Made by a program: the position numbers and the translations under genes
Part shown: positions 1 through 64,000 of the stretch, piece by piece
How the letters are laid out: every line of letters starts with the position of its first letter
Numbering within the stretch: the first letter of the stretch is position 1
The notes under the pieces: generated by a model
Seen by the model: only the letters and a program-made list of their open reading frames with translations
Database searches by the model: none
Told to the model about the DNA's origin: nothing
Assembly (NCBI GenBank): GCA_964390495.1
Contig: CAYMIN010000011.1
Span: 29,701 to 93,700, forward strand
DNA from: an uncultured Armatimonadia bacterium
GTDB lineage: Bacteria > Armatimonadota > Zipacnadia > Zipacnadales > UBA11051
DNA length: 64,000 nt
Direction: 5' to 3'

Positions 1-348
1 CTGCCGCCTTGTGTCAACGCCGTAGCTTGCGCCCAAGGCCGCCGTCAAGGCGGGGAGATCGATCAGGTTGGGGTGGAGCCAGAGGAAGTTGAGCTGGGGA
101 TTGGCGGCCTCCAGTCGCCTGACATTGTCGTTGGCCGCCTGGCACGAAGGGCAGGTCGTCAGCACGTAGAGGAAATCGGCCTCGGGCAGGTTGGCGCGGA
201 TCCGCACGCTCTCCCACTCGGAGTTCTCATCCTGGTAGCCGGGCACCAGACCGTGGTGGTTCCCGCTGAAGTAGGCGTATTCGGCAGTAAACACGACCGC
301 CGCCAGCGCCACCCCGACGGCGAACTTGAGCTGAAAGTCTTTGTTCAT
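1..348 (-). CDS. Membrane-anchored thioredoxin-like (CxxC) protein, 5' part only; runs off the left edge; absent from the ORF track
   Basis: Manual translation from ATG at 348: MNKDFQLKFAVGVALAAVVFTAEYAYFSG...FLYVLTTCPSCQAANDNVRRLEAANPQLNFLWL..., open to base 1. It has an N-terminal hydrophobic helix and a CPSC motif after a beta-strand. Confidence 0.7.
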   Translation of the reverse strand, partial: MNKDFQLKFAVGVALAAVVFTAEYAYFSGNHHGLVPGYQDENSEWESVRIRANLPEADFLYVLTTCPSCQAANDNVRRLEAANPQLNFLWLHPNLIDLPALTAALGASYGVDTRRQ

Positions 349-434
349 AGTCGCGTCCCAAGCCTTCGGCCAGGCGCGGCCGGTCTCAGTCCAACTGACA
401 TCCCTTTACGTGGGGGAAGGGAGGGGAAAGTGTA

Positions 435-1862
435 CTACTGGCTGAGCTTGTCCCGCAGGATCTGGTTGACCAGCGCGGGATTGGCCTGGCCGCGCGTCTC
501 TTTCATCACATACCCGATCATCGCGCCCAGAGCCTTGGCCTTGCCGCCCTGGTAGTCCGCCACCGCCTGTGGGTTGGCCGCGATGGCTGCGTCCACGATC
601 CTGCCCAGCTCGTCCTCGTCGCTGATCTGGACCAGGCCCTGCTGTTCGATAAGCTGCTGCGGGTCGCTGCCTTGCGCGAATAGGGTCGGGAAGATGTCCT
701 TGGCGATCTTGCTGCTGATGGTGCCGTCATTTATCAGGTTTATCAGCTTGCCGAGGCCTTCGGGCCGCAGCTTGCAGGTATCGGGAGCTTGCCCGTTCTC
801 GTGCAGCAGATGGGTGAAATCGCCCATTACCCAGTTACTGGCGCTCTTGGGGTCTTCGCAACTCGCTGCCACCGCCTCGAAATAGTCGGCCACCTGCTTG
901 TCTTCGGTCAGCACCTCGGCATCATACTGCGGCAGGCCGTACTCCTCCACGAAGCGACGCTCTCGCGCCAGCGGCAGTTCCGGCAGGCTTGCGGCAATCG
1001 CCTCGACCCATGCGCGGTCCGGCGTCAGGGGCACCAGGTCCGGCTCGGGGAAGTACATGTAGTCATCCGCCGATTCCTTGGTGCGCATCACCGTGGTCTT
1101 GGCCTCGGTTTCATTCCAGCGGCGCGTCTCCTGCTGCATCCGGGCAGCGTTTTCCAGGCACCAGTACTGCCGCTCGATCTCGTAGCTGACGGCATCGTGG
1201 ACCGCCTTGAAGGAGGCCAGGTTCTTGATCTCGACTTTGGGGGTCGCCCGGTCGGCCGCTGCGTCCACCAGATTGACGGTCGGCTCGCAGCGCATCGCGC
1301 CCTCTTCCATGTTCGCCGTCGAGACGCCCAGATAGCGCAGCAGCCGCCGCAGTTGCACCAGGTACTCGCGCACCTGATCCGCCGAGGTGAAGTCCGGCTC
1401 GGTCACCACCTCCATCAGCGGCACGCCGCAGCGGTTGTATTCCACCAGGCTGCGGCCGTCGGAAAGATGGAGGTTCTTGCCGGTATCCTCCTCCAGATGC
1501 GCCCGGCGCACGCGGATGCTGAAGGCCTCGCCGTTGACGGCCAGATCAACGCGCCCCTCATAGGTGAGCGGCTCGTCGTACTGACTGATCTGGAAATTCT
1601 TGGCCAGGTCGGGGTAAAAATAGTTCTTGCGGTAGAAGCGGCAGTATGCGCTGACTTGGCAGCCCAGCGCCAGGCCGGTTCTGATGACGAACTCCACGGC
1701 CTTGCGGTTCGGCACCGGCAGCGAGCCCGGCATACCGGTGCACACCGGGCAGCAGTTGCTGTTGGGCTCGGAGCCGAACGCCACCGGGCAGCTACAGAAC
1801 ATCTTCGAAGCGGTGAGAAGCTGGGCGTGGACTTCCAGCCCCACCATCGGACGAAACGCCAT
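435..1862 (-). CDS. gatB: Asp-tRNA(Asn)/Glu-tRNA(Gln) amidotransferase subunit B
   Basis: Motifs GLEVHAQL, SKMFC, YFYPDLAKNFQISQYDEP, HLEED, NRCGVPLMEVVTEPD, YMYFPEPDL and a C-terminal YqeY-like domain. Start trimmed to MAFRPMVG (ATG 1862). Confidence 0.97.
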   Translation of the reverse strand: MAFRPMVGLEVHAQLLTASKMFCSCPVAFGSEPNSNCCPVCTGMPGSLPVPNRKAVEFVIRTGLALGCQVSAYCRFYRKNYFYPDLAKNFQISQYDEPLTYEGRVDLAVNGEAFSIRVRRAHLEEDTGKNLHLSDGRSLVEYNRCGVPLMEVVTEPDFTSADQVREYLVQLRRLLRYLGVSTANMEEGAMRCEPTVNLVDAAADRATPKVEIKNLASFKAVHDAVSYEIERQYWCLENAARMQQETRRWNETEAKTTVMRTKESADDYMYFPEPDLVPLTPDRAWVEAIAASLPELPLARERRFVEEYGLPQYDAEVLTEDKQVADYFEAVAASCEDPKSASNWVMGDFTHLLHENGQAPDTCKLRPEGLGKLINLINDGTISSKIAKDIFPTLFAQGSDPQQLIEQQGLVQISDEDELGRIVDAAIAANPQAVADYQGGKAKALGAMIGYVMKETRGQANPALVNQILRDKLSQ

Positions 1863-1943
1863 ATCTATCACTCCAGAACTGAGCAAAGCTCCCCGACCAT
1901 CACACGCGCTCACGCGATACGCAAGCGCCAGCCTTACGCCACG

Positions 1944-1972
1944 ATTCTAACAGTATGGAGCTGGCGAAGCAA
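1944..1972 (-). promoter_or_regulatory. Putative sigma70 promoter for gatB
   Basis: Minus strand TTGCTT-N17-TAGAAT with an extended -10 TG. Confidence 0.55.
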
Positions 1973-2113
1973 GAGGGGTATGCCGGACAAGACCGGGGGC
2001 AGTCGTCTGTTGTTGCTCCCACGGACAGGCATCTGACTTACGAGAAGTGCCAGAGAAAAATGACTGTTCCCAACTTGTCGGGATTGTGGGCCTTCGAGTG
2101 ACTCTGCCACCGC

Positions 2114-2743
2114 CTAGCGCCAGTCGTAGAAGATCTCGTTGGCCGCCACACCGCCGAGCAATTGCTGCTTAGTGTAGCCCTTGGCGTGACCGTCACACCA
2201 CGCATAGTTGCCCCGATCGTTGTGGTCAAAGCGCGTACTGCCGGTGGGACTGGTCACTCGGTACCAGCCGTACACCTTTCCGCTGGAGTGGTAGTAGATA
2301 GATTCGCCGATCAAGACGGTGCTGCTGGGCTGCTTCACCGCCACATCCCGGGCTATTGTGGGAAAGAACCGTTGCGACAGTTGATAATTGATGCCGTACT
2401 GGGAATACGCCCCGCTGTACCAGTTATGGTCCCACCTCATCCCCGGACAGCCGAAGATGCCGTAATTGCTAGTGCTGATAGTCGCCTGGCCCAAATAGGG
2501 GAAGATCATCAACGGCCAGTAGGTGCGCGGAGGAGTGTAGTAGGTTACGGGGAAGAAGCCGTCGTAGTCCTCGGTGTACATCAGTATCGCCAGGGCGATC
2601 TCCTTGACGTTAGACAAGCAGGTGGCCTCCTGGGCTTTGGCCCGCGCCCGCGCGAAAACGGGAAACAGGACCGCCGCCAGGATTGCGATGATCGCGATCA
2701 CCACTAACAGCTCGATCAACGTAAAACCTCTCTCGCGTTTCAT
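2114..2743 (-). CDS. DUF1559 family prepilin-type N-terminal cleavage/methylation protein with H-X9-DG motif
   Basis: [40 protein letters not shown]; C-terminal HNDRGNYAWCDGHAK. Confidence 0.92.
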   Translation of the reverse strand: MKRERGFTLIELLVVIAIIAILAAVLFPVFARARAKAQEATCLSNVKEIALAILMYTEDYDGFFPVTYYTPPRTYWPLMIFPYLGQATISTSNYGIFGCPGMRWDHNWYSGAYSQYGINYQLSQRFFPTIARDVAVKQPSSTVLIGESIYYHSSGKVYGWYRVTSPTGSTRFDHNDRGNYAWCDGHAKGYTKQQLLGGVAANEIFYDWR

Positions 2744-2827
2744 ACTATCCCTCCTTTTTCAGATGGCCCGTTCGCGTCCTTTACGTTGTATGGGCCGGGC
2801 ACGTGGCGATGCCCGGCCCTAAAGGCA

Positions 2828-3469
2828 TCAATTCCACCGACACGACTGGAACTTGTTTGCCTGCATCCATTTGGCGTGACCGTCAACGAAGCCGACATTG
2901 AGGCCGCCATTGTGCAGAACGGCCTGGTAGTCTGGGTTGGCCGCGCTGGAGGACCAGAGGCGGTAGATGCTGGTGGCCGGCGGGGCCTTGTGGTGGTCGG
3001 CGACACAGACGGTCTCGGACGGGTAGTCAATATCGGCGAGCTTGACACCCTGATAGGTCGGCCCAGTGCGGTCCGGATGGTTGCCGATGTAACCGATATG
3101 GACGTTCCAGCCGTAGCCGATCCACTGGTCGTCGCTGGGGCAGTAGAAGATCTGCTTGTTCTTGACATATGGATAGAGCAGGTCGGGCCAGTAGTGGGTG
3201 CTGGAGCTGCCCCCATACCAGGGCCGGGGAACGGATATGGAACCGTACCGAAACTCGGAAAACAGCAGCGTCTCGTCATAGTCCTGAACATACATGTGGG
3301 TTGCCAGAGCCATCTCTTTGACATTGCTCAGACAGCTCGTCTGGCGTGCCTTCTCGCGGGCGCGGGCGAATACCGGGAAAAGTATCGCCGCCAGGATCGC
3401 GATAATGGCAATCACAACCAGTAGCTCGATAAGCGTGAATCCACTGCGTTTTGGTGCCACTTTCATCAT
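2828..3469 (-). CDS. DUF1559 family prepilin-type protein with H-X9-DG motif (tandem paralog)
   Basis: [40 protein letters not shown]; [15 protein letters not shown]. Start taken at MMKVAPK (3469). Confidence 0.92.
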
Positions 3470-3570
3470 CCCTTTCCCAATCTTACTAACACAGCCCCTT
3501 CTCCGGTAATCCTTATTCGCCACCGCCTGCCTCTTCTCCTCCTATTGGTATGCACATTTTTCTGCATTTT

Positions 3571-5397
3571 CTACTCCCCGATAGTGAACTTCAGGGTCGC
3601 GCCCGGCCGATCGTCAATGCTCACCGTTACCTCGTACTCGCCCGGCGCGAAACTCCCCTGCGAGCCGCAGCTCAAGCTATTGAGGATTTGCCGACTGCCT
3701 TTGGCCCGGATGATGCGCCCCGAAAGCGTCTTGGGGCCGTGCCGCCATCGGATCTGCAATTGCCGCGCCACAGCTCCGAAGTCAAGGCTCACATACAGAC
3801 AGATGCGCTCGATGTCGGCGGGGAAGGCGGCGCTCACCCCATAGGGCCGGTTCTTGTCATCCACTCCCCGGCACAGCACTATCTCGGGCAGCAGGTCGGG
3901 CGCATGCACCTGCCATGTGCCGGCGGCCGGGGCGGTTGGGGCTGCCGGTGGCTGCGCGGAGGCGCTGACTATGATCGGCGGCTCGACAGGGGGTATCTGG
4001 CCGGCGGCTGTGTCGCTGATGCCGGTCGGTGTAGGCGGCCCTGCGGCAATATCGGCGTTGCCCAAAGGCAGCGCAAAGGCCACCTGCAGCGGGGCGGCGC
4101 GGCCGGGGCCCAACAGCCGCTGGTCAGCCATCACCGTAACCGTCTCGCCCGCTGCCACCGTAACCGTGTCTTTGCCTTCGCGCTCCAGGCCGGCTCTGCC
4201 TGAGATCACCCCGAGTGTCGTCTCACCGGCGAGGTTCACGCGCACCGCCACGCTCGCCGCCGCGACCTGGAAGCGACAGGTGGGGGTGCTGATCACCGCC
4301 GGTCCTTCAACCAGCAGTTGTCCCTCCGCCACATACAGTTCCGCCGCGCTGCGCAGCTCGCAACTGAGCTCGGGCCCCAGCAGCACCATAGTCGGCCCGG
4401 CCATCTGCAGCAGGCTCAGGCCTGCGCCGGTACGGAGGCGGTCACCGACTTCGAGACTCATGCTGCGGCCGCCGGCGATGGCGGTCCCGTTCAAGCTCAG
4501 GTCCAGGGAGGCAGCCGGGTCATAGGTCAACAGGCAAGGGCCGGTCTCCTGCTCCAGGGACAACTGTGCCGCCATCTGGGTCACAGACGCGGCCAAGGTG
4601 GTCCCGGGCAGCCCGCCGTACAACTGCCTAGCCAGCAGCCATTGCTGCATCGTCCGCGCCGGTAGCGGCAGCGCCGGGCTGCGGCGGCTATGGGCCACAA
4701 TCGTCTGGAGGAAGTCGGCATAAGCCCGCGCCGGCTCAGCACTCAAAAGCTCGCCATAAAGCTGACAGAGTCCCGCCAGTTGGGACATCACCGGCGAGGT
4801 GGCGCGCACAGTCGCGTAAGCGGGGCTGGTCAGGGTCTCCATCAATGCGACCAGAGCGGCATCAACCGCTTCGCCCTCTGTCCGCTGGAAGCCGGCGAAG
4901 GCGATGACGAAAAAGTACGCCGCCGTTTCCGAGAAATCATCATAGGGTTGCGCCGGCTCTGTGTCGAGCAGCCGCACCGCCCCCATCAGGTCGGGACATT
5001 GCGAGGGATGCCAGTACAGTCCCCGCAGCCGCTGGGGCAGCAGCGCGTAGGCAAGCTGATGGCCGATCTGATGTAACACGTACCAACTCGCTTGCTCGCC
5101 GCCTATGCGGATAGCTCCGTCCGGCGGGGCCGGTGTGGTTTGCGCGCTCGCCTGCTGCTCGACGACATTGAGTTCCGCTATTGCTGCGGCTGCGGAGGCT
5201 AGGTCTGCCTCGGGGAGCGGCAGCGCATTGACGAAGCGGAATACACTCGGGGAGATGCTGTGGAGATAGGCGGCCGGGTCCGCGCCGGCCTGCGGCTGGC
5301 AAAGCACCACAGCCAGCACCAACTGTGCCAGCAGCCACCGACAACTGCCGGCGATAGGCTTGCGCTCAGCGGATTGCCGTTGGGTCCTCAAGCCCAT
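3571..5397 (-). CDS. Exported multidomain protein: degenerate zincin-like region + FecR-like domain + C-terminal Ig-like (DUF2914-like) domain
   Basis: Signal peptide; LHQIGH...FSETAAYF; FecR-like LEVGDRLRTG...LYVAEGQLLV...LGVISGRA; Pro/Ala linker; C-terminal LCRGVD...GEYEVTVSIDD. Confidence 0.6.
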   Translation of the reverse strand: MGLRTQRQSAERKPIAGSCRWLLAQLVLAVVLCQPQAGADPAAYLHSISPSVFRFVNALPLPEADLASAAAAIAELNVVEQQASAQTTPAPPDGAIRIGGEQASWYVLHQIGHQLAYALLPQRLRGLYWHPSQCPDLMGAVRLLDTEPAQPYDDFSETAAYFFVIAFAGFQRTEGEAVDAALVALMETLTSPAYATVRATSPVMSQLAGLCQLYGELLSAEPARAYADFLQTIVAHSRRSPALPLPARTMQQWLLARQLYGGLPGTTLAASVTQMAAQLSLEQETGPCLLTYDPAASLDLSLNGTAIAGGRSMSLEVGDRLRTGAGLSLLQMAGPTMVLLGPELSCELRSAAELYVAEGQLLVEGPAVISTPTCRFQVAAASVAVRVNLAGETTLGVISGRAGLEREGKDTVTVAAGETVTVMADQRLLGPGRAAPLQVAFALPLGNADIAAGPPTPTGISDTAAGQIPPVEPPIIVSASAQPPAAPTAPAAGTWQVHAPDLLPEIVLCRGVDDKNRPYGVSAAFPADIERICLYVSLDFGAVARQLQIRWRHGPKTLSGRIIRAKGSRQILNSLSCGSQGSFAPGEYEVTVSIDDRPGATLKFTIGE

Positions 5398-5570
5398 ATC
5401 CCCGTGTCCAGGTGTGCTAGGGCCGGCAAATCAGGCCAAGGGCGACCGACAGCCGGCACTATGAGTATCCCCATTTTCCGGCTCGCCTATTCGCCTGCCG
5501 TCCGGAGAGCCGGGGAGAGCTTAGGCCGGTGCGGGCCGCCGCCTCTTAATGGCCTTGCACGCGTTGCCTC

Positions 5571-5599
5571 ATTGTAGGCATAAACGCGCCGGGAAGCAA
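5571..5599 (-). promoter_or_regulatory. Putative sigma70 promoter upstream of the FecR-domain gene
   Basis: Minus strand TTGCTT-N17-TACAAT. Confidence 0.5.
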
Positions 5600-5747
5600 A
5601 CAAACTGCTGGGGAAGGCGTCCGCACAGCCAGTGAGTTGGGGGAGTTGTGGATTGTTGAGACGGGGCAACTGCCGCATCAGGTAGTGGGGGCTGGCGGGG
5701 TCCAGCCGGCCTGGGCTGGCGACTGCTGAACAGGGCTGGAGGCGTGC

Positions 5748-6731
5748 TCAGGCGGCAAGCTCTCGGCGGGGCGTCGCCTTAGTGATCTGCACGGCTAGCT
5801 GCCCGTCGTGGATCCCCGGGACGCCGATGAACTTGTGTTCGCCCGCGATCACGATCTCGACCCACTTCGCCCGGCTGCGTGCCGAGTGAAGCTCAATCAC
5901 ATCCCCGACTGCCAGCCTGGACATTTGACTTAGCGACAGCCGCGACCTGGCTATAACCGCTCTTACCCCGACCAGACAGGGCGCGACCGAGGTCAGTACC
6001 GCCCTCTCGCCTTCCTCGGCGGTGAGCTGCTGCTTTTCGCCTCGCGTCAGCAGCCGGTGCATTGTCGAAGATGGCAGCCCGAAGGTCATATAGCCTTTGT
6101 GGGAGCCGAGACGCAATCGGTAGCTGGCACAGACCAGCCATTCCTCGTTCGCGTCGCCGGCCACGGCGACGGGAGACAGATAGACCTCCTTCATCTCGAC
6201 CGGGGCCGCCTCGAAGCACTTGGCGGTCAGCTTCATTACGGTGATTATCTCTTCAACGAGCGAGCGGAATAGCTGGACTTCCACTTGGCTCATTGCGCGG
6301 CGTGGTGTGTTGGCCTCCTGTCCGGTTCCGCCCAGCATCATATCCAGGGCACTGCTCACCAGCGGGCGATCGAGATGGACTAAAGCCTCCGCGGCATCGC
6401 CTGGGGAGCCGAACGACGCCAGAGCTGCATCCTCGGGCAAGGCCCGCAGATACTGCCGCGAAGTCATGCGGTCCACGGCAACGAAGCTCACCTCAACTAC
6501 GCGGTCGAGATAGGCGCGCAGGGTGCGATTGAGGGCCGAGCCGACAGCTTCGCAATCCCGCTCGATTTGCCGTACCTGGGTGCTGGAAAGCCGGTGAGCG
6601 CGCCGAAAGTCGTAAAGAGTTATCTCGACATCGTCTCTGTCGCTCTGGCTAAGATACTCGTTCAGGGTGGCATGCAGCGTTTCAAGTTCTCTCTGGGAAA
6701 CAACGTTACCCGAGGGGTCATTAGGCGGCAT
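5748..6731 (-). CDS. fliM: Flagellar motor switch FliM family protein (orphan)
   Basis: N-terminal VSQRELETL resembles the LSQxEIDAL CheY-binding motif; YDFRRAHRLS; LDMMLGGTG; C-terminal SpoA/FliMN region LAVGDVIEL...GVPGIHDGQLAVQI. Confidence 0.8.
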   Translation of the reverse strand: MPPNDPSGNVVSQRELETLHATLNEYLSQSDRDDVEITLYDFRRAHRLSSTQVRQIERDCEAVGSALNRTLRAYLDRVVEVSFVAVDRMTSRQYLRALPEDAALASFGSPGDAAEALVHLDRPLVSSALDMMLGGTGQEANTPRRAMSQVEVQLFRSLVEEIITVMKLTAKCFEAAPVEMKEVYLSPVAVAGDANEEWLVCASYRLRLGSHKGYMTFGLPSSTMHRLLTRGEKQQLTAEEGERAVLTSVAPCLVGVRAVIARSRLSLSQMSRLAVGDVIELHSARSRAKWVEIVIAGEHKFIGVPGIHDGQLAVQITKATPRRELAA

Positions 6732-6813
6732 CGAGGGCTCCCTTCGACTTACAGGTCAGAATCCCTGTCCGACAAGGCTACCCGCTAGGACTATCTGAGG
6801 TCTGTCCCATACT

Positions 6814-6840
6814 ATTTCGGCCCGGCCCCCCGAGACTTTA
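6814..6840 (-). promoter_or_regulatory. Putative sigma-28 (FliA/SigD) promoter for the FliM homolog
   Basis: Minus strand TAAAGTCT-N11-GCCGAAAT, compared with consensus TAAAGTTT-N11-GCCGATAA; 82 nt upstream of the ATG. Confidence 0.65.
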
Positions 6841-6857
6841 GCTTCATCGGCCCACGA

Positions 6858-7601
6858 TCAGCTCTCGGCGTCGTCCAGAATCTGCTCCAACTGCTTGCGA
6901 AGTCGTCCCAGCTCCTTGGAGCGGAATGAGCTCTTGGTCGCCTCCAGCACGCTGATAGTCTCCTGGAGAGCCTCCACAAGCGCCGCCAGCCGTGGGCAAT
7001 CCATCAGACCGCAGACGTTCACTTCCGGCTGCTGGTCGGCCAGGGCCGCGGTCAGGTGGCTCAGGTCGAACAGCGCCGTGAATACGTTGCGCAAAGTCAA
7101 GCTGACGAAGTTGCTGATGTCAAGCGGGGCGGCCTTGCCGGAAAGGAGCCGCAGGCGCTTTGCTATGGCCTCCAGGTCTTTCTGCCACTGGCTGAGCTGC
7201 TGATTGGCGGCGCAGACTGCGCGGTAGCTGCGTTGGCAGTTGACGCCCGCTCGCACTACCTCCAGCAGCCGCTGCGGCTCGATCGGTTTGACCATATAGG
7301 CCAGCAGGCGCAGCTCGAGCCCGCTGACGGAGCAGTCCGGATGCGGCTCGTCGGTCACCAGGATTACGGGGATGGCCGCAACGATGTGCGGCAGCTCCGC
7401 GACCACCGCCAGGGCCGCGGCGCGGTTCAGCTTGATGTCAGCGATCAGCAGGTCGTAGTCCGTGGCGCGCAGCATCGCGGCCGCGGTTGTCCCATCGGGT
7501 GCGCAGTCACACTCATAACCTTCGCCGCGCAGTAGAGTGGTGGTCCCGCGGGCAAAGGCCTCGTCGCCATCCGCAATCAGTACGTAACCGGAGTCGCTCA
7601 T
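6858..7601 (-). CDS. Response regulator (CheY-like receiver + helical C-terminal domain)
   Basis: VLIADGD, LLIADIKL (phosphoacceptor D), ILVTD and YMVKP; no HTH or enzymatic output recognised. Start at MSDSGY (7601). Confidence 0.85.
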   Translation of the reverse strand: MSDSGYVLIADGDEAFARGTTTLLRGEGYECDCAPDGTTAAAMLRATDYDLLIADIKLNRAAALAVVAELPHIVAAIPVILVTDEPHPDCSVSGLELRLLAYMVKPIEPQRLLEVVRAGVNCQRSYRAVCAANQQLSQWQKDLEAIAKRLRLLSGKAAPLDISNFVSLTLRNVFTALFDLSHLTAALADQQPEVNVCGLMDCPRLAALVEALQETISVLEATKSSFRSKELGRLRKQLEQILDDAES

Positions 7602-8198
7602 TGTCGCTCGCCTATCACCTGTCTCAGTAATGGCTGCTGAGCCGGATTGCCGGGTGGGGTCCCTGGGCAGCCCGAGGTCGTTGCCGGGTCGTAAGCAAAA
7701 AAGAAGGCACAACCGCAAGCGCTGTCCCAGGGACAGTCACTCGATTGCACCTCCGACTTGCAGGCCTTTTATCCTGCCCGGCAAGGCCAACCTGTGTTCA
7801 GGCTCAAGATTTGCAGACCACTCACGCCCGTGTCCGTCCTTGGATTATCTAGACAGGTGTCCTTACCCACCACTGTATTCTCCAACGCCCAACTCGACTC
7901 CTCGTGAGAACAACGGGGTTCTGCGACTGTTGCGGCGCTTGAGGGCACCGTGCCATCGTCCTCGCACGAGCAATCGGTCTCAAGATCAGGAAACTGGGTA
8001 ACGACACTCGCCTGCTCGCTGCGCCACCACATGCGAGCCTAGTACTGACTTGCGCAACTCCGCGAAAGCACCCCGTCGGCCTGGGCAGGCAAGGATGCCT
8101 GCCCTCCAGGAAAGCATTATTGCGTGTAGTTACTCAAGAGAGTACTAGCCTGGCGACGTTCAGCGACGCCGGCTGACTGCAGATGAGGAGTTCAGAGC

Positions 8199-8226
8199 TT
8201 GCCTCTGGTGTAGGGCGTGGTATAAT
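8199..8226 (+). promoter_or_regulatory. Putative sigma70 promoter for the ABC transporter/amidohydrolase operon
   Basis: TTGCCT-N16-TATAAT with an extended -10 TG. Confidence 0.6.
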
Positions 8227-8331
8227 TGGCCGAGCGCAGGTGACCGTTTCGTCCACAAGCGCACCATCGGCGTATCCGTGGCGGGGCGAAGTTGCACTTT
8301 GCCTTCGGCAGACATCGAAGGGCTGTTTGGC

Positions 8332-10170
8332 ATGTCACTACTGCTGAGAATCCTGGTCTTCGCGCGGCGCTATCGCTGGATGCTGGCCTGGGCGCTGTTT
8401 CTGGTCTTTGTGGCCACGGCCCTGAATATGGTAACCCCGTATTTGTTCGGGCTGTTGGTGGATCGTATCGCCGGCTACGAGAAGCTGGGCGAGCTGGGCA
8501 ATGTACCACCGGTCGAGCTGTCGGCTTATCGCGACGAGGCGTGGGTCTTTCTGCTGCTTATCTGTGGCGTAATTCTCGCCGTGGCCACCATCGCCACGCT
8601 TACCACCTACCCGCAGCAGATGATGCTGATCTTTGCGGGCAACCGCATCGTTTACGATATTCGCCGGCGGCTCTTTCGTCACCTGCAGCACCTCTCAATG
8701 CGCTACTTCGACAGCAACCCTCATGGCCGCATCATGTCCCGCGTCTTGTACGACGTTGAGGCCGTGCAGGGCATTGTCAGCAGCCAGCTTGTCGAGATCG
8801 TCACCAATGTCATCACCCTGACCGTAGCCATCGTGGTGCTGTTCATCTACAATGTCAGGCTTGCCTCGATCGCCGTCGGCATCCTGCCGCTGTATGTGTT
8901 CAACTTCCTGCTGATCAGGCAGCACATCCGCCATTCCGCCGCCGAGGCCCGCGAGCAGTACTCGCAAATCTACACCACATTGTCGGAGAGCATCTCCGGC
9001 ATCAAGGTCGTCAAGTCGTTCACCAGGGAGAGCTCGGAGGCGCGCGGCTTCGCCCGGGAAGTGCGCGAGAGTATCGGGATGAACATGCGCCTGGGCCACT
9101 GGCGCATCGTCCTCCATATCGGCGCCAACGTCATCACTCGCCTCGCCAATATCGGCATCCTGCTCTATGGCGGCTACATGGTGCTCTACACCGGCGAGAT
9201 CACCATGGGCGACCTGGTCGCCTTCAGGTCCTATCAGAGCATGCTCTACACGCCGGTGATAATGCTAGTGACCATCAACAATCAGATTCAGGTGGTGCTG
9301 GCCGCTATCGAGCGCATCTTCGAGACCCTCGACACCTCACCCGACATCGAGGAGCGCCGCGATGCCATCAAGCTCGAGAAGATCGAAGGCCGTGTCGAGA
9401 TGGAGCATGTGGACTTCGCCTACGAGCCGGGCGAGTTGGTGCTGGATGACATCAACTTCATCGCCGAGCCCGGCACGGTCACGGCCCTGGTCGGCCCCAG
9501 CGGCAGTGGCAAGAGCACTCTGGTCCATCTCATCCCCCGCTTCTACGACCCAACCAACGGCCGCGTCCTCATGGACGGCCACGATCTGCGCGATGTCTCG
9601 ATCAGCTCCTTGCGCCGCAACATCGCTATGGTGATGCAGGAGGACTTCCTGTTCATGGGCACGCTGCGCGAGAATATCAAGTACGGCCGTCCCGAGGCCA
9701 CTGACGAGCAAGTCCTGCAGGCGGCGGTGGCGGCCAATGCCCATGACTTCATCATGGAGTACCCGGATGGCTATGAAAGCATGGTCGGCGAGCGCGGCAC
9801 CCGGCTCTCCGGCGGCCAACGCCAGCGTATCTCCATCGCCAGGGCCATTCTGCGCGATCCCAGAATCCTCATCCTCGACGAGGCCACCAGTGCCCTCGAC
9901 TCCGAATCCGAAGCCCTGATCCAGGAAGCTCTCGAACACCTGATGAAGAACCGCACTACCTTCACTATCGCCCACCGGCTCTCCACCGTCATGAACGCCG
10001 ACATTATCTTGGTCCTCGACGAGGGGCGCATCGTCGAGCGCGGCAAGCATGTCGAGCTGGCGACCGCCGGCGGGGTCTATCAGATGCTGTGCGAGGTCCA
10101 GTTCAGCCAGGCCGCCGAAAAGATGCGGGAGCACGAAGAAGAACTCCGCCGCGCCCGCGAGGAAGAATGA
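8332..10170 (+). CDS. ABC exporter, fused permease/ATP-binding (MsbA/Sav1866 type)
   Basis: TM domain, Walker A GPSGSGKST, signature LSGGQRQR, Walker B ILILDEATSALD, IAHRLST. Start at MSLLLR (8332). Confidence 0.95.
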   Translation: MSLLLRILVFARRYRWMLAWALFLVFVATALNMVTPYLFGLLVDRIAGYEKLGELGNVPPVELSAYRDEAWVFLLLICGVILAVATIATLTTYPQQMMLIFAGNRIVYDIRRRLFRHLQHLSMRYFDSNPHGRIMSRVLYDVEAVQGIVSSQLVEIVTNVITLTVAIVVLFIYNVRLASIAVGILPLYVFNFLLIRQHIRHSAAEAREQYSQIYTTLSESISGIKVVKSFTRESSEARGFAREVRESIGMNMRLGHWRIVLHIGANVITRLANIGILLYGGYMVLYTGEITMGDLVAFRSYQSMLYTPVIMLVTINNQIQVVLAAIERIFETLDTSPDIEERRDAIKLEKIEGRVEMEHVDFAYEPGELVLDDINFIAEPGTVTALVGPSGSGKSTLVHLIPRFYDPTNGRVLMDGHDLRDVSISSLRRNIAMVMQEDFLFMGTLRENIKYGRPEATDEQVLQAAVAANAHDFIMEYPDGYESMVGERGTRLSGGQRQRISIARAILRDPRILILDEATSALDSESEALIQEALEHLMKNRTTFTIAHRLSTVMNADIILVLDEGRIVERGKHVELATAGGVYQMLCEVQFSQAAEKMREHEEELRRAREEE

Positions 10171-10227
10171 CAGCCCAGCCCTAGCCCCACCACTACCGAG
10201 GCCAGCCTTACTTGGCCTCACAGGAAA

Positions 10228-10980
10228 GTGAGAATCATGCTTATAGACTTCCACGCCCATGTACAGGATGACGACGAGGGCACCCGTGCCGACGAGATGG
10301 TGCGCGAGGCCCGGCGCATCGGCATTGATTACATCGGCATCAGCGAGCCGGTGACCCACAGCCGCGACAGCCTGGAGGTCGTCCAGCGCCAGAATGACCT
10401 GGTCTTCCGTACCTACGAGCGCTACCCCGACTTCTTCATCCCGCTGGTCTATACCCACGCCAATCTCGGCCAGGCGGCGCTGGACGAAGTCCACAAGGGC
10501 TTCGACCGCGGGGCCAGAGGCATCAAGATGGAGGTTGCGACGGTGATTACCGACAAGTGCGTCGAACCGATCATCGAGGAGGCCATCGCCCGTGACGTGG
10601 CGCTGCTGCAGCACAGTTGGCACAAGGTCACCGGCAACTACCCCTTCGAGACCGATGGCGTCCACTGTGCCGAGATCGGCCGCCGCTACCCGGAGCTCAA
10701 GCTCGTCATGGCCCACATCAGTGGCGATAACCGCTGGGGCATCCGCGCCATCCGCGACGTGCCCTCGGTCTATACCGACTGCAGCGGCTCGATCGCCGAC
10801 TACGGTCACATCGAGTATTGCGTCGAGCAACTCGGCGCCGACCGCTTGCTCTGGGGCACCGATGCCCGGGGCGCGGATTTCCTCTACACCTTAGCCAAGG
10901 TCCGCGACAGCCACCTCAGCGACGAAGCCAAGGCCAAGGTCCTGGGCCTCAACGCCGCCAAGCTGCTGAAAGTGGTCTGA
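10228..10980 (+). CDS. Amidohydrolase family 2 protein, canonical metal ligands
   Basis: DFHAH, GIKM, LQHS, MAHI and WGTD all present; alternative start at 10237. Confidence 0.88.
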   Translation: MRIMLIDFHAHVQDDDEGTRADEMVREARRIGIDYIGISEPVTHSRDSLEVVQRQNDLVFRTYERYPDFFIPLVYTHANLGQAALDEVHKGFDRGARGIKMEVATVITDKCVEPIIEEAIARDVALLQHSWHKVTGNYPFETDGVHCAEIGRRYPELKLVMAHISGDNRWGIRAIRDVPSVYTDCSGSIADYGHIEYCVEQLGADRLLWGTDARGADFLYTLAKVRDSHLSDEAKAKVLGLNAAKLLKVV

Positions 10981-10987
10981 AGATTCC

Positions 10988-11794
10988 ATGGCCGTCCACA
11001 AAATGGAGAAAGCGACGATAACCATGATTGACTTCTGTTGCGACATCGGGAATTACGCCTTTCGCGAATGGCCCGCCGATGATACCGCCGGCACGCTTGC
11101 GCTGATGGACCGGGCCGGCATTGATTTGGCGGTCGTCGGCAGCATTGACGCCATCACCTACGTCAGCCCGCACCCGGCCAACGAGCGGCTGATGGCCGAC
11201 CTCCAGGCCAACGATCCCGACAGCCGGCTGATACCCTATACGACCCTCAGCCCGGTCTATCCCGGCGTCGAGCGCGATATGGAGGAAAGCCGCGAGCTAG
11301 GCTTCCGCGGCCTGAAGCTCTATCCGAGCTACCACGGCTATCAGATTGACGATCCGCCGGCACTCAGGCTGATCGAGATGGCCACAGGCTGGGGCTGGCC
11401 GGTGATAGTCACCGTGCGCATCGAGGACGAGCGCCACCACCACCCGCTGATGAAGGTCAAGCCGGTCCCGCTCGAGAGCATCATGTGGGCGGCCCGGCAG
11501 CTTCCCGAGGCCACCATCATCCTCAGCGCCGGCAACAGCGCCGGGACGCCGCGCTTCCTGGAGCAGACCCGCGATCTGCCCAACGTCTATGCCGAGCTGT
11601 CTTACGTCAAGGGACCGCTACGGGCGCTGGAGATTCTGGTGGAGAGGTTTGGCAGCGAGCGGATGCTCTTGGGCACGCACATGCCGTTTGTCTATCCCGG
11701 CTGCGGGATCGCCAAGATCGCCGAGGCTGACATCTCCGAGGCGGCTAAGCAGGCGATCCTGGAGGGCAACGCCGCACACATTCTCGGATTGTGA
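10988..11794 (+). CDS. Amidohydrolase-fold protein lacking metal ligands (putative pseudoenzyme partner)
   Basis: TIM-barrel pattern retained (GIDLAVV, GLKLYP, FGSERMLLGT, ILEGNAAHIL), but HxH is replaced by CCD, both later His are absent, and the catalytic Asp is replaced (GTH). Confidence 0.8.
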   Translation: MAVHKMEKATITMIDFCCDIGNYAFREWPADDTAGTLALMDRAGIDLAVVGSIDAITYVSPHPANERLMADLQANDPDSRLIPYTTLSPVYPGVERDMEESRELGFRGLKLYPSYHGYQIDDPPALRLIEMATGWGWPVIVTVRIEDERHHHPLMKVKPVPLESIMWAARQLPEATIILSAGNSAGTPRFLEQTRDLPNVYAELSYVKGPLRALEILVERFGSERMLLGTHMPFVYPGCGIAKIAEADISEAAKQAILEGNAAHILGL

Positions 11795-11981
11795 CTCAAA
11801 GGGATGGTTAGAGTGCATGAAAAAAGGTTTTATTTGTTTGCGTTTGCGATATACTAAAGATAATAGTGGCGAAAGTGCGCCGAAGATGTATAAATAGCCT
11901 CACTGGTGCCATGAGTACCTCGGGGATGGCGGGGGCTGGACAAAGCTTCGCTATGCCGTTCGTAGTTCGGAGGTGAAAGCA

Positions 11982-12758
11982 GTGGTTGAAGTGATCGGTG
12001 TGGCCTTGCCAAATGCGACAGCCATTCATTCTAAAGTTAGTATGGTAAAATACGGGCCTTATCCGCTTCACATTGTCGTAATGGACATCACTAACTGGAC
12101 TCGCCTATGCTATGAGGCCAAACAAGCCAATCGCTTCGACGCTATCGCCGAAGGCTTCCGCATATTCGTCGCAGAAGCCTACCAGGCCGAACTCCAGGTG
12201 CGCGTGAACCCGTGCCGCCGGCCGGATAAGTTCCCCCTGGCACGGGAGAGCGAAGATAGTGAACTAGTGGATCCTACGGTGGACATCGCAAACCATACTG
12301 GCGACGGTTTCATTCTGCTATGTTCCAACGCCGAGATGACGCTTGATTTTGCCCGCAAGCTTCGAGACAACGCATTTCGTGCTCTGGTAGATTGCCTCAA
12401 GGCTAGCCACATTTGTTCGGCTGATGACGTTGAGTTACGTCTTGCTATTCATTCCGGAGATGTATGGACAATTCTCAGTAGCGAATCTCAGGCTGCCGAA
12501 GAGCAGTTCGCGATGGGTGATTTCTACTTCTCGGAAGCAATCAACCTCGCGTCAAGACTCGTAACATCAGACTTCTGTCGCGCCGCCAGTACGCGGGCAA
12601 TCTGTACGGAAGAGTTCCGACAATGCTTGCCCGAAAAATACGGGCCTCTATTCGGCCAGCCCCATGAATTGCGCGGGCGCAAAGATGGTGACGAAGAGCG
12701 CGACATAGACTATCCGACCAATGTTCACGTTCACGAGATCTTTGGAGAACCGAAGTAA
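11982..12758 (+). CDS. Stand-alone class III nucleotide (adenylate/guanylate-type) cyclase domain protein
   Basis: VVMDIT, TGDGF, LRLAIHSGDV, AINLASRL and ELRGRK motifs. GGAGGTG RBS precedes GTG 11982 (track start 11973). Looks AT-richer than its flanks (by eye). Confidence 0.75.
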   Translation: MVEVIGVALPNATAIHSKVSMVKYGPYPLHIVVMDITNWTRLCYEAKQANRFDAIAEGFRIFVAEAYQAELQVRVNPCRRPDKFPLARESEDSELVDPTVDIANHTGDGFILLCSNAEMTLDFARKLRDNAFRALVDCLKASHICSADDVELRLAIHSGDVWTILSSESQAAEEQFAMGDFYFSEAINLASRLVTSDFCRAASTRAICTEEFRQCLPEKYGPLFGQPHELRGRKDGDEERDIDYPTNVHVHEIFGEPK

Positions 12759-12768
12759 CGCGTGTGGA

Positions 12769-13323
12769 TTATCGCCGTACAGAGTATATACACCCGCAAT
12801 ACTTCTGGCGATACAGGCCGTACTTCTTCGCTAGCTCCACACTGCGCTTGAAGCCGTCGTGCTTTCTGAAATCCTCGCCCAAGAACTTGACACCAACCAA
12901 CGCTGCCGCCGCCTCTCCGTGCGGGTTGATCTGCGCCGCCGGCTTGTGCGGGCTGACGGTCAGCGTCGAGGCGAAATACTCGCAGCCCAGCTCTTTTGCC
13001 TTTTGGGCCGTCTTCTGCAGCCGTAGGGCGAAGCACACCTCACAGCGCGCCCCGCCTTCAGGCTCGTCTTCAAGGCCGCGCACGGCTTCGGCCCATGCTG
13101 CTTCCCCGCTCTCGTCAACGATTAGTTCCATGCCGACTAGCTCGGCCAGTTGCCGCATCGCCGCGAGCCGCTTGTGGGCTTCCTCAAGCGGCTGGATATT
13201 GGGGTTATACCAGTAGCAGATCACCTCATAATCGCGCGCCAGCCGCTCATAGACTGCGGTGGCGTCCGGCGCGCAGCAGCAGTGCAAGAGCAGTCTCGGT
13301 TTCTTCTGTTCGCGTTCAGTCAT
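12769..13323 (-). CDS. queH: Epoxyqueuosine reductase QueH (DUF208)
   Basis: LLLHCCCAPD, YNPNIQP, RCEVCF, STLTVSPHK, YRQKYCGC. Confidence 0.92.
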   Translation of the reverse strand: MTEREQKKPRLLLHCCCAPDATAVYERLARDYEVICYWYNPNIQPLEEAHKRLAAMRQLAELVGMELIVDESGEAAWAEAVRGLEDEPEGGARCEVCFALRLQKTAQKAKELGCEYFASTLTVSPHKPAAQINPHGEAAAALVGVKFLGEDFRKHDGFKRSVELAKKYGLYRQKYCGCIYSVRR

Positions 13324-13331
13324 TTCATCCG

Positions 13332-13389
13332 CCCTCACCCCCGGCCCCTCTCCCGCTGGGAGAGGGGTGCCCGAAGGGCGGGGTGAGGG
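13332..13389. repeat. Nested palindromic intergenic element (CCCTCACCCC/CCCCTCTCCC type)
   Basis: Outer pair CCCTCACCCC/GGGGTGAGGG, inner CCCCTCTCCC-GCT-GGGAGAGGGG and GCCC-GAA-GGGC. A partial copy lies at 27503-27540. Confidence 0.8.
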
Positions 13390-13393
13390 GCAG

Positions 13394-14470
13394 TTAACTC
13401 CCCCTTACCTCCCCATCCTCCGAAATCTCCGTCACCTCGCTCAGTCCCGCATAGGCCACCGCTCGCAGCCAGGTGCTGAGGCTCTCGCCGGCCTGTATCT
13501 GCAGTTGCCGGTTCTCTTTCATGCACTCGGTCAGGATCGCCGGGTAGCTGGAGAACGGCTCCAGCGCGATCACATACCACCGTCCCCAGCTCGGCGCTTG
13601 CGGGTTGCCGCACAGCGAGATCCAGTACCAGATATGCTTGAACACCTCGGTGTCGAAGGCCATGCCGAAGCCGACTTGCTTCTCGGTGTTGGTGACCGCG
13701 TACCAGCCGTCGGTCAGGTCGGTCAGATAAAGCATGTCCTCCAGCTTGCTCTCAGGCGGGCCAATGTGGCGCACATCAATCATCGCCCCGTCCTGGCTCT
13801 CGCCGGTGGGCCAGGTGAACTCGTGCAGCGGCTGGAAGCGGCCCTCCGGCGGCGCGTTGGGGTCCACTACCACCTTGCGCGCGCCGCAGGACACCACACA
13901 GTCCTGAGACAGAAACGGCGGCCCGAAGGCCGGATGATGTCCCCACATCAGGTCCAGGTCCTGGTCGCTTTCGTTGGTGAGGATTTCATCAATCTCCAGC
14001 ACGCCGCAGCCGCTGCGTAAGGTCAGCGTCTTTGCGAGCAGAAACGGCGTCCGGTAGGTCCGGGTCCAGAGTTTCGCCTGCACGATTTCGGGGTCGTCCT
14101 CGATAATCTGGCAGTTCCAGGGGATGCCCCACAGTTCCCCGTGCTGGCCCATCTCGACGGCGCGATACTCACAGGAGCGCCCGCCGTTGGGCAGCAGCTC
14201 CTGCCAGCCGCCTTCGTAGAAGTCCGAGAAGGGCCCGTGGGTGGCCTCGCGCATGTTATGGCTGTTCAGGTGCGGCCTGACGCCCAGCGGGCTGCGCCAC
14301 ATGAAGTCGGTGTCGGTGGGCTTGTGCACAAACTCGAAGATATCGCTGCCCTTGTCGAGCAAGATGGAGACGCGGATCAGCTCGTTTTCGATGACCATCA
14401 TGCGCAGGCCGCGATAGGTAAGCTCGTCGTTGACCCGGCAGCCGTAGTTACGCTCGTGGGTGTAAGCCAT
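13394..14470 (-). CDS. Aldose 1-epimerase / galactose mutarotase-like (DUF4432-like) protein
   Basis: GGWQELLPNGG, HGELW, MWGHHPAFG and ALEPFS motifs. Confidence 0.8.
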   Translation of the reverse strand: MAYTHERNYGCRVNDELTYRGLRMMVIENELIRVSILLDKGSDIFEFVHKPTDTDFMWRSPLGVRPHLNSHNMREATHGPFSDFYEGGWQELLPNGGRSCEYRAVEMGQHGELWGIPWNCQIIEDDPEIVQAKLWTRTYRTPFLLAKTLTLRSGCGVLEIDEILTNESDQDLDLMWGHHPAFGPPFLSQDCVVSCGARKVVVDPNAPPEGRFQPLHEFTWPTGESQDGAMIDVRHIGPPESKLEDMLYLTDLTDGWYAVTNTEKQVGFGMAFDTEVFKHIWYWISLCGNPQAPSWGRWYVIALEPFSSYPAILTECMKENRQLQIQAGESLSTWLRAVAYAGLSEVTEISEDGEVRGS

Positions 14471-14652
14471 CGCTCTGACCTCCTATGCAGCACTGACCTA
14501 GATGCAGGCACTCCTGGGTATTGTTTCGCTGGCAGGCAGGTTCTGGCCTCCCATTACGCAGAACAGGAAGTATTCTATTCCCGGACGGCGAATAGTATAT
14601 GCGTAGGCAGTCGTGCGGGTGCCTACAATGCAGATGGAGAGGAGTTCATTTC

Positions 14653-17232
14653 ATGGTCAAGACGCGGGCTATTATGCTGACAGGAATCATCTTAGCTCTA
14701 TGCGCTGTCGCCTCATCCGCAGCGATTGACCTCAACCTGCTTGTCAATGGGGACTTTGAGGCAGGCGCTTGGAGTCAGGCGGTGTGGAGCGGTCAGGGCG
14801 AAAGCTCCATCACTAGCGACCAGTTCCACGGTGGGGCCAAGTCGCTGCACCTGCAGGGCACCCAGCCGGCCACCGTCGTCGCGGACCGTAGCTTCGGGCT
14901 GTTTGCCCCGGGTAAGCCGATCTCGCTCAGCGGCTATTGGAAGGGCAAGGTAACCGCCGGCACCGGTGGCCGCATCGTCCTGCGCTGGCTCGATGGAGCG
15001 GGCGAAAAGCTAGCCGACGAGGCGCCGATTACCAAGAACGGGGAGTTCGATTGGGAGCGCTTTGAGGCCACCTTTACACCGCCACAAAAGGCTGCCAGGG
15101 GCCAGCTCTTCCTGGAAATCTGGGAGACCGTCGGTGAGGTCTGGTATGACGATGTGCAGGTGCTCCAGCAGGTTGAGCCGCTGCGGCCTGGCGACATCCT
15201 GACCGGCAAGGCCCTCGACATTGTCAGAGTCGCGGTTTTCGACGCCAACGCGGCCGGTGGCAGGGGCTATGGCGGGCCGGGGATTCAGCAGATGCTGGCC
15301 GCCCAGCCGGGCATCAGCGCCGAGATTGTCAGTGACCTTTCCCTGCGCACTCTGGTCAAGTACGATGCCCTGATGCTGCCGAATGTCCACGACCTGGGCC
15401 GGGCGCAGAGTGACAGCCTGCTCGCGGCCAATCCGCAGCTTGCCTGGATGGCCGATGCGCGGGCGGCTATCTCGGCTTACGTGCGCATGGGCGGCGGGCT
15501 GCTCCTGACCCACATTTCATGCGGCCAGGGCGCTTTCGCTACTCCGCTGGCCCCACGGATTACCACAGTCATAGACAAGACCTTCGACATCCGGGCGACC
15601 GAGTTTCTCGACCATCCTGTCACCGTCGGCCTGGAGCCGTTTGAGCCGAGCTTCGAGGACTCCCGCGTTTTGCAGGCAGGCCCGTTGGGACACGTCATCA
15701 TGAAGAACAAGTCCGGTCACGCGCTGGCGGTAGTCGGCAACCTCGGCAACGGCAGAGTCATAGGGATCGGTATGTGCCCCGGCATTGACAAGAACACTGA
15801 CCCGGTGGTTCCGAGCGGCGGTGAGGCGCAACTGGTCGTCAATGCCGTCAAGTGGGCCGCCGCCACCGAGCTGCAGCCCTACTTCGTAGTCGTCTCGCCG
15901 AATGTGGTGACGCTTACCGAGCCCGATCAGCCGCTTGAGCTGACCGTGACCCTCCTCCCGACCCAGGACCCCGCCGCCGGTGAAGTGGCTCTGGAGTTCG
16001 CTCTGGCAGGGCAGGAGGAGAGAGTTGCGCCGCAGAAAATCAGTGACCGGGAAAGCACCGACGGTCTCAGCACCATGCGCGTCAGCTTCCCCACCGCTGA
16101 TTTGACCGATGGAACGTATTATGTCGAGGTGAAAACGAGTATGGCCACTTATGATGAGCCCGACCTTGTCGCCACAGTTGAGAACCAGGCCGGATTTGCC
16201 AAATTCGCCGACACGCTGCCCAAGTCGGAGTTTGAGTGGAGCGCGATGAACGTGCACGGGCCGGGCGCGATCAGGAGCGAAGCCGACGCCGTCCAGATGG
16301 CCCAGATGGCCAATGAGATGCACTTCAAGGCGGTGCTGTACAATGCCAAGCCGCCGGACGGCTACCAGTATTACAATACCGAGGTCGGCGAGAAAGCGCC
16401 CGGCTTTGAGGAGGTTGACCCTCTGGCGCTGGTGGTGAAGGCCTGCCACGACGAGGGCCTCCAGCTTCTGGTGCAGTTCTGCACCTTCGCCGAGGGCAGC
16501 GCCGCCAATCCCAGCAAGTTCATCCGCGAGCACCCCGAGTATGCCGACTGGAACCCGGTTGACGGGCCGGACCTGACCAAGCATCAGCATGGTGTCTTCG
16601 GCTGCCCCGACCGGCCGGAGGTGCGGCAGTACGAACTGGCCTTGATCCGGGAGATGTGCGAGAACTACGACATTGACGGGATCAGCTTCGACTATATCCG
16701 CTACAAGAACGACGCCTACTGCGTGTGCCCGTACAGCCGGGAGAAGCTGGCCGAATACTGCCAGGCGCATCCCGATTTGAGCGAGGCCGCGGCCCGCGCG
16801 CAGATGTCCAAGGAGGCTATCGTCAGCTTTACCTGGGAGGTGCGCAAGCTGCTGGACGAGTTCGACCCCAAGCTGCTGCTGCACGGCTACTGCCATCCGA
16901 CGTGGGCCAACGAGTTCCCGCTCAAGTACCTGTCCTTCCGCGCCTCGGCTCACGGCAAGGACCCGGCACGCGGCGGTGGCTGGTCGCTGCAGCAGGTGTA
17001 CGAGGCGGCCCAGCGCAATGTCGAGTTGGCCGACGACCACATCGAGTACATGCGGGCGGCGCCGATGGCCGATACCGCTTACCTGGACTGGGCCAAGAGC
17101 CCGGAGCGCTTCCGCCGCGAGCTGCGTTTGATCAGCCACGCCGGCGCTCGCGACATCATGATCTATCTCTACTCCACGCTCCGTCACAAGCCGGAGCTGC
17201 GCGAGGCCATCGCCCAGGAACTGGCCGACTGA
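14653..17232 (+). CDS. Secreted multidomain glycoside hydrolase: CBM4/9-like + ThuA/GATase-like + GHL10 (DUF187)-like catalytic barrel
   Basis: Signal peptide; LLVNGDFE...WYDDVQV (CBM-like); YDALMLP...GGGLL...HPVTVGL (ThuA-like); CPDRPEVRQY...NYDIDGISFDYIRY (GHL10-like). Start at MVKTR (14653). Confidence 0.72.
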   Translation: MVKTRAIMLTGIILALCAVASSAAIDLNLLVNGDFEAGAWSQAVWSGQGESSITSDQFHGGAKSLHLQGTQPATVVADRSFGLFAPGKPISLSGYWKGKVTAGTGGRIVLRWLDGAGEKLADEAPITKNGEFDWERFEATFTPPQKAARGQLFLEIWETVGEVWYDDVQVLQQVEPLRPGDILTGKALDIVRVAVFDANAAGGRGYGGPGIQQMLAAQPGISAEIVSDLSLRTLVKYDALMLPNVHDLGRAQSDSLLAANPQLAWMADARAAISAYVRMGGGLLLTHISCGQGAFATPLAPRITTVIDKTFDIRATEFLDHPVTVGLEPFEPSFEDSRVLQAGPLGHVIMKNKSGHALAVVGNLGNGRVIGIGMCPGIDKNTDPVVPSGGEAQLVVNAVKWAAATELQPYFVVVSPNVVTLTEPDQPLELTVTLLPTQDPAAGEVALEFALAGQEERVAPQKISDRESTDGLSTMRVSFPTADLTDGTYYVEVKTSMATYDEPDLVATVENQAGFAKFADTLPKSEFEWSAMNVHGPGAIRSEADAVQMAQMANEMHFKAVLYNAKPPDGYQYYNTEVGEKAPGFEEVDPLALVVKACHDEGLQLLVQFCTFAEGSAANPSKFIREHPEYADWNPVDGPDLTKHQHGVFGCPDRPEVRQYELALIREMCENYDIDGISFDYIRYKNDAYCVCPYSREKLAEYCQAHPDLSEAAARAQMSKEAIVSFTWEVRKLLDEFDPKLLLHGYCHPTWANEFPLKYLSFRASAHGKDPARGGGWSLQQVYEAAQRNVELADDHIEYMRAAPMADTAYLDWAKSPERFRRELRLISHAGARDIMIYLYSTLRHKPELREAIAQELAD

Positions 17233-17342
17233 TACCGCACCTGTAAACCCGGTTTGCAGGAATATCCGCTGACATGAGGAAATATCGCTCAGTCAGCGGA
17301 CACATTTGGGACTGAGACGACCGTACACGGAGGTGCACGGAT

Positions 17343-18371
17343 ATGGCGGACAAGATCGGTGTCGGGATCCATGGGGCCGGCTGGGTGGCCGGCGAGCATC
17401 TGAATGCTTACATGGCCAATCCGCATTGTGAGGTGGTCGCGGTATCCTCGCGCAAGGAGGAGTCAGCGCGGGCGGCGGCCGAAAAATGCGGCGCGCCGGA
17501 TGCCGCCATCTATACCGACTACGAGAAGTTCCTTGCAGACGAGCGGCTGCAGCTTATCTCCATCTGCACTCCCAGCCACTTGCATGTTGAGGAGGGCGTT
17601 GCCGCGGCCCAGGCCGGCAAGCATTTCATCATGGAGAAGCCGATGGCCCTGGACGTGGCAGGGGTTTACGCCTTGCGCGACGCCGTCAGAGCCGCCGGCG
17701 TCAAGACCGTGGTCAGCTTCGTGCTGCACTGGTGTCCCTCGCTGATCAATGCCAAGAAGCTGATCGAGGCTAAGGCCATCGGCAAGATCTTCTACGTCGA
17801 GACCGACTACTGGCACGGCGTGGACGACTGGTACAGCGGCTGGGAGTGGGCGATCACCAAGCAGAGCGGCGGCTCCAGCTTCCTCTTCGGCGGCGTTCAT
17901 GCGGTGGATGCGGCGCGCTGGCTGACCGGCCTCGACATCGTGGAGGTCGCGGCCTTCGGCGGCGGCTGGGACCGGCGCTACGAGTACCCGGCCACCTGTG
18001 TCGGCATCGTCAAGTACTCCAACGGCGCTATCGGCAAGATCTCCAGTTCCGTGGACCTGATCTCGCCTTACCAGTTCAATATTGACATCCTCGGCGACGA
18101 GGGCTCGATCCGCGACAACAAGCTCTGGTCGCGCACGCTGCAACCTAAGGCCAGCGACTGGACCGTGACTCCGGCGATTCTGCCCGACAGCGGCGATGTC
18201 GAACACCATCCCTTCGAGGGCGAGATTGACCACATGGTTGACTGCGTGCTCAACGATGTCGAATCCGATGTCAACATCGAGGACGCCGTCAATACGCATG
18301 AGACTTGCTTGGCGATGGACCTGTCCATCGAGCAGGAGGGGGCCACGGTCAAGCTGCCGCTGGCGGATTGA
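17343..18371 (+). CDS. Gfo/Idh/MocA family oxidoreductase
   Basis: GIHGAGWVA, ISICTPSHLH, FIMEKPMA, GGVHAVD. Confidence 0.92.
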   Translation: MADKIGVGIHGAGWVAGEHLNAYMANPHCEVVAVSSRKEESARAAAEKCGAPDAAIYTDYEKFLADERLQLISICTPSHLHVEEGVAAAQAGKHFIMEKPMALDVAGVYALRDAVRAAGVKTVVSFVLHWCPSLINAKKLIEAKAIGKIFYVETDYWHGVDDWYSGWEWAITKQSGGSSFLFGGVHAVDAARWLTGLDIVEVAAFGGGWDRRYEYPATCVGIVKYSNGAIGKISSSVDLISPYQFNIDILGDEGSIRDNKLWSRTLQPKASDWTVTPAILPDSGDVEHHPFEGEIDHMVDCVLNDVESDVNIEDAVNTHETCLAMDLSIEQEGATVKLPLAD

Positions 18372-18436
18372 GCGCCCCGAGCGCCGGCAATTTCAGCAGA
18401 ACCTAACACACGCTGTGGACTAAGGAGGCAAATCCA

Positions 18437-18823
18437 TTGGTAACAAGTGGCACAGGATATGAAGCTCAGACTCCGGAGGCTTCCGGAGGCGGCGTGTTGG
18501 CGCAGTTGCGGGCAAGTAACCCCGACATCACCGGCGCGGCGCTGGTAACCGAGGATGGCTTTCCTGTGGAAAGCGACACCGGCCCCGAAATAGATGAGGA
18601 GAGCCTGGCGGCGTTGGCTGCTGACTTGTTGGCTCGCGCCTCGCGCAGTAGCGAGGAGTTCGGCAATGGCCGGCTCGATGAGTTGTATGCTCGCGGCGAT
18701 GAGGGCTATCTGATTGTGGTGCGCGCCGGGACCGACCAGGTGCTTGCCTGTTTGGCCGCCGCGCAGGCGACTGTGGGGCTGCTGCTCCGCGACGTGAGAC
18801 AGGCTGCGGCCGAGTTGGCATGA
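18437..18823 (+). CDS. Roadblock/LC7 (MglB-like) domain protein
   Basis: ITGAALVTEDGFPV...LAALAADLL...LDELYARGDEGYLIVVRAG...VGLLL pattern; AAGGAGG RBS before the TTG start. Confidence 0.85.
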   Translation: MVTSGTGYEAQTPEASGGGVLAQLRASNPDITGAALVTEDGFPVESDTGPEIDEESLAALAADLLARASRSSEEFGNGRLDELYARGDEGYLIVVRAGTDQVLACLAAAQATVGLLLRDVRQAAAELA

Positions 18824-18863
18824 CAAATGCTTGCGGCCCCGGCGCTTGCGGGCGCTGCGATGC

Positions 18864-18892
18864 TTGACACTGCGGCGTTTCTAGGCTAACCT
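18864..18892 (+). promoter_or_regulatory. sigma70 promoter of the infC-rpmI-rplT operon
   Basis: TTGACA-N17-TAACCT. Confidence 0.7.
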
Positions 18893-18970
18893 TCATCATG
18901 CTGGGGCGCTCTGCATGGGTGCAGAGGCGACGCCGTACCAGTATCTGACACAGTCTTGAGGTGATATGAG

Positions 18971-19546
18971 ATAGCGCAAAAAAGAGGCTATCGTGTGAAT
19001 GACCGGATCCGCGCCCCCAAGGTGCGTCTCATTGATGGAGACGGCAAGCAGCTTGGGATCATGGATATCGCGGCGGCGCGCGCAGCGGCTGAGGCAGCCG
19101 GACTTGACCTGATTGAGGTGGCTCCCGACGGCGACCCGCCGGTGTGCCGCCTGCTGGACTGGGGCCGCTTCCGCTACCAGCAGAAGAAAAAAGCCAAGGA
19201 GTCGCAGAAAAAAGCCAAGCAAGTCGAGACCAAGAACATCAGGGTCCGCCCCAACACCAGCACCCACGACATTCAGTTCAAGACCCGCAATGCGGTCAAG
19301 TTCCTGAGCAAGGGCAACAAAGTCAACTTCACCGTAATCTTTCGCGGCCCCGAGTTGCGCCACAAAGACATCGGCCGCGATCAGTTGCTCAAGATCGCCG
19401 AAGGCTGCGAGGAGTACGGAGAAATCGAGGTTCAGCCCCACATGGAGGGCCGGCGTATGCTCATGCTGATGGCCCCCAAGGCCGGCGGAGCTTCGGGCAC
19501 TTCGAAGAATTCAGACCAGCAACCGGAATCATCAGATAGGAGTTAG
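18971..19546 (+). CDS. infC: Translation initiation factor IF-3, probable ATA start
   Basis: NDRIRAPKVRLI, PPVCRLLDWGRFRYQ, GNKVNFTVIFRGPE. GAGGTG lies 7 nt before the in-frame ATA (18971); an in-frame TGA at 18962-18964 limits upstream extension. Confidence 0.95.
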   Translation: MAQKRGYRVNDRIRAPKVRLIDGDGKQLGIMDIAAARAAAEAAGLDLIEVAPDGDPPVCRLLDWGRFRYQQKKKAKESQKKAKQVETKNIRVRPNTSTHDIQFKTRNAVKFLSKGNKVNFTVIFRGPELRHKDIGRDQLLKIAEGCEEYGEIEVQPHMEGRRMLMLMAPKAGGASGTSKNSDQQPESSDRS

Positions 19547-19548
19547 TC

Positions 19549-19749
19549 GTGGCAAAATCCAAGACCAAAAAAGCCGCCCAGAAGCGTTTCAAGATTACCG
19601 GCAGCGGCCGCGTACTGCGCGAAGGTACGCGCTTGAGCCACCTGTTGAGCAAGAAATCCAGCAAGCGCAAACGCCGCATGGCTATGCCCTCGGAAGTCAC
19701 CGGCGGCCAACGCAAGGCCGTCCGCGAACTGCTGCCGCATGACCATTAG
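19549..19749 (+). CDS. rpmI: 50S ribosomal protein L35
   Basis: KSKTKKAAQKRFKITGSG, HLLSKKSSKRKRR. Confidence 0.97.
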   Translation: MAKSKTKKAAQKRFKITGSGRVLREGTRLSHLLSKKSSKRKRRMAMPSEVTGGQRKAVRELLPHDH

Positions 19750-19896
19750 AGCCACGCACTCCCCAACGCTTCATCACCGCGTCGAGTACCCACGCCGCAG
19801 GCGTGGGTGAGGCTTTCTAGCCCGACGCCGTTGCAGCCTCGACCGGCGCAGTTGTGGTGTCATCGTGGCAGCGGGGCGAAGAGAGGAAAGATTGTT

Positions 19897-20253
19897 ATGC
19901 CGAGAGTAAAGCGCGGGCCGCTGACCCGGCGCCGCCATAAGAAGGTACTTAAGCTGGCCAAGGGTTACGTAGGTGGCAGGCATCGCTTGTTCAAGACCGC
20001 CAAAGAGAGCGTGATGCGAGCCGGCAACTACGCCTACCGCCATCGCCGACTGCGCAAGCGCGAGTTCCGCCGGCTGTGGATCGCCCGCATCAATGCCGCC
20101 GCCCGCATGCACGGGCTCAACTACAGCCGCCTGATAGGCGCTCTCAAAAAGGCCGATATTCAGCTCAACCGCAAGATGCTGGCCGAAATGGCCGTCTCCG
20201 ACCCGGAAGCCTTCAAGCTGCTGCTGACGCAGGCCGACCTACTGCCCGGCTAG
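19897..20253 (+). CDS. rplT: 50S ribosomal protein L20
   Basis: MPRVKRG...LAKGY...[12 protein letters not shown]...[10 protein letters not shown]. Confidence 0.97.
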
Positions 20254-20307
20254 GTTGCTGATAGCACACAGGGCAGCCACCCTCGCCGGCGGAGAGCCTT
20301 CCCAGCT

Positions 20308-21102
20308 ATGCCGATAATTGACAGCCCGCAGAATCAGCGGGTCAAGCTATACCGGTCACTGCTCTCCAAGCCGGGACGACACCAGGCCGGACTCTGCCCG
20401 CTGGAGGGAGTCCGGTTGATTGATTCGGCGCTGCAAAACGGCGCCGAGTTCCAGACCGTCTATACCTGCCCCGAGCTGCTCACCGACCGGCGCGGCCAAG
20501 ACCTTGTGGAGCAGATCCGTGAGCGGGGCATCACCGTCCTGCAACTATCCGCTCGCGCCTTCTGCAGCATGACCGACACCCAGCACCCTCAGGGCCTGGC
20601 CGCGACTGCGCCGATGCAAGACCACAGCCTCGAGAGCCTGGGCCGCCCCGGGCCGGCGATCTATTTGTGGCTCTATGAGGTACGCGAGCCGGGCAATCTC
20701 GGCACCATCTGCCGCACCGCCGCGGCCTTCGAAGTTACGGGCATGGTACTGCTGGACAACTGCGCCGATCTTTACAATCCCAAGGCCCTGCGGGCCTCCA
20801 GCGGCGCTGTGTTCGCCGTGCCCGCCGCCCCAGCCACCTGGGCTGAGGCGATGACATGGGTTGACCGGCAGCATATCCACACCGTAGCCGCCGCCCTTTC
20901 AGCCGATACGCCGTGCCACCAGGCCGACTATCCCGACCGCGTGGCTTTGATCATCGGCTCCGAGGCCCACGGCCTTGCCGAGCATGTATTGACATCAGCC
21001 GAACTGCAGGTTAAGATACCGATGTCGGACCAAGTCGAGAGCTTGAATGCCGGAGTCGCCGCCGGCATTCTCTTGTACGAGATAAACAGACAAAGGTATT
21101 GA
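20308..21102 (+). CDS. TrmH/SpoU family RNA 2'-O-methyltransferase
   Basis: EPGNLGTICRTA, IIGSEAHGL, VESLNAGVA. Confidence 0.92.
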   Translation: MPIIDSPQNQRVKLYRSLLSKPGRHQAGLCPLEGVRLIDSALQNGAEFQTVYTCPELLTDRRGQDLVEQIRERGITVLQLSARAFCSMTDTQHPQGLAATAPMQDHSLESLGRPGPAIYLWLYEVREPGNLGTICRTAAAFEVTGMVLLDNCADLYNPKALRASSGAVFAVPAAPATWAEAMTWVDRQHIHTVAAALSADTPCHQADYPDRVALIIGSEAHGLAEHVLTSAELQVKIPMSDQVESLNAGVAAGILLYEINRQRY

Positions 21103-21103
21103 C

Positions 21104-21375
21104 GGAGAGGAGTAGGCGCCAGAGGGCCGCTACGGGCTCTCGCAAAGCGTGCGGGTTACAGAGAGAAGGGGCCATAGGCTGCAAGCTCCTTCACCTGCCG
21201 CCGGTGCCGAAGTTCGCTCCCGAACCGCGCGCTGAAGCGAATGCCACCTAGAGGTGGTACCAGTGTGTAGGCAGCGACGGCCAGTCCCACCGTTACCCGG
21301 GGCCCCGCCTGTTAGGGTGGTTTGCGGAAACCTCCGGTTTTCGTCCCTACGACGAGACGGGGGGTTTTCTGTTTC
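21104..21375 (+). promoter_or_regulatory. T-box riboswitch with Phe (UUC) specifier and intrinsic terminator, upstream of pheS
   Basis: Stem I GGAGAGGAGTAG...AGAGAG...GGCTGCAA...GAAG-TTC-GCTCC (TTC at 21213-21215); CCGTTA box at 21290; antiterminator AGGG-TGGTTT-GCGGAAACC/GGTTTTCGT-CCCT; overlapping terminator ending GGGGGGTTTTCTGTTT. Confidence 0.85.
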
Positions 21376-21462
21376 TAGGCAAAGGCTCACAGCAGCAACC
21401 TGAGCAGAGCAGGGGCACAGTTCATTGCGTCGAATCAGCCCCGCTACCAGGAGGCACTAGCT

Positions 21463-22488
21463 ATGGAACTCGACGATCTGCTCAAAGAGGTCCAGCAGGA
21501 AGCCGAAGCGGCTATGCTCGCCGCCGAGGACTTCGACACGCTCGAAGAGCTGCGGGTCAAGTACCTGGGGAGAAACGGCCTGTTGCGGCAGCAGTACAAG
21601 CGGATCGGCTCCCTGCCGGAGGCGGACCGGCCGCTCGCCGGCCAGGCCCTCAATAGGCTCAACAATACCCTCCAGAAGCTGTTCGAGGGCCGCCGGCAGG
21701 CGCTTTCCGAGCAGGCCGAGCAGCAGAGGCTGCAGGCCGAGGCGATTGATGTCACCTTGCCGGGCCGCGCGCCCCGCATCGGCCACCAGCACCCGCTGCT
21801 GGCTACCCTCGACGACATGATCGAGATCTTCCTCGGCCTCGGCTTCGTAGTCGCCGAAGGGCCGGAGGTCGAGGACTATTACCACAGCTTCGCGGCGCTC
21901 AATTACCCGGAGTACCATCCCGCCATGGACGAGCAGGACACCTTCTACATCAGCGATCAGGTGCTGCTCCGCAGCCAGACCTCCACGGTGCAGATCCGCG
22001 CCATGGAGCAGCAGGAGCCGCCGGTGAGGCTGATCGCCCCGGGCCGCTGCTACCGCCGCGATACCGTGGATGCGACTCACTGCCACACCTTCTATCAGCT
22101 CGAGGGCCTGCTGGTAGATGAGGGGATTACCTTCGCCGACCTCAAGGGCACGCTGGCGGTCTTCGCCCGCAGCATGTACGGAGAGCGCTGCCAGGTGCGT
22201 TTCCGGCCCGATTTCTTCCCCTTCACCGAACCCAGTGCCGAGATCGCCCTGACCTGCACGCTGTGCGGGGGCCAGGGGTGCCGCATCTGCTCGGGCACCG
22301 GCTACCTGGAAGTCGGCGGCAGCGGTCAAGTGGACCCCAACGTGCTGGCCGCGGTCGGCTATGATACCGAGAGATACACCGGCTATGCCTTCGGTGTCGG
22401 TGTCGAGCGCTTTGCGATGCTGCGCCACGGCATTGATGACATCCGTCTCTTCTACAGCGGCGACATGCGCTTCCTGGAGCAGTTCTGA
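21463..22488 (+). CDS. pheS: Phenylalanine--tRNA ligase alpha subunit
   Basis: HPAMDEQDTFY, LLRSQTS, YRRD, FYQLEGL, FRPDFFPFTEPS, GFGVERFAM-like motif (AFGVGVERFAML). Confidence 0.98.
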   Translation: MELDDLLKEVQQEAEAAMLAAEDFDTLEELRVKYLGRNGLLRQQYKRIGSLPEADRPLAGQALNRLNNTLQKLFEGRRQALSEQAEQQRLQAEAIDVTLPGRAPRIGHQHPLLATLDDMIEIFLGLGFVVAEGPEVEDYYHSFAALNYPEYHPAMDEQDTFYISDQVLLRSQTSTVQIRAMEQQEPPVRLIAPGRCYRRDTVDATHCHTFYQLEGLLVDEGITFADLKGTLAVFARSMYGERCQVRFRPDFFPFTEPSAEIALTCTLCGGQGCRICSGTGYLEVGGSGQVDPNVLAAVGYDTERYTGYAFGVGVERFAMLRHGIDDIRLFYSGDMRFLEQF

Positions 22489-22531
22489 ACGAAACTGTCT
22501 GCGGCCCCGGCGTTCCCACAGGAGGGTCAGA

Positions 22532-24652
22532 ATGCGAGTTCCCTATAGCTGGTTGACCGAGTACCTGAAAGCCGACCTGGAGCCTCAGGAGCTTGCCCAC
22601 GTCCTGACGATGGGCGGACTTGAGGTCGAGGAGATCATAGATTTCCGCTCCGAAGACGGAGACTTCACGGACACGGTGCTGGTCACTTCGGTCACCTCCA
22701 ACCGTGGCGACCTGCTATCCATGACCGGCACCGCGCGCCATGCTGCGGCGCTGCTGGACGCTGAGTGGACGATGCCGGAGATTGACATGGGCCTGCTGGG
22801 CGAGCCGGTAACCGGCGCCACCCAGGCGGCCAATGAGCAGATGCGCATCGAGCTGGCTAATCCCCAGGCCTGCCCGCGGTATTCGGGACTGGTGATGGAC
22901 GCGCTTACGGTCGCCGAGAGTCCTGACTGGCTGGCCTACCGGCTGGAGGCGGCGGGAATGCGCCCGATTGCCAATCTGGTGGATTGCACCAACTATGTGC
23001 TGCTGGAGTTGGGCCAGCCGCTGCACGGCTTCGACTACAGCCTGCTGCAGGACGGCCATATCATCGTTCGCTCCGCCACCGCGGGCGAGCAGATTCTGAC
23101 GCTTGACCAGCAGTGGCGCACTCTCGGCGAGCAGGACCTGCTAATCGCCGATGCGACCGGGCCGGCAGCGATCGCCGGCGTCATGGGCGGCGCCGACACC
23201 GAGATGACCTGGGAGACGACCAAGGTGCTGCTCGAAAGCGCCCACTTCGATGCCACTACCGTGCGCAAGACCTCGCTGCGCATCGGCTTGAGCAGCGAGG
23301 CCAGCTACCGCTTCGAGCGGATCGTTGATCCCCGGGGCACACTCAGAGCCTTGGCTCGTGTGGCCGGCCTGCTGCTGGAGACCGCCGGCGGCACCATCGT
23401 CGGGGAGGCGGTGGACGTATGCGCGGCTGATCTGACGCCGCTGCGGGTGCCGCTGCGGGTCGAGAAGTGCAACCAGGTGCTGGGGACCGAGATTCCCGCC
23501 GGGCGGATGCAGGAGCATCTCACCGCCCTCGGCTTCGAGGTGGAAGCAGATGGGCCGGGCAAGTTCCAGGTCACAGTGCCCAGCTTCCGCCCGGATGTCG
23601 AGCGCGAGATAGACCTGGTCGAGGAGGTCGCCATCGTCCACGGCTACGACAATATCCCCAGCACGGTGCCGGGCAAGCTGACCCAGAGCGGGCAGTTGAC
23701 GCCTCTCCAGAAGCTGGAGCGCCGCGCCCGTCAGGTTCTGCGCGCCGCCAGCCTCAATGAGACCATCGCGTACTCCATGATCTCGCACCGCGACCTCGAC
23801 CGCATGGGCTATCCCGACGACGCGCCCGAGCGTGAGATGCTGCCGCTGGCCAACCCCGTCAGCCAGGATGAGACTCACATGCGCACTACGCTGCTGCCCA
23901 GCCTGCTGGCCGCCGCCGAACACAATCAGCGCCAGCGCGTCGCCTCGGTGCGGCTGTTCGAGATCGCCAACGTGTTTTTGCCACGCGGCGAGGACGAGCT
24001 GCCCGCAGAGCGGCTGCATGTCGCCGGCCTGCTCATGGGACCGTACTGGTCGAGCACCTGGAACCTTGCCGAGGACATCCAAGGCGCGGACTTCTATGTG
24101 ATGAAGGGCATCGTCGAGCAGCTTATCACGGCGCTGGGTGTCGCGGGCGTAACCTATCAGGCGGCCGAGCATCCCAGCCTGCACCCCGGCCAGGGCGCTG
24201 CGGTGATGCTGGACGGCAAGTCAATCGGCGTCATCGGTAAGCTGCGCCGCCAGGTGCAGGCCGAGTACGACCTCGACCAGGAGGCCTATCTCTTTGAGTT
24301 GGAGATGCAGACGCTGATGGCGCAAGCCCGTCAGTACACGGAGTATCAGCATCTGGCGCGTTTCCCGGCGGCGCTGCGCGACATCGCAGTAGTCGTGGAC
24401 GATACGCCCGCAAACAGCACTGAGGCGCTTTATAGAACCATCCGGGGCGCCGGCGCCAAGCACCTGAGTGAGGTTGAGCTGTTCGACGTGTATGAGAACG
24501 CGGAGGTGCTGGGCCCGGGCAGGAAGCAGTTGGCCTTCCATCTCAGCTTCCGTACGCCCGAGGGCACGCTGACCGATGAGCAGGTGGATCAACTGGTCGC
24601 CGAGATTGTGTCTCACCTGCGGAAGAAGCTCGGCGCCGAACTGAGAAGTTAG
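22532..24652 (+). CDS. pheT: Phenylalanine--tRNA ligase beta subunit (short form without B2 OB domain)
   Basis: MRVPYSWL, SNRGDLLS, N..VDCTNYV..ELGQPLH.FD, SYRFER, RPDVEREIDLVEEV, MRTTLLPSLL, FPAALRDIAVV. GGAGGG RBS precedes ATG 22532. Confidence 0.97.
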   Translation: MRVPYSWLTEYLKADLEPQELAHVLTMGGLEVEEIIDFRSEDGDFTDTVLVTSVTSNRGDLLSMTGTARHAAALLDAEWTMPEIDMGLLGEPVTGATQAANEQMRIELANPQACPRYSGLVMDALTVAESPDWLAYRLEAAGMRPIANLVDCTNYVLLELGQPLHGFDYSLLQDGHIIVRSATAGEQILTLDQQWRTLGEQDLLIADATGPAAIAGVMGGADTEMTWETTKVLLESAHFDATTVRKTSLRIGLSSEASYRFERIVDPRGTLRALARVAGLLLETAGGTIVGEAVDVCAADLTPLRVPLRVEKCNQVLGTEIPAGRMQEHLTALGFEVEADGPGKFQVTVPSFRPDVEREIDLVEEVAIVHGYDNIPSTVPGKLTQSGQLTPLQKLERRARQVLRAASLNETIAYSMISHRDLDRMGYPDDAPEREMLPLANPVSQDETHMRTTLLPSLLAAAEHNQRQRVASVRLFEIANVFLPRGEDELPAERLHVAGLLMGPYWSSTWNLAEDIQGADFYVMKGIVEQLITALGVAGVTYQAAEHPSLHPGQGAAVMLDGKSIGVIGKLRRQVQAEYDLDQEAYLFELEMQTLMAQARQYTEYQHLARFPAALRDIAVVVDDTPANSTEALYRTIRGAGAKHLSEVELFDVYENAEVLGPGRKQLAFHLSFRTPEGTLTDEQVDQLVAEIVSHLRKKLGAELRS

Positions 24653-24751
24653 CCTGCAAGTTTGAGGGGAGGAAATCCCCGCCGAAGCCCCCAGGGACGG
24701 CGCAATACCGCCCGGAGTGGGGCTGCCAGCACGCGAAAGGGCTGAAGCGAA

Positions 24752-26032
24752 GTGAAAGGGACTCTGATGGTGGCCATGACTATGGCTCTGCTGGGCGGCG
24801 TCGGGCAGGCGCAGCCTATCTTCGACTACGTCAGCCGGCCCGAGGACGCCTATGGGTGGGCAAAGACCGATCAAACACGCCTGGCCTCAGGCGCGATTGT
24901 GACGCACCTGGAACTGACCTCACAAGTGTGGCGGGGCCTCACCTGGCAGCATCGGCTGCAGCTAATCGAGCCGGCCGCTATGAGATACCCGCGCACCGCC
25001 CTGCTGCTGATCACCGGCGGCAGCCTCAATAGCAGCGAAATCTCGCAACTGGCGACCGCAGCAGATATGCTCTCGGCGCCGGTTGTGATTCTCGGCGACA
25101 TCCCCAATCAGCCGCTGTACGATGGTCTTAGCGAGGACGCGCTGATCGCCTTTACCTTCCAGAACTGCCTGGAAAGTGGCGACCCGACCTGGCCGCTGCT
25201 GTTCCCGATGACCAAGGCGGCAATCAAGGCGATGGATGCGGTCGAGGCATATACACAGAATGAATGGCAGGTGGGGGTGGATAGCTTCTTTGTGACCGGG
25301 GCCTCGAAACGCGGCTGGACCACTTGGTTTGTCGCCTGCGTTGCGCCGAGCCGGATCAAGGGCATCGCCCCGATGGTCTATGACAACCTCAACCTGGCGG
25401 CGCAGATGCCACATCAGCTCGCGGCGTGGGGCGACTACAGCGAACAGATTGATGATTACACCGAGTTGGGGCTGCCGGACATGTTGACTAGCAAGGAAGG
25501 TCAAGCCCTGGCCGCGATGGTGGACCCCTACACCTACCGGTCGCGGGCGACGATGCCGAAGCTGATCATCAGCGGGACCAATGACCGCTACTGGCCGGTG
25601 GATGCGGCGAACCTGTACTTCGCCGATCTGCCCGAGCCGCGTTACCTGCTGTATGTGCCTAACTGCGGCCATGGGCTGGCGGACCTGGCACGCGTGATGA
25701 TGGCGCAAACGGGCTTTTTCGCCGCCTGTACCGGTCGGGCTAAGCTGCCGAAGTTGCGGTGGGAGTCCGTTGAGGGAAGGCATCTGAAACTTCAGGTAAG
25801 CTCAGACCTCGCGCCGCTGCAGGTGCGACAGTGGACGGCGTCAGCTCCTACCCGTGATTTCCGGGAGGCCAGATGGAGCAGCAGCGACTTGAGGCCGCAT
25901 AACGGCACCTTCACCGGGCGCGTCAGGTATCCTGACAAAGGCTACAGCGCAATCTTCGCTGAGGCGGTCTATGCTATTGAGGGCCGGCCGATGCCGCTTT
26001 CGACCGGCGTTGCCGTCGTCGGGCCGCGCTGA
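24752..26032 (+). CDS. PhoPQ-activated pathogenicity-related (PqaA-like) alpha/beta hydrolase
   Basis: WQHRL, PNQPL...EDALIA, FPMTKAAIKAMD, GASKRGWTTW, DPYTY...PKLIISGTNDRYW, YVPNCGH. Confidence 0.85.
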   Translation: MKGTLMVAMTMALLGGVGQAQPIFDYVSRPEDAYGWAKTDQTRLASGAIVTHLELTSQVWRGLTWQHRLQLIEPAAMRYPRTALLLITGGSLNSSEISQLATAADMLSAPVVILGDIPNQPLYDGLSEDALIAFTFQNCLESGDPTWPLLFPMTKAAIKAMDAVEAYTQNEWQVGVDSFFVTGASKRGWTTWFVACVAPSRIKGIAPMVYDNLNLAAQMPHQLAAWGDYSEQIDDYTELGLPDMLTSKEGQALAAMVDPYTYRSRATMPKLIISGTNDRYWPVDAANLYFADLPEPRYLLYVPNCGHGLADLARVMMAQTGFFAACTGRAKLPKLRWESVEGRHLKLQVSSDLAPLQVRQWTASAPTRDFREARWSSSDLRPHNGTFTGRVRYPDKGYSAIFAEAVYAIEGRPMPLSTGVAVVGPR

Positions 26033-26167
26033 AAAGCTGTGATGGCGGGGCACTCAGCAGGAAACGGCGCGGCTGTGGCGAACCATAGTTATAGGGAAAG
26101 CAGTGGACATGCCCCGGGACGTTTCCAGGGATTAGTGGGCAGACTTCACAAGTGAGGTGATGGACAG

Positions 26168-26947
26168 ATGCTTGGAACGCGATTGTCAGGGCAGGATCAA
26201 TTGCTGATCGCGGCACTGGTGCTGGCAGGGGTGGTTTTCGCCGTGAGCGTAGTCTGCTGCGGGGGCCATGTACCCGCGGCCGGCCCCGCTTACGCCGACG
26301 ACGCGACCACGGAGGAACAGGCACCGACCTATACGGTCGGCGGCGAGGGCGGTGAGGTGAGCATCAATGGCAACGTGGTGCTGCGGCTGCGCGTAGGCGC
26401 CGGAGGCTTCACTGCAGAGGAGCGGGCGCTAATCATCAGGCAGCGGCTGAGTGATGCGGTGGCTGCCGGGGTCGAGCCGGGACAGGTACACGCGGGGACG
26501 GTGCGCGGGCAACCGGCAGTGCTGGCAGGTGATGCGATCATCATCACCGCCGATGCCGAGCACGCCAAGCTCAACTCGACCACAGCGGCGGAGCTGGCCC
26601 AGGCTTGGGCGGTGAATGTCGCCGGAGCGCTGGGCGGCGAGCCGGGGACGCCAACGCTGGAGGTGGATACCGGGGAGGCCAAGCCGCAATGGCAGCCCTC
26701 TGAGCCGTATAAAGATAAGGATGTGCCGATCATCTCGATCGGGCGCGGGATCCGCGTCGGTATGGCACGGGTGACCGGGCCGACCTCGCAGGTCAATACC
26801 GTCAAGGCCGTCGCCCAGCTAGAATCGCGGCTGCAGAAGTTCGGCGATGTCGAGATCTATGTGCCCATCTCAACCGAGACGCCGGGCAAGAGCCTGGACC
26901 GCGTCAATGAATGCGCGGTCGTGGGCCTGGCCGACCTAGGGCTTTAG
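26168..26947 (+). CDS. Exported hypothetical protein, two domains; C-domain paralogous to the next gene
   Basis: N-terminal TM/signal; C-terminal VPIISIG...VGMARVTGP..QVNTVKAVA...IYVPIST. Confidence 0.7.
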   Translation: MLGTRLSGQDQLLIAALVLAGVVFAVSVVCCGGHVPAAGPAYADDATTEEQAPTYTVGGEGGEVSINGNVVLRLRVGAGGFTAEERALIIRQRLSDAVAAGVEPGQVHAGTVRGQPAVLAGDAIIITADAEHAKLNSTTAAELAQAWAVNVAGALGGEPGTPTLEVDTGEAKPQWQPSEPYKDKDVPIISIGRGIRVGMARVTGPTSQVNTVKAVAQLESRLQKFGDVEIYVPISTETPGKSLDRVNECAVVGLADLGL

Positions 26948-26958
26948 GAGGAATCAGG

Positions 26959-27432
26959 ATGAGAGCGACAACCCGAAAACTGATTGCATACCTGACGGTC
27001 TGCTTGGTGATAGCCGCAGTGATGAACTTCGCTGCAGTGCCGCAAAAGGCCCACAGCATTGATTTCGGCGGCCTGGCCGGCGACCTGCTCAAGGTCGGCG
27101 GCATCGCCTTGGTGGTGAAGCAGTTCGGCCCTGAGATCAACAGCGGCATCAACAGCATCATGGCTAAAAACGGCGTGATGCCGACGGCTAAGACCAAGGT
27201 GGTGCCGATTATCCGCATGGGGACCGATGACCCGACCGCCGTGGGCGCCGCCCAAGTAGTAGGACCGCCGTGGCAAGTGGATAAGGTCCAGGCCGTGGCC
27301 GAGGGCAGCATCCGCATCAGCAGCCTGCAGGGGAGAATCTTGGTACCGATTTCGACCAAGAAGGCCGTGACCAGCAGCGTGCGCGGGGTCGGCGGTGTCG
27401 GGATCTCTGCGAATATCAAGATAAATATCTAG
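26959..27432 (+). CDS. Exported hypothetical protein
   Basis: Signal peptide; KVVPIIRMG...VGAAQVVGP..QVDKVQAVA...ILVPIST. GGAGG RBS precedes ATG 26959. Confidence 0.75.
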   Translation: MRATTRKLIAYLTVCLVIAAVMNFAAVPQKAHSIDFGGLAGDLLKVGGIALVVKQFGPEINSGINSIMAKNGVMPTAKTKVVPIIRMGTDDPTAVGAAQVVGPPWQVDKVQAVAEGSIRISSLQGRILVPISTKKAVTSSVRGVGGVGISANIKINI

Positions 27433-27467
27433 CGCGGGCAGTCCGCGAGGTCGGTTGATGGGGGACA

Positions 27468-27490
27468 CTCGGGCAAGATGCCCGAGCTAC
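27468..27490. repeat. GTAG-family REP-like palindrome (copy 1)
   Basis: CTCGGGC-AAGAT-GCCCGAG-CTAC. Related copies at 28759-28781, 35082-35092 (half), 37840-37863 and 51757-51779. Confidence 0.75.
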
Positions 27491-27665
27491 GTGATCAAGG
27501 CGCCCTCACCCTAGCCCTTTCCCGCACGCGGGAGAGGGGAGAACAACAACGGCAACGGCTGGGCCGAACGGGGCAGCCCGCCGCACGCGGAGATGATGAA
27601 GCCCGAGTCATGCAGTGATAGCACCTACCCGGCGATAGGACTCGGGCGTGGCTGAATGATGACGG

Positions 27666-28625
27666 CTAAGCGGGGCGGCGGTGGCGGATGTAGTTGCTGG
27701 TCTCCACCACCTCGAACTCGTCGCCATCAGGCATGATGCGGTCCAACATGATGTTGTAGCCCACATTGTCCGCCGGATAGTGCGGTATCACCACAATGCT
27801 CGCCCCATACTTATTGGCCAGCTCGCGGAACTCAGCCGTGCTGGCGACCACGATAAAAGTCCCCACGCCCGCCTGACACAACTCCTCAAATAGCGCCGGT
27901 GTCGGATTCCAGCCGCCATACAGGCACATGTAAACCTTGCCGACGGGGGCCTTGGCGTTGCCGGCGTCTAGGCTCGGCGCGTGGCGGACCTTGTCAATCA
28001 GCCATTGGCACTCCGGCCAGGCCGTCACTAAATCGAGAACTTCGCCGACGGTCTCGGGCTGCTCCTCAGCAATCTGCTTCTGCATGAACTCGTACACGCA
28101 GGCATCCGCCGGCGAATGCAGGCACATCAGCGGCATCTGCAGGGCCTCGGCAATCTGCAGGACCCGCAGATTCCAGGAGGTATCCTCGGTGCCGACTAGG
28201 TCCTGGATCAGCTTCCAGACCCGGGGCTCGGGGACGCCGGCCTCCACCGCCATCGCCACCTGCGGAATAGCGGTGTCATACTTCGAGCCGACACCTCCGG
28301 CAATAGCCGAGGCATGATGCGCCAGCACCGCATCAACCTTCCGGCCGCGCCGCGTCAGCTCGGAGGCCAAGAGCAGCTCGGAGCCGTCAATGTCTATGCC
28401 GATCACCACGCGGTTGAGTTCGGTGTCGGGATCGCCACAGACCAGCCGGGAGTCGCCGAAGGGATTGGTGAGGCGCTCGGTGTCGAAAAGGCGCTTGTCG
28501 GCCTCGCTCATCTGCTGGTACTGCTCGGCAAGTTGCTGCATCTGCCGCTCGAGAGCGTCGTGGCCCCGGGGATCGGCCTCCATACCGACGGCAATGGCCG
28601 CCTGATAAAGCTCGCCTAAGGTCAT
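27666..28625 (-). CDS. NIF3/NGG1p-interacting factor family metal-binding protein
   Basis: DPRG...NPFGDSRL, GIDID, VLAHH, HSPAD, HYPADNVG. Confidence 0.75.
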   Translation of the reverse strand: MTLGELYQAAIAVGMEADPRGHDALERQMQQLAEQYQQMSEADKRLFDTERLTNPFGDSRLVCGDPDTELNRVVIGIDIDGSELLLASELTRRGRKVDAVLAHHASAIAGGVGSKYDTAIPQVAMAVEAGVPEPRVWKLIQDLVGTEDTSWNLRVLQIAEALQMPLMCLHSPADACVYEFMQKQIAEEQPETVGEVLDLVTAWPECQWLIDKVRHAPSLDAGNAKAPVGKVYMCLYGGWNPTPALFEELCQAGVGTFIVVASTAEFRELANKYGASIVVIPHYPADNVGYNIMLDRIMPDGDEFEVVETSNYIRHRRPA

Positions 28626-28678
28626 GATTCTGCCTCCTGGGAAACGTTAGCTGGTCACTGGATGTGACCTGGGCCAAT

Positions 28679-28722
28679 GGCTGGGCCGGATTCTCGGCCT
28701 TCGACAAGCTCAGGCCTCGTAT
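28679..28722 (+). repeat. 44-bp palindromic repeat, copy A (CTTCGACAAGCTCAG core)
   Basis: GGCTGGGCCGGATTCTCGGCCTTCGACAAGCTCAGGCCTCGTAT, identical to 34953-34996. Confidence 0.9.
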
Positions 28723-28758
28723 GCGGCCCCTCCGAAAGGCAACGGCAACAGCAAGCGA

Positions 28759-28781
28759 GTCGGGCAGGATGCCCGACCTAC
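28759..28781. repeat. GTAG-family REP-like palindrome (copy 2)
   Basis: GTCGGGC-AGGAT-GCCCGAC-CTAC. Confidence 0.75.
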
Positions 28782-29968
28782 GCGTTGGGAAGCGCAGAGG
28801 TACTGAATTCATCGCGGGCCTCGAGCATCGCCCAGACATTCTCCGCCGGCGTCCCGTGCATTATCGTGTTGCTCGAGCCGAGAATCAGGCCGCCCCCCGA
28901 TGCTGCGACCTGCATCGAGCGCAACGCCTCCTGCTTGACCTGCTGCGCGGTGGCGCTGCGCAGGGTCGTGCCACACGCCACGCCACCCCACATGGTGAGT
29001 TGCGGGAACCGGTCGCGCACTTGCCCCAGGTCCATGCCCGCCTCCTGGTCTATCTCCCCGTAACCGTCAACACCGGAAGCGCCGAACAGATCGTCGGCTA
29101 TGGACCAGAGATTGCCATCAGTGCGGAAGACATAGGGCAGGCCCGTCTCATGGAAGATCTCCACGAACTGCTGCAAATGGGGCAGGAGATGCTCGTGAAA
29201 GACCTGCGGGCCATAGATGCAGCCGTTCTTGTCGGCCAGATCCCCGCCACCGAAGATCACATCCACGCCCATCGCCTTGAGCACGGGAGCAGTGCGCCGG
29301 GCTTGTTCCACGGCCAGGGCCAGATGGCGGTCAATCAGGTCGGGGCGCAGTGCCACCGCAATCATCCAGATCTCAGCCATCGGGATGCTGATATTGACAC
29401 CGGTCACGATGGCGCGCTTGGCGGCGTTGCGCGCGATGATCATCTGCAGGACCGGATAGGCCTCAGGGGTGAGCGGAGCAGCCTGCTCCAGAGCCGCCTC
29501 AGCCGCCGCTAGATCAGCCTCCAACTCTTCCAGCGTCGTCGGCTCGGAGGTGCTTTTTACGGTCCCGAAAGTGTCGGCTCGCGGGTCATAGCGACAGAGC
29601 CGCCAGCGGCCCTCGGGATCGCCATAGAGGTAGTCATGTTGGCCCGTTTTCTTGGTGGGACGGCCGGCCAGCCAGGGCCGGTTGATGGCATCCATACCCA
29701 CCGTATCGGCGAACTGCGTCCAATCCTCGACCAGTTGGGCGATGAAGTCCTGGTAGGCGCTTTCGCCGGCCAGCCACGCCTCGGCCTCGTGGCGGTGGAG
29801 GCCGGTGGAGCCGGTGTAAGCCTGCCTGCCCAGGACCTCACTGGCCACCCCGCAAGCCACAGCCTGCTCATAGAAGGGCACCATGTCAGGCTTGCGGCCT
29901 GCAAATACGTTTAGGAAGCGGCGGCGGCTAGGATTATGAGGCGCAGTCTCTGCGGGCAATCGGATCAC
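28778..29968 (-). CDS. Uroporphyrinogen decarboxylase (URO-D)/methyltransferase-family protein
   Basis: GGGDLADKNG, FRTDGNL, TMWGGV, GGLILGSSNTI. Confidence 0.8.
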   Translation of the reverse strand: MIRLPAETAPHNPSRRRFLNVFAGRKPDMVPFYEQAVACGVASEVLGRQAYTGSTGLHRHEAEAWLAGESAYQDFIAQLVEDWTQFADTVGMDAINRPWLAGRPTKKTGQHDYLYGDPEGRWRLCRYDPRADTFGTVKSTSEPTTLEELEADLAAAEAALEQAAPLTPEAYPVLQMIIARNAAKRAIVTGVNISIPMAEIWMIAVALRPDLIDRHLALAVEQARRTAPVLKAMGVDVIFGGGDLADKNGCIYGPQVFHEHLLPHLQQFVEIFHETGLPYVFRTDGNLWSIADDLFGASGVDGYGEIDQEAGMDLGQVRDRFPQLTMWGGVACGTTLRSATAQQVKQEALRSMQVAASGGGLILGSSNTIMHGTPAENVWAMLEARDEFSTSALPNA

Positions 29969-30016
29969 TTCGTATCATGCGGCCTAGATGCGACAGGGAT
30001 CAGGAGCATACCCGGA

Positions 30017-30880
30017 CTACCACAGCTCGATGCGCATAAGCTCCTCGCCGAAGATGATCTCGCCGTCGTAAATGGCGGCGATGTCCGCAATGGCCCGCTC
30101 GCGCGAGGCGGGCCTGCAGAGGGCCGGGCCGGTGTGGGTCAGGATCAAGAGCTCAGTACCGGAATCGCGGGCCATGTTGGCGGCGTCAATCGTGCCGGTC
30201 TGCGCCGGCGCCTCGCCATTTTCATCCATGGTCTCCTGGTGGTCCCAACAGTTTACTACCAGCACATCAGCACCGGCTGCCAGCTCCTGGACCGTGTCAC
30301 ACGGCTCAGTATCGCCGGCGAAAACGATAGTGCCGTCATCGGTCTCGATCCGGTAGGCCAGGGAATTGAGCCAGGGCTGCACATGATTGGCCAGACCGGC
30401 GGTGACCTTCCAGTTCTTCTGCTTGATGACATCGCCCGGCTCGATGTCCTCGACGTTGAGATCCGGCTCGGGACGCGGTAGGGAGCCACCGCGATTCTGA
30501 TGGACGGACTGGCTGGTAGGATGGCCGACACGGGCCTTCCAGTCGAAAACGAAGGCACCGTCCTCACCGATGAGCCGCTCGGTCATCAGCTCGGTCGGCT
30601 CCGGTCCCCAGATGCTCAGCTTGTTCTCATCGCCCATGCTCTGGTCCCAGCGGCACAGCAGGAAGCAGGGATAATCGGCACTGTGGTCGGAGTGATGGTG
30701 AGTGAAGAACAGATAATCAATCTGAGTGGGCAGGAGGCCCGCCTGCACCAGCTTGTAGGTCGTGGCCGGCCCACAGTCAATCATCACATACTCTTCATCA
30801 ATCTCCAGGACATACGAGGTGCCGAACCGCGCTGGAGTGGGCGTCGGTGTGCCGGTGCCCAAAAGCCACAACTTGCTCAT
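30017..30880 (-). CDS. MBL-fold metallohydrolase (RNase Z/AtsA-like)
   Basis: LLGTGTP, IDCGP, FTHHHSDH, FAGDT, LILTH. Start at MSKLW (30880). Confidence 0.88.
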   Translation of the reverse strand: MSKLWLLGTGTPTPTPARFGTSYVLEIDEEYVMIDCGPATTYKLVQAGLLPTQIDYLFFTHHHSDHSADYPCFLLCRWDQSMGDENKLSIWGPEPTELMTERLIGEDGAFVFDWKARVGHPTSQSVHQNRGGSLPRPEPDLNVEDIEPGDVIKQKNWKVTAGLANHVQPWLNSLAYRIETDDGTIVFAGDTEPCDTVQELAAGADVLVVNCWDHQETMDENGEAPAQTGTIDAANMARDSGTELLILTHTGPALCRPASRERAIADIAAIYDGEIIFGEELMRIELW

Positions 30881-30941
30881 GCTTGCCCTCCCTGACAAGA
30901 AAATTGTGATGCAGCGGCAGCCAGGACGTCACCGCCAGCCT

Positions 30942-33701
30942 CTACATTCCGCCAATCGGCGTTTCCACCTGCGTGGCAGTGCGCACGGTGGGGTCGCCGG
31001 CCTCATCGTAGCTGATCAAGGTCGAGCCGGCAATGTAGAAAGTATTGGTGCCGGGTATCACGCGGTGCGGGAAATAGACTTGTCTAGTCTCGTCTGGCGT
31101 GATTTCGAGGCCGGGCTCGTCGAGGACGTGAATCACCGTAGTATCGCCGACACGCTCGACGCGGTCAATGGTGTAGCCGTGGGCGGTGGTATCGCCGTGG
31201 GTAATGACCATAGTCTCGCCCGCCAGCTCGACATCGGTCGGCAGTTGCACAGGGGTAAGGAAGGCATCATTCTCGTCACCGGCTTCCCGGCGCTGCACGC
31301 CGGTGATGTCGCCGGTCAGCGGCCCGGCGGTCTTGATATGCAACTGACCCAGCTTCAGTTCCGCGCCGTCGAGAATATACGCCCACTTGACCTCGCCGCC
31401 CTGCAACCGCAGATGAGCCAGCCGGCCCCGGAAGCTGAGATTGGCCGCCGGCACCAGGACCTCCTGCTCGTACGGGGCCTGCTCGTTGGTGCTGATGAGA
31501 TAGTCGGTGATGTCGCCGCTGCGCACGGCCAGCGCCACGCAGTTCTCAGGCCCTGCGACGGCCAACTGCTCAACACTGTCAATGCAGGTGGTCTCGAAAT
31601 AGGGTTCGTGTACCGCCACGAAGGTGCTGCTGAGCGGTTCTACCGGCTCTGCCCCTGCCTCAGCGGGTGTGCCCCGGCGGACGGCGATAATCGGCATCCA
31701 GAGGTCGTGAATTGTGGATTCATCGCGTTGCGCTCCGCGGATTGAGGGGCACATGCCGGTGATGACGCGGGTGCCGGCGGCGCCCAGCACATGGGTCTTG
31801 AGGGCGGTACCGTCGGCGCAGGTCAGGGTCATCTCCCAGGGGCCGTCAGTCACAGTCTGCTGCAGGTCTTTGATATGCGTGTAGAGCGTGCCTGCCAGCG
31901 GCGCAAATCGCAGGCTGGTAGTCAGGGCCTGATTCTCGTTGGCATAGCCGTGCTCCATCCAGTCGTGGACCGAGCCGCCCTTGACCCGGAAAACGTCGAA
32001 GAGATAAGAATCGTGCTCGCCGACGCGGGCCAGCACCAGGGCGCGCTTGTAAAGCTCGGCCTTGCCCTCGTAGCGGGTGGTGCCATCGGCCTCGACGGCG
32101 AAGACCTGTGGGCCCTTGGTGGCGAAGAGGCCGAGCCGCCCCAGAACGCCGCCGCCTTGATTGGTCTGGTCAATGACAACCGTATTGTGGCCGGAGGTGC
32201 CGGAGCTCCAGCCGCGCAGGCTGGTGCGGCAGTAGCCGAACTCGGAGAGCAGCTCCTTGCCCTTGGCGTGGAATATGATGTTGAGGGTGTCGCGGTGATC
32301 GTGGCCGGAAGCGCCGCCATAGTGCAAGTGGGCCTGGACCTGGTCGTCGCCCTCGCCCATACCCAGGATAGCGTGCCCCATGCCGGGCAGGATCAGACAC
32401 TCGGACTTGGTGCGGGCCAGCGGCCAGCAGACCTTGTTCCAGTCACAGTCATGGGTCACAGCGTAGTAGCTGCGCTGATTCTTGCCCATAGGCAGCGCCA
32501 GCTTGACGACACAGGTGACCGCGCGATTAAGCGCCGGGATGTCGCGCTGCATGCGCAGGTCATCGTAGCGTTCGCCGGTCTTCTCGTAGGTATAGCCGGG
32601 TGGGTCGGTATGGCCGTCGGCGAGGTCGGGAACCATCGCCAAGCGGTTGGTAATCTGGCGATGATAACACGCCGTGCCTTCATGCCACATCCCGTCATAG
32701 AAGTAGCTTTTCTCCAGGATTCCCTTGAACCAGCCGACGGCGTAGTGGATCCAGTCGGGCTCACCCAGCACGCGACCGGCGACGATGAGGCCCATGATGC
32801 AGTTCCCATCCATGTTGCCCCAGAACTTGGGATACTTTTGGAGGCTCTCCACACAGGCGCGCAGGAGGTCCTTCTCGACGAGTTGCCTGGTCCCGTCGCC
32901 GAGCTCTTCATAGGCGCCGCTGTCGCAGATTAAGTCGTGAGCGTTGAACGGTCCCATCGGAACATTGCCGTAGAACCAGCGGCTCCATTTGCCGGCCCAG
33001 TAGGGCATGGAGCCTGCATAGTCAGGCGCGCAGATCTTGGAGTCGTAGAAGGCGCTGCCCTGCTGACCTGCGCCGGGCTTTATCTGGATGTCCTGCCACG
33101 GCGACACGCTGTGATTATCGTAGCCGCGGATGGGATAGCCGGGGAAAACCTCGGCAAAACGGCGCAGAATCACGGCTGATTTGTGCGCATACTGCGGCTC
33201 CTTGGTGACATGGTAAAGCAGGGCCAGGTCGTAAGCGCGGGCGGCGAAGTAGCCCTTGATGGAGCCGCGGATTCTGGCATCCCAGAAATACGTGCGCCCA
33301 TCTTCGGCCTGGTGGTAGTGATACTCCTGCTCCTGGCCGAGGGGGTTGACTATGGTGAGCGTTTTGTCCATCGGATACTTCTCGCTGGGATAGACCTGGC
33401 CGCAGTGGGTGCACTTGATCTGGTAAGGGTTGTCTATGCTCCACTCGAAAGTGGCGGAGCGGCCACCTTCAGCCCCGCCGCGACAGTTCTCGCAGCCGAC
33501 AATGCTGAAATCGGTCTTGTCCGAGATGAACTGCGAGATCTCCTCATCGCTCATCGCCATGACCTTGGCGACGCTCTCTTTGAGCTTGGCCTCGTCGCCG
33601 GTCGGGTTGTAAACCGGGTGCTGTACCTCGTAGGCACAGCCGGCGGTGACCGCCAATAGCAAAAGCGCTGCCACAACGGTCGGCTTCAGCAGGATGGTCA
33701 T
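30942..33701 (-). CDS. Heparinase II/III family protein (exported, possible lipoprotein) with N-terminal CxxC...CxxC module
   Basis: DGMWHEGTACYH, HYGGASGHDHRDTLNI, SGHNTVVID, YLFDVFRVKGGSVHDW; signal ending TAG-C. Confidence 0.82.
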   Translation of the reverse strand: MTILLKPTVVAALLLLAVTAGCAYEVQHPVYNPTGDEAKLKESVAKVMAMSDEEISQFISDKTDFSIVGCENCRGGAEGGRSATFEWSIDNPYQIKCTHCGQVYPSEKYPMDKTLTIVNPLGQEQEYHYHQAEDGRTYFWDARIRGSIKGYFAARAYDLALLYHVTKEPQYAHKSAVILRRFAEVFPGYPIRGYDNHSVSPWQDIQIKPGAGQQGSAFYDSKICAPDYAGSMPYWAGKWSRWFYGNVPMGPFNAHDLICDSGAYEELGDGTRQLVEKDLLRACVESLQKYPKFWGNMDGNCIMGLIVAGRVLGEPDWIHYAVGWFKGILEKSYFYDGMWHEGTACYHRQITNRLAMVPDLADGHTDPPGYTYEKTGERYDDLRMQRDIPALNRAVTCVVKLALPMGKNQRSYYAVTHDCDWNKVCWPLARTKSECLILPGMGHAILGMGEGDDQVQAHLHYGGASGHDHRDTLNIIFHAKGKELLSEFGYCRTSLRGWSSGTSGHNTVVIDQTNQGGGVLGRLGLFATKGPQVFAVEADGTTRYEGKAELYKRALVLARVGEHDSYLFDVFRVKGGSVHDWMEHGYANENQALTTSLRFAPLAGTLYTHIKDLQQTVTDGPWEMTLTCADGTALKTHVLGAAGTRVITGMCPSIRGAQRDESTIHDLWMPIIAVRRGTPAEAGAEPVEPLSSTFVAVHEPYFETTCIDSVEQLAVAGPENCVALAVRSGDITDYLISTNEQAPYEQEVLVPAANLSFRGRLAHLRLQGGEVKWAYILDGAELKLGQLHIKTAGPLTGDITGVQRREAGDENDAFLTPVQLPTDVELAGETMVITHGDTTAHGYTIDRVERVGDTTVIHVLDEPGLEITPDETRQVYFPHRVIPGTNTFYIAGSTLISYDEAGDPTVRTATQVETPIGGM

Positions 33702-33734
33702 GTTTAGAACCTCCGGAGTTGTAGTAGGGGCCTC

Positions 33735-34877
33735 TCAGTAGCGATACTGTCGGGCCGTGTCGAACATGGCGATGATATTGTCGGCGGGCACATCGGCCTG
33801 AATGTTATGGACCGAATTGAGCACGTAGCCGCCGCCTGCGCCCAGGACCTCCAGGATGCGCTTGGTCTCTGCGGCCACCTGCTCGGGCGTGCCGTAGGGC
33901 AGTACTTGCTGAGTGTCGATGCCGCCCCAGAATGAGATGCGGTCGCCGAACTCGGCCTTGAGCTCCGCCGGGTCCATGTCGGCGGCACCGACCTGGACGG
34001 GATTCAGAGCATCCACACCATTCTCGATCAGGCTGGGGATGAACTGGCGAACACTGCCGCAAGTGTGGAAGAAGATACGGGCCTCGGTGCGGGCCTTGAC
34101 GAAGCTGATGACCTCTTTTTGCCTGGGCTTGATGAACTTGTCGAAAATACCCAGCGACATCATCGGCCCGCCCTGGTGGCCGAAATCATCGGCAAGCTGC
34201 ACAATGTCAAGGTACTGGCCGGCCGCGGGAAGATAAGCCTCCCAGGCGGACAGGTGCAACTCCAGCAGCTTGTCGAGGAACTTGTTGACGAAGACCTCGT
34301 CAGTGACCAGGTCCATCAGGTAGTTCTCGAAACCGCGCAGATACCACGCGAACTCGAAAAAGGAGGCCGAGCCGAAGAAGACCACCGCGTAGTCGGTATT
34401 CTCGTGCAGATCGCGCGCAGATTGCTCCAGGTCCGCAACCCCCGCAGCGGTGTACTGCTCCGGCCAGTCATAATGGTCGAGGTCGGCCGCGCTGAGGCCG
34501 GCCAGCGGATGGCTAACCATGTCGAAATACAGCGCATTAGCCTTGGGCATCTTCCACTCAATGCCCCAGTCGTCGGTGTAATTGTAGCTGTCCTGGTCTT
34601 CGCGTATTTCAAGGCCAGCGCCGCTGCGGGAGCCGGTGGAAACGTAACGGGTATCTACACCGAGGCGGGTCAGCAGCTCTTCGCTGGGCTGGGCGAGTTG
34701 CTGCTTGAAATCCATGATCTCGGTTGGCTCCGCGATGCCCAGTGCATCCTTCAGGCGGTCATAGGCGAAGCGGTGAATGCCGGTGACGACACCGCCGAGG
34801 TCAATCGGCACGCGGTCAGGCCTTGCATGGTTCAGAGCTGTCAGCAGGCGTTGGCGAGGCGTCATTGAATCGGCCAT
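33735..34877 (-). CDS. URO-D/methylcobamide methyltransferase-family protein
   Basis: MTPRQR...PDRVPIDLG, ADDFGHQ, FFHTCG, DALNPVQ, FWGGIDTQ, VHNIQADVP. Confidence 0.88.
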   Translation of the reverse strand: MADSMTPRQRLLTALNHARPDRVPIDLGGVVTGIHRFAYDRLKDALGIAEPTEIMDFKQQLAQPSEELLTRLGVDTRYVSTGSRSGAGLEIREDQDSYNYTDDWGIEWKMPKANALYFDMVSHPLAGLSAADLDHYDWPEQYTAAGVADLEQSARDLHENTDYAVVFFGSASFFEFAWYLRGFENYLMDLVTDEVFVNKFLDKLLELHLSAWEAYLPAAGQYLDIVQLADDFGHQGGPMMSLGIFDKFIKPRQKEVISFVKARTEARIFFHTCGSVRQFIPSLIENGVDALNPVQVGAADMDPAELKAEFGDRISFWGGIDTQQVLPYGTPEQVAAETKRILEVLGAGGGYVLNSVHNIQADVPADNIIAMFDTARQYRY

Positions 34878-34952
34878 TTGCTATCTCACCTTTTGGTGCG
34901 GAATTGATTGAGGAAGTCGGGCTGGAGCAGTACTTATGCAGCTTCTTCTAAC

Positions 34953-34996
34953 GGCTGGGCCGGATTCTCGGCCTTCGACAAGCTCAGGCCTCGTAT
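34953..34996 (+). repeat. 44-bp palindromic repeat, copy B
   Basis: Identical to 28679-28722, same orientation. Confidence 0.9.
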
Positions 34997-35113
34997 CCGG
35001 CCCAAGACTTGTTACAGCACCAGCGCCTAGCATCACCGGGCCGCGGAGCACGCATCAGAAATCTGCTTAGCTACAGTGGAAGCCCGAGCTACGCGGCGGA
35101 AGGCTTGCTCCGC

Positions 35114-36109
35114 TCAGCGGTTCTGATACCACTTCTCGAAAAACTCGCGGCCGCGCCGGTAAGAGCTCTCCAGCCACTCGAAATTGTCGGCGAACCAGCG
35201 CACCGTCCGGCGCATCCCCGCCTCCCACTCGATCTCCGGCTGCCAGCCAAGCTGCGCAATCTTGTCGCCCTGCATCGAGTAGCGCACATCATGCCCCGGG
35301 CGGTCCTCAACGTGGCTAATCAGGCTGTCAGGCTTGCCCAGCTCGTCGAGCAGCAGACGGACCGTCTCCAGGTTGGGGCGCTCGTTGTGGGCAGGTATAT
35401 TATAGGCCTGGCCCGGCTCGCCCTTCTCCAGCACCGTCAGCGTGGCGCGGCAGTGGTCCTCGACGTGCAGCCAGTCGCGCACCTGCATCCCGTCACCATA
35501 GACCGGCAGCGGCTCATCGCGCAGCGCCTTATAAACAAATAGCGGGACCAGCTTCTCCGGGAACTGGTAAGGGCCATAGTTGTTGGCAGGACGCGTGATG
35601 AGCACCGGCAGGCCATAGGTGACCCAATAGGCGCGGGCCAGGCGGTCGGCACCGGCCTTGGAGGCCGAGTAGGGATTACGGGCCATCAGCGGAGCGCTTT
35701 CATCAAAGGACACGCCCTCGGCCGCGCCATAAACCTCGTCGGTGGACATGTGGAGGAAGCGCTGGACCTGGGCCTCGCGGGCCGCCTCCAAGAGGCGAAA
35801 GGTGCCCTCGAAATTGGTGCGTACCGCCTGCTCGGCGCCGAAGATGCTGCGGTCAACGTGCGATTCGGCGGCCAGATGCAGAACGACCTGACAGCCGCTG
35901 GTGGCCGCCTGTACCGCGTCGGGGTCGCAGATGTCGCCCTCCACCAGCTCCACGCGAGCATCGTCGGCAGCCTCGGCGAGATTCGCACGACTGCCCGCGT
36001 AAGTCAGCTTGTCGAGTATCCTGATCTCGGCCGCGGCTCGGCTGGCGAGCAGGAAGCGCACCAGATTGCAGCCGATGAAGCCACAACCGCCGGTTATCAG
36101 GTAGCGCAT
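35114..36109 (-). CDS. rfbB: dTDP-glucose 4,6-dehydratase
   Basis: ITGGCGFIG, DKLTYAG, HLAAESHVDRSI, STDEVYG, PYSASKA, NNYGPYQFPEKL, DRPGHDVRY. Confidence 0.93.
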   Translation of the reverse strand: MRYLITGGCGFIGCNLVRFLLASRAAAEIRILDKLTYAGSRANLAEAADDARVELVEGDICDPDAVQAATSGCQVVLHLAAESHVDRSIFGAEQAVRTNFEGTFRLLEAAREAQVQRFLHMSTDEVYGAAEGVSFDESAPLMARNPYSASKAGADRLARAYWVTYGLPVLITRPANNYGPYQFPEKLVPLFVYKALRDEPLPVYGDGMQVRDWLHVEDHCRATLTVLEKGEPGQAYNIPAHNERPNLETVRLLLDELGKPDSLISHVEDRPGHDVRYSMQGDKIAQLGWQPEIEWEAGMRRTVRWFADNFEWLESSYRRGREFFEKWYQNR

Positions 36110-36174
36110 GACCTAGGCCTCCGTTGAAAGCATGCGGGCCTTGAAAAGAAACCTACTGCCCGGCCAGGCGTCCG

Positions 36175-36954
36175 CTAGATATCCAGGAGTTTGGCGAGGT
36201 TCTCGCCGAGGATCTTCTGCTTGTTTTCCTCCGAGGTCTCGATGTGCTGCATCTTCAGGAACGCCGGTCCCGGATACTTCATCGGGATGCCGGTTCCGAA
36301 CAGCACGCGCTCGGCCCCCATGGCCTCGATGACCTGCTTCATCTCCTTGCCGATGAACACCGAGCTGCGCGAGATCTCGACGTAGCAGTTCCCCGGCAGT
36401 GTGTCAGCTTCAGTGACAAAGCGCGAGCCGGCAAAGCCTGCCCCGTTGAGGATCATGAAGTTGACCTCAGGATGGTCCGCGCAAAGTTGGGCTATATCAT
36501 TGAGCACCAAATCCGGGGCGTCAACCATCCAGTGGCTCTGGCGGTAGTCCACCTGGCGCTGGATCAACGTGACCACCAGCCCACGCTCCTGACAGGCCTG
36601 GCACAGCTCGGCGCAGCAACTGTCGGCCAGCGTGTAGTTGTGGTACTGCGGATAGATGCGGATGCCCTTGGTACCCATCTCATTGAGGCACCAGTCGAGG
36701 TCATACTCCCAATCCGCATAGTCGGGATTGATGACCCCGAACGGCACCAGGCGGTCGCGGTAATCGGCGATCTCTTCGGCAAGCTCCTCGTTGCCCGGCT
36801 GGCTGTTGCGGTACATGATCGCTGAGAGCGAGCCGACACAGGCCTTGTCTATATTGTTTTCGTCCATCAAGGCCACCAGTTCCGGGGCGGTATTGTGCCT
36901 AATCTGGCGGGCAAACCAGTGGCCGAGATATGCGTTGCTGTCGAATGTCATCAC
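36175..36954 (-). CDS. Amidohydrolase-fold protein lacking metal ligands (putative pseudoenzyme partner)
   Basis: HxH is replaced by NAY, Lys by Arg (GIRIYP), both His are absent and the Asp is replaced by Gly (FGTG). Starts immediately after the stop of 36955-37728. Confidence 0.8.
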   Translation of the reverse strand: MMTFDSNAYLGHWFARQIRHNTAPELVALMDENNIDKACVGSLSAIMYRNSQPGNEELAEEIADYRDRLVPFGVINPDYADWEYDLDWCLNEMGTKGIRIYPQYHNYTLADSCCAELCQACQERGLVVTLIQRQVDYRQSHWMVDAPDLVLNDIAQLCADHPEVNFMILNGAGFAGSRFVTEADTLPGNCYVEISRSSVFIGKEMKQVIEAMGAERVLFGTGIPMKYPGPAFLKMQHIETSEENKQKILGENLAKLLDI

Positions 36955-37728
36955 TTACGCCTCCCGTCCTACGAGCTGCAGAAAGTTCTCGCTGGCCATC
37001 TTGTTGCGGTCTTCGTCCGACATCTTGGCGGACATGAACTTGCCTACGCCGGCGGTAACGCTCATATCGGTGGCGAAATAAAGGCGGTCGGCGCCCATTA
37101 TTTCAATGGCGTATTCGACCAGCCCCTCATCGGTGACACTGCCGGAGGTGTCGGCACCGATATTGGGCGAGGCATAACGCAGTGCCTTGGTTTCCCATTC
37201 CCAGTCGCCGCCGCCGCCAAGATGCGCGACAATGACTTTGACTTCCGGGTACTCGCGGCCGAGAGCGACGAAATGGGACGAGTCGCTGATGTTGGGCTGG
37301 GCCTTGGTATTGACGAGAGAGTGCCCCGCATGCTCGAGAATCGGGACATCAAGCTCAATACACTTCTCGATGAGCGGCCGCACGGCCGGGTCATCAATTG
37401 TGTATTCATTATACAGCTTGACACCGACACAGTCCTCGTCCGCTTCCAAACAGCGCTCGACGTCGGCGATGGCCTCTTTCGAGTAACCGGGATTGACGTA
37501 GGCATAACCCCAAAGCCGCCCGCGGAACTCCTTGAGCGCCGCCAGCATGTTCCGGTTGCACTTCTGGAAGCCCTCGATGGTTGCCGGGCGGGGTGTGCCG
37601 AGGTTGGAGACGACGGCGATGTCGATGCCGACGGCATCCATGGCCTCGACGAAAAGCCGGTCCTGTTCCCACGGGTCCTTTTTATCCTCCAAGGGCCCGC
37701 GACAATGTGCGTGTGCGTCAATTAACAT
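36955..37728 (-). CDS. Amidohydrolase family 2 protein, canonical metal ligands
   Basis: DAHAH, GVKL, LEHA, VAHL, FATD. Confidence 0.88.
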   Translation of the reverse strand: MLIDAHAHCRGPLEDKKDPWEQDRLFVEAMDAVGIDIAVVSNLGTPRPATIEGFQKCNRNMLAALKEFRGRLWGYAYVNPGYSKEAIADVERCLEADEDCVGVKLYNEYTIDDPAVRPLIEKCIELDVPILEHAGHSLVNTKAQPNISDSSHFVALGREYPEVKVIVAHLGGGGDWEWETKALRYASPNIGADTSGSVTDEGLVEYAIEIMGADRLYFATDMSVTAGVGKFMSAKMSDEDRNKMASENFLQLVGREA

Positions 37729-37839
37729 GTACGTGCCTCCTTACATTTGTCTGCTATTGCGACAGCTTGGGCTGAACAACTTTGGACGCACCCACGCCTT
37801 TGGCGCGGGTACGGCATGTGTCGCAGAACGGCAACGACT

Positions 37840-37863
37840 GTCGGGCTGGAGAGCCCGACCCAC
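37840..37863. repeat. REP-like palindrome variant
   Basis: GTCGGGC-TGGAGA-GCCCGAC-CCAC, preceded by AACGGCAAC and an ACCCACGCC-TTT-GGCGCGGGT hairpin (37789-37810). Confidence 0.65.
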
Positions 37864-37918
37864 GCGAGCAACGGCTGGGCAGTTTCCTCTGCCGTTTCCT
37901 GTGAGTTGCGCCTCCGTA

Positions 37919-38596
37919 TCAGAAATCCCCGTCCAGTGGCGGGTTGATGAGGGCTTGGGTATCGTCGGCAGCGGGCGGGTCGAGCAGCTTGACGATGCGG
38001 TCCTCAACCCGCAGACGGCCCTCGGCGAACCACTGAATCGCCTGCGGGTAGATGCGATGCTCCTGCTTGAGTATCCGATCGGCCAGGTCCTGGCCGCTGT
38101 CGTCGGGCAAGACCGGCACCACGGCCTGGATGATTACCGGGCCATGATCGAAGTGCTCGTCGGCGAAATGTACCGTCGGCCCGGCCAGTTTCACCCCGTA
38201 CTCTACAGCATCCCACTGCACCTCCACCCCGGGGAAAGCCGGCAGCAGGCCGGGATGGATGTTCATAATGCGGTCGGGGAAGGCGCCAATCAGCGCCGGG
38301 CCGATCTTGCGCATGTAGCCGGCCATCACCACCAGGTCAATGTCGCGCTCGGTGAAGATCTCGGTAAGGCGGCGGTCGGCCTGCTCCCATTCGGGGGTGC
38401 CGGTTCTAGGCACCGGCACGTGGATGGCCTCAAGGTTGTGATTGCGCGCGCGTTGCAGGGCTCCGGCGGCGGGATTGTCACTCATCACCACCACAAGCTC
38501 GCCGGCAATCTTCCCGGCCTCACAGGCGTCAATGATCGCCTGTAGATTGGTGCCTCCGCCGGAGGCCAGCGCTGCGATGCGGATCGGCTGTGGCAT
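37919..38596 (-). CDS. purN: Phosphoribosylglycinamide formyltransferase
   Basis: ASGGGTNLQA, AGYMRK, NIHPGLLPAFPG, GPTVHF..E.FDHGPVIIQ, EHRIYP. Confidence 0.96.
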   Translation of the reverse strand: MPQPIRIAALASGGGTNLQAIIDACEAGKIAGELVVVMSDNPAAGALQRARNHNLEAIHVPVPRTGTPEWEQADRRLTEIFTERDIDLVVMAGYMRKIGPALIGAFPDRIMNIHPGLLPAFPGVEVQWDAVEYGVKLAGPTVHFADEHFDHGPVIIQAVVPVLPDDSGQDLADRILKQEHRIYPQAIQWFAEGRLRVEDRIVKLLDPPAADDTQALINPPLDGDF

Positions 38597-38808
38597 GATA
38601 GCATACTCCATCGCTTGGGACTGCCTCGCGACAGCCGTCAAGCTGAAGCAGTCCGGGATTGCCCGGCTGTGACACTGGGTAGTTTAGCCACGAGTGGCGA
38701 TATATCCTCCTGAGACCTGCTAAGAATCTGGCAGGATTTTGCATGGCATGGAGGAATATACTAGGAAACGGGCTGAACAAAGTCGGTGCGATGAGAGGGT
38801 GTGGCGTG

Positions 38809-39678
38809 ATGCGAAGAGCAATCCTTGTGTCGGTTACACTTTGGGCGAGCTTGGCGCTGCTGGCAGGCGGCGTGGGCGTTGTGGCGCAGGGCGATGAGGG
38901 CGGAGGAGAATTGCCGCACATCTACCTAATCTGGCAGGAGATCGAGATCCTGAACCAGTGCAATGAGATAGGTCTGACCTCGGAGCAAGCGGCGCGAGCG
39001 GCAGCGGCTATCGAGCCGGCTTGCGAAAAGATGCAGAGCCTCCGGGAGCAGGAAAGCTCGGCGGCAGTGCGGGCGGCATTGGGGCAGGTGCGTGAGGCGC
39101 TGGTGCGCGGCGGGCCGGTTCCGGAAGCGGTGTGGATCGAGTTGGCCCGGGCCCGAGGCACTCTCGGCCAGGAAGATGACGATGATGACGCGCTGGAGCG
39201 GCGCAAGGCCGAGGCGGCTGACGAGATCGGCAAGGCCCTGCTGGGTGTGCTCACCGAGCAGCAGATAAGCCGCTTGGGCGGATCACCGGTCCAGAACGTC
39301 GCCCGCGAGATTGCCCATAATCTTGGCGAGGCGCGCGCCCAACCGCCGGCTGAGTGGGAAGGCTTCAAATCCGAGGCCCTGGCGGCAATATCAGAGGCCT
39401 TCGAGGACATGGGACTGGAGCTGGAGGCAGTCATGCGGGAGAAGCTGGAGGCCTTCTTCGACCGGGTGCGGAAGATGGATACGGACACTTACTTCCAGCA
39501 GCGCGACCGGCTCAGTGAGGAGTTTGCCAGTCTGGTAGGCTCAGGCCAGCAGGAGGGCCCGGAGGCGGTGCGGATGCGGGCGCTGAACCGGCTGGCGGAA
39601 TGGGCCGCAGCCCCCGGGCTGCTTCAACTGCTCAAAGACATGGCCGCGGCCAATCGGGCGATTATGGTAAATGATTGA
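38809..39678 (+). CDS. Exported alpha-helical hypothetical protein
   Basis: Signal peptide MRRAILVSVTLWASLALLAG; long ORF with typical codon usage; no family recognised. Confidence 0.65.
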   Translation: MRRAILVSVTLWASLALLAGGVGVVAQGDEGGGELPHIYLIWQEIEILNQCNEIGLTSEQAARAAAAIEPACEKMQSLREQESSAAVRAALGQVREALVRGGPVPEAVWIELARARGTLGQEDDDDDALERRKAEAADEIGKALLGVLTEQQISRLGGSPVQNVAREIAHNLGEARAQPPAEWEGFKSEALAAISEAFEDMGLELEAVMREKLEAFFDRVRKMDTDTYFQQRDRLSEEFASLVGSGQQEGPEAVRMRALNRLAEWAAAPGLLQLLKDMAAANRAIMVND

Positions 39679-39816
39679 ATTGCAGATGTAGGCAAGCGCA
39701 GCGCAGGCAGGATTCTGCAGCGCGGCGGAGAAGGCCATACTGATGGGCTACGCCCACAGCCGTATGGTGGCAAACAAGCGTGCGGCAAAACAATCAACTC
39801 AGGAGGTAGATTAGCG

Positions 39817-40332
39817 ATGAACAGACATCTGATGGGGCCGGACCGGGCGCTCTTCGTCACCATAATTGCGGTGAGCGTGCTTGTTTGGTGTGTGGGTACG
39901 CCGGTCACAGCCGAGCCGGATGACACCCTGGCCGGCTTGATGCGGGATACGGACCTGAAGTATAAGGTCATTGATGAGTACAGCTACCTGGCCCCGTTCG
40001 AGCGCGATAATGAGGAAACGCTCGACGTATTCATCACCTACAACAATGAGAAGAAGAATTTCGTGCTGATCTTCACGACGCTCCTGGACTACGAGGACGG
40101 GCACGAGTTCAGTCCGGAAGTGCTGGCCCGGGCAATGAAGATCAACAACGATTATCCGGTGGTCAAGCTGTGCCTGGATGTGGAGAACGGTGATCTGGAC
40201 TGCCAATCTGAGGTTTATGTGCGCACTCTCGACGCGCAATCGCTGGAGATGCACATCAACTTCGTTGCCAGCATCGCGGATAAGTTCACCGAGGAACTGA
40301 AGGCGATGGAAGAGGGGGAGGCCGTCGGCTAG
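39817..40332 (+). CDS. YbjN / T3SS-chaperone-like fold protein
   Basis: Signal/TM, then VLARAMKINNDYPVVKLCLD...LEMHINFVASIAD pattern. Confidence 0.6.
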   Translation: MNRHLMGPDRALFVTIIAVSVLVWCVGTPVTAEPDDTLAGLMRDTDLKYKVIDEYSYLAPFERDNEETLDVFITYNNEKKNFVLIFTTLLDYEDGHEFSPEVLARAMKINNDYPVVKLCLDVENGDLDCQSEVYVRTLDAQSLEMHINFVASIADKFTEELKAMEEGEAVG

Positions 40333-40362
40333 TCGCAACCGCCAGCTAGCAGAGCCACACCC

Positions 40363-40395
40363 AAAAACTCCGGCCTGCTTGGTGCCGGAGTTTCG
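40363..40395. terminator. Bidirectional intrinsic terminator
   Basis: AAAAACTCCGGC-ctgcttggt-GCCGGAGTTT between convergent 39817-40332 and tRNA-Pro. Confidence 0.75.
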
Positions 40396-40403
40396 TTGAG
40401 ATA

Positions 40404-40481
40404 TGGTCGGGGCGGCCGGATTCGAACCGGCGACCTTACGGACCCGAACCGTACGCGCTAGCCAAGCTGCGCCACGCCCCG
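40404..40481 (-). tRNA. tRNA-Pro (anticodon CGG), CCA encoded
   Basis: Cloverleaf CGGGGCG..., anticodon arm TACGG-TTCGGGT-CCGTA, T-loop GGTTCGAATCC, 3' ACCA. Confidence 0.97.
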
Positions 40482-40491
40482 ACCCATACGC

Positions 40492-40520
40492 AGTATAACA
40501 CGCCGGCTTGCCACGGTCAA
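40492..40520 (-). promoter_or_regulatory. sigma70 promoter for tRNA-Pro
   Basis: Minus strand TTGACC-N17-TATACT, just upstream of the tRNA 5' end. Confidence 0.7.
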
Positions 40521-40607
40521 CAACGATGTGATACCGGAATATGTGGGCGAATCGGTGATGAACGCGGGCAATGCCGTGACTGGCTCGGAGGCAAGAAAGG
40601 GGTATGT

Positions 40608-41054
40608 ATGGAGACCATGAGGCTGCGGCCGCATCATCTGCTCGACATCATCACCGCCTACGGCGCAGGCGCGGAGTTCAAGCCCCATCCCTACGGCCAT
40701 GCCGTCCACACCTGCGCCGCGATCGTGCTCAATGACCTCGACACCGAGGTGGAGTTCATCGTCGGCGCCGACTTCATCTGCGAGCCCTGCATCCACCTGG
40801 TCGAGGGCCGCTGTGATGATGTGGTGTCCCAGCTCGATCCGCCGCCGTCCAAGCAGGATTACAACGACGATCTCGACCGGCGCGTGTTGGCGCACCTGCA
40901 GATGGAAGAAAGCACGGTGATGAGTGTGGGCGAATTCCTGCAGGTGGTGCGGGAGCACTTCGCGGGCCTGCCCCAAATCTGCGTCCACCCCCAGCGCTCG
41001 GTTGAAAAGCGGGCGGCCAACCTCAACGCCGGGCTGGAAAAGCTGGGAGTATAG
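40608..41054 (+). CDS. DUF1284-like Cys/His metal-binding protein
   Basis: RLRPHHLLDI and GADFICEPCIHL motifs. Confidence 0.65.
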   Translation: METMRLRPHHLLDIITAYGAGAEFKPHPYGHAVHTCAAIVLNDLDTEVEFIVGADFICEPCIHLVEGRCDDVVSQLDPPPSKQDYNDDLDRRVLAHLQMEESTVMSVGEFLQVVREHFAGLPQICVHPQRSVEKRAANLNAGLEKLGV

Positions 41055-41140
41055 CGGCATGGCCGTTGCCGGATATAAAGTCGCGGCCTTAGCAGTAGCA
41101 GTGACTACAGTGGAGTACAGACAATAGCAAGGAGAATGCC

Positions 41141-42745
41141 ATGAGTTCGGTGCCTGATGTCAAGTTCGACAGCTTCTATCGCTACGATGAGATGGTGGAG
41201 TTCCTCAAGGGATGCCAGGCCGCGGCCGGGGATCTCTGCAAGCTCGCCAGCCTGGTCGAGACGCCCGAAGGCCGTCAGGTCTGGATCGCCACCCTTACCG
41301 ACCCGGCTACCGGAGCGCCGGAGGATAAGCCGGCATACTACGTCCAGGCCAGTGTCCACGCCCAGGAGATGGCCGGTACCACCGCGGCCCTGCGGCTGAT
41401 CCATACGCTGCTGACCGCTGGTGAGGCCGGAAAGATGCTGCAGGAAATGACGTTCTACGTGGTGCCGAGGGCCAACCCCGACGGGGTCGAGTACGCCATG
41501 ACCACCGGCGGGACGATTCGCAGCCGCAACGAGATTCTGGAGAAGCGCAACGGGTTGGTTCCGGAAGATATCAACGGTGACGGCCTGATTCTCAACATGC
41601 GCTGGGAGGACTCGGCCGGGCCCTTCACCGAGGACCCCGAAGACCCGCGGATTATGGTGCCGCGACGTCCGGGTGATGAGGGGCCGTTCTATCAGCAGTA
41701 CCAGGAAGGCACGGTCCGCGACTACGACGGCGGGCCGCTGGTCTCAGCCGTCAAGGGCTATGACTTCAACCGCAACTACCCGGCCAACTGGGACTTCAAC
41801 ACCGACGCCGCCGACCATCCCTTCGCCCAGCCGGAGATCAAAGCCGTCGGCAGCTTCCTGCTGGAGCACAAGAACGTCTTCGCCGGCATAGACTTCCACT
41901 GCGGCTCGCAGGCGGTGCTGCGGCCCTCCAGCACGCCCGACAATGACATGAATCAGGCCGACCTGGGGTTGATTATCGAGATCGGCAAGATCGGCGAGAA
42001 GCTGACCGGCTTTGGGCTGATGAATGTGCGCGATTACCGCGATCCCTGGCGGGCGCCGATCACCCTGCGCGGCAACTCCGGCGACTTTGCCTACTTCGAA
42101 CTGGGCATTTCCTGGTATGTCATCGAGCTGGGCAACGGCTACAGCAGCTCGGGTATTGACATTCAAACCTTTTTTAACGCCGACGAGGAGACCCGCCAGC
42201 GCGATTTCATGCGCCGGCTCATGGAGTTCGCCGACGAGAGCGAAGGCCGCGACGTATTCGTGCCCTGGCAGGACTGCGAGCATCCGCAGCTCGGTAAGGT
42301 GCAAGTCGGCGGCATGAGCATCGCGGCTACGCACTACCCGTATCCGCCGCACATGGCTGAAATCTCCGCCAACACCACCAAGTTCCTGCTGGAGCACGCC
42401 TCCTGGCATCCGCAGCTCTGCCTGTCGAATGTGGAGGTCGCCGGCGTCGGTGAGGGCGTCTATCGCCTCCGCGCCGATGTCGCCAATACCGGCCGCTTCG
42501 CCACCAACGTCATGTCAACCGGCATCGGTAGCCGAAGCGCCGAGCCGGTGGCGGTGAAGCTGGAGAAGGTGGAGGCGGCCAAGATATTCTCACGCCCGCG
42601 GGTCTATGAATTTGCGGCTCTGGGCGGTGGTGGTGGAGGCCAGCAGATGGAGTGGTTCGTCGGCGCCTCGCCGGGCGATGAGATCACCATCACCGCCTCC
42701 CACCCCCGCGGGGGGATCGTCAGGGAAAGGCTGAAGTTGCCATGA
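41141..42745 (+). CDS. M14 family zinc carboxypeptidase
   Basis: HAQE (HxxE), VVPRANPDG, NRNY, IDFHCG. Confidence 0.88.
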   Translation: MSSVPDVKFDSFYRYDEMVEFLKGCQAAAGDLCKLASLVETPEGRQVWIATLTDPATGAPEDKPAYYVQASVHAQEMAGTTAALRLIHTLLTAGEAGKMLQEMTFYVVPRANPDGVEYAMTTGGTIRSRNEILEKRNGLVPEDINGDGLILNMRWEDSAGPFTEDPEDPRIMVPRRPGDEGPFYQQYQEGTVRDYDGGPLVSAVKGYDFNRNYPANWDFNTDAADHPFAQPEIKAVGSFLLEHKNVFAGIDFHCGSQAVLRPSSTPDNDMNQADLGLIIEIGKIGEKLTGFGLMNVRDYRDPWRAPITLRGNSGDFAYFELGISWYVIELGNGYSSSGIDIQTFFNADEETRQRDFMRRLMEFADESEGRDVFVPWQDCEHPQLGKVQVGGMSIAATHYPYPPHMAEISANTTKFLLEHASWHPQLCLSNVEVAGVGEGVYRLRADVANTGRFATNVMSTGIGSRSAEPVAVKLEKVEAAKIFSRPRVYEFAALGGGGGGQQMEWFVGASPGDEITITASHPRGGIVRERLKLP

Positions 42746-42752
42746 GCCGCAT

Positions 42753-42838
42753 AAATTGGGGACAGTCACCTATTTCCCAATTTCCACAGTCTCCACTGCT
42801 ATCTCTTTACGAGGGAAATAGGTGACTGTCCCCAATTT
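42753..42838. mobile_element. MITE/REP-like element with perfect 26-bp terminal inverted repeats
   Basis: AAATTGGGGACAGTCACCTATTTCCC (42753-42778) and its exact reverse complement (42813-42838) around a 34-bp spacer. Confidence 0.75.
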
Positions 42839-42903
42839 GAAAAGGACTCGGAGCAATGGCAGCAATAGGTGACCGGGCCCGATTCGGGGGGCCGAGATAG
42901 GGT

Positions 42904-42932
42904 TTGACTTTTGTCAGCCCATTTCATATACT
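42904..42932 (+). promoter_or_regulatory. sigma70 promoter for the YjbH-like gene
   Basis: TTGACT-N17-TATACT. Confidence 0.7.
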
Positions 42933-42975
42933 TGTGGCATTGGACAGCGATGGAGCGGGCGTAACTACTTAGGAG

Positions 42976-43704
42976 GTGAGCCGCTTGCGAACCTGGCTTG
43001 TGTTTGTAGCCGCAATTCTCGTTTTGGCTTTGGCGAGCGCGACGGTGGTGGCCGATCCGTACCTCTCGATCTGGGAGATGGAGACAGCAGACACCAGTGT
43101 CACCAATTCCTGGATCGGCTCAACTGGTATGGTCCTGACCCCGACGGCCAAGACCTGCGTGCCGCAGGGCATGATCGGCAGCTACCACTGGATTGATGTT
43201 GATCCTGATGCAGGCGACGTCTGGAGTGTGAATGTCGGTATCACAGGTAATCTGGAGATCGGCGCAGCCCGACTGGGCAAGGACCTGACCGGTGGCGATG
43301 CAGAAGTCGTCGCCAATGCCAAGTACAACTTGGACCTGGGGCGCTGGACCGAGAATCCGGAAGCTCCCGAGGTGGCTGTCGGTGTCTGGGACATCGGCAA
43401 TGAGGTCAACCGCACTTACTACCTGGTGGTGACCCAGGATCTGGAGATTGCTGAGGAGGCGCAAGTGTCCAGTTTGCGTGCCAGCATCGGCTATGCCGAC
43501 AGCGACGCCAATACCGGCACGATGGACGGGGTATTCGGGGGCATTGAGTTTGTTCCCTTCGAGAGCGGCCTGGTGAAGCTGGAATACGACGCCGACGACT
43601 TCAACGCCGCGCTGTTGTATTCGTGGTCCGATAAGCTTTCTCTGGAGATCGGCTCGATTGACGGCGACCTCGGCCTGGGTGTGAACTTCCAGACCGGCTT
43701 CTAG
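42976..43704 (+). CDS. YjbH-like outer-membrane beta-barrel protein
   Basis: Signal peptide, IGSTGMVLTPTA, alternating amphipathic strands, EYDADDFNAAL, C-terminal Phe. Confidence 0.65.
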   Translation: MSRLRTWLVFVAAILVLALASATVVADPYLSIWEMETADTSVTNSWIGSTGMVLTPTAKTCVPQGMIGSYHWIDVDPDAGDVWSVNVGITGNLEIGAARLGKDLTGGDAEVVANAKYNLDLGRWTENPEAPEVAVGVWDIGNEVNRTYYLVVTQDLEIAEEAQVSSLRASIGYADSDANTGTMDGVFGGIEFVPFESGLVKLEYDADDFNAALLYSWSDKLSLEIGSIDGDLGLGVNFQTGF

Positions 43705-43735
43705 CTGGCCCGTCAACTCAACATAGATAGATCAC

Positions 43736-43765
43736 TGGGACGCCCGCGCGGGCGTCCCATTTTCT
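43736..43765 (+). terminator. Intrinsic terminator
   Basis: TGGGACGCCC-GCGC-GGGCGTCCCA followed by TTTTCT. Confidence 0.8.
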
Positions 43766-43847
43766 ATATCCCCATCACGAACGGCAAGGGCCGATGCGAG
43801 GCAGCCTTGGGCAAATCTAGCAGCTTCAGGGCTTGTCTCCGGCCTTA

Positions 43848-43887
43848 GGAAGGGTCTGCAGGAAGGGGTTGGAGGCCTGCTCGCGGC
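43848..43887 (+). repeat. 40-bp direct repeat, left boundary of the R-M cassette (displaced 3' end of the MBL gene)
   Basis: GGAAGGGTCTGCAGGAAGGGGTTGGAGGCCTGCTCGCGGC, identical to 47997-48036. Confidence 0.93.
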
Positions 43888-43906
43888 CTCCACCGTCGAC
43901 GGCCCA

Positions 43907-45085
43907 TCACAGCAGCCCCCATCTCTTGCCCTGCGCTACCCGGCTGCAAAGATCCTCAAAGGCTGGATAAGTAGGATCCGATTGGGGCAGTATTGTCACC
44001 TCGTAGAGGGGGTCACTTCCCTGGGGTAATCTGCTGATGATTAGGAGGTCCCCGCCATCAGGTGCCATAAGGTCGATTGTCTGGTTATCCATCCGAAGAC
44101 GATACTCACCGCGTTGTTCGTAGTACCATATTCGGTAGTTGTGACGTTCCCGCTCGCTGGGCGTGTTGAGAACGACGTCAAAGAACTCGTCTGGATGCTG
44201 ACGGCCGCGCAGGAGGATTGCCGGAAAGAAGTTGGTTGCATCATGGGGGATCAATACCTCGGGAGTACCTGGAGTGCCAGTCCGGTGACTCGAGTCGAAG
44301 GGCGACAATACCATGATGAAAGTGTCCGCCGTCGCACTGACCTGAGGAGGAACAACAATGCTTGGCCGTGATGCAGGTGAGTGGCTCGACCCAGGAGCCG
44401 GCGCAGGGGCTACCGGAACTGCCAGGGCCGGGAAGATGGTCGCCAGGGGTGTCACAGAGTAATTGGGGGATTCGGCCCCTGGTGAATCCGTCTGCGCTTC
44501 ATACTCCTGCCAAGCAGCTTCAGTTCGCAGTATGCCAGCCTCGACTAACTGATGCAGAGTGCTTTCAGTTACCGGTTGGACGTTAGGGTGTGCCGTATTG
44601 AGTAGTTGTCTGATGAATTCGCGATAGCGCTGATGCACCAAGAAGTCTGCGTCGATCTCAAAGTCGAGGTGAACTGCTGTAGCCAATTCGATATTCCGAA
44701 AGAGCCCATCACGTGTCAAGTTCGCACTGCCAACAATGGCAATGGCCTGCGAATGACCAGATATGAGATAGAGCTTGGGGTGGTAGATAAGCGATGATAC
44801 TGTGTAAAACACGGTACTGTCGCCTGACACTTCGCGCAAAGCGCGAAGCGCTTCGATGGACGTAACGCCACCATCTACTCCGACCGCGCCTGACACAGTG
44901 CCACCTCGGTTCAGCAGTGTTCCTACGGACGCCGCAATGCGGCTCCACCCGGAGAGCCTCATGTAGGCGACACCAAATTCAAATTGCCGGGCCGCCTCAT
45001 CGGCAATGCTCCTGTTCAGCACGTCACCGACCCGCACAGCGGGTACGCCTCCTACGTGGGCTTGGGGAATCACCTCGATGCGCAC
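43907..45085 (-). CDS. Phospholipase D (HKD)-family restriction endonuclease, BfiI/NgoFVII-like
   Basis: FGVAYM..SG, single YHPKLY...VGSANLTRDGLFRNIELA motif, Pro/Ser linker, C-terminal beta-rich putative DNA-binding domain. Confidence 0.82.
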   Translation of the reverse strand: MRIEVIPQAHVGGVPAVRVGDVLNRSIADEAARQFEFGVAYMRLSGWSRIAASVGTLLNRGGTVSGAVGVDGGVTSIEALRALREVSGDSTVFYTVSSLIYHPKLYLISGHSQAIAIVGSANLTRDGLFRNIELATAVHLDFEIDADFLVHQRYREFIRQLLNTAHPNVQPVTESTLHQLVEAGILRTEAAWQEYEAQTDSPGAESPNYSVTPLATIFPALAVPVAPAPAPGSSHSPASRPSIVVPPQVSATADTFIMVLSPFDSSHRTGTPGTPEVLIPHDATNFFPAILLRGRQHPDEFFDVVLNTPSERERHNYRIWYYEQRGEYRLRMDNQTIDLMAPDGGDLLIISRLPQGSDPLYEVTILPQSDPTYPAFEDLCSRVAQGKRWGLL

Positions 45086-45088
45086 CGC

Positions 45089-46693
45089 TCACCGCCTTCT
45101 CAGAATGATGAGGGCTTCAGACCGTATCGAATTGGCGCTGTGCACGTCAAAGCGGCTATAGGTGTCCAATTCAACGGTCTCTTGCAGGTCGAATCCGTTG
45201 TGCTCTGCCAGCTCGCAAAGCAGGCAGGGCGTGTCAATGACGATTTCCCGCCCGCCTAGGGTGGTCTGGTTGCGCCCGACAAGCAACGCGAAGGGCGCCC
45301 CTTTCTTGAGGAGGCGACGCATCTGCTCGAACGTCTGTTGCATCTCTGCGAGATAGCGGTAGATCAGAGCGGGGCGGTTCTGACGGCGAAACCCGTCTAC
45401 GTCACCATCGATACAGCGCCGGAGCCGCCTGCACAACGCCAAGCATCCTCTTGGCAGGCCGAGCGCGTTGTGTGCGAGAGCACTCTCAAGTTGACAACGA
45501 TCACCATTGGTTATCTCGCGGGTACCGATAAGGGCTCTCTCCAAGCGTCGAAGTTCCTTGGCGTTTACCAGGCCGAGAAACGCAAGACTCAGACGTTGCG
45601 TGTCGATGTAGGGCAGCGCTGTTGCGTACGGAGGACTGGTCATAGCCGCATCGAATAGCCGATGCGGAGACTGCATAAGACTTCTTATGGCATCCTCACA
45701 CCGGCGAGAGTCAGCCAGAGCCACATACTGGTCGGCCTGCGGGCTCGGCAAATGCTGGCACGCCCTCTCGATGGAGGCGATTCTATCCCTGACGGCCTCA
45801 ATGAATAGAGGAATAACAGGCAAGTTCTCGGGGCTGGATTTGCGCCGACGTATCCGGAGATCCGCAGGCTCCTGAAGTGAGACTTGCCGAAGGATGTCGC
45901 TCAGAATGGTCAGGAATACTTGCCGCCCATCTTGCCGACCGATCTTTTCTACCGCACGCTTGATGGCCGCAAGCTGCGCTAAGACTGAAACAGTGAACCA
46001 GGCTGACAAGTACTCAAAGTTCGGCAGTGTTTGCTGCCAGTCATCTCCTGCGATCTTGGTGATGTCTTTCGCAGAAAGTGGTTTCTCGAGCGCCGTATCG
46101 CCCAGAACTGCGGCCAGTCTGTGGAATAGCGAATGCATTTCGGCTATCAGGCGGTCGATCGACATGTGCACTGCCGCAATCTTGGCAGCGGCGATCTGCA
46201 CAGCCAGCGGGTTGAGGTCAACCCCTACAGCATTCCAACCTATGTGACCCGCCTCGAGAAGTGTCGTGCCACTGCCACAAAAGGGATCCAGCACCCACGC
46301 ACCAGACCCTAGGCCGAGAATGTTTCCAATCGCGCGCACTACCTGGGGATTGAACTTACCACGATATTCGTGAAGCCCGTGAGCTGAATACCTGGTGTTC
46401 TGGCGAGTAAGTTTCGGCGGGATAGTTCTCGATGGCCAATCATCAGCCACACCCTTGGCTGTTGCCTCCAGAACAGCCTGAAGCGGCGTCACCTCTGTGC
46501 CATCTTCTGCTAGTGCTCGGTAAAAGTAGGTGGTTCGGCTGGCCGCCGTTTGCCAATCACCCTGGTATTCCAGCCACATACCTGCGCTACCTGGTTCAGC
46601 TTGGCGCCCAAACAAGGCAGCCAACTCGCGCTTAGCGAATAGATGTTCATATGGCAGATATCGATATCCTTGCCACGTGAATTCTAGCCGCAT
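45089..46693 (-). CDS. Amino-(probably N4-cytosine) DNA methyltransferase 2, with N-terminal extension
   Basis: HGLHEYRGKF.PQ, VLDPFCGSGTTL, TSPPY; start overlaps the upstream MTase stop. Confidence 0.9.
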   Translation of the reverse strand: MRLEFTWQGYRYLPYEHLFAKRELAALFGRQAEPGSAGMWLEYQGDWQTAASRTTYFYRALAEDGTEVTPLQAVLEATAKGVADDWPSRTIPPKLTRQNTRYSAHGLHEYRGKFNPQVVRAIGNILGLGSGAWVLDPFCGSGTTLLEAGHIGWNAVGVDLNPLAVQIAAAKIAAVHMSIDRLIAEMHSLFHRLAAVLGDTALEKPLSAKDITKIAGDDWQQTLPNFEYLSAWFTVSVLAQLAAIKRAVEKIGRQDGRQVFLTILSDILRQVSLQEPADLRIRRRKSSPENLPVIPLFIEAVRDRIASIERACQHLPSPQADQYVALADSRRCEDAIRSLMQSPHRLFDAAMTSPPYATALPYIDTQRLSLAFLGLVNAKELRRLERALIGTREITNGDRCQLESALAHNALGLPRGCLALCRRLRRCIDGDVDGFRRQNRPALIYRYLAEMQQTFEQMRRLLKKGAPFALLVGRNQTTLGGREIVIDTPCLLCELAEHNGFDLQETVELDTYSRFDVHSANSIRSEALIILRRR

Positions 46694-47835
46694 GTAGGAG
46701 TCTCCAAAGAGAACACTACGAGATGTTCACGATTTATCCGACTATTGACCGGGTTAAAGCTCTTGCGTCTCGCAGGGATTTGGCGTTCTATGGCATCCCA
46801 CAAGACAAACCCGTGCTGTGCCGACGCATCTATGAGCAGCTTGACGTTATCTATGAGACGCCCCCGGATAATCGAGCGGCCCACAATGAAGCAGGCCTTC
46901 GCCTGCGGCAGCATTACTTCGGCTAGGAGACCGAATACGGCTCCCATCTGTCGCTCGAAGTCATGTTCATCCTGACCATTGACCTTGTGATAGTGTGGCC
47001 GGGCGCCAATTTCGCGTTCCCGCACGGCTATTGGATCCATGCCCAGCCAATACATTCGGTACTTGTGGTATAGCCAGTATTCGTAGGCATTCGGGTATGG
47101 TGGCGACGTGATCACGAGGCCCGCTCTCACTCCGAGTTCGTCAGGAGTAACACTCAGAATGTCACGGTTCACGATTCTTGCTTTACCGGGGGTGACTGGC
47201 AAGCCCCCAATGAATTCGCACAGAGCGCCATCCAGTGCGAGTGCAGCCCTGGAGAACAGCCTGAATACATCATCTGCCGAAACGTTCTTTTCCATGGCTG
47301 CATAGCGCGTGTCACTTTCCTGATTAGAAACGCGCACGATTATGCTGGACAGGGCGACCTGCAAAGCTTCCCTCTGCGATACGTCTTGCACTCCGCTAAT
47401 CTGATGGGTCAACGCCGCCAGCGCCTCTTGGACATGCGGCTGGAACCAGTGATCCAGTCTAGGGATTGATGGGACGCATACCGTCCCAGAAGACACCTGT
47501 TTCCGTGCCTCACCGGCTATGTCCGTAACCATCCGTCCTAGCGATGCCGACAGTTGTGACGTCTTGACCCTTGCAATCAAGCAGGCAAGGGGGTGTATGT
47601 CTATGCCACACGCATCAAATCCCAGTGCGATTGCCTCAACAAGGGTCGTGCCGGAGCCACAAAAGGGATCTAGCACGACACTGCCGTCCGCAGGCGGGAA
47701 TCGATGAAGTACCTGCCGCGGAATGTCAGCAATGAACTTGGCTGGATAGGGGTGAATACCGTGAACACCGCTACTAGGTGGGGCATCTGCAAAGTCCCAA
47801 TCCAGCGCATCCAGTCTTTGAGTCCGAGAAGCCAT
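46684..47835 (-). CDS. Amino-(probably N4-cytosine) DNA methyltransferase 1
   Basis: HGIHPYPAKFI, VLDPFCGSGTTL, ITSPPY. Start at MASRTQ (47835); alternative start at 47853. Confidence 0.9.
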   Translation of the reverse strand: MASRTQRLDALDWDFADAPPSSGVHGIHPYPAKFIADIPRQVLHRFPPADGSVVLDPFCGSGTTLVEAIALGFDACGIDIHPLACLIARVKTSQLSASLGRMVTDIAGEARKQVSSGTVCVPSIPRLDHWFQPHVQEALAALTHQISGVQDVSQREALQVALSSIIVRVSNQESDTRYAAMEKNVSADDVFRLFSRAALALDGALCEFIGGLPVTPGKARIVNRDILSVTPDELGVRAGLVITSPPYPNAYEYWLYHKYRMYWLGMDPIAVREREIGARPHYHKVNGQDEHDFERQMGAVFGLLAEVMLPQAKACFIVGRSIIRGRLIDNVKLLIDASAQHGFVLWDAIERQIPARRKSFNPVNSRINREHLVVFSLETPTCG

Positions 47836-47928
47836 ACCTGTGTCGTCCCGCATTTCTTTGCCAAAGGTTCGCGTGGCGGTCTGCTGCCTAACTGATATTC
47901 ATCACGGCCCTGGGCTGCTACAAGTATC

Positions 47929-47957
47929 AAGGTACCCCGTAGGGCGCGTGTTGTCAA
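47929..47957 (-). promoter_or_regulatory. sigma70 promoter carried inside the R-M cassette
   Basis: Minus strand TTGACA-N17-TACCTT upstream of MTase 1. Confidence 0.65.
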
Positions 47958-47986
47958 GCCGCGATCCCCATCGTGGTAATGGCCCG

Positions 47987-48622
47987 TCATACGCCCGGAA
48001 GGGTCTGCAGGAAGGGGTTGGAGGCCTGCTCGCGGCGCATGGTTGTGGCCGCACCGTGGCCGGGATACAGCCGCGTGTCATCAGCCAGGGATGAGACGAG
48101 ACGCGTCAAGGAAGCGACCATTTCCTGCTCATCGCCACCCGGCAAGTCCGTGCGGCCGATGCTGCCGGCAAACAGCGTATCACCGCAGAATGCCGCATCA
48201 GCCGTTACGAAGCATACCCCACCGGGCGAATGGCCCGGTGTGTGCATCACGGTGATGTCCAGCCCGGCCAAATGCAGTTGATCGCCCTCGCCAAGTTCCA
48301 CATCAACGCGGCAACCCTCGGCACCACCCACCAGGGAAGCCCAGTAGGGGTCAGGCTTATTGATGATCTCGGCGTCGGCAGCATGGGCATAGACCTTAGC
48401 TGCAGTGGCGCGCTGGATTGCGGCGGCGGCGGCGATATGGTCCACATGGCCGTGGGTAAGCAGTAAGGCCTGGACGGACTTACCGATCCTGGCGGCTTGC
48501 TGCAGGAGAGCTTGCGGCTCGCCGCCGGGGTCTATCATCAGGATGCAGTCGGCCTCATCGGCGCCTACCAGATAGCAGTTCGTCGCCAGGGCGCCGACCG
48601 TTGCGGTCTCAATCCTTAACAT
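47987..48622 (-). CDS. MBL-fold hydrolase (glyoxalase II/YcbL-like)
   Basis: TNCYL, IDPG, LLTHGHVDHI, HTPGHSPG, FCGDTLF..SIGRTDLPGG, PGHG, EQASNPFL. Confidence 0.92.
   Translation of the reverse strand: MLRIETATVGALATNCYLVGADEADCILMIDPGGEPQALLQQAARIGKSVQALLLTHGHVDHIAAAAAIQRATAAKVYAHAADAEIINKPDPYWASLVGGAEGCRVDVELGEGDQLHLAGLDITVMHTPGHSPGGVCFVTADAAFCGDTLFAGSIGRTDLPGGDEQEMVASLTRLVSSLADDTRLYPGHGAATTMRREQASNPFLQTLPGV
47997..48036 (+). repeat. 40-bp direct repeat, right boundary (within the MBL gene 3' end)
   Basis: Identical to 43848-43887; encodes REQASNPFLQTLP on the minus strand. Confidence 0.93.
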
Positions 48623-48758
48623 AATCTAGCGCACGCCATTGGCAGGATTCTCACCAGATTGGCTTGACAGGTTACTGAAGTTTTTGCCGGAGGGGTGCGG
48701 GGAACCGGCTTTTCCCAAAAAGCGGCTTTCCCGCAGGGCTGTTGCTCCACTGCCGTGC

Positions 48759-49613
48759 TTACCCTTCACTTTCGTATATTTCCTGGTCCCAACCGACGCG
48801 AGCCATCTGCGAGGGCAAGGCGGCACGCAGATGCCAGCGCCGTGCCCAGTCGCGGTCATACTCGTCCAGGGGCCCGGCCTGGCGATAGGCCGCCAGAGCC
48901 GCGGCCGGGTTGTCGGTCAGCAGCAGCAATTCACCCATCAGATAGAGATAGACCGCGTTCTCAGGGTTGATCTTGTAGGCGCGTCGCAGTTGCTGGAGGG
49001 CCTTGGCGAAGCACTGCTGGCGCACGTAGATGATGCTGAGCCGGACATTGTAGAAATCTTCGGCCGGCGCGCAGGCGATGGCGACTTCGTATTCGGCGGC
49101 GGCGGCGTCCCACTGACGGCGGCGGGCGTAGAGGTCGGCCAGCTTATGGTGGTAGAAGCCGTCTTGGGGTGCTAGCTCAATGGCGCGCTCGAACTGACGC
49201 CGGGCCCGGTGAAAATCGCCGCGCGCCAGATACAGCTCGCCCAGGCGGCAGTGGTAGTAGTGCCTGGTCGGGTCGCACTTGACGGCTTTCTCCAGAGCGT
49301 GGATGGCGGCGGCAAAGCGGCTGATATGGATCCAGAACTCGGCCAGGCAGAAGTGGGCCTCGGCGTGCCGCGGATGGATGCTGAGGGCCTTCTTATATGC
49401 GCGGTAGGCCTGCTGGGGCATATTCGCTGCGAAGTAGGCGTCCCCCAGCGCCACCGAAGTGTCGGGGTCCTGACTATCGAGTTTGCCGGATTGCTGGTAC
49501 TCGCCGATGGCCTCCTCGATGAAGCCCTGTTCGGCCAGCAGGTCGCCGTGGAGGCGGTGATCGGCGGCCTGGCGCCGGCGTGTGCTCTGGCTCTGCGATT
49601 CCGAATGCGCCAT
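48759..49613 (-). CDS. Tetratricopeptide repeat protein
   Basis: Multiple TPR-like repeats (ALGDAYF, AHFCLAE, YHCRLGELY, YHHKLADLY, YLYLMGELL). Confidence 0.88.
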   Translation of the reverse strand: MAHSESQSQSTRRRQAADHRLHGDLLAEQGFIEEAIGEYQQSGKLDSQDPDTSVALGDAYFAANMPQQAYRAYKKALSIHPRHAEAHFCLAEFWIHISRFAAAIHALEKAVKCDPTRHYYHCRLGELYLARGDFHRARRQFERAIELAPQDGFYHHKLADLYARRRQWDAAAAEYEVAIACAPAEDFYNVRLSIIYVRQQCFAKALQQLRRAYKINPENAVYLYLMGELLLLTDNPAAALAAYRQAGPLDEYDRDWARRWHLRAALPSQMARVGWDQEIYESEG

Positions 49614-49618
49614 TTACC

Positions 49619-50077
49619 TCAACTGCCTGGGTCAGGACTGTCAATGATTAGAGTGACGGGGCCGTCATTCTGCAGGTTGACCTGCATGTAGGCTCCAAAC
49701 TCCCCCTTCTCAACCGGCACCCCGAATCCCTGCATCAGGGCGCAGAAGTCGTCGAAAAGTCGGCTTGCCACATCCGGCTGGGCAGCCCCGGAGAAGCCCG
49801 GCCGCCGGCCCTTGCTGCAGTCGGCGTAGAGGGTGAAGTTGGGCACCAAAAGCAGCGCGCCGTCAGTCTCCGCCACCGCCAGATTCATCTTGCCCTCGGC
49901 GTCCTCGAATACGCGCAGGCCGGCGAGCTTGCGGGCCATCCACTGCAACTGCTGCGGCCCGTCGCCGTCCGTGAAACCGACCAGCACCAGCAGCCCCGGG
50001 CCGATCTGGGCGACAGTCGCCCCCGCGATGGCGACCTCGGCGCTGCGCACTCTCTGGATGACTACCCGCACACCCAT
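49619..50077 (-). CDS. dtd: D-aminoacyl-tRNA deacylase
   Basis: RVVIQRV, NFTLYAD..KGRRPGF, FGAYMQV.L.NDGPVT. Confidence 0.95.
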   Translation of the reverse strand: MGVRVVIQRVRSAEVAIAGATVAQIGPGLLVLVGFTDGDGPQQLQWMARKLAGLRVFEDAEGKMNLAVAETDGALLLVPNFTLYADCSKGRRPGFSGAAQPDVASRLFDDFCALMQGFGVPVEKGEFGAYMQVNLQNDGPVTLIIDSPDPGS

Positions 50078-50247
50078 ACCTCCTCAGCTAGGGCGCTGTG
50101 CAGGACGGCCTTGCTGTGTCCTCGGGAGGCCTTAAGAACGGTCTCTCTGTGCCAGATAGTACCACAATCTAGGCCCAATCTCCAATAGCTGAAGCTCAGG
50201 TGAAGGGGGGGGAACGCCAGCGCCGAGGCTCCGGAAAGACCGCCCGC

Positions 50248-51681
50248 TTAGAGCGCGCCGGTGCGGTGACGGCGGAGAATGTCCCAGTAGGCTCCCCGCG
50301 CGCCGGCAGCGATCGCGTCCACTAGGGCCTGGTTGTCATCGTAATCATAGTCGCGCTCGTCGCCGCTGCCGCCGAAAAAGAAGCGGGCGTCACCGGCAAT
50401 GACCTCGGATAGGAAGCTGGCTGCCTCCTGCGGATCGCCCAGGTCCGCGGAGAGATAGAAGACCGGAGCCAGCATCTCCGGGTTGTCCGTGGCCTGTCCG
50501 CAGATGGCCGGGTTCTCGCTCATCGGTCTCTGGGCCGTGATGGTATGTGCGAGCCTGGTGCCCGCGTAGATGCGGACGCCCAGCGAGATGCCGGCACAGG
50601 AGGGGTCGGCAGCCTTCACGAACTCGATGCTCTGGCGGGCGGTCTCGCGCGTTTCTCCGGGAGCGCCGATGAGCAAATCGAGCATCACCGCGAGGCCGTG
50701 CTGATGGCACAGACGCACCGTCTGCAGGGTCTCAGCGCTGGAAAAGTCGCGCCCGAGACGGGCCAGCATCCGGTCATTGCCGCTGTCGGCCCCGAAGTTT
50801 ATCCCCGCACAACCGGCGCGCTGCATCAGATCGGCCAGCTCGGCTGAGAAGGGGTGGGGCGTCAGATAGGCGTACCAGGAGATCTGGTCGCCTAGGCCGC
50901 GCCGAACTAGCTCATCACAGACTGCCACAGCATGCTCGTGGGGCAGGTTGAATTCACTATCGCAGAGGTGATAGACATCCAGGCCCCGGCGCAATAGGTT
51001 CTCGACCTCGTCAGCGATGGCGGCAGGTGAGCGTAGTCGCCGGCGCCGGCCCTTGCTCAAGGGATCGGCGCAGTAGATGCAATTGCGGTCACAACCTCGC
51101 TTGGTCTCCAGGCCGAGCTGCCCGCCGCGCTCGAGATACCGCCGGTTGTCAATCTTGTCTCTGCGCAGAGCCGGCTGACTGAATATCTCCGGCCACTCCG
51201 GAGGATTGCTGCGGATGGCCTCGGCCTCGCGCCACAGCAGCCCAGGCACCTCCTGGAGATGCAACTCGCCCCGCAGCGCCCGCAGTAGTAGCGGGACCGC
51301 TTGCTCGCCATCACCCAGGACCCCATATTCCACACCGAGCGCTTGCATAATCGCCGCCGGAGCCACCGAGAAGCCGGCGCCGCCTACCACGATCGGCGCT
51401 GCAGTGGCCGTTCGAGCTGCAGCGACGAGGTCGGCCAGCTCCGGCAGAAATGAGTGTGAGCTCAGCAGCATGCAGTTGTCGGAATTGCGGAAGGTGATGG
51501 CGACCAGTTCGGGGTCCGCGTCCGCCAGGCGGCGCGCCAGGGCAGCCGCCGGGTCGGTCTCGAAGCAGAGGTCCACGATCTCGGCCTCTAAGCCCTGGTC
51601 GCGGGCGGCCTCGGCGAGGTACTCAAGCCCTAGCGGCGCAATCGGCGGCTTGCTCAGATTCGAGTTGACTAGCGTTAGCAC
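50248..51681 (-). CDS. B12-binding radical SAM protein
   Basis: N-terminal cobalamin-binding region (PLGLEYL, IVVGGAGFS), CDRNCIYC, DSEFN. GGAGG RBS precedes GTG 51681. Confidence 0.88.
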   Translation of the reverse strand: MLTLVNSNLSKPPIAPLGLEYLAEAARDQGLEAEIVDLCFETDPAAALARRLADADPELVAITFRNSDNCMLLSSHSFLPELADLVAAARTATAAPIVVGGAGFSVAPAAIMQALGVEYGVLGDGEQAVPLLLRALRGELHLQEVPGLLWREAEAIRSNPPEWPEIFSQPALRRDKIDNRRYLERGGQLGLETKRGCDRNCIYCADPLSKGRRRRLRSPAAIADEVENLLRRGLDVYHLCDSEFNLPHEHAVAVCDELVRRGLGDQISWYAYLTPHPFSAELADLMQRAGCAGINFGADSGNDRMLARLGRDFSSAETLQTVRLCHQHGLAVMLDLLIGAPGETRETARQSIEFVKAADPSCAGISLGVRIYAGTRLAHTITAQRPMSENPAICGQATDNPEMLAPVFYLSADLGDPQEAASFLSEVIAGDARFFFGGSGDERDYDYDDNQALVDAIAAGARGAYWDILRRHRTGAL

Positions 51682-51756
51682 TTGGTCCTCCGGGCTCTTG
51701 TAGTATCGCCGGCATTTTGGGTAGTGCAAGGTGACACACTGTGCTCCGGCGACGAC

Positions 51757-51779
51757 CTCGGGCAGCAGGCCCGAGCTAC
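51757..51779. repeat. GTAG-family REP-like palindrome
   Basis: CTCGGGC-AGCAG-GCCCGAG-CTAC. Confidence 0.72.
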
Positions 51780-51798
51780 GTCTTGTGAGTTCTTCGAG

Positions 51799-52455
51799 CT
51801 AGAGACGGCCTGCGGAGAGCATCAGCGTGCGCTGGGCGTAGCTCTCGGCCAGGGGATCGTGGGTGACCACTACGACAGTGCCGCCCTGGCGGTGGAAATC
51901 GGCCAGATACTCGAAGAGCTGGATCGAGTTGTCCGGATCCAGGTTGCCCGTAGGCTCGTCGGCCAGAAGCAAGCGGGGATGATTGATGAGAGCTCTGGCC
52001 ACGGCGGTGCGTTGCCTCTCGCCGGTGCTGAGTTCGGCCGGCTTGTGGTCCAGACGCTCGGCCATCCCGAAGCGCTCCAGCAGCTCGTGGGCCTTGTGGC
52101 TGCGCAGACGGCCCGGCAGCAAGACCGTCGGGAGAGCGACATTCTCCAGGACGCTGAGATAGGGCACCAGATGAAACATCTGAAACACGAAGCCGATGTT
52201 CGCGGCGCGGAAGCGGGCACGCTGGCGGCCCGAGATGCCATAGATGTCGGTGCCGCTGACGAGGGCCCGGCCCGCCGTCGGATGGATCATGCCGGCGATG
52301 GTGAGCAGTAAGGTGGACTTGCCACTGCCGCTGGGGCCTCTGATGGCCACGAATTCGCCCTCGCGGACGGCTAGGTTGACAGCGTCGAGAGCGATGACTT
52401 CCCCCCTGCGGCCGCGGTATCGCTTGGTGATATTGTCCAGGCGGATCACTGTCAT
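51799..52455 (-). CDS. ABC ATPase, LolD/MacB type
   Basis: GPSGSGKST, IGFVFQMFHL, LSTGERQR, LLLADEPTGNLD, VVTHD. Confidence 0.93.
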   Translation of the reverse strand: MTVIRLDNITKRYRGRRGEVIALDAVNLAVREGEFVAIRGPSGSGKSTLLLTIAGMIHPTAGRALVSGTDIYGISGRQRARFRAANIGFVFQMFHLVPYLSVLENVALPTVLLPGRLRSHKAHELLERFGMAERLDHKPAELSTGERQRTAVARALINHPRLLLADEPTGNLDPDNSIQLFEYLADFHRQGGTVVVVTHDPLAESYAQRTLMLSAGRL

Positions 52456-53591
52456 TCCTCTCTGAGCACCACGGCCGGGTCCTGACTGATCGCGATGACG
52501 GTCGGCAACAGGCCGGCCAAGGCCGCGATCAGAGGAGCGACCAGGAGCGTCGGGATCAACAGGTCATACGACGGGCGGACCTCGGCGAAAGTGAGCTTGA
52601 ACATGCCGGCACCGTAGTGCATGGCCACGGCTGTACCCACAAAGAAACCGAGAAGCGCCCCGAGCAGCCCCATCAGCAGCGCCCTTCCCAGGAACAGAGC
52701 GGCGATGTGGCTCGAGCCGAAGCCCAAGGCACGCAGGATGCCGATCTCCTGGCGCCTCTCACGCACATTCAGCAGCGCCAGGAAAGCGATCCAGGCGGCC
52801 GCGACCACCAGGACCGTCGCGACGATGAACTCAACATGTTGCTCGACCATCGCTCGCGTCTGGGAACGGGCGGCGGCGATATTACGCAGCTCGGTGACGT
52901 GGGTGCCGGGCAGAACCTTGGTGATCTCTTGCTTGAGAGCCGGCAAGGCGTCGCCCACGCAGAGACAGTGGAGGGCCTCAATGGCGTTGATCCGCCCCTC
53001 CATGCCGAGCAGCTCCTGAACCTCGTGAAGGTGTGCGTAGATGCGGATGTCCTGCTTGGAGCCGTCCTCGAGCAGGCGTCGCGCGACAGTCAGCTCCTTG
53101 CCGAGGACCGTGATGGTTCCCCCAGGCTCCAGACCTAGAGATTCAGCTATTGCATGCCCGACGTAGCATTCGCCGGGAGCGATGCTGAAGCCCATCGGGG
53201 TTTTCTTGGCGGCATCTATGGCGGAGCGCTCCGGCAATATCCCGGTCAGCAGGATTTCGTGGCCTTGGTGGAGGACCTTCTTCTGAAGTGTGGCCACATA
53301 GTGGTCCGCAGACATGCCGGGGGTTTGGGCCAGCCGTCGGACATAGTCCTCGGGCATGTCGCTGTCGGCGAAATCGGCCGCCCAGAAATCGGCCATGTCG
53401 CTGCCCTCGGGGATGATGAGGAGATTGAAGCCGAGGTTGCGCATCAGGCGTTTGGTCTCGGTGTACGAAGCGCGCCCCATCGTCTCCAGGCCCACGTAGA
53501 GGGCGACTGCGGCGACCACAGCTAGCAAGCCGAGGAGAAAGCCGGGAAAGCGGTGAGTAATCTCTCTGAGCAGCATCCGTAATGACCACAT
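52452..53591 (-). CDS. FtsX/MacB-like ABC permease
   Basis: One N-terminal TM, a periplasmic domain, and NVRERRQEIGILRALG followed by three TMs. Confidence 0.88.
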   Translation of the reverse strand: MWSLRMLLREITHRFPGFLLGLLAVVAAVALYVGLETMGRASYTETKRLMRNLGFNLLIIPEGSDMADFWAADFADSDMPEDYVRRLAQTPGMSADHYVATLQKKVLHQGHEILLTGILPERSAIDAAKKTPMGFSIAPGECYVGHAIAESLGLEPGGTITVLGKELTVARRLLEDGSKQDIRIYAHLHEVQELLGMEGRINAIEALHCLCVGDALPALKQEITKVLPGTHVTELRNIAAARSQTRAMVEQHVEFIVATVLVVAAAWIAFLALLNVRERRQEIGILRALGFGSSHIAALFLGRALLMGLLGALLGFFVGTAVAMHYGAGMFKLTFAEVRPSYDLLIPTLLVAPLIAALAGLLPTVIAISQDPAVVLREE

Positions 53592-53592
53592 T

Positions 53593-54831
53593 TCAGGCCC
53601 CTCGGCGCTGGCGCAAGAGAATGATTGCAGTGCCGATGATGACGATGCCGGCGACGGCTGCGACGGCTATGCAGAGGGCTCGGCGGCTGCGCTGGGCCGG
53701 CGTCGGCTCGGTCGCGCTTGACTGGGGCCCCGCGGTTGTGGTCGGCAGCGGCTCCACCGGGAACTCCATGTAACCTGTCTGGGCCGGAGGTAGAGCCTGC
53801 GCTGCCGGTTCGGCGTCGGCCTCGGCGAGAGTGACCCATACCCCCGCCAGCGTATTGAGCACCGCCGGGCTGTTGGGGTCGAAGCCGAACTGGTCGCGAA
53901 CCCGGAGGTCGAGGTCCTGACCCCAGATGACCGGCGCCGCCGGCCCCAGCAGCCACGTCGGATCGCTGGTGCAAGCACAGTTGCGCCCCAGCAGCCGGAA
54001 CAGGTCCAGCATATTCATCTCGGTCACCTCTGCAGCCGGCAACACCGCCCCGACGCGCCGGACCATGCCGAAAACCACGGCCACCTGAGCTTTGCCGGTG
54101 TTACCCTCGGTAAGGCCAAGACTCCACATCAAAACCGCCTCGTCGGCATCATCGGGCGCGATGCTGATGATATGCGGCGGCTTCTCGATTGTGTGGCCCA
54201 TCTCGGTCCTGAAGCCGACCAGGTCTTGCGCAGCGGCGGCACACTCGCTCTGGAGTCGTTGATTCTCGGCGGCGTCAGCACCTTCTGCGATAATCACGAC
54301 GCACCAATCGGTGATGATATGCGCGATTATCTCCTCGCGTGCCGGCGACATGACCAGCGCGGAAACGGCCTCGCCGACCGCGTCCTGGGAAAGGGCGCTG
54401 CCGCTGAGACCGGGCACTAACATGGCCTGCTGTCGCGGCGAGACGAGTATAGCGGCAGGCAGGCGCTGGGGATTTAGCTCGTCGAAGTAAGCCCGGGCTT
54501 CGTGATGAGGCTGCTGATCCAGATTGACTAGCTCGGCTTCGACATTGGATTCCCGCAGCCAGACCTCGGAGGCCGCAGCTAGCCATTGAGCCAGTTCGTC
54601 CTTGCGCGGCGTTCGGTCGCGGACGAAAACGACAAGCTGATAGGGATCCGGCTCGTGGACGATGAAGCCGGCCTCCTGGATGCAGTAGGGACAGCCCAGG
54701 GCCGCCGGCGCAGAGCCGACCAACCAGACTGCTGCGACCACCAGCAGCGCCTGCAACCATAGGATGGGACGCGCAAAGACTATCGTGACTGCCTCCTGGG
54801 TTGAGTTGACATCGGTGCTTGATCTGAGCAA
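53593..54831 (-). CDS. Exported Cys-motif protein with C-terminal TM anchor, upstream of the FtsX-type ABC
   Basis: Signal peptide followed by CPYC; later NCACTSDP; Pro/Thr linker, TM helix and basic tail. Start uncertain: AGGAGG sits 8 nt before an in-frame ATA at 54783. Confidence 0.7.
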   Translation of the reverse strand: MLRSSTDVNSTQEAVTIVFARPILWLQALLVVAAVWLVGSAPAALGCPYCIQEAGFIVHEPDPYQLVVFVRDRTPRKDELAQWLAAASEVWLRESNVEAELVNLDQQPHHEARAYFDELNPQRLPAAILVSPRQQAMLVPGLSGSALSQDAVGEAVSALVMSPAREEIIAHIITDWCVVIIAEGADAAENQRLQSECAAAAQDLVGFRTEMGHTIEKPPHIISIAPDDADEAVLMWSLGLTEGNTGKAQVAVVFGMVRRVGAVLPAAEVTEMNMLDLFRLLGRNCACTSDPTWLLGPAAPVIWGQDLDLRVRDQFGFDPNSPAVLNTLAGVWVTLAEADAEPAAQALPPAQTGYMEFPVEPLPTTTAGPQSSATEPTPAQRSRRALCIAVAAVAGIVIIGTAIILLRQRRGA

Positions 54832-54990
54832 GCGATCGTATCGAAGTCCTGTCTGGAAGCTATGGTACTGTGTGGAATTGAGTTTGTAAAGTTCGACGGC
54901 CGGCAGGAGTCAATCATCTGGCGGCGAAGTGCCATGATGGAGCTAGCGGACAAGCCAAGCAATCGAGACAGTTGACAGGAGTTGGGGGCA

Positions 54991-57900
54991 ATGAGCATGC
55001 CTGGCCGGTTTGTGCGCCGCTGGGCTGTGTTAGTCGCATTGTTGGTCGGTCTGGGCCTTGCCTGGATCGGATATGCCGTGGCTACCGGTCCGGCTAGCAG
55101 CAACGACTGGCCCGCCTACCTTCACGACTATGCGCGCAGCGGAGTTTGCGCGACGGCCCCGGATTTGCCTCTGGAGGAGCACTGGGCCTGGACCTCACCG
55201 ACCCCGCCGCATTCGGCATGGCCGGACCCCCACACCGTCCCAGTCGAGGGCATGGGAGATGTCAACCTGGAAAGGCCCAGGCTGAAGTTCGACGACGCCT
55301 TCCACATCGCGGCGAGCGACGGCGCTGTCTATTTCGGCTCGACCGAGGCCAATCAGGTCTGCTGCCTGGATTTGGTCAGCGGCGAGCTGCGCTGGAAGTT
55401 CTTCACCGATGGGCCGGTACGGCTGGCGCCGACTGTCTCTAGAGGGCGGGTCTATTTCGGGGCCGATGATGGCTACGCCTATTGCCTGGATGCTGCGGAT
55501 GGCAAGCTGATCTGGAAATTCCAGGCGGCGCCGCGGGAGCAACGACTGCTGGGCAGCGGGAAGATGATGTCCATGTGGCCGGTCCGCACCAGCGTACTGG
55601 TGGACGAGGGCGTGGCGTACTTCGGAGCGGGCATGTTCCCCGGCGAGCGCGTCTATCTGTATGCGGTGGATGCCCGGGACGGGGCGCCGATCTGGAAAAA
55701 CGGCACCATGAGCGACCTGTCAGCGGGTCAGAACGGCTTCACGCCCCAGGGTTATCTGCTGGCGACGCAGGATTATCTGTTTGTGCCCTCGGGACGTGCC
55801 CTGCCGGCGCGCTTCGACCGCAAGGACGGGCGCTTCCACTACCAGCGCAGCTTCGGCTGGCGGAGTAACGGCATCGTCGGCGGGACCTATGCCCTGCTGG
55901 CCGGCGAGCACTTCTTCTGCGGCGGTCAACAGACCGTCGGCTATGGTCAGGACAAGGGCAATATCGGCTTCGCCTGGTTCCCCGGGCACCGGCTGGTGAT
56001 CACGCCGGAGCTCTCCTACCTGCTGGGTAAGACGGGCATTCAGGCGCTGGACCGCGTCGCCTATCCGCAGGCCAATACGCATCGCAGACAACTGGCGAGC
56101 AAGCGCACCTCACTGCTGCGCAATAAGAAGACCACCGAGAACTTCGATGAGAAGCTGGCCGCCTTAACCGAGGAAGAAAAGGCGGCAGAGGCGGCGGTCG
56201 CGGCCTGCACCAAGTGGCGTCTTGAGGCCGAGGGGCTGGACTCGATGATCCTCGCGGGCGAAGTGCTGTTGGCCGGCGGCGACAATCAGGTGCTGGCGCT
56301 CGCTAGCAATACGGGCAAGCAGCTCTGGACCGCCGTGACGGATGGCAAGGCCAAGGGCCTCGCGGTTGCCGAGGGACGGCTCTTGGTCAGCACCGATAAG
56401 GGCACCGTGCAGTGCTTCGGAAAAGGGCCGAAGCCGAACTCGCCCGCGGTCGAGACCGTCGCGGACCCATATCCGCCCGATGACCTGACCTTGTACTACC
56501 AGCGGGCGGCCCAACTGATCGTTCGCTCAAGCGCTGTCAAGCAGGGCTACTGCCTGGTACTCGGCTGCGGTACCGGACGCCTGGCCTACGAACTGGCGCA
56601 ACGCAGCGACCTGAAGATCTACGGTATCGAGCCGGATGCGAAGAAGGTCGCAATCGCGCGGGAACGGCTCGACGCTGCCGGCATGTATGGCAGCAGGATC
56701 ACTGTCGAACAGGGACCGCTGGCGGCGATCCCTTACTCGGACTACTTCGCCAACCTGATCGTTTCCGAGGAGGCGCTGCTAGCGGGTCGGCTGAGCACTC
56801 CAGCCGAGGAAGTCATGCGCATGCTCAAGCCTTGCGGTGGGGTGGTGTGTATCGGCCAGCCGAGCGCCAGGGCGGAGCTGCTTGGAGGCTTGAGTGGCGA
56901 GGCGCTGGAAAGCTGGATGGCCTCGGCAGGGATCAACAGTCAGGTGCAAGCTACAGCGACGGAAGGGGTGTGGCTGAGATTCGTCCGCGGGCCGCTGCCA
57001 GGTGCCGGCAAGTGGACGCACCAGTACGGCGACCCGGGTAATACGGCCTCCTCGGAAGACCGGCTCGTCAAAGCGCCCTTGCGGGTGTTGTGGTACGGCG
57101 AGCCGGGCCCGAATAAGGTCCCCAGCCGCCACTATCGGAATGCCGCGCCGCTGTCAATCAATGGGCGTGTGTTCTTGGAGGGCATCAACCGGATCATGTG
57201 CTTCGACGCCTATAATGGGCTTATGTACTGGGAGCGCGAGATCGCGGGCGCCTACCGGGTCCGCGTCTCGCACCAAGCCAGCAACCTGGCCTGCAATGAG
57301 GACAGCCTGTTTGTCGCCACCGGTACCGAATGCCTGCGTCTGGATGCCGCGACCGGTCTGACCAAAGCCACCTATGAGCTACCCGCCGCCGAAGACGGAA
57401 CCGAGCGCACGTGGGCCTATGTGGCGGTGGTGGGCGACTTGCTGTTCGGCAGCAGTTCGCCCGAGTTCCAGATCAGCGATGCCATCTTCGCCGTAAATAT
57501 CGCGACCGGGGAGCTGAAGTGGATTCACCACGGCAAGCGCATCACCGACAACACGATCGCGCTAGGTGATGGGCGGGTCTTCTTTGCCGACAACAGGGCG
57601 ACAGCGGAACAACGGCAGCTTGGCCTGGAGCAGATGGCCGAGCTGATGAAAAAGTCCACAGGCAGCGCGGCGCCTTCAGCCGCAGAGAAGGCCGCCGATG
57701 CGGACGTGCAAATGGTCGTAGCCCTGGATGCGGCGACCGGAGAGGTGGCATGGGAGCAGCCGGTGGACCTGACGGACTGCGGTGGGCGGATTCTATTCTC
57801 CATTTGCCACAACGGCATTCTGGTCTTCTCCGGCTCGTTCGGTAACGGACACTACTGGAAGCAATTCTTGGGTGGAGACTACGCCAGCCGGCGGGCTACC

Positions 57901-58896
57901 GCCCTGGCGACTGCAGACGGGGCGTTGGTGTGGTCGAAGGCCGTCGGCTGCCGCATCCGACCCCTGGTCATCGGCGATACCTTCTACGCCGAGCCGTGGC
58001 GCTTCGACCTGCAGACGGGCGAACAGCAGACGCGCACTAACCCGGTGACGGGGGAGACTGTGGAGTGGAAGTTCGAGCGCCCCGGCCACCACTGTGGCTG
58101 TATCTCGGGTTGTCCTAGCGGTCTGTTTTTCCGCTCATGGGCTTCGGCCTATTACGACCTGGTGTCTGACCACGGCACCCAGCACTTCGCCGGTCAGCGG
58201 CCCGGCTGCTGGATCAATATGATACCGGCCAATGGCCTGCTGATCGAGCCGGAGGCCAGCTCCGGCTGTGCCTGCCTGCACTCGCTGACCTGCACCGTCG
58301 TGTTTCAGCCCTGCGACACCAACAAGATGTGGGGCCTGTACAGTTGCCCGGGCGAGACGAGGCCGGTGCAGCGCCTGGCGATCAATGTAGGAGGCCCGGG
58401 GGATAGGAAGGATGAAGAGGGGAGGCTGTGGCTGGCCTATCCGCGGCCCGGTGGGCGGATGCTGCTCAACTTCGAGATGGAGACCGAAATCCTGCCCGAA
58501 GGCGGCTACTTCAACTACGGGGAGGAAGATTGGGGAGCGGTCAATGCGGCCACGCCGTGGCTCTATGCCTCGGGCTGCGCGGGCATGACCGCCTGCACAG
58601 TGCCTCTTGCAGAAGAGGAAGGCGGATCGGCCCGCTACACCGTGCGCCTGGGCTTCGCCGACAGTGACAACACCCGGCGTGGCAAGCGGGTCTTTGACAT
58701 CAAGCTTCAAGGCAAGCGCGTGGCCGAGGACTTTGACGTGGTCGGCGCGGCCGGCGGCCAGAACAGAACGGTGGTAAAGGAGTTCGACGGCGTCGAGGCC
58801 AAGGATAAACTCATTATCGAGCTTGTGCCCAAGGCTGAGAGCCCGTCGCGAGACCAAGCGCCTATCCTCAACACCATCGAGGTGATCCGCGAATAA
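54991..58896 (+). CDS. Giant exported protein: PQQ-like beta-propeller + class I SAM methyltransferase-like + second propeller + malectin-like domain
   Basis: WPAYLHDYARSG, repeated G...W kinked propeller blades, CLVLGCGTGRLAYEL, WTHQYGDPGNT, C-terminal YTVRLGFA...RVFDIKLQG...FDVV. AGGAG RBS precedes ATG 54991. Confidence 0.8.
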   Translation: MSMPGRFVRRWAVLVALLVGLGLAWIGYAVATGPASSNDWPAYLHDYARSGVCATAPDLPLEEHWAWTSPTPPHSAWPDPHTVPVEGMGDVNLERPRLKFDDAFHIAASDGAVYFGSTEANQVCCLDLVSGELRWKFFTDGPVRLAPTVSRGRVYFGADDGYAYCLDAADGKLIWKFQAAPREQRLLGSGKMMSMWPVRTSVLVDEGVAYFGAGMFPGERVYLYAVDARDGAPIWKNGTMSDLSAGQNGFTPQGYLLATQDYLFVPSGRALPARFDRKDGRFHYQRSFGWRSNGIVGGTYALLAGEHFFCGGQQTVGYGQDKGNIGFAWFPGHRLVITPELSYLLGKTGIQALDRVAYPQANTHRRQLASKRTSLLRNKKTTENFDEKLAALTEEEKAAEAAVAACTKWRLEAEGLDSMILAGEVLLAGGDNQVLALASNTGKQLWTAVTDGKAKGLAVAEGRLLVSTDKGTVQCFGKGPKPNSPAVETVADPYPPDDLTLYYQRAAQLIVRSSAVKQGYCLVLGCGTGRLAYELAQRSDLKIYGIEPDAKKVAIARERLDAAGMYGSRITVEQGPLAAIPYSDYFANLIVSEEALLAGRLSTPAEEVMRMLKPCGGVVCIGQPSARAELLGGLSGEALESWMASAGINSQVQATATEGVWLRFVRGPLPGAGKWTHQYGDPGNTASSEDRLVKAPLRVLWYGEPGPNKVPSRHYRNAAPLSINGRVFLEGINRIMCFDAYNGLMYWEREIAGAYRVRVSHQASNLACNEDSLFVATGTECLRLDAATGLTKATYELPAAEDGTERTWAYVAVVGDLLFGSSSPEFQISDAIFAVNIATGELKWIHHGKRITDNTIALGDGRVFFADNRATAEQRQLGLEQMAELMKKSTGSAAPSAAEKAADADVQMVVALDAATGEVAWEQPVDLTDCGGRILFSICHNGILVFSGSFGNGHYWKQFLGGDYASRRATALATADGALVWSKAVGCRIRPLVIGDTFYAEPWRFDLQTGEQQTRTNPVTGETVEWKFERPGHHCGCISGCPSGLFFRSWASAYYDLVSDHGTQHFAGQRPGCWINMIPANGLLIEPEASSGCACLHSLTCTVVFQPCDTNKMWGLYSCPGETRPVQRLAINVGGPGDRKDEEGRLWLAYPRPGGRMLLNFEMETEILPEGGYFNYGEEDWGAVNAATPWLYASGCAGMTACTVPLAEEEGGSARYTVRLGFADSDNTRRGKRVFDIKLQGKRVAEDFDVVGAAGGQNRTVVKEFDGVEAKDKLIIELVPKAESPSRDQAPILNTIEVIRE

Positions 58897-59068
58897 GAGC
58901 GGAGCCTCGGTGGCCTGGAAGAGTGACGGATAGCGACGGTGGCGCACCTAGCGGAGTCGAGCGGCGGTCGAGAGGACACGGCCGCCGTTTCGCCTCTTCT
59001 TACCTCTGCAGCAAGCTCGCGCAGTAACGGTGGTGTATAGGCACAGCCGCACGAGGGACTGGTGAAAT

Positions 59069-62000
59069 ATGAGAACAACATTACTGGCTGGTTGTCTGAT
59101 GCTGTTTGTGGCAATGGTGTATGGTAAGGACGGGCGGAGTTACTACGATGACGCGATGATGGCAGGCGTGAGGGAGAAGATCGCGAAGTACGACTGGGCG
59201 AAGGCGCAAGTGCCCGCCGCCGAAGCCAACTGTGAGTGGTATATGGATATGTCCGACCAGGAGCTGTGGGACCTGGTGCCGCCGCCGCAGCAGCTCAGGG
59301 CCATCAATGTCTGCCACGGAGTTGGGTGTCCCTTTTGCGGTGAGGAGATCATCCGCAAGGCCGGCCACTACCCGTGGAAGATGAGCCGCGAGCAGCCCTT
59401 CAAGGTGACCTGCCCCGTATGCAACCGGACCTTCCCCGAAAACGATTTCGAGCCCTGGAATACCGCAGGCAAAGACGGGCAGCCGGAGTCAGGCGACAGG
59501 ATCATTGACAAGGGCATCGGCTGGGTTGACAAAGACGGCAACCGCTACTATTTCGTGGCCTACTATATGTTCTGGCAGCGCTGGAATCGCGATATTCTGG
59601 GTGGCATGCGGAGTCTGGGTGAGGCCTATCTGCTGTCCGGCAACCCGGTCTATGGGCACAAAGCGGCGATCCTGATGTGCAAGCTGGCCGGCGAATACGA
59701 GCGCTTCGACTATGGCACCCAGTGCTATCACGAGGGCATCTGGAACGTCAGGGGACGGATATCCGACTACATCTGGACGACCGGCAATGACAGCACCGTG
59801 GCCCTGGCGTATGACGCGATCTATCCGGTCTTCGACGAGGACCCGCAACTGCTGGCCTTCCTGAAGGAGAAGGGGATTGACAACCCCCGTGATCATATCG
59901 AGCTTAACATGCTCAAGATCATGGCTAACGACATCTACACCGGCTACGCCGCCGGCAACATGGGCGCCCATCAGCGGACGATGTGTTATCTGGCGCTGGC
60001 GATGGATAATGACGATCCGGAGAGGGGGCTGACGACTGAGCAGGCGCGCGAGTGGCTGATGAGCGGCGAGGGCCGGATCGAGGACCTGCTCTGGAACGGC
60101 TTCTGGCGCGATGGCATGGGCGGCGAAAGCTCGCCCAGCTATTCGTCGGGCTGGTGCTACAAGTTCTACCAACTGGCGGAGCTGCTGCCCAAGCTCGGCA
60201 TCGAGATCTGGGATAACCCCAAGCTCAGGGCGATGGCCGACATCGGCCTGGAGATGGCGGTTACCGGCAAGTTCTGCCCGTGCATCGGCGATTGCGGAGG
60301 CGTGCAAGGCAGCGGGGCGGTCGCCTGGCATGCCTCCTTGCAGGGACCGGCGTTTACGCACTATGGAGAGGCCAAATACGCCAAGGCGCTGGCCCAGATC
60401 AACGCTACTTCGAGGAACTTGTGGGAGGACTATTTTGACGAAGCAGCGGTCGCGGCGGTTGTCGAGAAAGAGGGCAAGGCCCTGGATTGGAAGACGCGTA
60501 ACATCGGCGGCTACGGGCTGGCAATACTGGAAAGCGGCAAGGGCGAGCACCGCCGCGGCGCCAGCATGTACTACGGCGCTGCCACCGGCGGCCACGGCCA
60601 CCGCGACCGACTGACGCTGGGACTGTTCGCTTACGGCTACCCGCTGTTCCCGGAGATGGGCTATCCGACACCGTTCCGGACGCCCAAGCGGGGCCTGTGG
60701 ACCAGTAACACCATCAGCCACTACTGCGTGCTGATTGATCAGGTGCCGCACCGGACGGCGGACGCGGGAGATCTGAATACCCTGGCCGCCTCGCCGGAAG
60801 TGCAACTGATGGATGCCTCGGCTGAGATCGCTTATACGGGGATGGCCTCGCTTTACCGGCGGACGGCGGCGTTGATTGACATATCCGAGCAGGATTCCTA
60901 TCTCCTGGACATCTTCCGCGTGCGCGGCGGCAGCGAACACCACTGGAGCTACCACGGACCGGCGCACTTCTCCGACTTCAGCGTCAGCGGCGGGCAGCCC
61001 GGCCCGGTGCAGGAAGGCACGCTCGCAGGTGAGGACATCCCCTATGCCGGCGAGATACCTGCCGCGATGAGCAAGACGGGCCTGGCACTGCCGCTGCTGA
61101 AGGCGGAGGGCCTGATTACCGAAGGGGACTACGGGGAGACCTCGAAAACCGGCTGGGCCGCGTACGGCAAAGGCTTTTTGACGCGATGTCAGGGCGCGGA
61201 GATCAAAATCAAGACCCCCGAGATTGCGGCCGGCAAGGTCAAGGTCTTCATGCACATCTACGACTACAATAAGGGAACCAATCAGCTTGACATCAGCCTC
61301 GGCGGGGTGACCAAGACCTTCCTGTGCGCACCGACCGGCACAGTCGGCAACTACTGGGCCTCCGAGATTTACGAGCTGCCGGAAGCGGTCAGCCAGGTGG
61401 CGCTGAACGCCAAAGCCGTGGGGCAGACGTATATCCAGATTGATAGTATCGTCATCACCAGCGACCTGCGCGGCAAAGAGCCGATAGTGCAGGACATCAG
61501 GAGCAGCGGCTTCAACTACCTGTTCAATATCCGCCGCATGCAGCCGCAGGGGATGTGGTCGGCTACCTGGCGCAAGCCGGATGAGGATGTAGCCATGACC
61601 GTGACGATGCCTGCCGGCTGCGTGGCAGAGGTGATCCTGGGCGACGGGATCCCGGAGCTGCAGCCGGGTAATCCCGACACGATCCAGTACACGCTGGGGC
61701 ATAATCAACTGCCGGAAGCGCAAGCTCAACAGGGCGAAGAGCTTTTCCGCAACTATGTAGCCGTGGTCGAGCCGCACACGGGCAAGGCCAAGGTCACCGC
61801 GGTCGAGCACCTGCAGGGCGAAGGCGGCAGTCCGGAGACCGTCGGCCTGGCTGTGCGTCGCGCAGGTGCCACCGACTTCGTTCACAGCTCATTGTCAGCC
61901 GAGCAGCGCTGCACCTGGCAGGCGGCGGGCAAGCCGCTGGTCGTCGCCGCCGAGTTTGCCCTGCTGACCCTGGACGACCAGGGCATCAAGCGCGTCGTAG

Positions 62001-62575
62001 TGATCAACGGGACGCTGCTGGAGTATGGCGATTTCGCCTTGCATCCGGCCGCCTCGCCGGCGGGCAAAGTGCTCAGCGTGGATCTGGCGAATAATGCCAT
62101 CACTATTGATACGGCGCTCGCCGCGCCTGAGGCGTGCCAGGATACCGTGGCAATTCTGGGCAACGAACTGCAGCGGACCAGCTACACCATCAGGCGGGCC
62201 GAGGTTGCCGACCAAGCCACAACCCTCGACTTCGGGCATGTGCTACTGACCATCGGCATGGGGGCGGTAGCCGCGGCCGATGAAGCGGCCAAGACGATCA
62301 CGGCGGACCGGCCCCTGAGCGGCTATGGGCGCATTGACGGCGGCAGACATGCGGGTCGCTGGCTCTACAATGAGGACAAATCGAAGGGATTCAGGATCGG
62401 CTCTATCAGAGGCCAGACCTTCACGCTGGAGGATGTAGAGGGCAGCCTCGAGGACATCTTCACAGACGCGGACGGTGATGGGCGGCGGCTCTACTGGATC
62501 AGCGAGGTCGGCCCGGGAGACACCTACCGGATCCCCACTACGACCTACTACGCGCGAGACAGCAGGACGGATTGA
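59069..62575 (+). CDS. Heparinase II/III family protein, exported, with N-terminal Cys4 module and an internal inserted domain
   Basis: CPFC...CPVC, DGMGGESSPSY, GGHGHRDRL, SHYCVLIDQ, YLLDIFRVRGGSEHHW. Confidence 0.82.
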   Translation: MRTTLLAGCLMLFVAMVYGKDGRSYYDDAMMAGVREKIAKYDWAKAQVPAAEANCEWYMDMSDQELWDLVPPPQQLRAINVCHGVGCPFCGEEIIRKAGHYPWKMSREQPFKVTCPVCNRTFPENDFEPWNTAGKDGQPESGDRIIDKGIGWVDKDGNRYYFVAYYMFWQRWNRDILGGMRSLGEAYLLSGNPVYGHKAAILMCKLAGEYERFDYGTQCYHEGIWNVRGRISDYIWTTGNDSTVALAYDAIYPVFDEDPQLLAFLKEKGIDNPRDHIELNMLKIMANDIYTGYAAGNMGAHQRTMCYLALAMDNDDPERGLTTEQAREWLMSGEGRIEDLLWNGFWRDGMGGESSPSYSSGWCYKFYQLAELLPKLGIEIWDNPKLRAMADIGLEMAVTGKFCPCIGDCGGVQGSGAVAWHASLQGPAFTHYGEAKYAKALAQINATSRNLWEDYFDEAAVAAVVEKEGKALDWKTRNIGGYGLAILESGKGEHRRGASMYYGAATGGHGHRDRLTLGLFAYGYPLFPEMGYPTPFRTPKRGLWTSNTISHYCVLIDQVPHRTADAGDLNTLAASPEVQLMDASAEIAYTGMASLYRRTAALIDISEQDSYLLDIFRVRGGSEHHWSYHGPAHFSDFSVSGGQPGPVQEGTLAGEDIPYAGEIPAAMSKTGLALPLLKAEGLITEGDYGETSKTGWAAYGKGFLTRCQGAEIKIKTPEIAAGKVKVFMHIYDYNKGTNQLDISLGGVTKTFLCAPTGTVGNYWASEIYELPEAVSQVALNAKAVGQTYIQIDSIVITSDLRGKEPIVQDIRSSGFNYLFNIRRMQPQGMWSATWRKPDEDVAMTVTMPAGCVAEVILGDGIPELQPGNPDTIQYTLGHNQLPEAQAQQGEELFRNYVAVVEPHTGKAKVTAVEHLQGEGGSPETVGLAVRRAGATDFVHSSLSAEQRCTWQAAGKPLVVAAEFALLTLDDQGIKRVVVINGTLLEYGDFALHPAASPAGKVLSVDLANNAITIDTALAAPEACQDTVAILGNELQRTSYTIRRAEVADQATTLDFGHVLLTIGMGAVAAADEAAKTITADRPLSGYGRIDGGRHAGRWLYNEDKSKGFRIGSIRGQTFTLEDVEGSLEDIFTDADGDGRRLYWISEVGPGDTYRIPTTTYYARDSRTD

Positions 62576-62742
62576 GCAGGCTGGCCGACGGCTGTGAGGC
62601 TCTCACCGAGGTTCCGCGCGAGCTAGCTGTGCGCTAGGCGCTCCACCTCAATAACCGAGGACAGAGACCGGGAAGGTTGCAGGGCGCTTGGGCCGAACTA
62701 GGACCTCGGGTTCGACCAGCCAATATGAGGCAGGTGGTAAGG

Positions 62743-64000
62743 ATGGACCGGGAACTGCTGATCTTCGCTGTCTTGCTGGTACTGCTAGTGGCGCAGTGCC
62801 GAGCGCAGGAGAATCCGCCTGATCCCCTGGTGGCCTACGCCCCTGATGTGGTGGGGGTGGGGCGCATGTTCATGGTCGCGCTGAAGGTGCCGACTGAGGC
62901 GCCCGAAGTCAAGGTCACAGTGCCGGATTGCGTGGAGCTGTTCGACCGCACGCCCCTGCCTACGGAGCAGGAACTGCGCAAATACTATTTCCGCAGTCTC
63001 AAGTCCGCCCCGCAAGCGGCCATCGTCTTTGCGCACCCCGACCACAATATCACCATTACCATCGCGATCTGGTCCTTTGAGGATTTGCGGCAGTTCCGGG
63101 AATTGAAGGGGGCGCAGTTGCCTCGGCGCTGGCCGCTGGGCGAGCCGCTGCCGGAACTCAAGCAGCAACAGCTATTCCCCACCGGTGCCGAAGTCAAAAG
63201 CGACGAGGGCAGCGGCGGCTGGCTGGCGGTTCCCGATGATGTCATCTGGGAGATGCAGCCCGATAGCACCATCCCGCGCTGGCACTGGGTCAACCTGCCG
63301 CTGGGGTGCCCGGTGCACGGCAAGGCGATCTACAAGCAGCGGGCCTATTACCCGTGGCACTTCGAAACCTCGATGCCGCCCTGGGATTTCAAGATTCGCT
63401 GCCCGGTGGGTGACGAGGTCTATCCCTCCAACGACTTCGCCAGTGGTGACCTCACCAGTGGCGATTTTTCCGACGACGGTATCGGCGGCGGCTACCTCCA
63501 GGACGGCAACCACTATGGCTTCATCGCCGAGGTCTGCCAGTACTACTGCCGCCGGATGATGACAGTCGCGCCCTCGTGCGCCAACAGCTACGTGGCCACC
63601 GGTGATGTCAGGTATGTTCACAAGGCGCTGGTGGCGCTCTCGCGTCTGGCGGTCGAGTACTCGTACCTGGCCACCATGACCCACCACCGTCATCGCAACT
63701 CCGTGCGTCAGGTCGAACGACTGGGACAGGACCGCTTCGAAAACGGTCCTTACCTGCGCGCGACCGGCTTCAACACTTACCCGATCGAGCAGCCCGGCCA
63801 GCAGATCGCCCATGCCGAGGCCTATGACAAGATCTTCCCGGCAATCGCGAAGGACCCGGAGATCATCCCCTTCCTGCAGGGCAAGGGCTTCGATGTCAAG
63901 ACGCACCAGGACGTGCGGCGCTTCATCGAGGAGAACCTCTTTGCCGTCTGGATGCAGGGGAGCATGGATGCCTCCTGTGCCTCCAATGAGCCATATTCGC
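62743..64000 (+). CDS. Heparinase II/III-like paralog, 5' part only; runs off the right edge; absent from the ORF track
   Basis: Manual translation from ATG 62743 is open to the window end: signal peptide, LGCPVHG...YYPW...KIRCPVGDEVYPSNDF, and AYDKIFP..KDPEIIPFL matching AYDAIYP..EDPQLLAFL of the upstream gene. Confidence 0.8.
   Translation, partial: MDRELLIFAVLLVLLVAQCRAQENPPDPLVAYAPDVVGVGRMFMVALKVPTEAPEVKVTVPDCVELFDRTPLPTEQELRKYYFRSLKSAPQAAIVFAHPDHNITITIAIWSFEDLRQFRELKGAQLPRRWPLGEPLPELKQQQLFPTGAEVKSDEGSGGWLAVPDDVIWEMQPDSTIPRWHWVNLPLGCPVHGKAIYKQRAYYPWHFETSMPPWDFKIRCPVGDEVYPSNDFASGDLTSGDFSDDGIGGGYLQDGNHYGFIAEVCQYYCRRMMTVAPSCANSYVATGDVRYVHKALVALSRLAVEYSYLATMTHHRHRNSVRQVERLGQDRFENGPYLRATGFNTYPIEQPGQQIAHAEAYDKIFPAIAKDPEIIPFLQGKGFDVKTHQDVRRFIEENLFAVWMQGSMDASCASNEPYS

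Follow-up and report, generated by a model that had tools for sequence, protein, structure and literature searches.

Two gene pairs of the PF04909 fold in the window

The window (the whole stretch of 64,000 nucleotides that was analyzed) carries two modules, each composed of a gene for a metal-site subunit (A) and an adjacent gene for a ligand-less partner subunit (B) of the amidohydrolase fold. The features relevant to this analysis are as follows.

8278..10170, + strand: MsbA-like ABC exporter, membrane and ATPase domains in one protein, immediately upstream of A1 (Pfam ABC_membrane and ABC_tran)
10237..10980, + strand: A1, metal-site subunit, a minimal PF04909 TIM barrel of 247 aa (Pfam, A-family alignment, RBS)
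10252-10260, 10519-10530 and 10606-10614, + strand: A1 motifs HAH, GIKM and LQH, respectively (nucleotide-coordinate check)
10708-10716 and 10855-10863, + strand: A1 motifs MAH and GTD, respectively (nucleotide-coordinate check)
10988..11794, + strand: B1, partner subunit without metal ligands, 268 aa when started at ATG 10988 (Pfam, alignments, AF2)
11036-11044, 11318-11341, 11423-11449 and 11672-11680, + strand: B1 motifs CCD, LYPSYHGY, EDERHHHPL and GTH, respectively (nucleotide-coordinate check)
13394..14470, - strand: 358-aa DUF4432 protein, encoded two genes downstream from B1 (Pfam PF14486)
30942..33701, - strand: 919-aa heparinase II/III-like protein, encoded three genes downstream from B2 (Pfam PF07940)
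36175..36954, - strand: B2, ligand-less partner in module 2, 258-259 aa (Pfam, alignment, motifs)
36955..37728, - strand: A2, metal-site subunit of module 2, 257 aa (Pfam, alignment, motifs)

Both reading frames of module 1, which had been described in a sequence-only reading of this DNA, are present. The products of all four A and B genes passed the Pfam gathering threshold of PF04909 (Amidohydro_2; 26.4 bits), which was used as the cut-off for membership: A1 with 62.3 bits (E=8.5e-17), B1 with 70.5 bits (E=2.6e-19), A2 with 65.8 bits (E=7.3e-18) and B2 with 56.3 bits (E=5.5e-15). Since orthologues with identities ranging from 100% to approximately 45% were found, and dN/dS values are well below 1, A1, B1, A2 and B2 were considered to be genes and not chance ORFs. 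A search of NCBIfam gave no meaningful match for any of the four proteins.

The A1 ORF opens at GTG 10228, but the likelier start is ATG 10237 (N-terminus MLIDFHAH), since this codon is preceded by AGGAAAG and the homologous proteins are 243-247 aa long. The metal-binding set attributed to the first gene by the sequence-only reading (HxH, Lys, His, His, Asp) was located in full and corresponds to residues H6/H8, K97, H126, H160 and D209. B1 may start at ATG 10988 or at ATG 11024; the latter would give a protein of 256 aa, and the B1 homologues, most of which are 256-259 aa long, begin with MIDF or slightly before it. As had also been proposed, B1 retains the fold and has lost the ligands: C-C-D (C17-x-D19) occupies the place where HxH is expected, the beta-5 and beta-6 ligand histidines are absent and a histidine (H231) replaces the beta-8 Asp. 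Both sequence motifs considered new in the second gene (LYPSYHGY and DERHHHPL) were found in B1, where they form part of LKLYPxYH and R-x-E-D-E-R-H-H-H, respectively.

In module 2, A2 (32% identity to A1) contains the motifs HAH, GVKL, LEH, VAH and ATD. The B2 gene starts immediately past the A2 stop codon, at GTG 36954 or ATG 36951, with the sequence GGGAGG located ahead of this start, inside the 3' end of A2. B2 carries SNAY at the HxH position (i.e. N-x-Y), VDYRQSH, and GTG with a glycine at the beta-8 position; it shares approximately 30% identity with B1 and falls into a broader type-2 B clade. The second pair, reported earlier at 36175-37728 as an independent recurrence of the arrangement, is therefore real, but its independent origin is contradicted by the derived motifs common to B1 and B2, both of which belong to a single B family. 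Judged by their sequences, A1 and A2, like B1 and B2, are ancient paralogues that go back to a single two-gene module.

Conserved residues, fold and selection in the A and B families

The ligand pattern of metal-dependent amidohydrolases (HxH closing beta-1, His following beta-5, His following beta-6 and Asp following beta-8, with or without a bridging Lys in beta-4) is present in the A proteins, and the set including Lys is kept in 75-76 of the 76 paired A sequences. A Lys or Arg also occurs at the beta-4 position of the metal-less B proteins; the beta-4 Lys may thus have a structural role throughout the family and not be a carboxylated bridge between metals. Among solved structures, the A-family profile matches CAC3332 of Clostridium acetobutylicum (PDB 3CJP; E=6e-15), an uncharacterized minimal amidohydrolase of 262-272 aa that is also the nearest in size and fits the B1 model with a target-normalised TM of 0.72 (Foldseek). 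The structure of CAC3332, in contrast to the A-B pair, is that of a single protein. Single-sequence and profile searches of the PDB retrieved distant PF04909 enzymes only; a structure of an A-family or B-family member was not among the matches.

The B family comprises no fewer than 446 clusters (50% identity, E<=1e-30), with intact reading frames across Bacteria and Archaea, including Armatimonadota, Planctomycetota, Bacteroidota and haloarchaea. With a cut-off of E<=1e-10, B homologues number roughly 2,300. The metal-ligand set is not found in these proteins. In 143 B representatives the position of the first HxH histidine is occupied by Asn in 77% and by His in only 4%, the second position is variable, and the beta-8 Asp is replaced by His (43%) or otherwise by Gly or Asn. 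The same representatives share a set of residues of their own, namely D15 (98%), P113 (100%), H116 (97%), D147 (94%), R149 (97%) and H152 (81%). According to the secondary structure of the AF2 model, all of them are predicted to lie at the C-terminal ends of strands, i.e. on the catalytic face of the barrel. Residues D19, H150, H151 and H231 are confined to the B1 clade and are not kept across the whole family.

The AF2 model of B1 (pLDDT 89.8, pTM 0.89) consists of eight strand-helix units. Its best structural matches in Foldseek were the decarboxylases ACMSD, gamma-resorcylate decarboxylase (gamma-RSD), LigW and IDCase (E ~1e-11, TM ~0.7). In the models of B alone and of a natural fusion protein, confidence is low for the conserved beta-5 loop of B, so that they lend no support to a role of this loop at a subunit interface.

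The dN/dS values are 0.11-0.25 for B and 0.05-0.21 for A. B is thus kept under purifying selection, like A, and is not decaying. The argument against simple decay of the second gene, which had been based on the recurrence of the pair, is in this way strengthened by the similar selection on both genes, by the number of B clusters and by the near-invariant residues specific to B; relaxed selection on the ligand-less homologues was not seen. Since the polar pocket is kept, B is not necessarily a true pseudoenzyme and may bind a ligand or even carry out catalysis.

Gene pairing, export signals and neighbouring genes

Analysis of the gene neighbourhoods revealed an A-type gene directly upstream of B in all ten informative genome loci and in 69 of the 73 informative metagenome loci (gene limits taken from HMM domain coordinates), mostly with a 4-nt overlap. 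At two loci (L104 and L110) an extra gene separates A from B. The adjacency extends to distant members from other phyla, and lone ligand-less homologues, the occurrence of which would have spoken against a functional pair, were looked for and were not common among the informative loci. A further 64 loci (L013-L076), obtained by a genome scan with the LKLYP and EDERHHH peptide patterns, were rejected as B-type loci, as they either encode a lone amidohydrolase of the ordinary HxH type or match weakly and in part, and were left out of the adjacency statistics.

Natural fusions of the two proteins, in the order A-B or B-A, were identified in 13 of the best 150 B-family representatives, including sequences from Gimesia maris (WP_002644785.1) and haloarchaea (Natronoglomus or Halomontanus, WP_207592310.1). 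AF2 modelling of one of them (P0127; alignment depth of 6 sequences) gave a pTM of 0.88 across both barrels, with the A half folded into the same barrel pattern as B1. The matrices of pairwise identities within A and within B are highly correlated (r=0.978), a value reached in none of 999 Mantel permutations. Co-location, co-inheritance and natural fusions, the gene-level criteria for hetero-oligomers, are thus all observed.

The distribution of twin-arginine (Tat) signals follows the same pairing. In 42 of 65 loci a Tat signal (S-R-R-x-L-L-K) is present on A only, and the B partners of these proteins, 258 aa long, begin at the barrel. The reverse case, with the signal on B only, was found at locus L167, and in two B-A fusions (P0168 and P0212) the signal is located at the N-terminus. 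The occurrence of one Tat signal per pair in many lineages implies export as a pre-formed complex, which corresponds to the Tat "hitchhiker" pattern. This pattern is seen in related loci and not in the window: A1, A2, B1 and B2 are all devoid of signal peptides and are therefore considered cytoplasmic.

Taken together, near-universal adjacency and translational coupling of the genes, fusions in both orders, the single Tat signal, co-divergence and purifying selection strongly support the earlier proposal that the enzyme and its ligand-less paralogue act as one unit. A literature search for the A/B family, for the accessions of members from cultured organisms and for Tat-hitchhiking amidohydrolases found no specific publication.

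The sequence-only reading had also placed the ABC exporter and the pair in one apparent operon. No promoter-like or terminator-like site was recognized between the exporter gene and A1 (in scans that are weakly informative), and the two are probably co-transcribed in the window; the sequencing runs found to contain the locus were DNA runs, with no RNA-seq run among them. A general link did not hold, as the exporter precedes the pair only in close relatives (L001-L008; B identity of at least about 65%) and other genes occupy this place elsewhere. The exporter was therefore rejected as a general partner of the module.

Pfam enrichment among 82 neighbour proteins from 16 non-redundant loci indicated no universal third partner, and targeted tblastn searches gave partial, clade-specific links only. 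In 12 other loci a homologue of the heparinase II/III-like protein is encoded no more than 6 kb from the pair, recurrently beside type-2 pairs; the protein from the window is 33% identical over its full length to the neighbour at locus L084, and 24-25% identical to that at the Bacteroidota locus L086. A DUF4432 gene whose product is 35% identical to that in the window directly adjoins a haloarchaeal A-B fusion gene, and this link comprises the relatives of module 1 and one haloarchaeon. Both the heparinase II/III-like and the DUF4432 protein are possible pathway partners. Ceramidase-like genes were detected near the pair in six loci. Together with GFO/IDH/MocA-type neighbours, these genes give a hint of a role in the catabolism of sugar derivatives.

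A putative two-subunit enzyme and its alternatives

In the interpretation that we consider probable, A and B constitute an obligate heteromeric enzyme of the PF04909 fold, with a metal subunit (A) and a ligand-less subunit (B). From the gene-level evidence we infer a physical A-B complex, A as its catalytic subunit, a role for the B pocket and a substrate related to sugars or uronates. Such a system would have originated by duplication of a homodimeric ancestor. A would have retained the full metal centre (HxH in beta-1, Lys in beta-4, His in beta-5, His in beta-6 and Asp in beta-8) and would run metal-dependent chemistry, i.e. hydrolysis, lactone opening, decarboxylation or hydration. B would have kept the barrel, lost every metal ligand and gained its own constellation of Asp, Asn, His and Arg on the same barrel face, and A would depend on it to fold, to remain stable or to be active. 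The most likely role of B would be to provide the dimer interface and either to bind the substrate (probably anionic) or to complete a composite active site. The complex would assemble in the cytoplasm and remain there in the organism of the window, while in many other lineages it would be exported by the Tat pathway with a single signal peptide on one subunit.

The closest precedent is AibH1H2, the 2-aminoisobutyrate hydroxylase of Rhodococcus wratislaviensis, a PF04909 (alpha-beta)2 heterotetramer (PMC10401708). As proposed for the A-B pair, paralogous PF04909 genes located side by side give rise to an obligate heteromer, and the catalytic metal site is present only in AibH2, the role of AibH1 being unresolved (PMC10401708). 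However, AibH1 still holds a mononuclear metal and AibH2 is a dinuclear Mn/Fe oxygenase, whereas B is devoid of metal ligands; AibH1H2 also requires Rieske and reductase partners, whereas no Rieske, ferredoxin or other redox partner genes, including reductases, were found near the examined pairs. Moreover, the A and B subunits are minimal barrels of ~250 aa, unlike AibH1H2, and AibH chains were absent from the PDB sequence matches at E<=0.01. Members of the ARO group (amidohydrolase-related dinuclear oxygenases; AibH2, PtmU3 and SfbO) are defined by an N-terminal D-x-H and a C-terminal D-x-P-H-x-D/E motif (PMC13154177). The latter is missing in A1 (GTDARGAD), the A consensus (GTDxPGAD, with Gly for His), A2 (ATDMSVTA) and B1 (GTHMPFVY), and identity with these oxygenases was therefore rejected.

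A concrete model for the completion of the A site by B is offered by the ACMSD-type homodimers, in which essential arginines are supplied by the neighbouring subunit, so that the dimer is the catalytic unit (as given in the title of PDB 4IFK). Unlike A-B, these enzymes are homomeric, have a metal site in each subunit, are larger (320-370 aa, including additional inserts) and show identities of just 13-17%; no conserved equivalent of ACMSD R239* was found in B by position past beta-6. Amidohydrolase barrels that have lost their metal ligands and serve as non-catalytic subunits of hetero-oligomers are familiar from PyrC' of the Pseudomonas-type aspartate transcarbamoylase and from animal CRMP/DRP. 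These proteins belong to the Amidohydro_1/DHOase families and not to PF04909, and the partner of PyrC' is the unrelated ATCase, not a catalytic paralogue.

The amidohydrolase superfamily is a textbook case of function prediction from active-site ligands and, to our knowledge, its members have almost always been annotated and studied as single, self-sufficient proteins. The present analysis defines a large family that, in the informative loci, occurs only as the partner of a canonical subunit. If an obligate heteromer is indeed formed, thousands of "amidohydrolase family protein" annotations would describe half an enzyme, and expression of A alone in structural-genomics or screening projects would be likely to fail. 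The pair would then also provide (i) a clean natural system for the transition from a homodimer to a heterodimer of catalytic and non-catalytic subunits, (ii) a new class of Tat hitchhiker cargo and (iii) through its substrate, possibly an uncharacterized step in polysaccharide or glycoconjugate catabolism, as the linked neighbours are poorly understood. The question is directly testable in the cultured fusion carriers Gimesia maris and Natronoglomus mannanivorans.

The conserved polar pocket of B exceeds the needs of a purely structural partner, which counts against an obligate heteromer. Alternatively, B would itself be a metal-independent enzyme with a remodelled site that performs a pathway step next to that of A, the pair being a bifunctional assembly with two active sites. 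This is a possible, though rather unlikely, explanation. The Asp, Asn, His and Arg residues that are near-invariant in B occupy the C-terminal ends of the strands, i.e. the classical catalytic face, fusion in either order is a typical feature of enzymes with consecutive steps, the synteny fits as well, and in the B1 clade the Asp at the second HxH histidine, the His in place of the beta-8 Asp and the invariant HHH past beta-5 give the impression of a rewired site. On the other hand, no known catalytic motif was matched in B, no B without A was found where this could be judged, and D19, H150, H151 and H231 are specific to the B1 clade. The Tat layout with a single signal requires a stable complex, for which there would be no need if A and B were coupled by their pathway alone.

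Metal-independent catalysis does occur within the superfamily: LigI (2-pyrone-4,6-dicarboxylate lactonase) and the PF04909/COG3618 sugar lactonases have this fold, and their dependence on metal is weak or absent. LigI keeps HxH/His/Asp without binding metal, whereas B has lost these residues, and we know of no requirement for a paralogous partner in LigI. The substrates of such enzymes are carboxylated lactones and sugar lactones, a class that would be in line with the GFO/IDH/MocA, heparinase-like and esterase neighbours of the pair. An elaborated version, which we regard as unlikely, would place two different active sites in each dimer, the metal centre of A and a metal-independent site in B (D15, N17, R26, H116, R144, D147, R149 and H152), the latter possibly re-metallated in the B1 clade (Asp at the second HxH histidine, His at beta-8 and the HHH loop). 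The two sites would act one after the other on an acidic sugar derivative that the recurrently linked heparinase II/III-like, ceramidase-like and GFO-type enzymes release, and the folded dimer would be exported on one Tat signal in many bacteria.

It is very improbable that B serves A solely as a chaperone for maturation or proof-reading, acting on it during metal insertion or until Tat export and absent from the mature enzyme. Tat substrates often have private cytoplasmic chaperones, and both the location of the signal on A alone in most exported versions and the lack of catalytic metal ligands in B would agree with such a function. However, A and B are covalently fused in both orders, including Tat-signal-B-A proteins (P0168 and P0212), where export necessarily includes B; at L167 it is B and not A that carries the signal; the pairs in the window are cytoplasmic and signal-less; and a conserved polar pocket would be superfluous for a chaperone. 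Finally, although all canonical metal ligands are gone from B, the view that it is a decaying, pseudogene-like duplicate of A can practically be dismissed in the light of its dN/dS (similar to that of A), the at least 446 clusters with family-specific near-invariant residues, the frames intact in Bacteria and Archaea and the confidently predicted fold.

The two amidohydrolase gene pairs

The region 10228-11794 contains two ORFs on one strand, separated by 7 nt: A1, encoding an amidohydrolase-fold protein with a metal-ligand set, and B1, encoding its ligand-less paralogue (module 1, plus strand). Both passed the Pfam threshold of PF04909 (Amidohydro_2) (E=8.5e-17 for A1 and E=2.6e-19 for B1) and belong to this family by sequence and by fold; the ligand set that defines the metal site is present in A and absent from B. 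The A1 motifs HAH, GIKM, LQH, MAH and GTD provide the ligand set H6/H8, K97, H126, H160 and D209. In B1, CCD replaces HxH, GTH replaces GTD, no ligand histidine follows β5 or β6, and the motifs LKLYPSYHGY and EDERHHHPL are found. All the motifs quoted in an earlier sequence-only reading were located in the window. A1, whose homologues are 243-247 aa long, probably starts at ATG 10237, which is preceded by the ribosome-binding site AGGAAAG; for B1, both 10988 and 11024 are possible starts. Identity with ARO oxygenases was rejected, since the D-x-P-H-x-D/E motif is absent from A and B.

The second pair (module 2) has the following organization:

36955-37728, minus strand: A2, first gene of the pair
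36175-36954, minus strand: B2, directly after A2, with its start codon abutting the A2 stop codon

The sequence GGGAGG is located within the 3′ end of A2, ahead of B2. Beyond the two pairs, no further PF04909-like ORFs were detected across the 64-kb window, which has a G+C content of 62% and whose closest relatives are Armatimonadota MAGs obtained from sediment and saline metagenomes. The identity between the modules is 32% for A1-A2 and approximately 30% for B1-B2; the modules thus go back to a single two-gene unit, of which they are ancient paralogues, and are not the independent recurrence previously proposed.

Conservation of the ligand-less subunit

Homologues of B1 range from 100% to 45% identity, while those of B2 extend down to 32% and carry labels including Armatimonadetes, Thermoguttaceae and Lunatimonas. 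When 1.84 billion cluster representatives were scored with a profile built from the B alignment, 446 clusters reached E≤1e-30 and 2,311 reached E≤1e-10. Analysis of 143 representative B domains revealed that the metal ligands are lost throughout. The position of the first His of HxH is occupied by Asn in 77% and by His in 4% of the domains, that of the second by Tyr, Phe, Ser, Trp or His, and that of the β8 Asp by His (43%), Gly or Asn. The same domains share a set of near-invariant residues: D15 (98%), G21 and W23-P24-F25-R26; N65, N88-P89, W94 and D97; R/K110, P113 (100%), Y115, H116 (97%) and Y118; R144, D147 (94%), R149 (97%) and H152 (81%); and D/E203-x-S205, G229-T/S, P233, K243 and N261. 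Since this set is common to B1 and B2, they constitute one family; D19, H150, H151 and H231 are confined to the B1 clade. Between the window and orthologues with unsaturated dS, the Nei-Gojobori dN/dS of B was 0.11-0.25 and that of A was 0.05-0.21; by this estimate, both genes are under purifying selection of comparable strength.

The AlphaFold2 (AF2) model of B1 is a (β/α)8 barrel (pLDDT 89.8, pTM 0.89), the least confident part of which is the loop after β5 containing E-D-x-R-x-x-H. Its best PDB matches were ACMSD, γ-resorcylate decarboxylase, LigW and IDCase (TM approximately 0.7, 13-17% identity). Judged from the secondary structure of the model, all the conserved polar residues of B map to the C-terminal strand ends or directly behind them, i.e. 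to the classical catalytic face.

Linkage, fusion and putative export of A and B

A true B1-type gene was identified in 12 species-representative genomes of Armatimonadota and WS1 (loci L001-L012), and in all ten with upstream DNA it is directly preceded, on the same strand, by an HxH A-type gene. The type-2 alignment, representing the broader clade that includes B2, yielded 80 metagenome loci, 73 of them informative; these carried an A-type domain directly upstream of B in 69 cases, mostly with a 4-nt ATGA overlap, and approximately 740 nt upstream in two more. Loci obtained by pattern-based scans are skewed to particular clades, and ORFs in the loci were called mechanically. In the loci covered, the expectation that B homologues adjoin a canonical amidohydrolase was borne out. 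The same arrangement, with overlaps of ≤11 nt, was found for the distant members P0095, P0111 and P0113 (Bacteroidota), and a B-type gene also follows P0064, a divergent A 35% identical to A1. Across 76 unique pairs, the matrix of pairwise identities among the A proteins is strongly correlated with that among the B proteins (r=0.978; reached by 0 of 999 Mantel permutations), which indicates that the partners are inherited together.

Natural fusions with an A-type domain were found among 13 of the 150 best B-profile matches, in the order A-B (six: P0127, P0159, P0189, P0198, P0247 and P0254) or B-A (seven: P0168, P0204, P0212, P0218, P0225, P0227 and P0234). Cultured organisms also have fused forms, for example Gimesia maris (WP_002644785.1, 600 aa) and two haloarchaea, Halomontanus rarus and Natronoglomus mannanivorans (567 aa), where their sole annotation is "amidohydrolase family protein". 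The AF2 model of P0127, built from a shallow alignment, gave a pLDDT of 86.4 and a pTM of 0.88 over 525 residues; this pTM, a global confidence value only, would not be expected for arbitrarily placed barrels.

Among the type-2 metagenome loci in which the N-terminus of A is intact, 42 of 65 have a classical twin-arginine (Tat) signal on A (e.g. ...RVSRRTLLKGSAA...), and the 258-aa B partners of such proteins begin directly at the barrel, without a signal. Signal-bearing A (SRRTLLKGSAA...) with an overlapping signal-less B is exemplified by L112, L118, L125, L144 and approximately 40 more metagenome loci, in which the A gene lies upstream of position 6001. The situation is reversed in L167 (827-1726), where B carries the signal (NRRRFLQSW...) and A has none. 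The B-A fusions P0168 and P0212 begin with RREFL signals, which indicates that A and B are exported jointly. In established hitchhiker export, a protein that lacks a signal crosses the Tat system only if it is bound to a partner that has one. The single-signal pattern suggests such export of the A-B pair and, by this rule, argues for a stable cytoplasmic complex rather than a transient chaperone. A1, A2, B1 and B2 of the window lack signals and would be expected in the cytoplasm.

The sequence-only reading had proposed an enzyme/pseudoenzyme heteromer. With adjacency in 69 of 73 loci, 13 fusions, one Tat signal per pair and r=0.978, we consider a complex of a metal subunit A and a ligand-less subunit B likely. 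In its most economical form this would be an A-B heterodimer, or a higher multiple, in which A would supply the metal centre, its ligands being retained by 75-76 of the 76 partner proteins. B, having lost the metal, would contribute the interface together with a conserved pocket rich in arginine. This pocket may bind the substrate or complete a composite site. According to the title of PDB entry 4IFK, PF04909 decarboxylases are dimers with essential arginines coming from the neighbouring subunit. That B forms a second, metal-independent active site is rather improbable, and such a site would be compatible with the complex. A role as a maturation chaperone is very improbable, since the exported fusions contradict it, as does L167 with its signal on B. 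Decay of B, which the earlier reading had also argued against, is refuted by the 446 clusters at E≤1e-30, the near-invariant residues of the 143 domains and the dN/dS of 0.11-0.25.

A catalytic subunit paired with a ligand-less paralogue has precedents in the amidohydrolase superfamily, among them PyrC′ and CRMPs. Another is AibH1H2, an (αβ)2 heterotetramer of paralogous PF04909 barrels in which only one of the two subunits houses the catalytic site (PMC10401708). New in the A-B pair are how large and phylogenetically widespread the partner family is, the complete ligand loss combined with a new conserved pocket, the fusions in both orders and the single-signal Tat arrangement. For neither family did searches of PDB, NCBIfam and the literature turn up a solved structure, an NCBIfam model or a dedicated publication.

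Gene neighbourhood

The universally conserved unit is the A-B pair alone, and the Pfam counts of its neighbours are heterogeneous (82 neighbours in 16 non-redundant loci). The pair had been assigned to one apparent operon with the ABC exporter upstream of A1. Co-transcription is plausible in the window, since no promoter-like or terminator-like site was seen there between the exporter and A1-B1; the association itself is limited to L001-L008 (down to approximately 65% B identity). Elsewhere, an esterase (GCE_fung/AXE1-like, overlapping the A start) or a Laminin_G_3 protein is encoded in its position. A glucuronoyl-esterase/AXE1/DLH-like hydrolase occupies this place in the more distant B1-type loci L079 (6189-7256; its stop overlaps the A start), L012 (4082-5152) and L011 (49-1107).

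Two neighbours in the window recur at other loci:

30942-33701, minus strand: heparinase II/III-like protein (PF07940), 919 aa, with a lipoprotein-like leader at its N-terminus and the cysteine motif C-x2-C...C-x2-C
13394-14470, minus strand: DUF4432 protein (PF14486), two genes downstream of B1

In 12 other loci, which belong to different phyla, heparinase II/III-like homologues lie no more than 6 kb from a type-2 pair; these loci include L084 (33% identical to the window copy over the full length) and L086, a Bacteroidota PUL-like locus with SusD (24-25%). A DUF4432 gene, 35% identical to the window copy, lies directly beside a haloarchaeal A-B fusion gene (L169, 9784-10872), where it also adjoins a ceramidase-like and a GFO/IDH/MocA gene; its linkage with the module reaches across Bacteria and Archaea. 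Other recurrent, non-universal neighbours are GFO/IDH/MocA oxidoreductases, Ceramidase_alk-like proteins (in six loci), a 3-keto-disaccharide-hydrolase-like protein and a sulfatase. The recurrent neighbours point, with low confidence, to catabolism of sugar or uronate derivatives, in which the complex might, for example, hydrolyse a lactone or amide after an oxidoreductase or lyase step.

In G. maris (L168, 3662-9803; ABCE01000005.1), three successive genes overlap: a PSCyt1/PSCyt2/PSD1 "planctomycete cytochrome" gene, a DUF1501 gene and, overlapping the end of the latter, the Tat-B-A fusion gene. The three form an apparent operon, closed by the fusion gene, which ties the module to the abundant, unexplained DUF1501 + DUF1549/1553 gene pairs of Planctomycetes.

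Further genes around the two modules are:

5748-6731 and 6858-7718, minus strand: FliM-like flagellar switch protein and response-regulator-domain protein, both upstream of the ABC exporter and oriented opposite to it, with no relation to the module
11973-12758, plus strand: 261-aa ORF directly downstream of B1
12769-13338, minus strand: QueH epoxyqueuosine reductase, an ordinary neighbour
14599-17232, plus strand: GHL10/GHL6 glycoside-hydrolase-like protein with a CBM_4_9-like region, an ordinary neighbour
33735-34877 and 35114-36109, minus strand: URO-D-family protein (PF01208) and dTDP-glucose/GDP-mannose 4,6-dehydratase-like protein, between B2 and the heparinase-like gene
37919-38641, minus strand: PurN-type formyltransferase, an ordinary neighbour

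The 261-aa ORF has no Pfam match and was found solely in contigs near-identical to the window (L081-L083). The order of the URO-D gene, the dehydratase-like gene and the B2 region is kept in the close relatives L087-L092, and a URO-D-like gene (33% identical) is also present in L113.

Follow-up and report, generated by a model that had tools for sequence, protein, structure and literature searches.

Our analysis of a 64,000-nucleotide stretch of DNA from an uncultured Armatimonadia bacterium (hereafter the window) suggests that two adjacent paralogs of the Pfam family PF04909, which we call A2 and B2, are likely to form an obligate heteromer in which a metal-bearing catalytic barrel is joined to a conserved, metal-less paralog. 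What we show directly are the fold, the ligand pattern, the conservation, the synteny, the fusions, the Tat motifs and the mirrored phylogeny. The physical A-B complex, the identity of the subunit that catalyses, the co-export of both proteins and the type of reaction are the parts of this proposal that we infer. Indirect support for the complex comes from the adjacent position of the genes in 83 of 84 loci, from natural fusions of the two domains in both orders, from a twin-arginine (Tat) signal found on A only, and from the pTM of 0.91 obtained for the natural fusion P0073.

Organization of the A2-B2 module

According to the list of open reading frames, the module (module 2) is encoded on the minus strand, which corrects the first-pass annotation, and A2 lies ahead of B2. 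The A2 open reading frame (36955..37728, minus strand; 257 aa) encodes an amidohydrolase-fold canonical subunit with the N-terminus MLIDAHAHC, and its ATG is preceded at a distance of 7 nt by the Shine-Dalgarno sequence AAGGAGG (37736..37742, minus strand). Its TAA stop codon (36955..36957, minus strand) is followed by GTG (36954-36952) and then by the ATG of B2 (36951-36949). The Shine-Dalgarno sequence of B2, GGGAGG (36960..36965, minus strand), lies within the 3′ end of A2, 8 nt before this ATG, and the complete junction reads GGGAGG CG TAA GTG ATG ACA. An abutment with zero gap, TAA then GTG, had been described for this junction; the abutment is indeed what we read, but GTG is almost certainly not the start codon, as the relatives conserve the ATG located one codon later. 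Eight close relatives show GTG, ATG, CAG, ATA, AAG or GAG as the codon that separates the stop of A from the ATG of B, and every one of them retains this ATG together with the GGGAGG ahead of it. Because this intervening codon varies while the ATG and GGGAGG are maintained, and because gene callers also place the start at the ATG, translation of B2 almost certainly begins with the ATG at 36951, one codon past the A2 stop. B2, the ligand-less paralog, then spans 258 aa (36175..36951, minus strand), or 259 aa (36175..36954) if the GTG at 36954 is taken as the start. A2 and B2 are still tightly coupled with the ATG start, and such translational coupling would allow the fixed-ratio synthesis of stoichiometric A and B subunits. 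A scan for promoters and terminators returned no signal above shuffled expectation.

B2 lacks the metal ligands that A2 retains

Both proteins match PF04909 (Amidohydro_2) well above its curated cut-off of 26.4 bits, A2 with 65.8 bits over residues 3-227 and B2 with 56.3 bits over residues 55-258. The canonical pattern DAHAH...K...H...H...D attributed to A2 by the first-pass annotation is present as H6, H8, K104, H133, H169 and D221. The putative metal-ligand set of A2 comprises H6/H8 on strand beta1, H133 on beta5, H169 on beta6 and D221 on beta8, together with K104 on beta4. This succession of H-x-H, K, H, H and D matches a binuclear site with a carbamylated bridging lysine, and a lysine also occupies the K104 column in most canonical PF04909 paralogs of the same genome; K104 might play such a bridging role. 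Two further motifs, GGGGDWEW (172-178) and SGS (195-197), were noted in A2. The ligand residues, K104 and both motifs are each at least 97% conserved among 73 orthologs.

B2 was previously described as a ligand-less paralog, and at the aligned columns we likewise find none of the canonical metal ligands. The H-x-H motif is replaced by N6 and Y8, the beta5 histidine by D135/R137, the beta6 histidine by N169 and the beta8 aspartate by G220; the column of K104 holds an arginine. Judging from these columns, B2 is a member of the PF04909 fold and not a canonical metalloenzyme.

The disappearance of every canonical metal ligand is also what would be seen if B2 were a decaying duplicate of A2 without a function of its own, a scenario to which we give practically no credence. 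The reading frame of B2 is intact, and comparison with the closest relatives yields dN/dS values near 0.1 for both proteins (B, 0.07-0.19; A, 0.05-0.15). Over 73 rows (72 paired orthologs and the window's own pair), the mean pairwise identity of B (57.9%) is on par with that of A (59.5%), and the pairwise identities of A and B correlate (r = 0.87). About 30 residues of B are invariant across phyla; among the B2 orthologs, these include D4, Y8, G10, R15, N54, E55, R67, N75, P76, Y78, W81, D84, R98, Y100, P101, H104, Y106, D135, R137, Q138, D147, N188, S194, R215 and G219. The motifs G.(Y/W)..R, YP.YH.Y and D.R..H, reported earlier as shared by the two ligand-less proteins B1 and B2 of the window, do occur in both and are invariant in 73 B2 orthologs. 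A profile search against 1.84 billion cluster representatives recovered at least 547 B-type clusters (50% identity) at E <= 1e-30, and both beta1 histidines are absent in nearly all of the best 150 of these 547. Decay of B2 is ruled out by these conservation data, and the view that the ligand-less proteins make up a conserved class and not decaying copies is borne out by the low dN/dS of B and by its identity levels.

Mirrored phylogenies and duplicated pairs

The genome from which the window derives encodes 40 PF04909 domains, nine of which are ligand-less. All nine adjoin, or are fused to, a canonical PF04909 domain, a placement that argues against a chance pairing of ligand-less with canonical domains. 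Two of these modules are B-to-A fusions within a single open reading frame (C12, 553 aa, and C6, 571 aa). It had been predicted that the ligand-less proteins would form one clade mirrored by their partners, and this is what our phylogeny recovers: the genome's nine ligand-less domains come together in a single group (ultrafast bootstrap 94, SH-aLRT 89) that is divided into three subclades, and these subclades are mirrored among the partner subunits. When orthologs and fusion halves were added to give an 83-row tree, all 32 ligand-less domains again formed one group (SH-aLRT 89), and the branching of the B2 orthologs repeated that of the A2 orthologs. The mirrored groups consist of the window with L014, L034 and L027, of L010 with L021, and of L030 with L051, L068, L053, L041 and L063; L075 falls outside the remaining orthologs in both branchings.

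The window contains a second such arrangement, module 1, with the canonical subunit A1 (10228..10980, plus strand) and the ligand-less subunit B1 (10988..11794, plus strand). Module 2 had been called a divergent copy of it, in agreement with the identities of 32% between A2 and A1 and 31% between B2 and B1. B1 and B2 belong to one ligand-less subclade (SH-aLRT 95), and modules 1 and 2, with 31-32% identity, thus go back to an old duplication of the whole pair.

Pairing of A and B across genomes

In 83 of 84 loci, B is immediately preceded on its own strand by an A ortholog. Among 80 loci from species-representative genomes, A is directly upstream of B in all 78 that have enough upstream DNA, and the same order is found in five of six further Pfam-annotated contigs; L085 is an orphan B ortholog with no A within the contig. 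The coupling seen in the window is likewise widespread. Out of 76 pairs, the stop of A and the start of B overlap by 4 nt in 36 and are 3 nt apart, the spacing of the window, in 16; altogether, 68 pairs have a gap of at most 4 nt or overlap. Natural fusions from the subclade of module 2 occur elsewhere in both orders, A-to-B (P0073, P0093, P0136, P0165, P0168 and P0175) and B-to-A (P0144, P0184 and P0195). A further apparent A-B fusion, L076, was discarded as an artefact arising from a run of N in the record.

The hosts belong to at least nine phyla, with representatives in Armatimonadota, Planctomycetota, Verrucomicrobiota, Latescibacterota, WS1, Acidobacteriota, Chloroflexota, Bacteroidota, Poribacteria and Bathyarchaeota. 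At 91% identity, a Candidatus Zipacnadia genome is the nearest relative of the window. Within Armatimonadota the pair is patchily distributed (22 of 151 genomes) and is therefore an accessory module.

The main rival to the heteromer is that A2 and B2 are separate enzymes of consecutive pathway steps that are expressed together without forming a stable complex, B2 acting independently of metal through a pocket of Asp, Tyr, Arg and His residues. Adjacency, coupling and fusion are also known between pathway neighbours, and the orphan B at L085 is in keeping with an enzyme that can stand by itself. Nevertheless, we regard this explanation as unlikely, partly because nine co-duplicated paralog pairs in one genome, with mirrored trees, are a better fit to subunits.

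Tat signals on A orthologs

An N-terminal [ST]RRxFL motif followed by a hydrophobic stretch and an Ala-rich end is carried by A orthologs in 28 of 34 Planctomycetota, five of five Verrucomicrobiota and one of two Acidobacteriota. Since the matches of A orthologs to Pfam TAT_signal remain below threshold (16-22 bits against a cut-off of 22.7), our assignment to the Tat pathway rests on the visible motif and hydrophobic region. None of the B orthologs has a signal of this type; their beta1 strand begins at residue 2-4, and their start often overlaps the stop of A. With beta1 beginning directly at the N-terminus, B orthologs cannot carry such a signal. In the B-to-A fusions P0144 and P0195, a single Tat signal serves both domains.

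Given that the signal is on A only, the simplest reading is that the A-B complex is exported folded in Planctomycetota and Verrucomicrobiota, with B carried along by A. Tat hitchhiker complexes such as the hydrogenase small and large subunits and DmsAB are built in this way, with a twin-arginine signal on one subunit and the partner exported in the folded complex. The likeness here is a one-subunit signal in 34 A orthologs of other phyla, recognized from sequence. A2 in the window has no signal peptide, and the enzyme is therefore expected to be cytoplasmic in this organism. The restriction of the signal to A would constitute new evidence bearing on a physical complex, as it implies that B reaches the same compartment by association. 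If A and B were instead separate enzymes of successive steps, the same signal distribution would split these steps between compartments.

Predicted structures

AlphaFold2 models A2 and B2 each as a (beta/alpha)8 barrel with pLDDT above 90. In the model of B, the invariant residues are located where the beta strands end on their C-terminal side, the catalytic face of such barrels. The natural A-to-B fusion P0073, folded with an alignment of paired and unpaired orthologs, gave a mean pLDDT of 89.8 and a pTM of 0.91, with disorder confined to the linker (281-293) and one loop. This means that the two barrels of P0073 are predicted to hold a confident mutual arrangement, a result that also speaks against separate enzymes. 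We also folded the window's own pair as a read-through of the stop codon (P0050, TAA=Q) with a block-and-paired alignment; its pLDDT was 93.4 and its pTM 0.63, and the relative orientation of the barrels is not confident, a probable consequence of a linker just a few residues long.

The barrel mouth of B is conserved as strongly as that of A, which would also be expected of an enzyme catalysing its own step. From its residues, this conserved mouth would fit an active second site as well as a passive partner.

Comparison with characterized systems

Our literature search returned no account of this pair; the nearest systems were AibH1H2 and related oxygenases, and AibH1H2 was the only described heteromer of PF04909 paralogs. 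AibH1H2, the 2-aminoisobutyrate hydroxylase of Rhodococcus wratislaviensis, is an (alpha-beta)2 heterotetramer of PF04909 proteins encoded by adjacent genes, whose paralogous barrels are ~28% identical and comprise one catalytic subunit and one auxiliary subunit of unknown role (PMC7782822, PMC10401708). AibH1 keeps a mononuclear metal site (Zn or Mn), whereas the site of AibH2 is dinuclear (Mn/Fe) with six ligands, and AibH2 depends on a Rieske ferredoxin and a reductase whose genes are adjacent (PMC7782822, PMC10401708). The A2-B2 pair shares the architecture of two adjacent PF04909 paralogs with ~25-30% identity, the heteromer being our proposal for A2-B2, and could on this ground be taken for an amidohydrolase-related dinuclear oxygenase of the same type with an auxiliary subunit. 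We find this identification highly improbable. The Aib subunits have ~375 aa against ~257 aa for A2 and B2, and AibH1 binds metal whereas B2 is devoid of any ligand. Searches of the PDB did not reach AibH1, AibH2 or PtmU3 with the A-family profile at E <= 10 or with the B profile at E <= 1, and these three proteins are absent from the best 50 Foldseek matches. Genes for a Rieske ferredoxin or reductase were found neither around the module in this window nor in the six Pfam-annotated loci. On these counts AibH1H2, the closest analogue known, resembles A2-B2 in architecture and is not a close relative.

The nearest solved relatives of A2 and B2 are instead gamma-resorcylate decarboxylase, LigW, ACMSD and LigJ (profile E ~1e-10, Foldseek E ~1e-13), and the small uncharacterised barrel 3cjp also resembles them by profile and fold. 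These four enzymes belong to the same PF04909 branch and are oligomeric, but they are homo-oligomers with a metal site in every subunit, their ~330-370 aa include insertions missing in A2 and B2, and their identity to A2 and B2 amounts to only 15-20%. For ACMSD, the title of PDB entry 4ifk describes an arginine of the adjacent subunit as essential to catalysis. By analogy, this trans-acting arginine is a plausible model of why a partner devoid of metal might nonetheless be required.

B2 can also be set beside more distant barrels of the amidohydrolase superfamily that have lost their metal ligands. PyrC′, the inactive dihydroorotase-like subunit of Pseudomonas aspartate transcarbamoylase, and the CRMP proteins are ligand-less amidohydrolase barrels kept as structural or regulatory partners. 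They differ from B2 in belonging to the PF01979 branch and in having a non-homologous enzyme, not a paralog, as partner. Searches of NCBIfam with the pair gave no meaningful match, and PADLOC gave none, so the module is not a known defence system.

Genomic neighbourhood

The neighbours of the module in the window encode PurN, an RfbB-like dehydratase, a URO-D-like protein and a heparinase-like protein. The latter, a heparinase II/III-like lipoprotein of 919 aa (30942..33701, minus strand; Pfam Hepar_II_III_C, 2.8e-9) with a lipoprotein-type signal, is encoded downstream of the module. Heparinase II/III-like relatives of ~900 aa recur beside A/B pairs in four phyla. The copy at L081, directly upstream of A, is 33% identical to that of the window over its full length, and others are found at L004, L025, L055, L059, L066 and L080; at L083, also among the loci of this recurrence, the pair belongs to a SusC/SusD locus of Bacteroidota that also includes three ceramidase-like genes. 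A URO-D-like gene likewise recurs near pairs. No neighbour is universal: the commonest clusters (CPBP protease, DNA methylase, URO-D-like, PurN, ceramidase-like, helicase and RfbB) each occur in at most 12 of 80 loci, and the synteny with PurN and RfbB is limited to close relatives. The heparinase II/III-like protein is a possible functional associate of the pair. Because it and the URO-D-like protein recur, the neighbourhood hints loosely at a role of A-B in the catabolism of an acidic or N-acylated glycan, which is only a lead.

Proposed function and significance

In the heteromer that we favour, A2 would bind one or more divalent metals through H6/H8, H133, H169, D221 and possibly K104, and would carry out the chemistry. 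By analogy with the nearest solved relatives, the enzyme may hydrolyse, hydrate or decarboxylate a small substrate that bears a carboxylate. B2, which has lost the means to bind metal canonically, presents an invariant face rich in Arg, Tyr, Asp and His at the mouth of its barrel; as an obligate partner it would stabilise A2 and would probably complete or gate the active site, or bind substrate. Translational coupling would set a fixed A2:B2 ratio. The complex would be cytoplasmic in this Armatimonadota genome, and in Planctomycetota and Verrucomicrobiota it would leave the cytoplasm folded, through the Tat pathway, directed by a signal that only A carries.

More tentatively, and with rather less than even confidence, we can imagine that B is more than a passive scaffold and that its invariant metal-free pocket forms with A a composite or second, non-canonical active or binding site. 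The pair would then be a widespread and hitherto unrecognised enzyme of glycan catabolism that works beside a heparinase II/III-like protein and is exported in folded form by Tat in PVC bacteria with B as the hitchhiker. The pocket residues named for such a composite site are D4, N6, Y8, R15, R98, Y100, H104, Y106, D135, R137 and E192.

Members of PF04909 are usually annotated as a single-subunit "amidohydrolase family protein". Our results point to a large cross-phylum subgroup of this family, with at least 547 clusters and nine modules in this genome, that would consist of a canonical and a ligand-less subunit. The Tat pattern offers a simple genetic test of complex formation, and the heparinase II/III-like gene that recurs nearby is a starting point in the search for the substrate. 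If the obligate heteromer of A and B is confirmed, members of the subgroup that are expressed singly may be inactive or insoluble, and annotation pipelines that label the ligand-less partner a hydrolase would be misleading. The subgroup would then also provide a natural, repeatedly duplicated system for following the co-evolution of a pseudoenzyme paralog with its catalytic partner.

Expansion of the PF04909 family and local duplication of the module

The PF04909 family is markedly expanded in the genome that carries the window (G000), with 40 domains in 4.1 Mb, including five canonical genes in tandem on contig C2 (205119-209839, minus strand). Ligand-less and canonical barrels are fused into single minus-strand ORFs on contigs C12 (85211-86872, 553 aa) and C6 (51403-53118, 571 aa), in which the N-terminal barrel is ligand-less and the C-terminal barrel canonical, the reverse of the order in the window pairs. 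A 794-aa ORF on contig C30 (3553-5937, minus strand) joins a canonical PF04909 domain to a second, C-terminal half that resembles, by eye and not by Pfam, a class III aminotransferase. Because an extra gene of the canonical A type (A-A-B or A-B-A) or two tandem full pairs occur among loci L006, L009, L027, L069 and L086, we conclude that the module formed by A and its ligand-less paralog B is still duplicating locally. An orphan B ortholog (P0021, L085:7001-7795), 54% identical to B2 of the window, sits on an 11-kb contig that carries no A gene; its flanking genes are of the AP_endonuc_2 (xylose-isomerase-like) and GH123-like types, the latter a single gene.

Gene neighbourhoods of the A/B pair

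Of the 80 genome loci, 8 have ceramidase-like genes as neighbours of the pair. In Lunatimonas sp. (Bacteroidota), a SusC/SusD polysaccharide-utilisation locus (L083:1-14786) encloses the pair together with a DegT aminotransferase, an esterase and three Ceramidase_alk genes. On one long contig, hydantoinase A/B (oxoprolinase-type) genes and an asparaginase-2 gene follow the pair (L082:9165-13147). In the window, the A2/B2 module and a heparinase II/III-like gene (30942-33701, minus strand) are separated by a URO-D-like (PF01208) gene (33735-34877, minus strand). Relatives of this gene are found close to the pair in 10 of 80 loci, some of them from distant phyla (L070, Planctomycetaceae; L077, Poribacteria).

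Heparinase II/III-like genes, directly adjoining the pair or a few genes off, recur in Armatimonadota, Planctomycetota, Verrucomicrobiota and Bacteroidota (L081:4312-7023, L083:7855-10566, and in L004, L025, L055, L059, L066 and L080). The encoded protein, of about 900 aa, has an N-terminal CxxC...CxxC motif. This recurring neighbour is possibly a functional partner of the A/B pair, and may offer a clue to its substrate.

What the first reader, a model, noticed from the sequence alone, without database searches (positions are those of the whole stretch)
43848..48036. Integrase-less 4.1-kb R-M islet inserted into the 3' end of a housekeeping gene with a perfect 40-bp duplication
The two copies of the 40-mer delimit exactly three genes plus their promoter. 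The right copy lies in the last codons of the MBL hydrolase gene; the left copy is an orphan copy of those codons. No integrase, transposase or transfer gene is present. This fits either site-specific integration of a minimal satellite-like cassette using a helper integrase in trans, with a protein-coding attB, or the insertion-with-long-target-duplication mode described for R-M systems. It could excise by recombination between the repeats and be maintained by post-segregational killing.
Basis: partly seen in the sequence, partly recalled or inferred. Interest (0 to 1): 0.75.

Follow-up and report, generated by a model that had tools for sequence, protein, structure and literature searches.

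The report
Integrase-less restriction-modification islet with 40-bp duplication
A foreign three-gene restriction-modification operon (two DNA methylases and a BfiI-like nuclease) sits in the last codons of a conserved hydrolase gene of an uncultured Armatimonadota bacterium, flanked by a perfect 40-bp duplication and with no integrase; this is a clean new example of a way restriction systems are already known to move.

Summary
A perfect 40-nt direct repeat (43848-43887 and 47997-48036; none expected by chance) brackets 4,109 bp. This stretch holds only M1, M2 and R on the minus strand, 143 nt upstream of M1 and 19 nt downstream of R.

- **Empty sites:** four related Armatimonadota loci have the hydrolase (MBL) gene running straight into the convergent YjbH-like gene, with one copy of the repeat region.
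- **Foreign origin:** islet GC3 is 0.58-0.61, against 0.72-0.83 in host genes.
- **Not an artefact:** each junction recurs in an independent assembly.
- **No mobility genes:** no integrase or transposase lies within 10 kb.
- **Gene identities:** R has the BfiI architecture (PLD nuclease plus B3-like domain). M1 and M2 are paralogous Type II methyltransferases.
- **Cassette relatives:** the same cassette occurs in six other genomic contexts, including an archaeon. It is always low in GC, never near an integrase and never flanked by repeats there.

The islet meets every published criterion for "R-M insertion with long target duplication" (Furuta 2010), so it is a new member of a known kind.

Two post hoc signals suggest the 40-mer was carried by the element as an att-like site. 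The islet supplies an MBL-like replacement tail (8/10 nt, p~8e-4). An 8-7-8 inverted repeat straddles the islet end and the orphan repeat copy (p~0.0025). The catalyst is unknown, and excision and addiction are inferred only.

The parts
47997..48036 (.). Right copy of the perfect 40-nt direct repeat. It lies in the last codons of the MBL gene (attL-like junction: B-O-islet).
   Evidence: junction also present in the independent contig L082
43848..43887 (.). Left, orphan copy of the 40-nt repeat (attR-like junction: islet-O-native flank). It is followed by the native MBL tail and the intergenic region.
   Evidence: junction also present in the independent contig L102
47987..48622 (-). Target gene: MBL-fold hydrolase (GloB-like, 211 aa). 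It sits in conserved TPR-MBL synteny across Armatimonadota. Its present C-terminus ...LQTLPGV* is completed by islet DNA.
47981..47996 (-). First 16 nt of the islet (GGGCGTATGACGGGCC). This is a GC-rich, MBL-like replacement tail that supplies Gly-Val-stop. It matches GGGCGCTTGA of relatives at 8/10.
   Evidence: empirical p = 8e-4 for 8/10; 0.007 for 10/17
47929..47957 (-). Candidate promoter of the operon: TTGACA, 17-nt spacer, TACCTT. It resembles TTGACA-17-TACAAT upstream of M1 in L095.
   Evidence: read from the sequence; not called by the consensus scan
46684..47853 (-). M1, Type II DNA methyltransferase (389 aa; DPFCGSGTT and TSPPY motifs).
   Evidence: Pfam N6_N4_Mtase 3e-14; PADLOC MTase_II 1e-112, full length; PDB N4C/modification methylases
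45089..46693 (-). M2, Type II DNA methyltransferase (534 aa). It is a paralogue of M1 (28% identity), and its start overlaps the end of M1 by 10 nt.
   Evidence: PADLOC MTase_II 4e-99
43907..45085 (-). R, BfiI-like restriction endonuclease (392 aa): N-terminal PLD nuclease domain (H102, K104, N122, E133 invariant in the family) plus a C-terminal B3-like DNA-binding domain.
   Evidence: profile against 2c1l, E = 3.3e-10; Foldseek 2c1l 1.5e-14; also 4rct, 3hqf, 5o63
43870..43892 (-). Perfect 8-7-8 inverted repeat TGGAGGCC-GCGAGCA-GGCCTCCA. It straddles the boundary between the islet end and the orphan repeat copy. It may be a recombinase-core-like dyad or a 3' hairpin of the R transcript.
   Evidence: only 0.25% of random 30-mers from the window placed there give an inverted repeat of 8 nt or more; RNA fold -19 kcal/mol
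43736..43759 (+). Host GC-rich hairpin terminator between the YjbH-like gene and the original MBL end, conserved in relatives. It is now the first terminator-like structure downstream of R.
42976..43704 (+). Convergent YjbH-like gene, the neighbour of MBL at the empty sites.

Best explanation
The islet is a recently acquired Type IIS-like restriction-modification operon of the BfiI kind. It encodes two paralogous methyltransferases, one for each strand of an asymmetric site, and a PLD/B3 nuclease. It entered the chromosome of an uncultured Armatimonadota bacterium as a naked three-gene unit, in the last codons of a conserved MBL-fold hydrolase gene, and left a perfect 40-bp direct repeat. By the published operational criteria it is an 'R-M insertion with long target duplication'.

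How it got in is inferred, not shown. Most likely the unit already carried the 40-mer and a short MBL-like tail as an att-like segment. It then integrated by a Campbell-type single crossover with the chromosomal MBL 3' end. The catalyst would be either a recombinase supplied in trans or host homologous recombination. This would explain three things:
- the gene is re-completed by islet DNA (LPGV*)
- the displaced native tail (LPKAGDKP*) lies after the orphan copy
- the islet end forms an 8-7-8 dyad with the repeat

The operon has a weak promoter of its own. No terminator separates it from MBL, so read-through from MBL is also likely. Transcription would end at the host terminator.

Shown: the structure, the foreign origin, the empty sites, the gene identities and the absence of mobility genes. 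Inferred: the crossover mechanism, excision through the repeats, and maintenance by post-segregational killing.
For: - **Repeat and anatomy:**
- **Empty sites with a single repeat copy.** L001 7977-8586 maps to window 48601-47992, and L001 8547-9532 maps to 43882-42904; the overlap is the repeat. L002, L083/L084 and L092 show the same.
- **Foreign composition.** GC is 0.563 against 0.624 (z = -4.7). GC3 is 0.58-0.61 against 0.72-0.83.
- **Independent assemblies of both junctions:**
- **R-M identity:**
- **Published criteria met.** R and M in the insert, insert under 20 kb, duplication over 30 bp, no mobility genes (PMC2853133), all satisfied.
- **The cassette family travels without integrases.** This holds in 6 other contexts, where cassette GC is 6-20 points below the flanks.
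- **Att-like hints.** The islet-borne tail GGGCGTATGA matches the relatives' GGGCGCTTGA at 8/10, in the same frame and with the same stop position (p = 8e-4). The 8-7-8 dyad lies at the islet/repeat boundary (p about 0.0025), at the 5' edge of the identity block, which then runs to the end of the gene.
Against: - No recombinase gene is present, and none could be sought outside the window.
- The reconstructed attB has no dyad symmetry.
- No other element uses the MBL 3' end in 80 orthologous loci, including 9 Armatimonadota loci.
- The six other copies of the cassette have no flanking repeats and no conserved end motif, so the cassette family has no universal att site.
- The two att-like signals were found post hoc among roughly ten features examined.
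- No conspecific empty allele and no circular junction was found. The protein cluster of this MBL has a single member. The metagenome scan for the empty site found only a relative with about 80% nucleotide identity to the window.
Confidence: 0.5

Rival explanations
1. The 40 bp is a true target-site duplication. The cassette was captured at a double-strand break or at widely staggered nicks in the MBL 3' end, and fill-in duplicated 40 bp of recipient DNA. The 40-mer was therefore never part of the element. On this reading the MBL-like tail and the dyad at the junction are coincidences, perhaps helped by selection for a short, harmless C-terminal tail. This is the mechanism loosely implied for the Kobayashi-type 'long target duplication' class.
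For: - The duplication is sharp-edged and perfect, with no homology beyond it.
- The target is single-copy at the empty sites.
- All operational criteria of PMC2853133 are met.
- There is no integrase.
- Other copies of the cassette show insertion without any conserved ends.
- If a stop codon at that position is assumed to be selected, the tail match weakens to about p = 0.03. That figure is my own estimate.
Against: - The tail match (p = 8e-4) and the junction-straddling dyad (p = 0.0025) would both have to be chance.
- The first 16 nt of the islet are 75% GC, like host DNA, whereas the islet as a whole is 56% (read from the sequence).
- No mechanism that makes 40-nt staggered cuts is known for BfiI-type enzymes, which leave 1-nt overhangs (PMC2475615).
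Confidence: 0.28
2. The islet is a decayed integrative element of the CIME type. A larger island or ICE/IME with its own integrase integrated site-specifically into the MBL 3' end. Internal deletions later removed the integration and transfer genes, leaving attL, the R-M cargo and attR. The remnant could be mobilised in cis by a related incoming element.
For: - It has perfect att-like direct repeats at the 3' end of a gene, with the gene end restored.
- There is a dyad at the edge of the identity block.
- It fits the definition of a CIME: att sites retained, integration and transfer genes lost (PMC5704250).
Against: - There is no remnant of any other gene. Only 19 nt lie between the R stop and the repeat, and only 143 nt between the repeat and M1, so both deletion end-points would have had to fall almost exactly at the att sites.
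- No related element occupies this site in any of the 80 loci examined.
- The same three-gene cassette is found naked in six unrelated contexts.
Confidence: 0.1
3. The R-M system mobilises itself. The BfiI-like PLD nuclease works through a covalent phosphohistidine-DNA intermediate and can perform transesterification and DNA-hairpin formation. It would itself catalyse the strand transfer that joined the cassette to the target.
For: - R has the BfiI catalytic residues with identical spacing.
- BfiI is documented to form a covalent intermediate, to transesterify to DNA 3'-OH groups and to make hairpins on self-complementary ends (PMC2475615).
- A self-complementary 8-7-8 sequence sits exactly at one junction.
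- The cassette family spreads without any recombinase.
Against: - This is purely circumstantial.
- No recognition site could be identified at a fixed distance from the junctions when the flanks were inspected (sequences).
- The other six insertions show no repeats or hairpins at their ends.
- No such activity in vivo has been reported in the papers read.
Confidence: 0.04
4. The structure is an assembly artefact. On this reading a free 4.1-kb circle sharing 40 nt with the chromosome was threaded into the chromosome by the assembler.
For: With k = 31 the repeat collapses. The Logan contigs break exactly 30 nt into each repeat copy (4,169 = 4,109 + 2 x 30), so short-k graphs cannot tell the integrated and free forms apart.
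Against: - A MEGAHIT k141 contig from a different ENA sample spans MBL, repeat and islet (L082).
- A contig from another JGI sample spans islet, repeat, native flank and YjbH with one SNP (L102).
- Several long contigs (50-236 kb) share the same neighbourhood.
Confidence: 0.02

Closest known systems
R-M gene complexes inserted with long target duplication (Nobusato et al. 2000, Gene 259:99; Furuta, Abe & Kobayashi 2010, NAR 38:2428, PMC2853133)
   Same: - The insert holds only R and M genes, is under 20 kb and contains no mobility gene.
- It is flanked by a unique direct repeat longer than 30 bp that is single-copy at the empty locus.
- The repeat length (40 bp) is close to the published H. 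influenzae cases (46 bp), whose repeats also overlap the 3' end of a gene.
- The first H. pylori cases were all Type IIS systems, as this one appears to be.
   Different: - The host phylum is Armatimonadota (class-level relatives are Ca. Zipacnadia/Armatimonadia), and the data are metagenome-assembled.
- The empty sites are interspecific (about 80% nucleotide identity), not intraspecific.
- The islet supplies an MBL-like replacement tail and forms a dyad with the repeat. The passages of the paper that I read do not mention such features, and they point to an att-like site rather than a fill-in duplication.
CIMEs (cis-mobilizable elements) of Streptococcus and other integrase-less att-flanked remnants (Guedon et al. 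2017 review, PMC5704250)
   Same: - It is flanked by attL/attR-like direct repeats at the 3' end of a protein-coding gene.
- It has no integrase or transfer genes.
- CIMEs can carry cargo such as R-M systems (from my own knowledge of the S. thermophilus fda-site elements).
   Different: - There are no remnants of decay.
- No related ICE or IME was found at this site.
- The same cassette occurs naked in unrelated loci in other phyla.
BfiI R-M system of Bacillus firmus (PDB 2c1l; PMC2475615, PMC2853115)
   Same: - The nuclease has an N-terminal PLD domain with one HxK...N...E set at the same spacing as BfiI.
- It has a C-terminal B3-like DNA-binding domain.
- It is accompanied by two methyltransferases. 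That BfiI itself has two methyltransferases is from my own knowledge.
   Different: - Sequence identity to BfiI is only about 16%.
- The recognition sequence is unknown.
- The methyltransferases have SPPY motifs in a permuted order (motif I before motif IV) relative to the Pfam N6_N4_Mtase model.
Integrase-mediated islands in the 3' ends of tRNA or protein genes, including minimal R-M plus integrase units (for example Xylella PD1606-1608 in PMC2853133)
   Same: [quoted passage not shown]
- The element restores the gene's 3' end.
- The direct repeats are perfect.
   Different: - There is no integrase gene in or near the insert.
- The reconstructed attB lacks dyad symmetry.

Membership tests
R-M insertion with long target duplication (Furuta 2010 criteria) | Both R and M gene homologues lie in the inserted sequence | tested here: met
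   M1 and M2 match PADLOC MTase_II at 1e-112 and 4e-99. The R family profile hits BfiI at 3.3e-10, and the fold hits it at 1.5e-14.
R-M insertion with long target duplication (Furuta 2010 criteria) | Insert shorter than 20 kb | tested here: met
   4,109 bp lie between the repeats.
R-M insertion with long target duplication (Furuta 2010 criteria) | Flanking direct repeat longer than 30 bp that aligns with a single copy at the empty locus of a compared genome | tested here: met
   The repeat is a perfect 40/40. L001 has one copy (31/40), with both flanks collinear. L083, L092 and L002 are also empty. The comparison is between species, not within one.
R-M insertion with long target duplication (Furuta 2010 criteria) | No other mobile element or mobility gene in or beside the insert | tested here: met
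   The precomputed Pfam hits for genes within +/-10 kb show no integrase or transposase; several of those genes have no hit on record. None was found in the other low-GC segments of the window. No terminal inverted repeats were found.
Integrase-mediated site-specific island (phage-like or ICE-like) | A tyrosine or serine recombinase gene within the element | tested here: not met
   The islet has only three genes, none of them a recombinase.
Integrase-mediated site-specific island (phage-like or ICE-like) | Direct repeats equal to the att core, with the element restoring the 3' end of the target gene | tested here: met
   The islet supplies G-V-stop. Its first 10 nt match the relatives' tail at 8/10, p = 8e-4.
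Integrase-mediated site-specific island (phage-like or ICE-like) | Dyad-symmetric core sites in both attP and attB | tested here: inconclusive
   An 8-7-8 perfect dyad is present in the attP/attR arrangement. The reconstructed attB has none.
CIME (cis-mobilizable element) | Derived from an ICE or IME by loss of integration and transfer genes, with related elements using the same site | tested here: not met
   There are no gene remnants (19 nt and 143 nt of spare sequence). No element was found at the MBL 3' end in 80 orthologous loci, including 9 Armatimonadota loci.
CIME (cis-mobilizable element) | att sites recognised by the integrase of a related element (excision or accretion in cis) | not testable with these tools
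   This needs the full genome or community and experiments.
BfiI-like Type IIS R-M system | Nuclease with a single PLD (HxK...N...E) catalytic domain | tested here: met
   H102, K104, N122 and E133 are invariant in 25 homologues. They align to the BfiI PLD segment (HAKLY...GNFT...E) in the profile alignment. The identification with BfiI catalytic residues H105, K107, N125 and E136 is from my own knowledge of BfiI.
BfiI-like Type IIS R-M system | C-terminal B3-like DNA-recognition domain | tested here: met
   Foldseek on an AlphaFold2 model (mean pLDDT 79.6) gave full-length 2c1l, 3hqf (EcoRII-N), 5o63 (UbaLAI B3) and 4rct (NgoAVII R). Profile hits to 3zi5 and 3hqf are weak.
BfiI-like Type IIS R-M system | Two methyltransferases for an asymmetric site; cleavage at a fixed distance; metal independence | tested here: inconclusive
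   Two paralogous methyltransferases are present. Specificity and cleavage chemistry cannot be tested with these tools.
Transposon-like R-M unit (terminal inverted repeats plus short target duplication) | Terminal inverted repeats and a target duplication under 10 bp | tested here: not met
   There are no inverted repeats at the islet ends, and the duplication is 40 bp.

The most novel reading that the evidence does not exclude
The 40-mer is a genuine att site that belongs to a minimal, recombinase-less R-M cassette. Its core would be the 8-7-8 dyad at the 5' edge of the identity block, and the cassette would also carry a replacement tail for the gene. Such a cassette would hop between related Armatimonadota by site-specific recombination into a protein-coding attB. 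The recombinase would be borrowed in trans, in the manner of a satellite. More radically, the cassette's own BfiI-like PLD nuclease could do the joining through its covalent phosphohistidine transesterification chemistry.
Probability: 0.2. Interest if true: 0.7.

Novelty: new member of a known kind. Interest (0 to 1): 0.38.

Why it matters
R-M systems that move without any recognisable mobility gene have been described by genome comparison for more than 20 years. Their insertion mechanism is still unknown.

This case is unusually clean. The repeat is a perfect 40 bp, the insert holds three genes, and there is almost no spare DNA. Four empty sites are available for comparison, and both junctions are seen in independent assemblies. 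The host phylum is also poorly studied.

The junction anatomy adds something testable. The element supplies a replacement gene tail, and a dyad sits at the boundary between the repeat and the islet. Both suggest that the "target duplication" may really be an element-borne recombination site, and this can be checked with reads from the source samples.

The same cassette family is also a useful set for asking how such units spread. It occurs naked in six other contexts, from Gammaproteobacteria to a haloarchaeon, and once in the middle of a trp operon.

Tried and rejected
- **Conspecific empty site.** A gapped pattern spanning B-O-B' in JGI metagenomes found only L092, which is 96% identical to L083 and about 80% to the window. 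The 90% protein cluster of this MBL has a single member, and the next relative is 81% identical. No intraspecific empty allele is available.
- **Other cargo at the same site.** None of 80 MBL-orthologue loci has a second copy of its own MBL 3' end, apart from unrelated short repeats in L008, L025 and L046. The genes downstream of MBL in L003-L006 look ordinary.
- **A vehicle for the cassette.** The repeat core has no match in IMG/VR. The R family has one weak partial hit there. In plasmids only distant PLD domains match.
- **Flanking repeats or conserved end motifs in six other cassette contexts.** None were found.
- **Near-identical R or M variants in another context.** P0242 is not on record. 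P0244 turned out to be the same locus in another sample.
- **Homology between the two junctions beyond the 40-mer.** There is none.
- **Alternative in which the present MBL end is native and the crossover lay downstream of the tails.** This was rejected because the downstream block CCTGAAGCTGCT is not duplicated at the right junction.
- **Rfam families in 40000-49000.** Only tRNA-Pro was found.
- **A recognition site at a fixed distance from both junctions.** Inspection of the flanks found nothing.

Full report
**1. The observation**

The 40-nt sequence GGAAGGGTCTGCAGGAAGGGGTTGGAGGCCTGCTCGCGGC occurs at 43848-43887 and 47997-48036 and nowhere else in the window, even when three mismatches are allowed. 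No match is expected in shuffled sequence.

On the minus strand the right copy encodes ...R-E-Q-A-S-N-P-F-L-Q-T-L-P of a 211-aa MBL-fold hydrolase (47987-48622; Pfam Lactamase_B 9e-31). These codons are followed by GGC GTA TGA, which reads G-V-stop. The left copy is an orphan. In the same frame it would continue K-A-G-D-K-P-stop.

Between the copies lie 4,109 bp. They hold three co-oriented, tightly packed genes:
- M1, 46684-47853
- M2, 45089-46693, overlapping M1 by 10 nt
- R, 43907-45085, 3 nt after M2

Besides the genes there are 143 nt upstream of M1 and 19 nt after the R stop. The two junctions share nothing beyond the 40 nt: 9/40 matches on one side and 8/40 on the other.

**2. It is an insertion, it is foreign and it is real**

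The organism is an uncultured member of the Armatimonadota. The closest MBL loci come from Candidatus Zipacnadia and Armatimonadia MAGs.

Four related loci carry an empty site. In each, MBL is followed after about 140 nt by the convergent YjbH-like gene, with the same GC-rich terminator hairpin between them:
- L001 (78% amino-acid identity in MBL)
- L083/L084 (81%)
- L092 (a JGI metagenome contig)
- L002 (66%)

BLASTN maps the continuous L001 sequence 7977-9532 onto window 48601-47992 and 43882-42904. The 40-nt overlap is exactly the repeat. L001 has a single copy of the 40-mer region, matching at 31/40.

The islet is compositionally foreign:
- GC is 0.563 against 0.624 for the rest of the window (z = -4.7).
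- GC3 is 0.58-0.61 against 0.72-0.83 for host genes.

The structure is not an assembly artefact:
- A MEGAHIT k141 contig from an ENA sample (L082) spans MBL, repeat and islet.
- A contig from a different JGI sample (L102, one SNP) spans M2, R, repeat, native flank and YjbH.
- Several contigs of 50-236 kb share the same neighbourhood.
- Logan contigs (k = 31) break exactly 30 nt into each repeat copy (4,169 = 4,109 + 2 x 30). This is expected for a 40-nt repeat and says nothing about a circular form.

**3. What the genes are**

M1 and M2 are full-length matches to PADLOC Type II methyltransferase models (1e-112 and 4e-99). They are paralogues with 28% identity. Both carry FxGxG and TSPPY motifs. 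From general knowledge of methyltransferase motifs, SPPY suggests N4-cytosine methylation.

R is a PLD-family nuclease. The evidence is as follows:
- Pfam PLDc_2 and RE_NgoFVII match just below threshold.
- A profile of 25 homologues hits BfiI (2c1l) at E = 3.3e-10 across both domains.
- H102, K104, N122 and E133 are invariant in those homologues and align to the BfiI PLD segment. Their identification with the BfiI catalytic residues is from my own knowledge.
- An AlphaFold2 model (mean pLDDT 79.6) finds BfiI first (1.5e-14). It also finds NgoAVII R and the B3-like domains of EcoRII and UbaLAI.

A PLD/B3 nuclease with two methyltransferases is the BfiI arrangement, that is a Type IIS-like system for an asymmetric site. 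The recognition sequence and the enzyme activities are untested.

**4. No mobility genes, here or with the relatives of the cassette**

No integrase, transposase or transfer gene appears among the precomputed Pfam hits for the called genes within +/-10 kb. None was found in the other low-GC stretches of the window. The islet has no terminal inverted repeats.

The same M1-M2-R cassette (R 39-58% identical) was inspected in six other contexts:
- L087, inside a trp operon between trpF and trpB
- L089, a Competibacteraceae genome
- L093, L095 and L098, three further metagenome contigs
- L100, the haloarchaeon Halorussus aquaticus

In every one of them the cassette is 6-20 GC points below its flanks. 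No integrase lies within 8 kb. There is no flanking direct repeat of 14 nt or more, and the ends share no motif. No copy was found on plasmids or viral contigs.

**5. Comparison with what is known**

Furuta, Abe and Kobayashi (2010; PMC2853133) define "R-M insertion with long target duplication" by four features:
- R and M genes in the insert
- an insert shorter than 20 kb
- a duplication longer than 30 bp
- no other mobile element

Their H. influenzae cases have 46-bp repeats that overlap the 3' ends of genes. The first H. pylori cases were all Type IIS systems. The present islet meets every criterion, so it is a new member of a known kind. The mechanism of that class is unknown. The authors only suggest that it involves double-strand breakage, and they propose a virus-like cycle that uses the repeats.

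**6. What the junctions add**

Two features suggest that the 40-mer belonged to the element rather than being filled in at insertion.

(a) The first nucleotides of the islet are GGGCGTATGA-CGGGCC.
- In L001, L083 and L092 the MBL gene ends GGGCGCTTGA-GGCGAGGCC (L-P-G-A-stop or equivalent).
- The islet matches this at 8/10, in the same frame and with the stop in the same place.
- Only 0.08% of 10-mers in the window match as well.
- These 16 nt are 75% GC, like host DNA.
- The native tail after the orphan copy (TAAGGCCGGAGACAAGC) matches at only 8/17. It is followed at once by 12/12 identity (CCTGAAGCTGCT) and by the conserved intergenic region, so it is the true chromosomal continuation.
- The C-terminal tail of this MBL family is naturally variable.

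(b) The last 5 nt of the islet (TGGAG), together with the first 18 nt of the orphan copy, form a perfect 8-7-8 inverted repeat, TGGAGGCC-GCGAGCA-GGCCTCCA.
- Only 0.25% of random 30-mers from the window placed at that position give an inverted repeat of 8 nt or more.
- The dyad lies at the 5' edge of the identity block, which then runs to the end of the gene. From general knowledge, this is the layout seen for integrases that target the 3' ends of genes.

Several points count against an att site:
- The reconstructed attB has no dyad.
- No recombinase is present.
- The site is not used by any other element in 80 orthologous loci.
- Both signals were found post hoc.

**7. Most likely mechanism**

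I consider a Campbell-type single crossover the best-supported reading. A circular form of the cassette would carry the 40-mer plus an MBL-like tail and would recombine with the chromosomal MBL 3' end. The catalyst would be a recombinase acting in trans or host homologous recombination. My confidence in the whole statement is about 0.5. The descriptive part is near certain and the mechanism is not.

The rivals, with rough weights:
- a true fill-in duplication at a break (about 0.28)
- a decayed island of the CIME type (about 0.1; disfavoured because only 19 nt and 143 nt of spare DNA remain)
- self-mobilisation by the PLD nuclease (about 0.04)
- an assembly artefact (about 0.02)

The self-mobilisation idea rests on BfiI-type chemistry, which includes a covalent intermediate, transesterification and hairpin formation on self-complementary ends (PMC2475615).

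**8. Expression and maintenance (inferred)**

A TTGACA-17-TACCTT element lies about 75-100 nt upstream of M1. It resembles TTGACA-17-TACAAT at the equivalent place in L095, but the consensus scan did not call it.

No terminator separates MBL from M1, and none follows R before the host hairpin at 43736-43759. Read-through from MBL and termination at the host terminator are therefore plausible.

Forty base pairs of perfect direct repeat would allow rare precise excision. Loss of an active R-M system would be counter-selected by post-segregational killing (general knowledge; PMC3874152). In every sample where this MBL allele was found the islet is present and nearly invariant, with 0-1 SNP. This is consistent with a recent, fixed acquisition.

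**9. Verdict**

It is a clean new example, in a poorly known phylum, of a known mode of R-M mobility. The junction details make the unknown mechanism testable. Interest is moderate.

Noticed in passing
window 42753-42884: A perfect 26-nt inverted repeat (AAATTGGGGACAGTCACCTATTTCCC / GGGAAATAGGTGACTGTCCCCAATTT, 34 nt apart) lies in the intergenic region between the M14 carboxypeptidase gene and the YjbH-like gene. A third, 81% similar copy sits at 42864-42884. No Rfam family matches it. It could be an operator, a structured RNA or a small repeat element.
   Followed up: partly
L087 4310-11197: In a JGI metagenome contig the same M1-M2-R cassette, plus a 156-aa ORF, sits inside a tryptophan operon between trpF and trpB and points the same way as the operon. 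A second small insert (a UPF0175/DUF3368 toxin-antitoxin-like pair plus DUF7689) lies between trpC and trpF. Neither has an integrase or flanking repeats.
   Followed up: partly
L089, L093, L095, L098, L100: The three-gene cassette is conserved from Gammaproteobacteria (Competibacteraceae) to a haloarchaeon (Halorussus aquaticus chromosome). It is always 6-20 GC points below its flanks and never has a mobility gene within 8 kb. This makes a good set for studying naked R-M spread.
   Followed up: partly
window 11201-13400: This is the lowest-GC stretch of the window (minimum 0.514 in 1-kb windows). It holds an ORF with no Pfam match (11973-12758) next to QueH and Amidohydro_2 genes. No integrase is present. 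It may be another small foreign insert.
   Followed up: partly
window 47997-48022 (inside the repeat): The 40-mer contains an internal 7-nt direct repeat, CCCTTCC-TGCAGA-CCCTTCC on the coding strand, overlapping a CTGCAG palindrome. This is read from the sequence. Its relevance to recombination is unknown.
   Followed up: no
L081 10728-11939 (= window 46684-47895): The JGI gene calls for this contig split M1 into a 226-aa product and add a 63-aa ORF on the opposite strand. The reading frame is in fact open for 383-389 aa and was called whole in the Logan contig. This is an annotation artefact, not a frameshift.
   Followed up: yes
L008 10610-10643; L046 10608-10626: Just downstream of the MBL orthologue of Desulfotruncus arcticus, a 34-nt sequence recurs at two other places in the locus. 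In L046 a 19-nt piece of the MBL 3' end recurs 686 nt downstream. Neither was examined further.
   Followed up: no
window 40404-40481: tRNA-Pro(CGG) lies 3.4 kb from the islet, and no integrated element is adjacent to it.
   Followed up: yes
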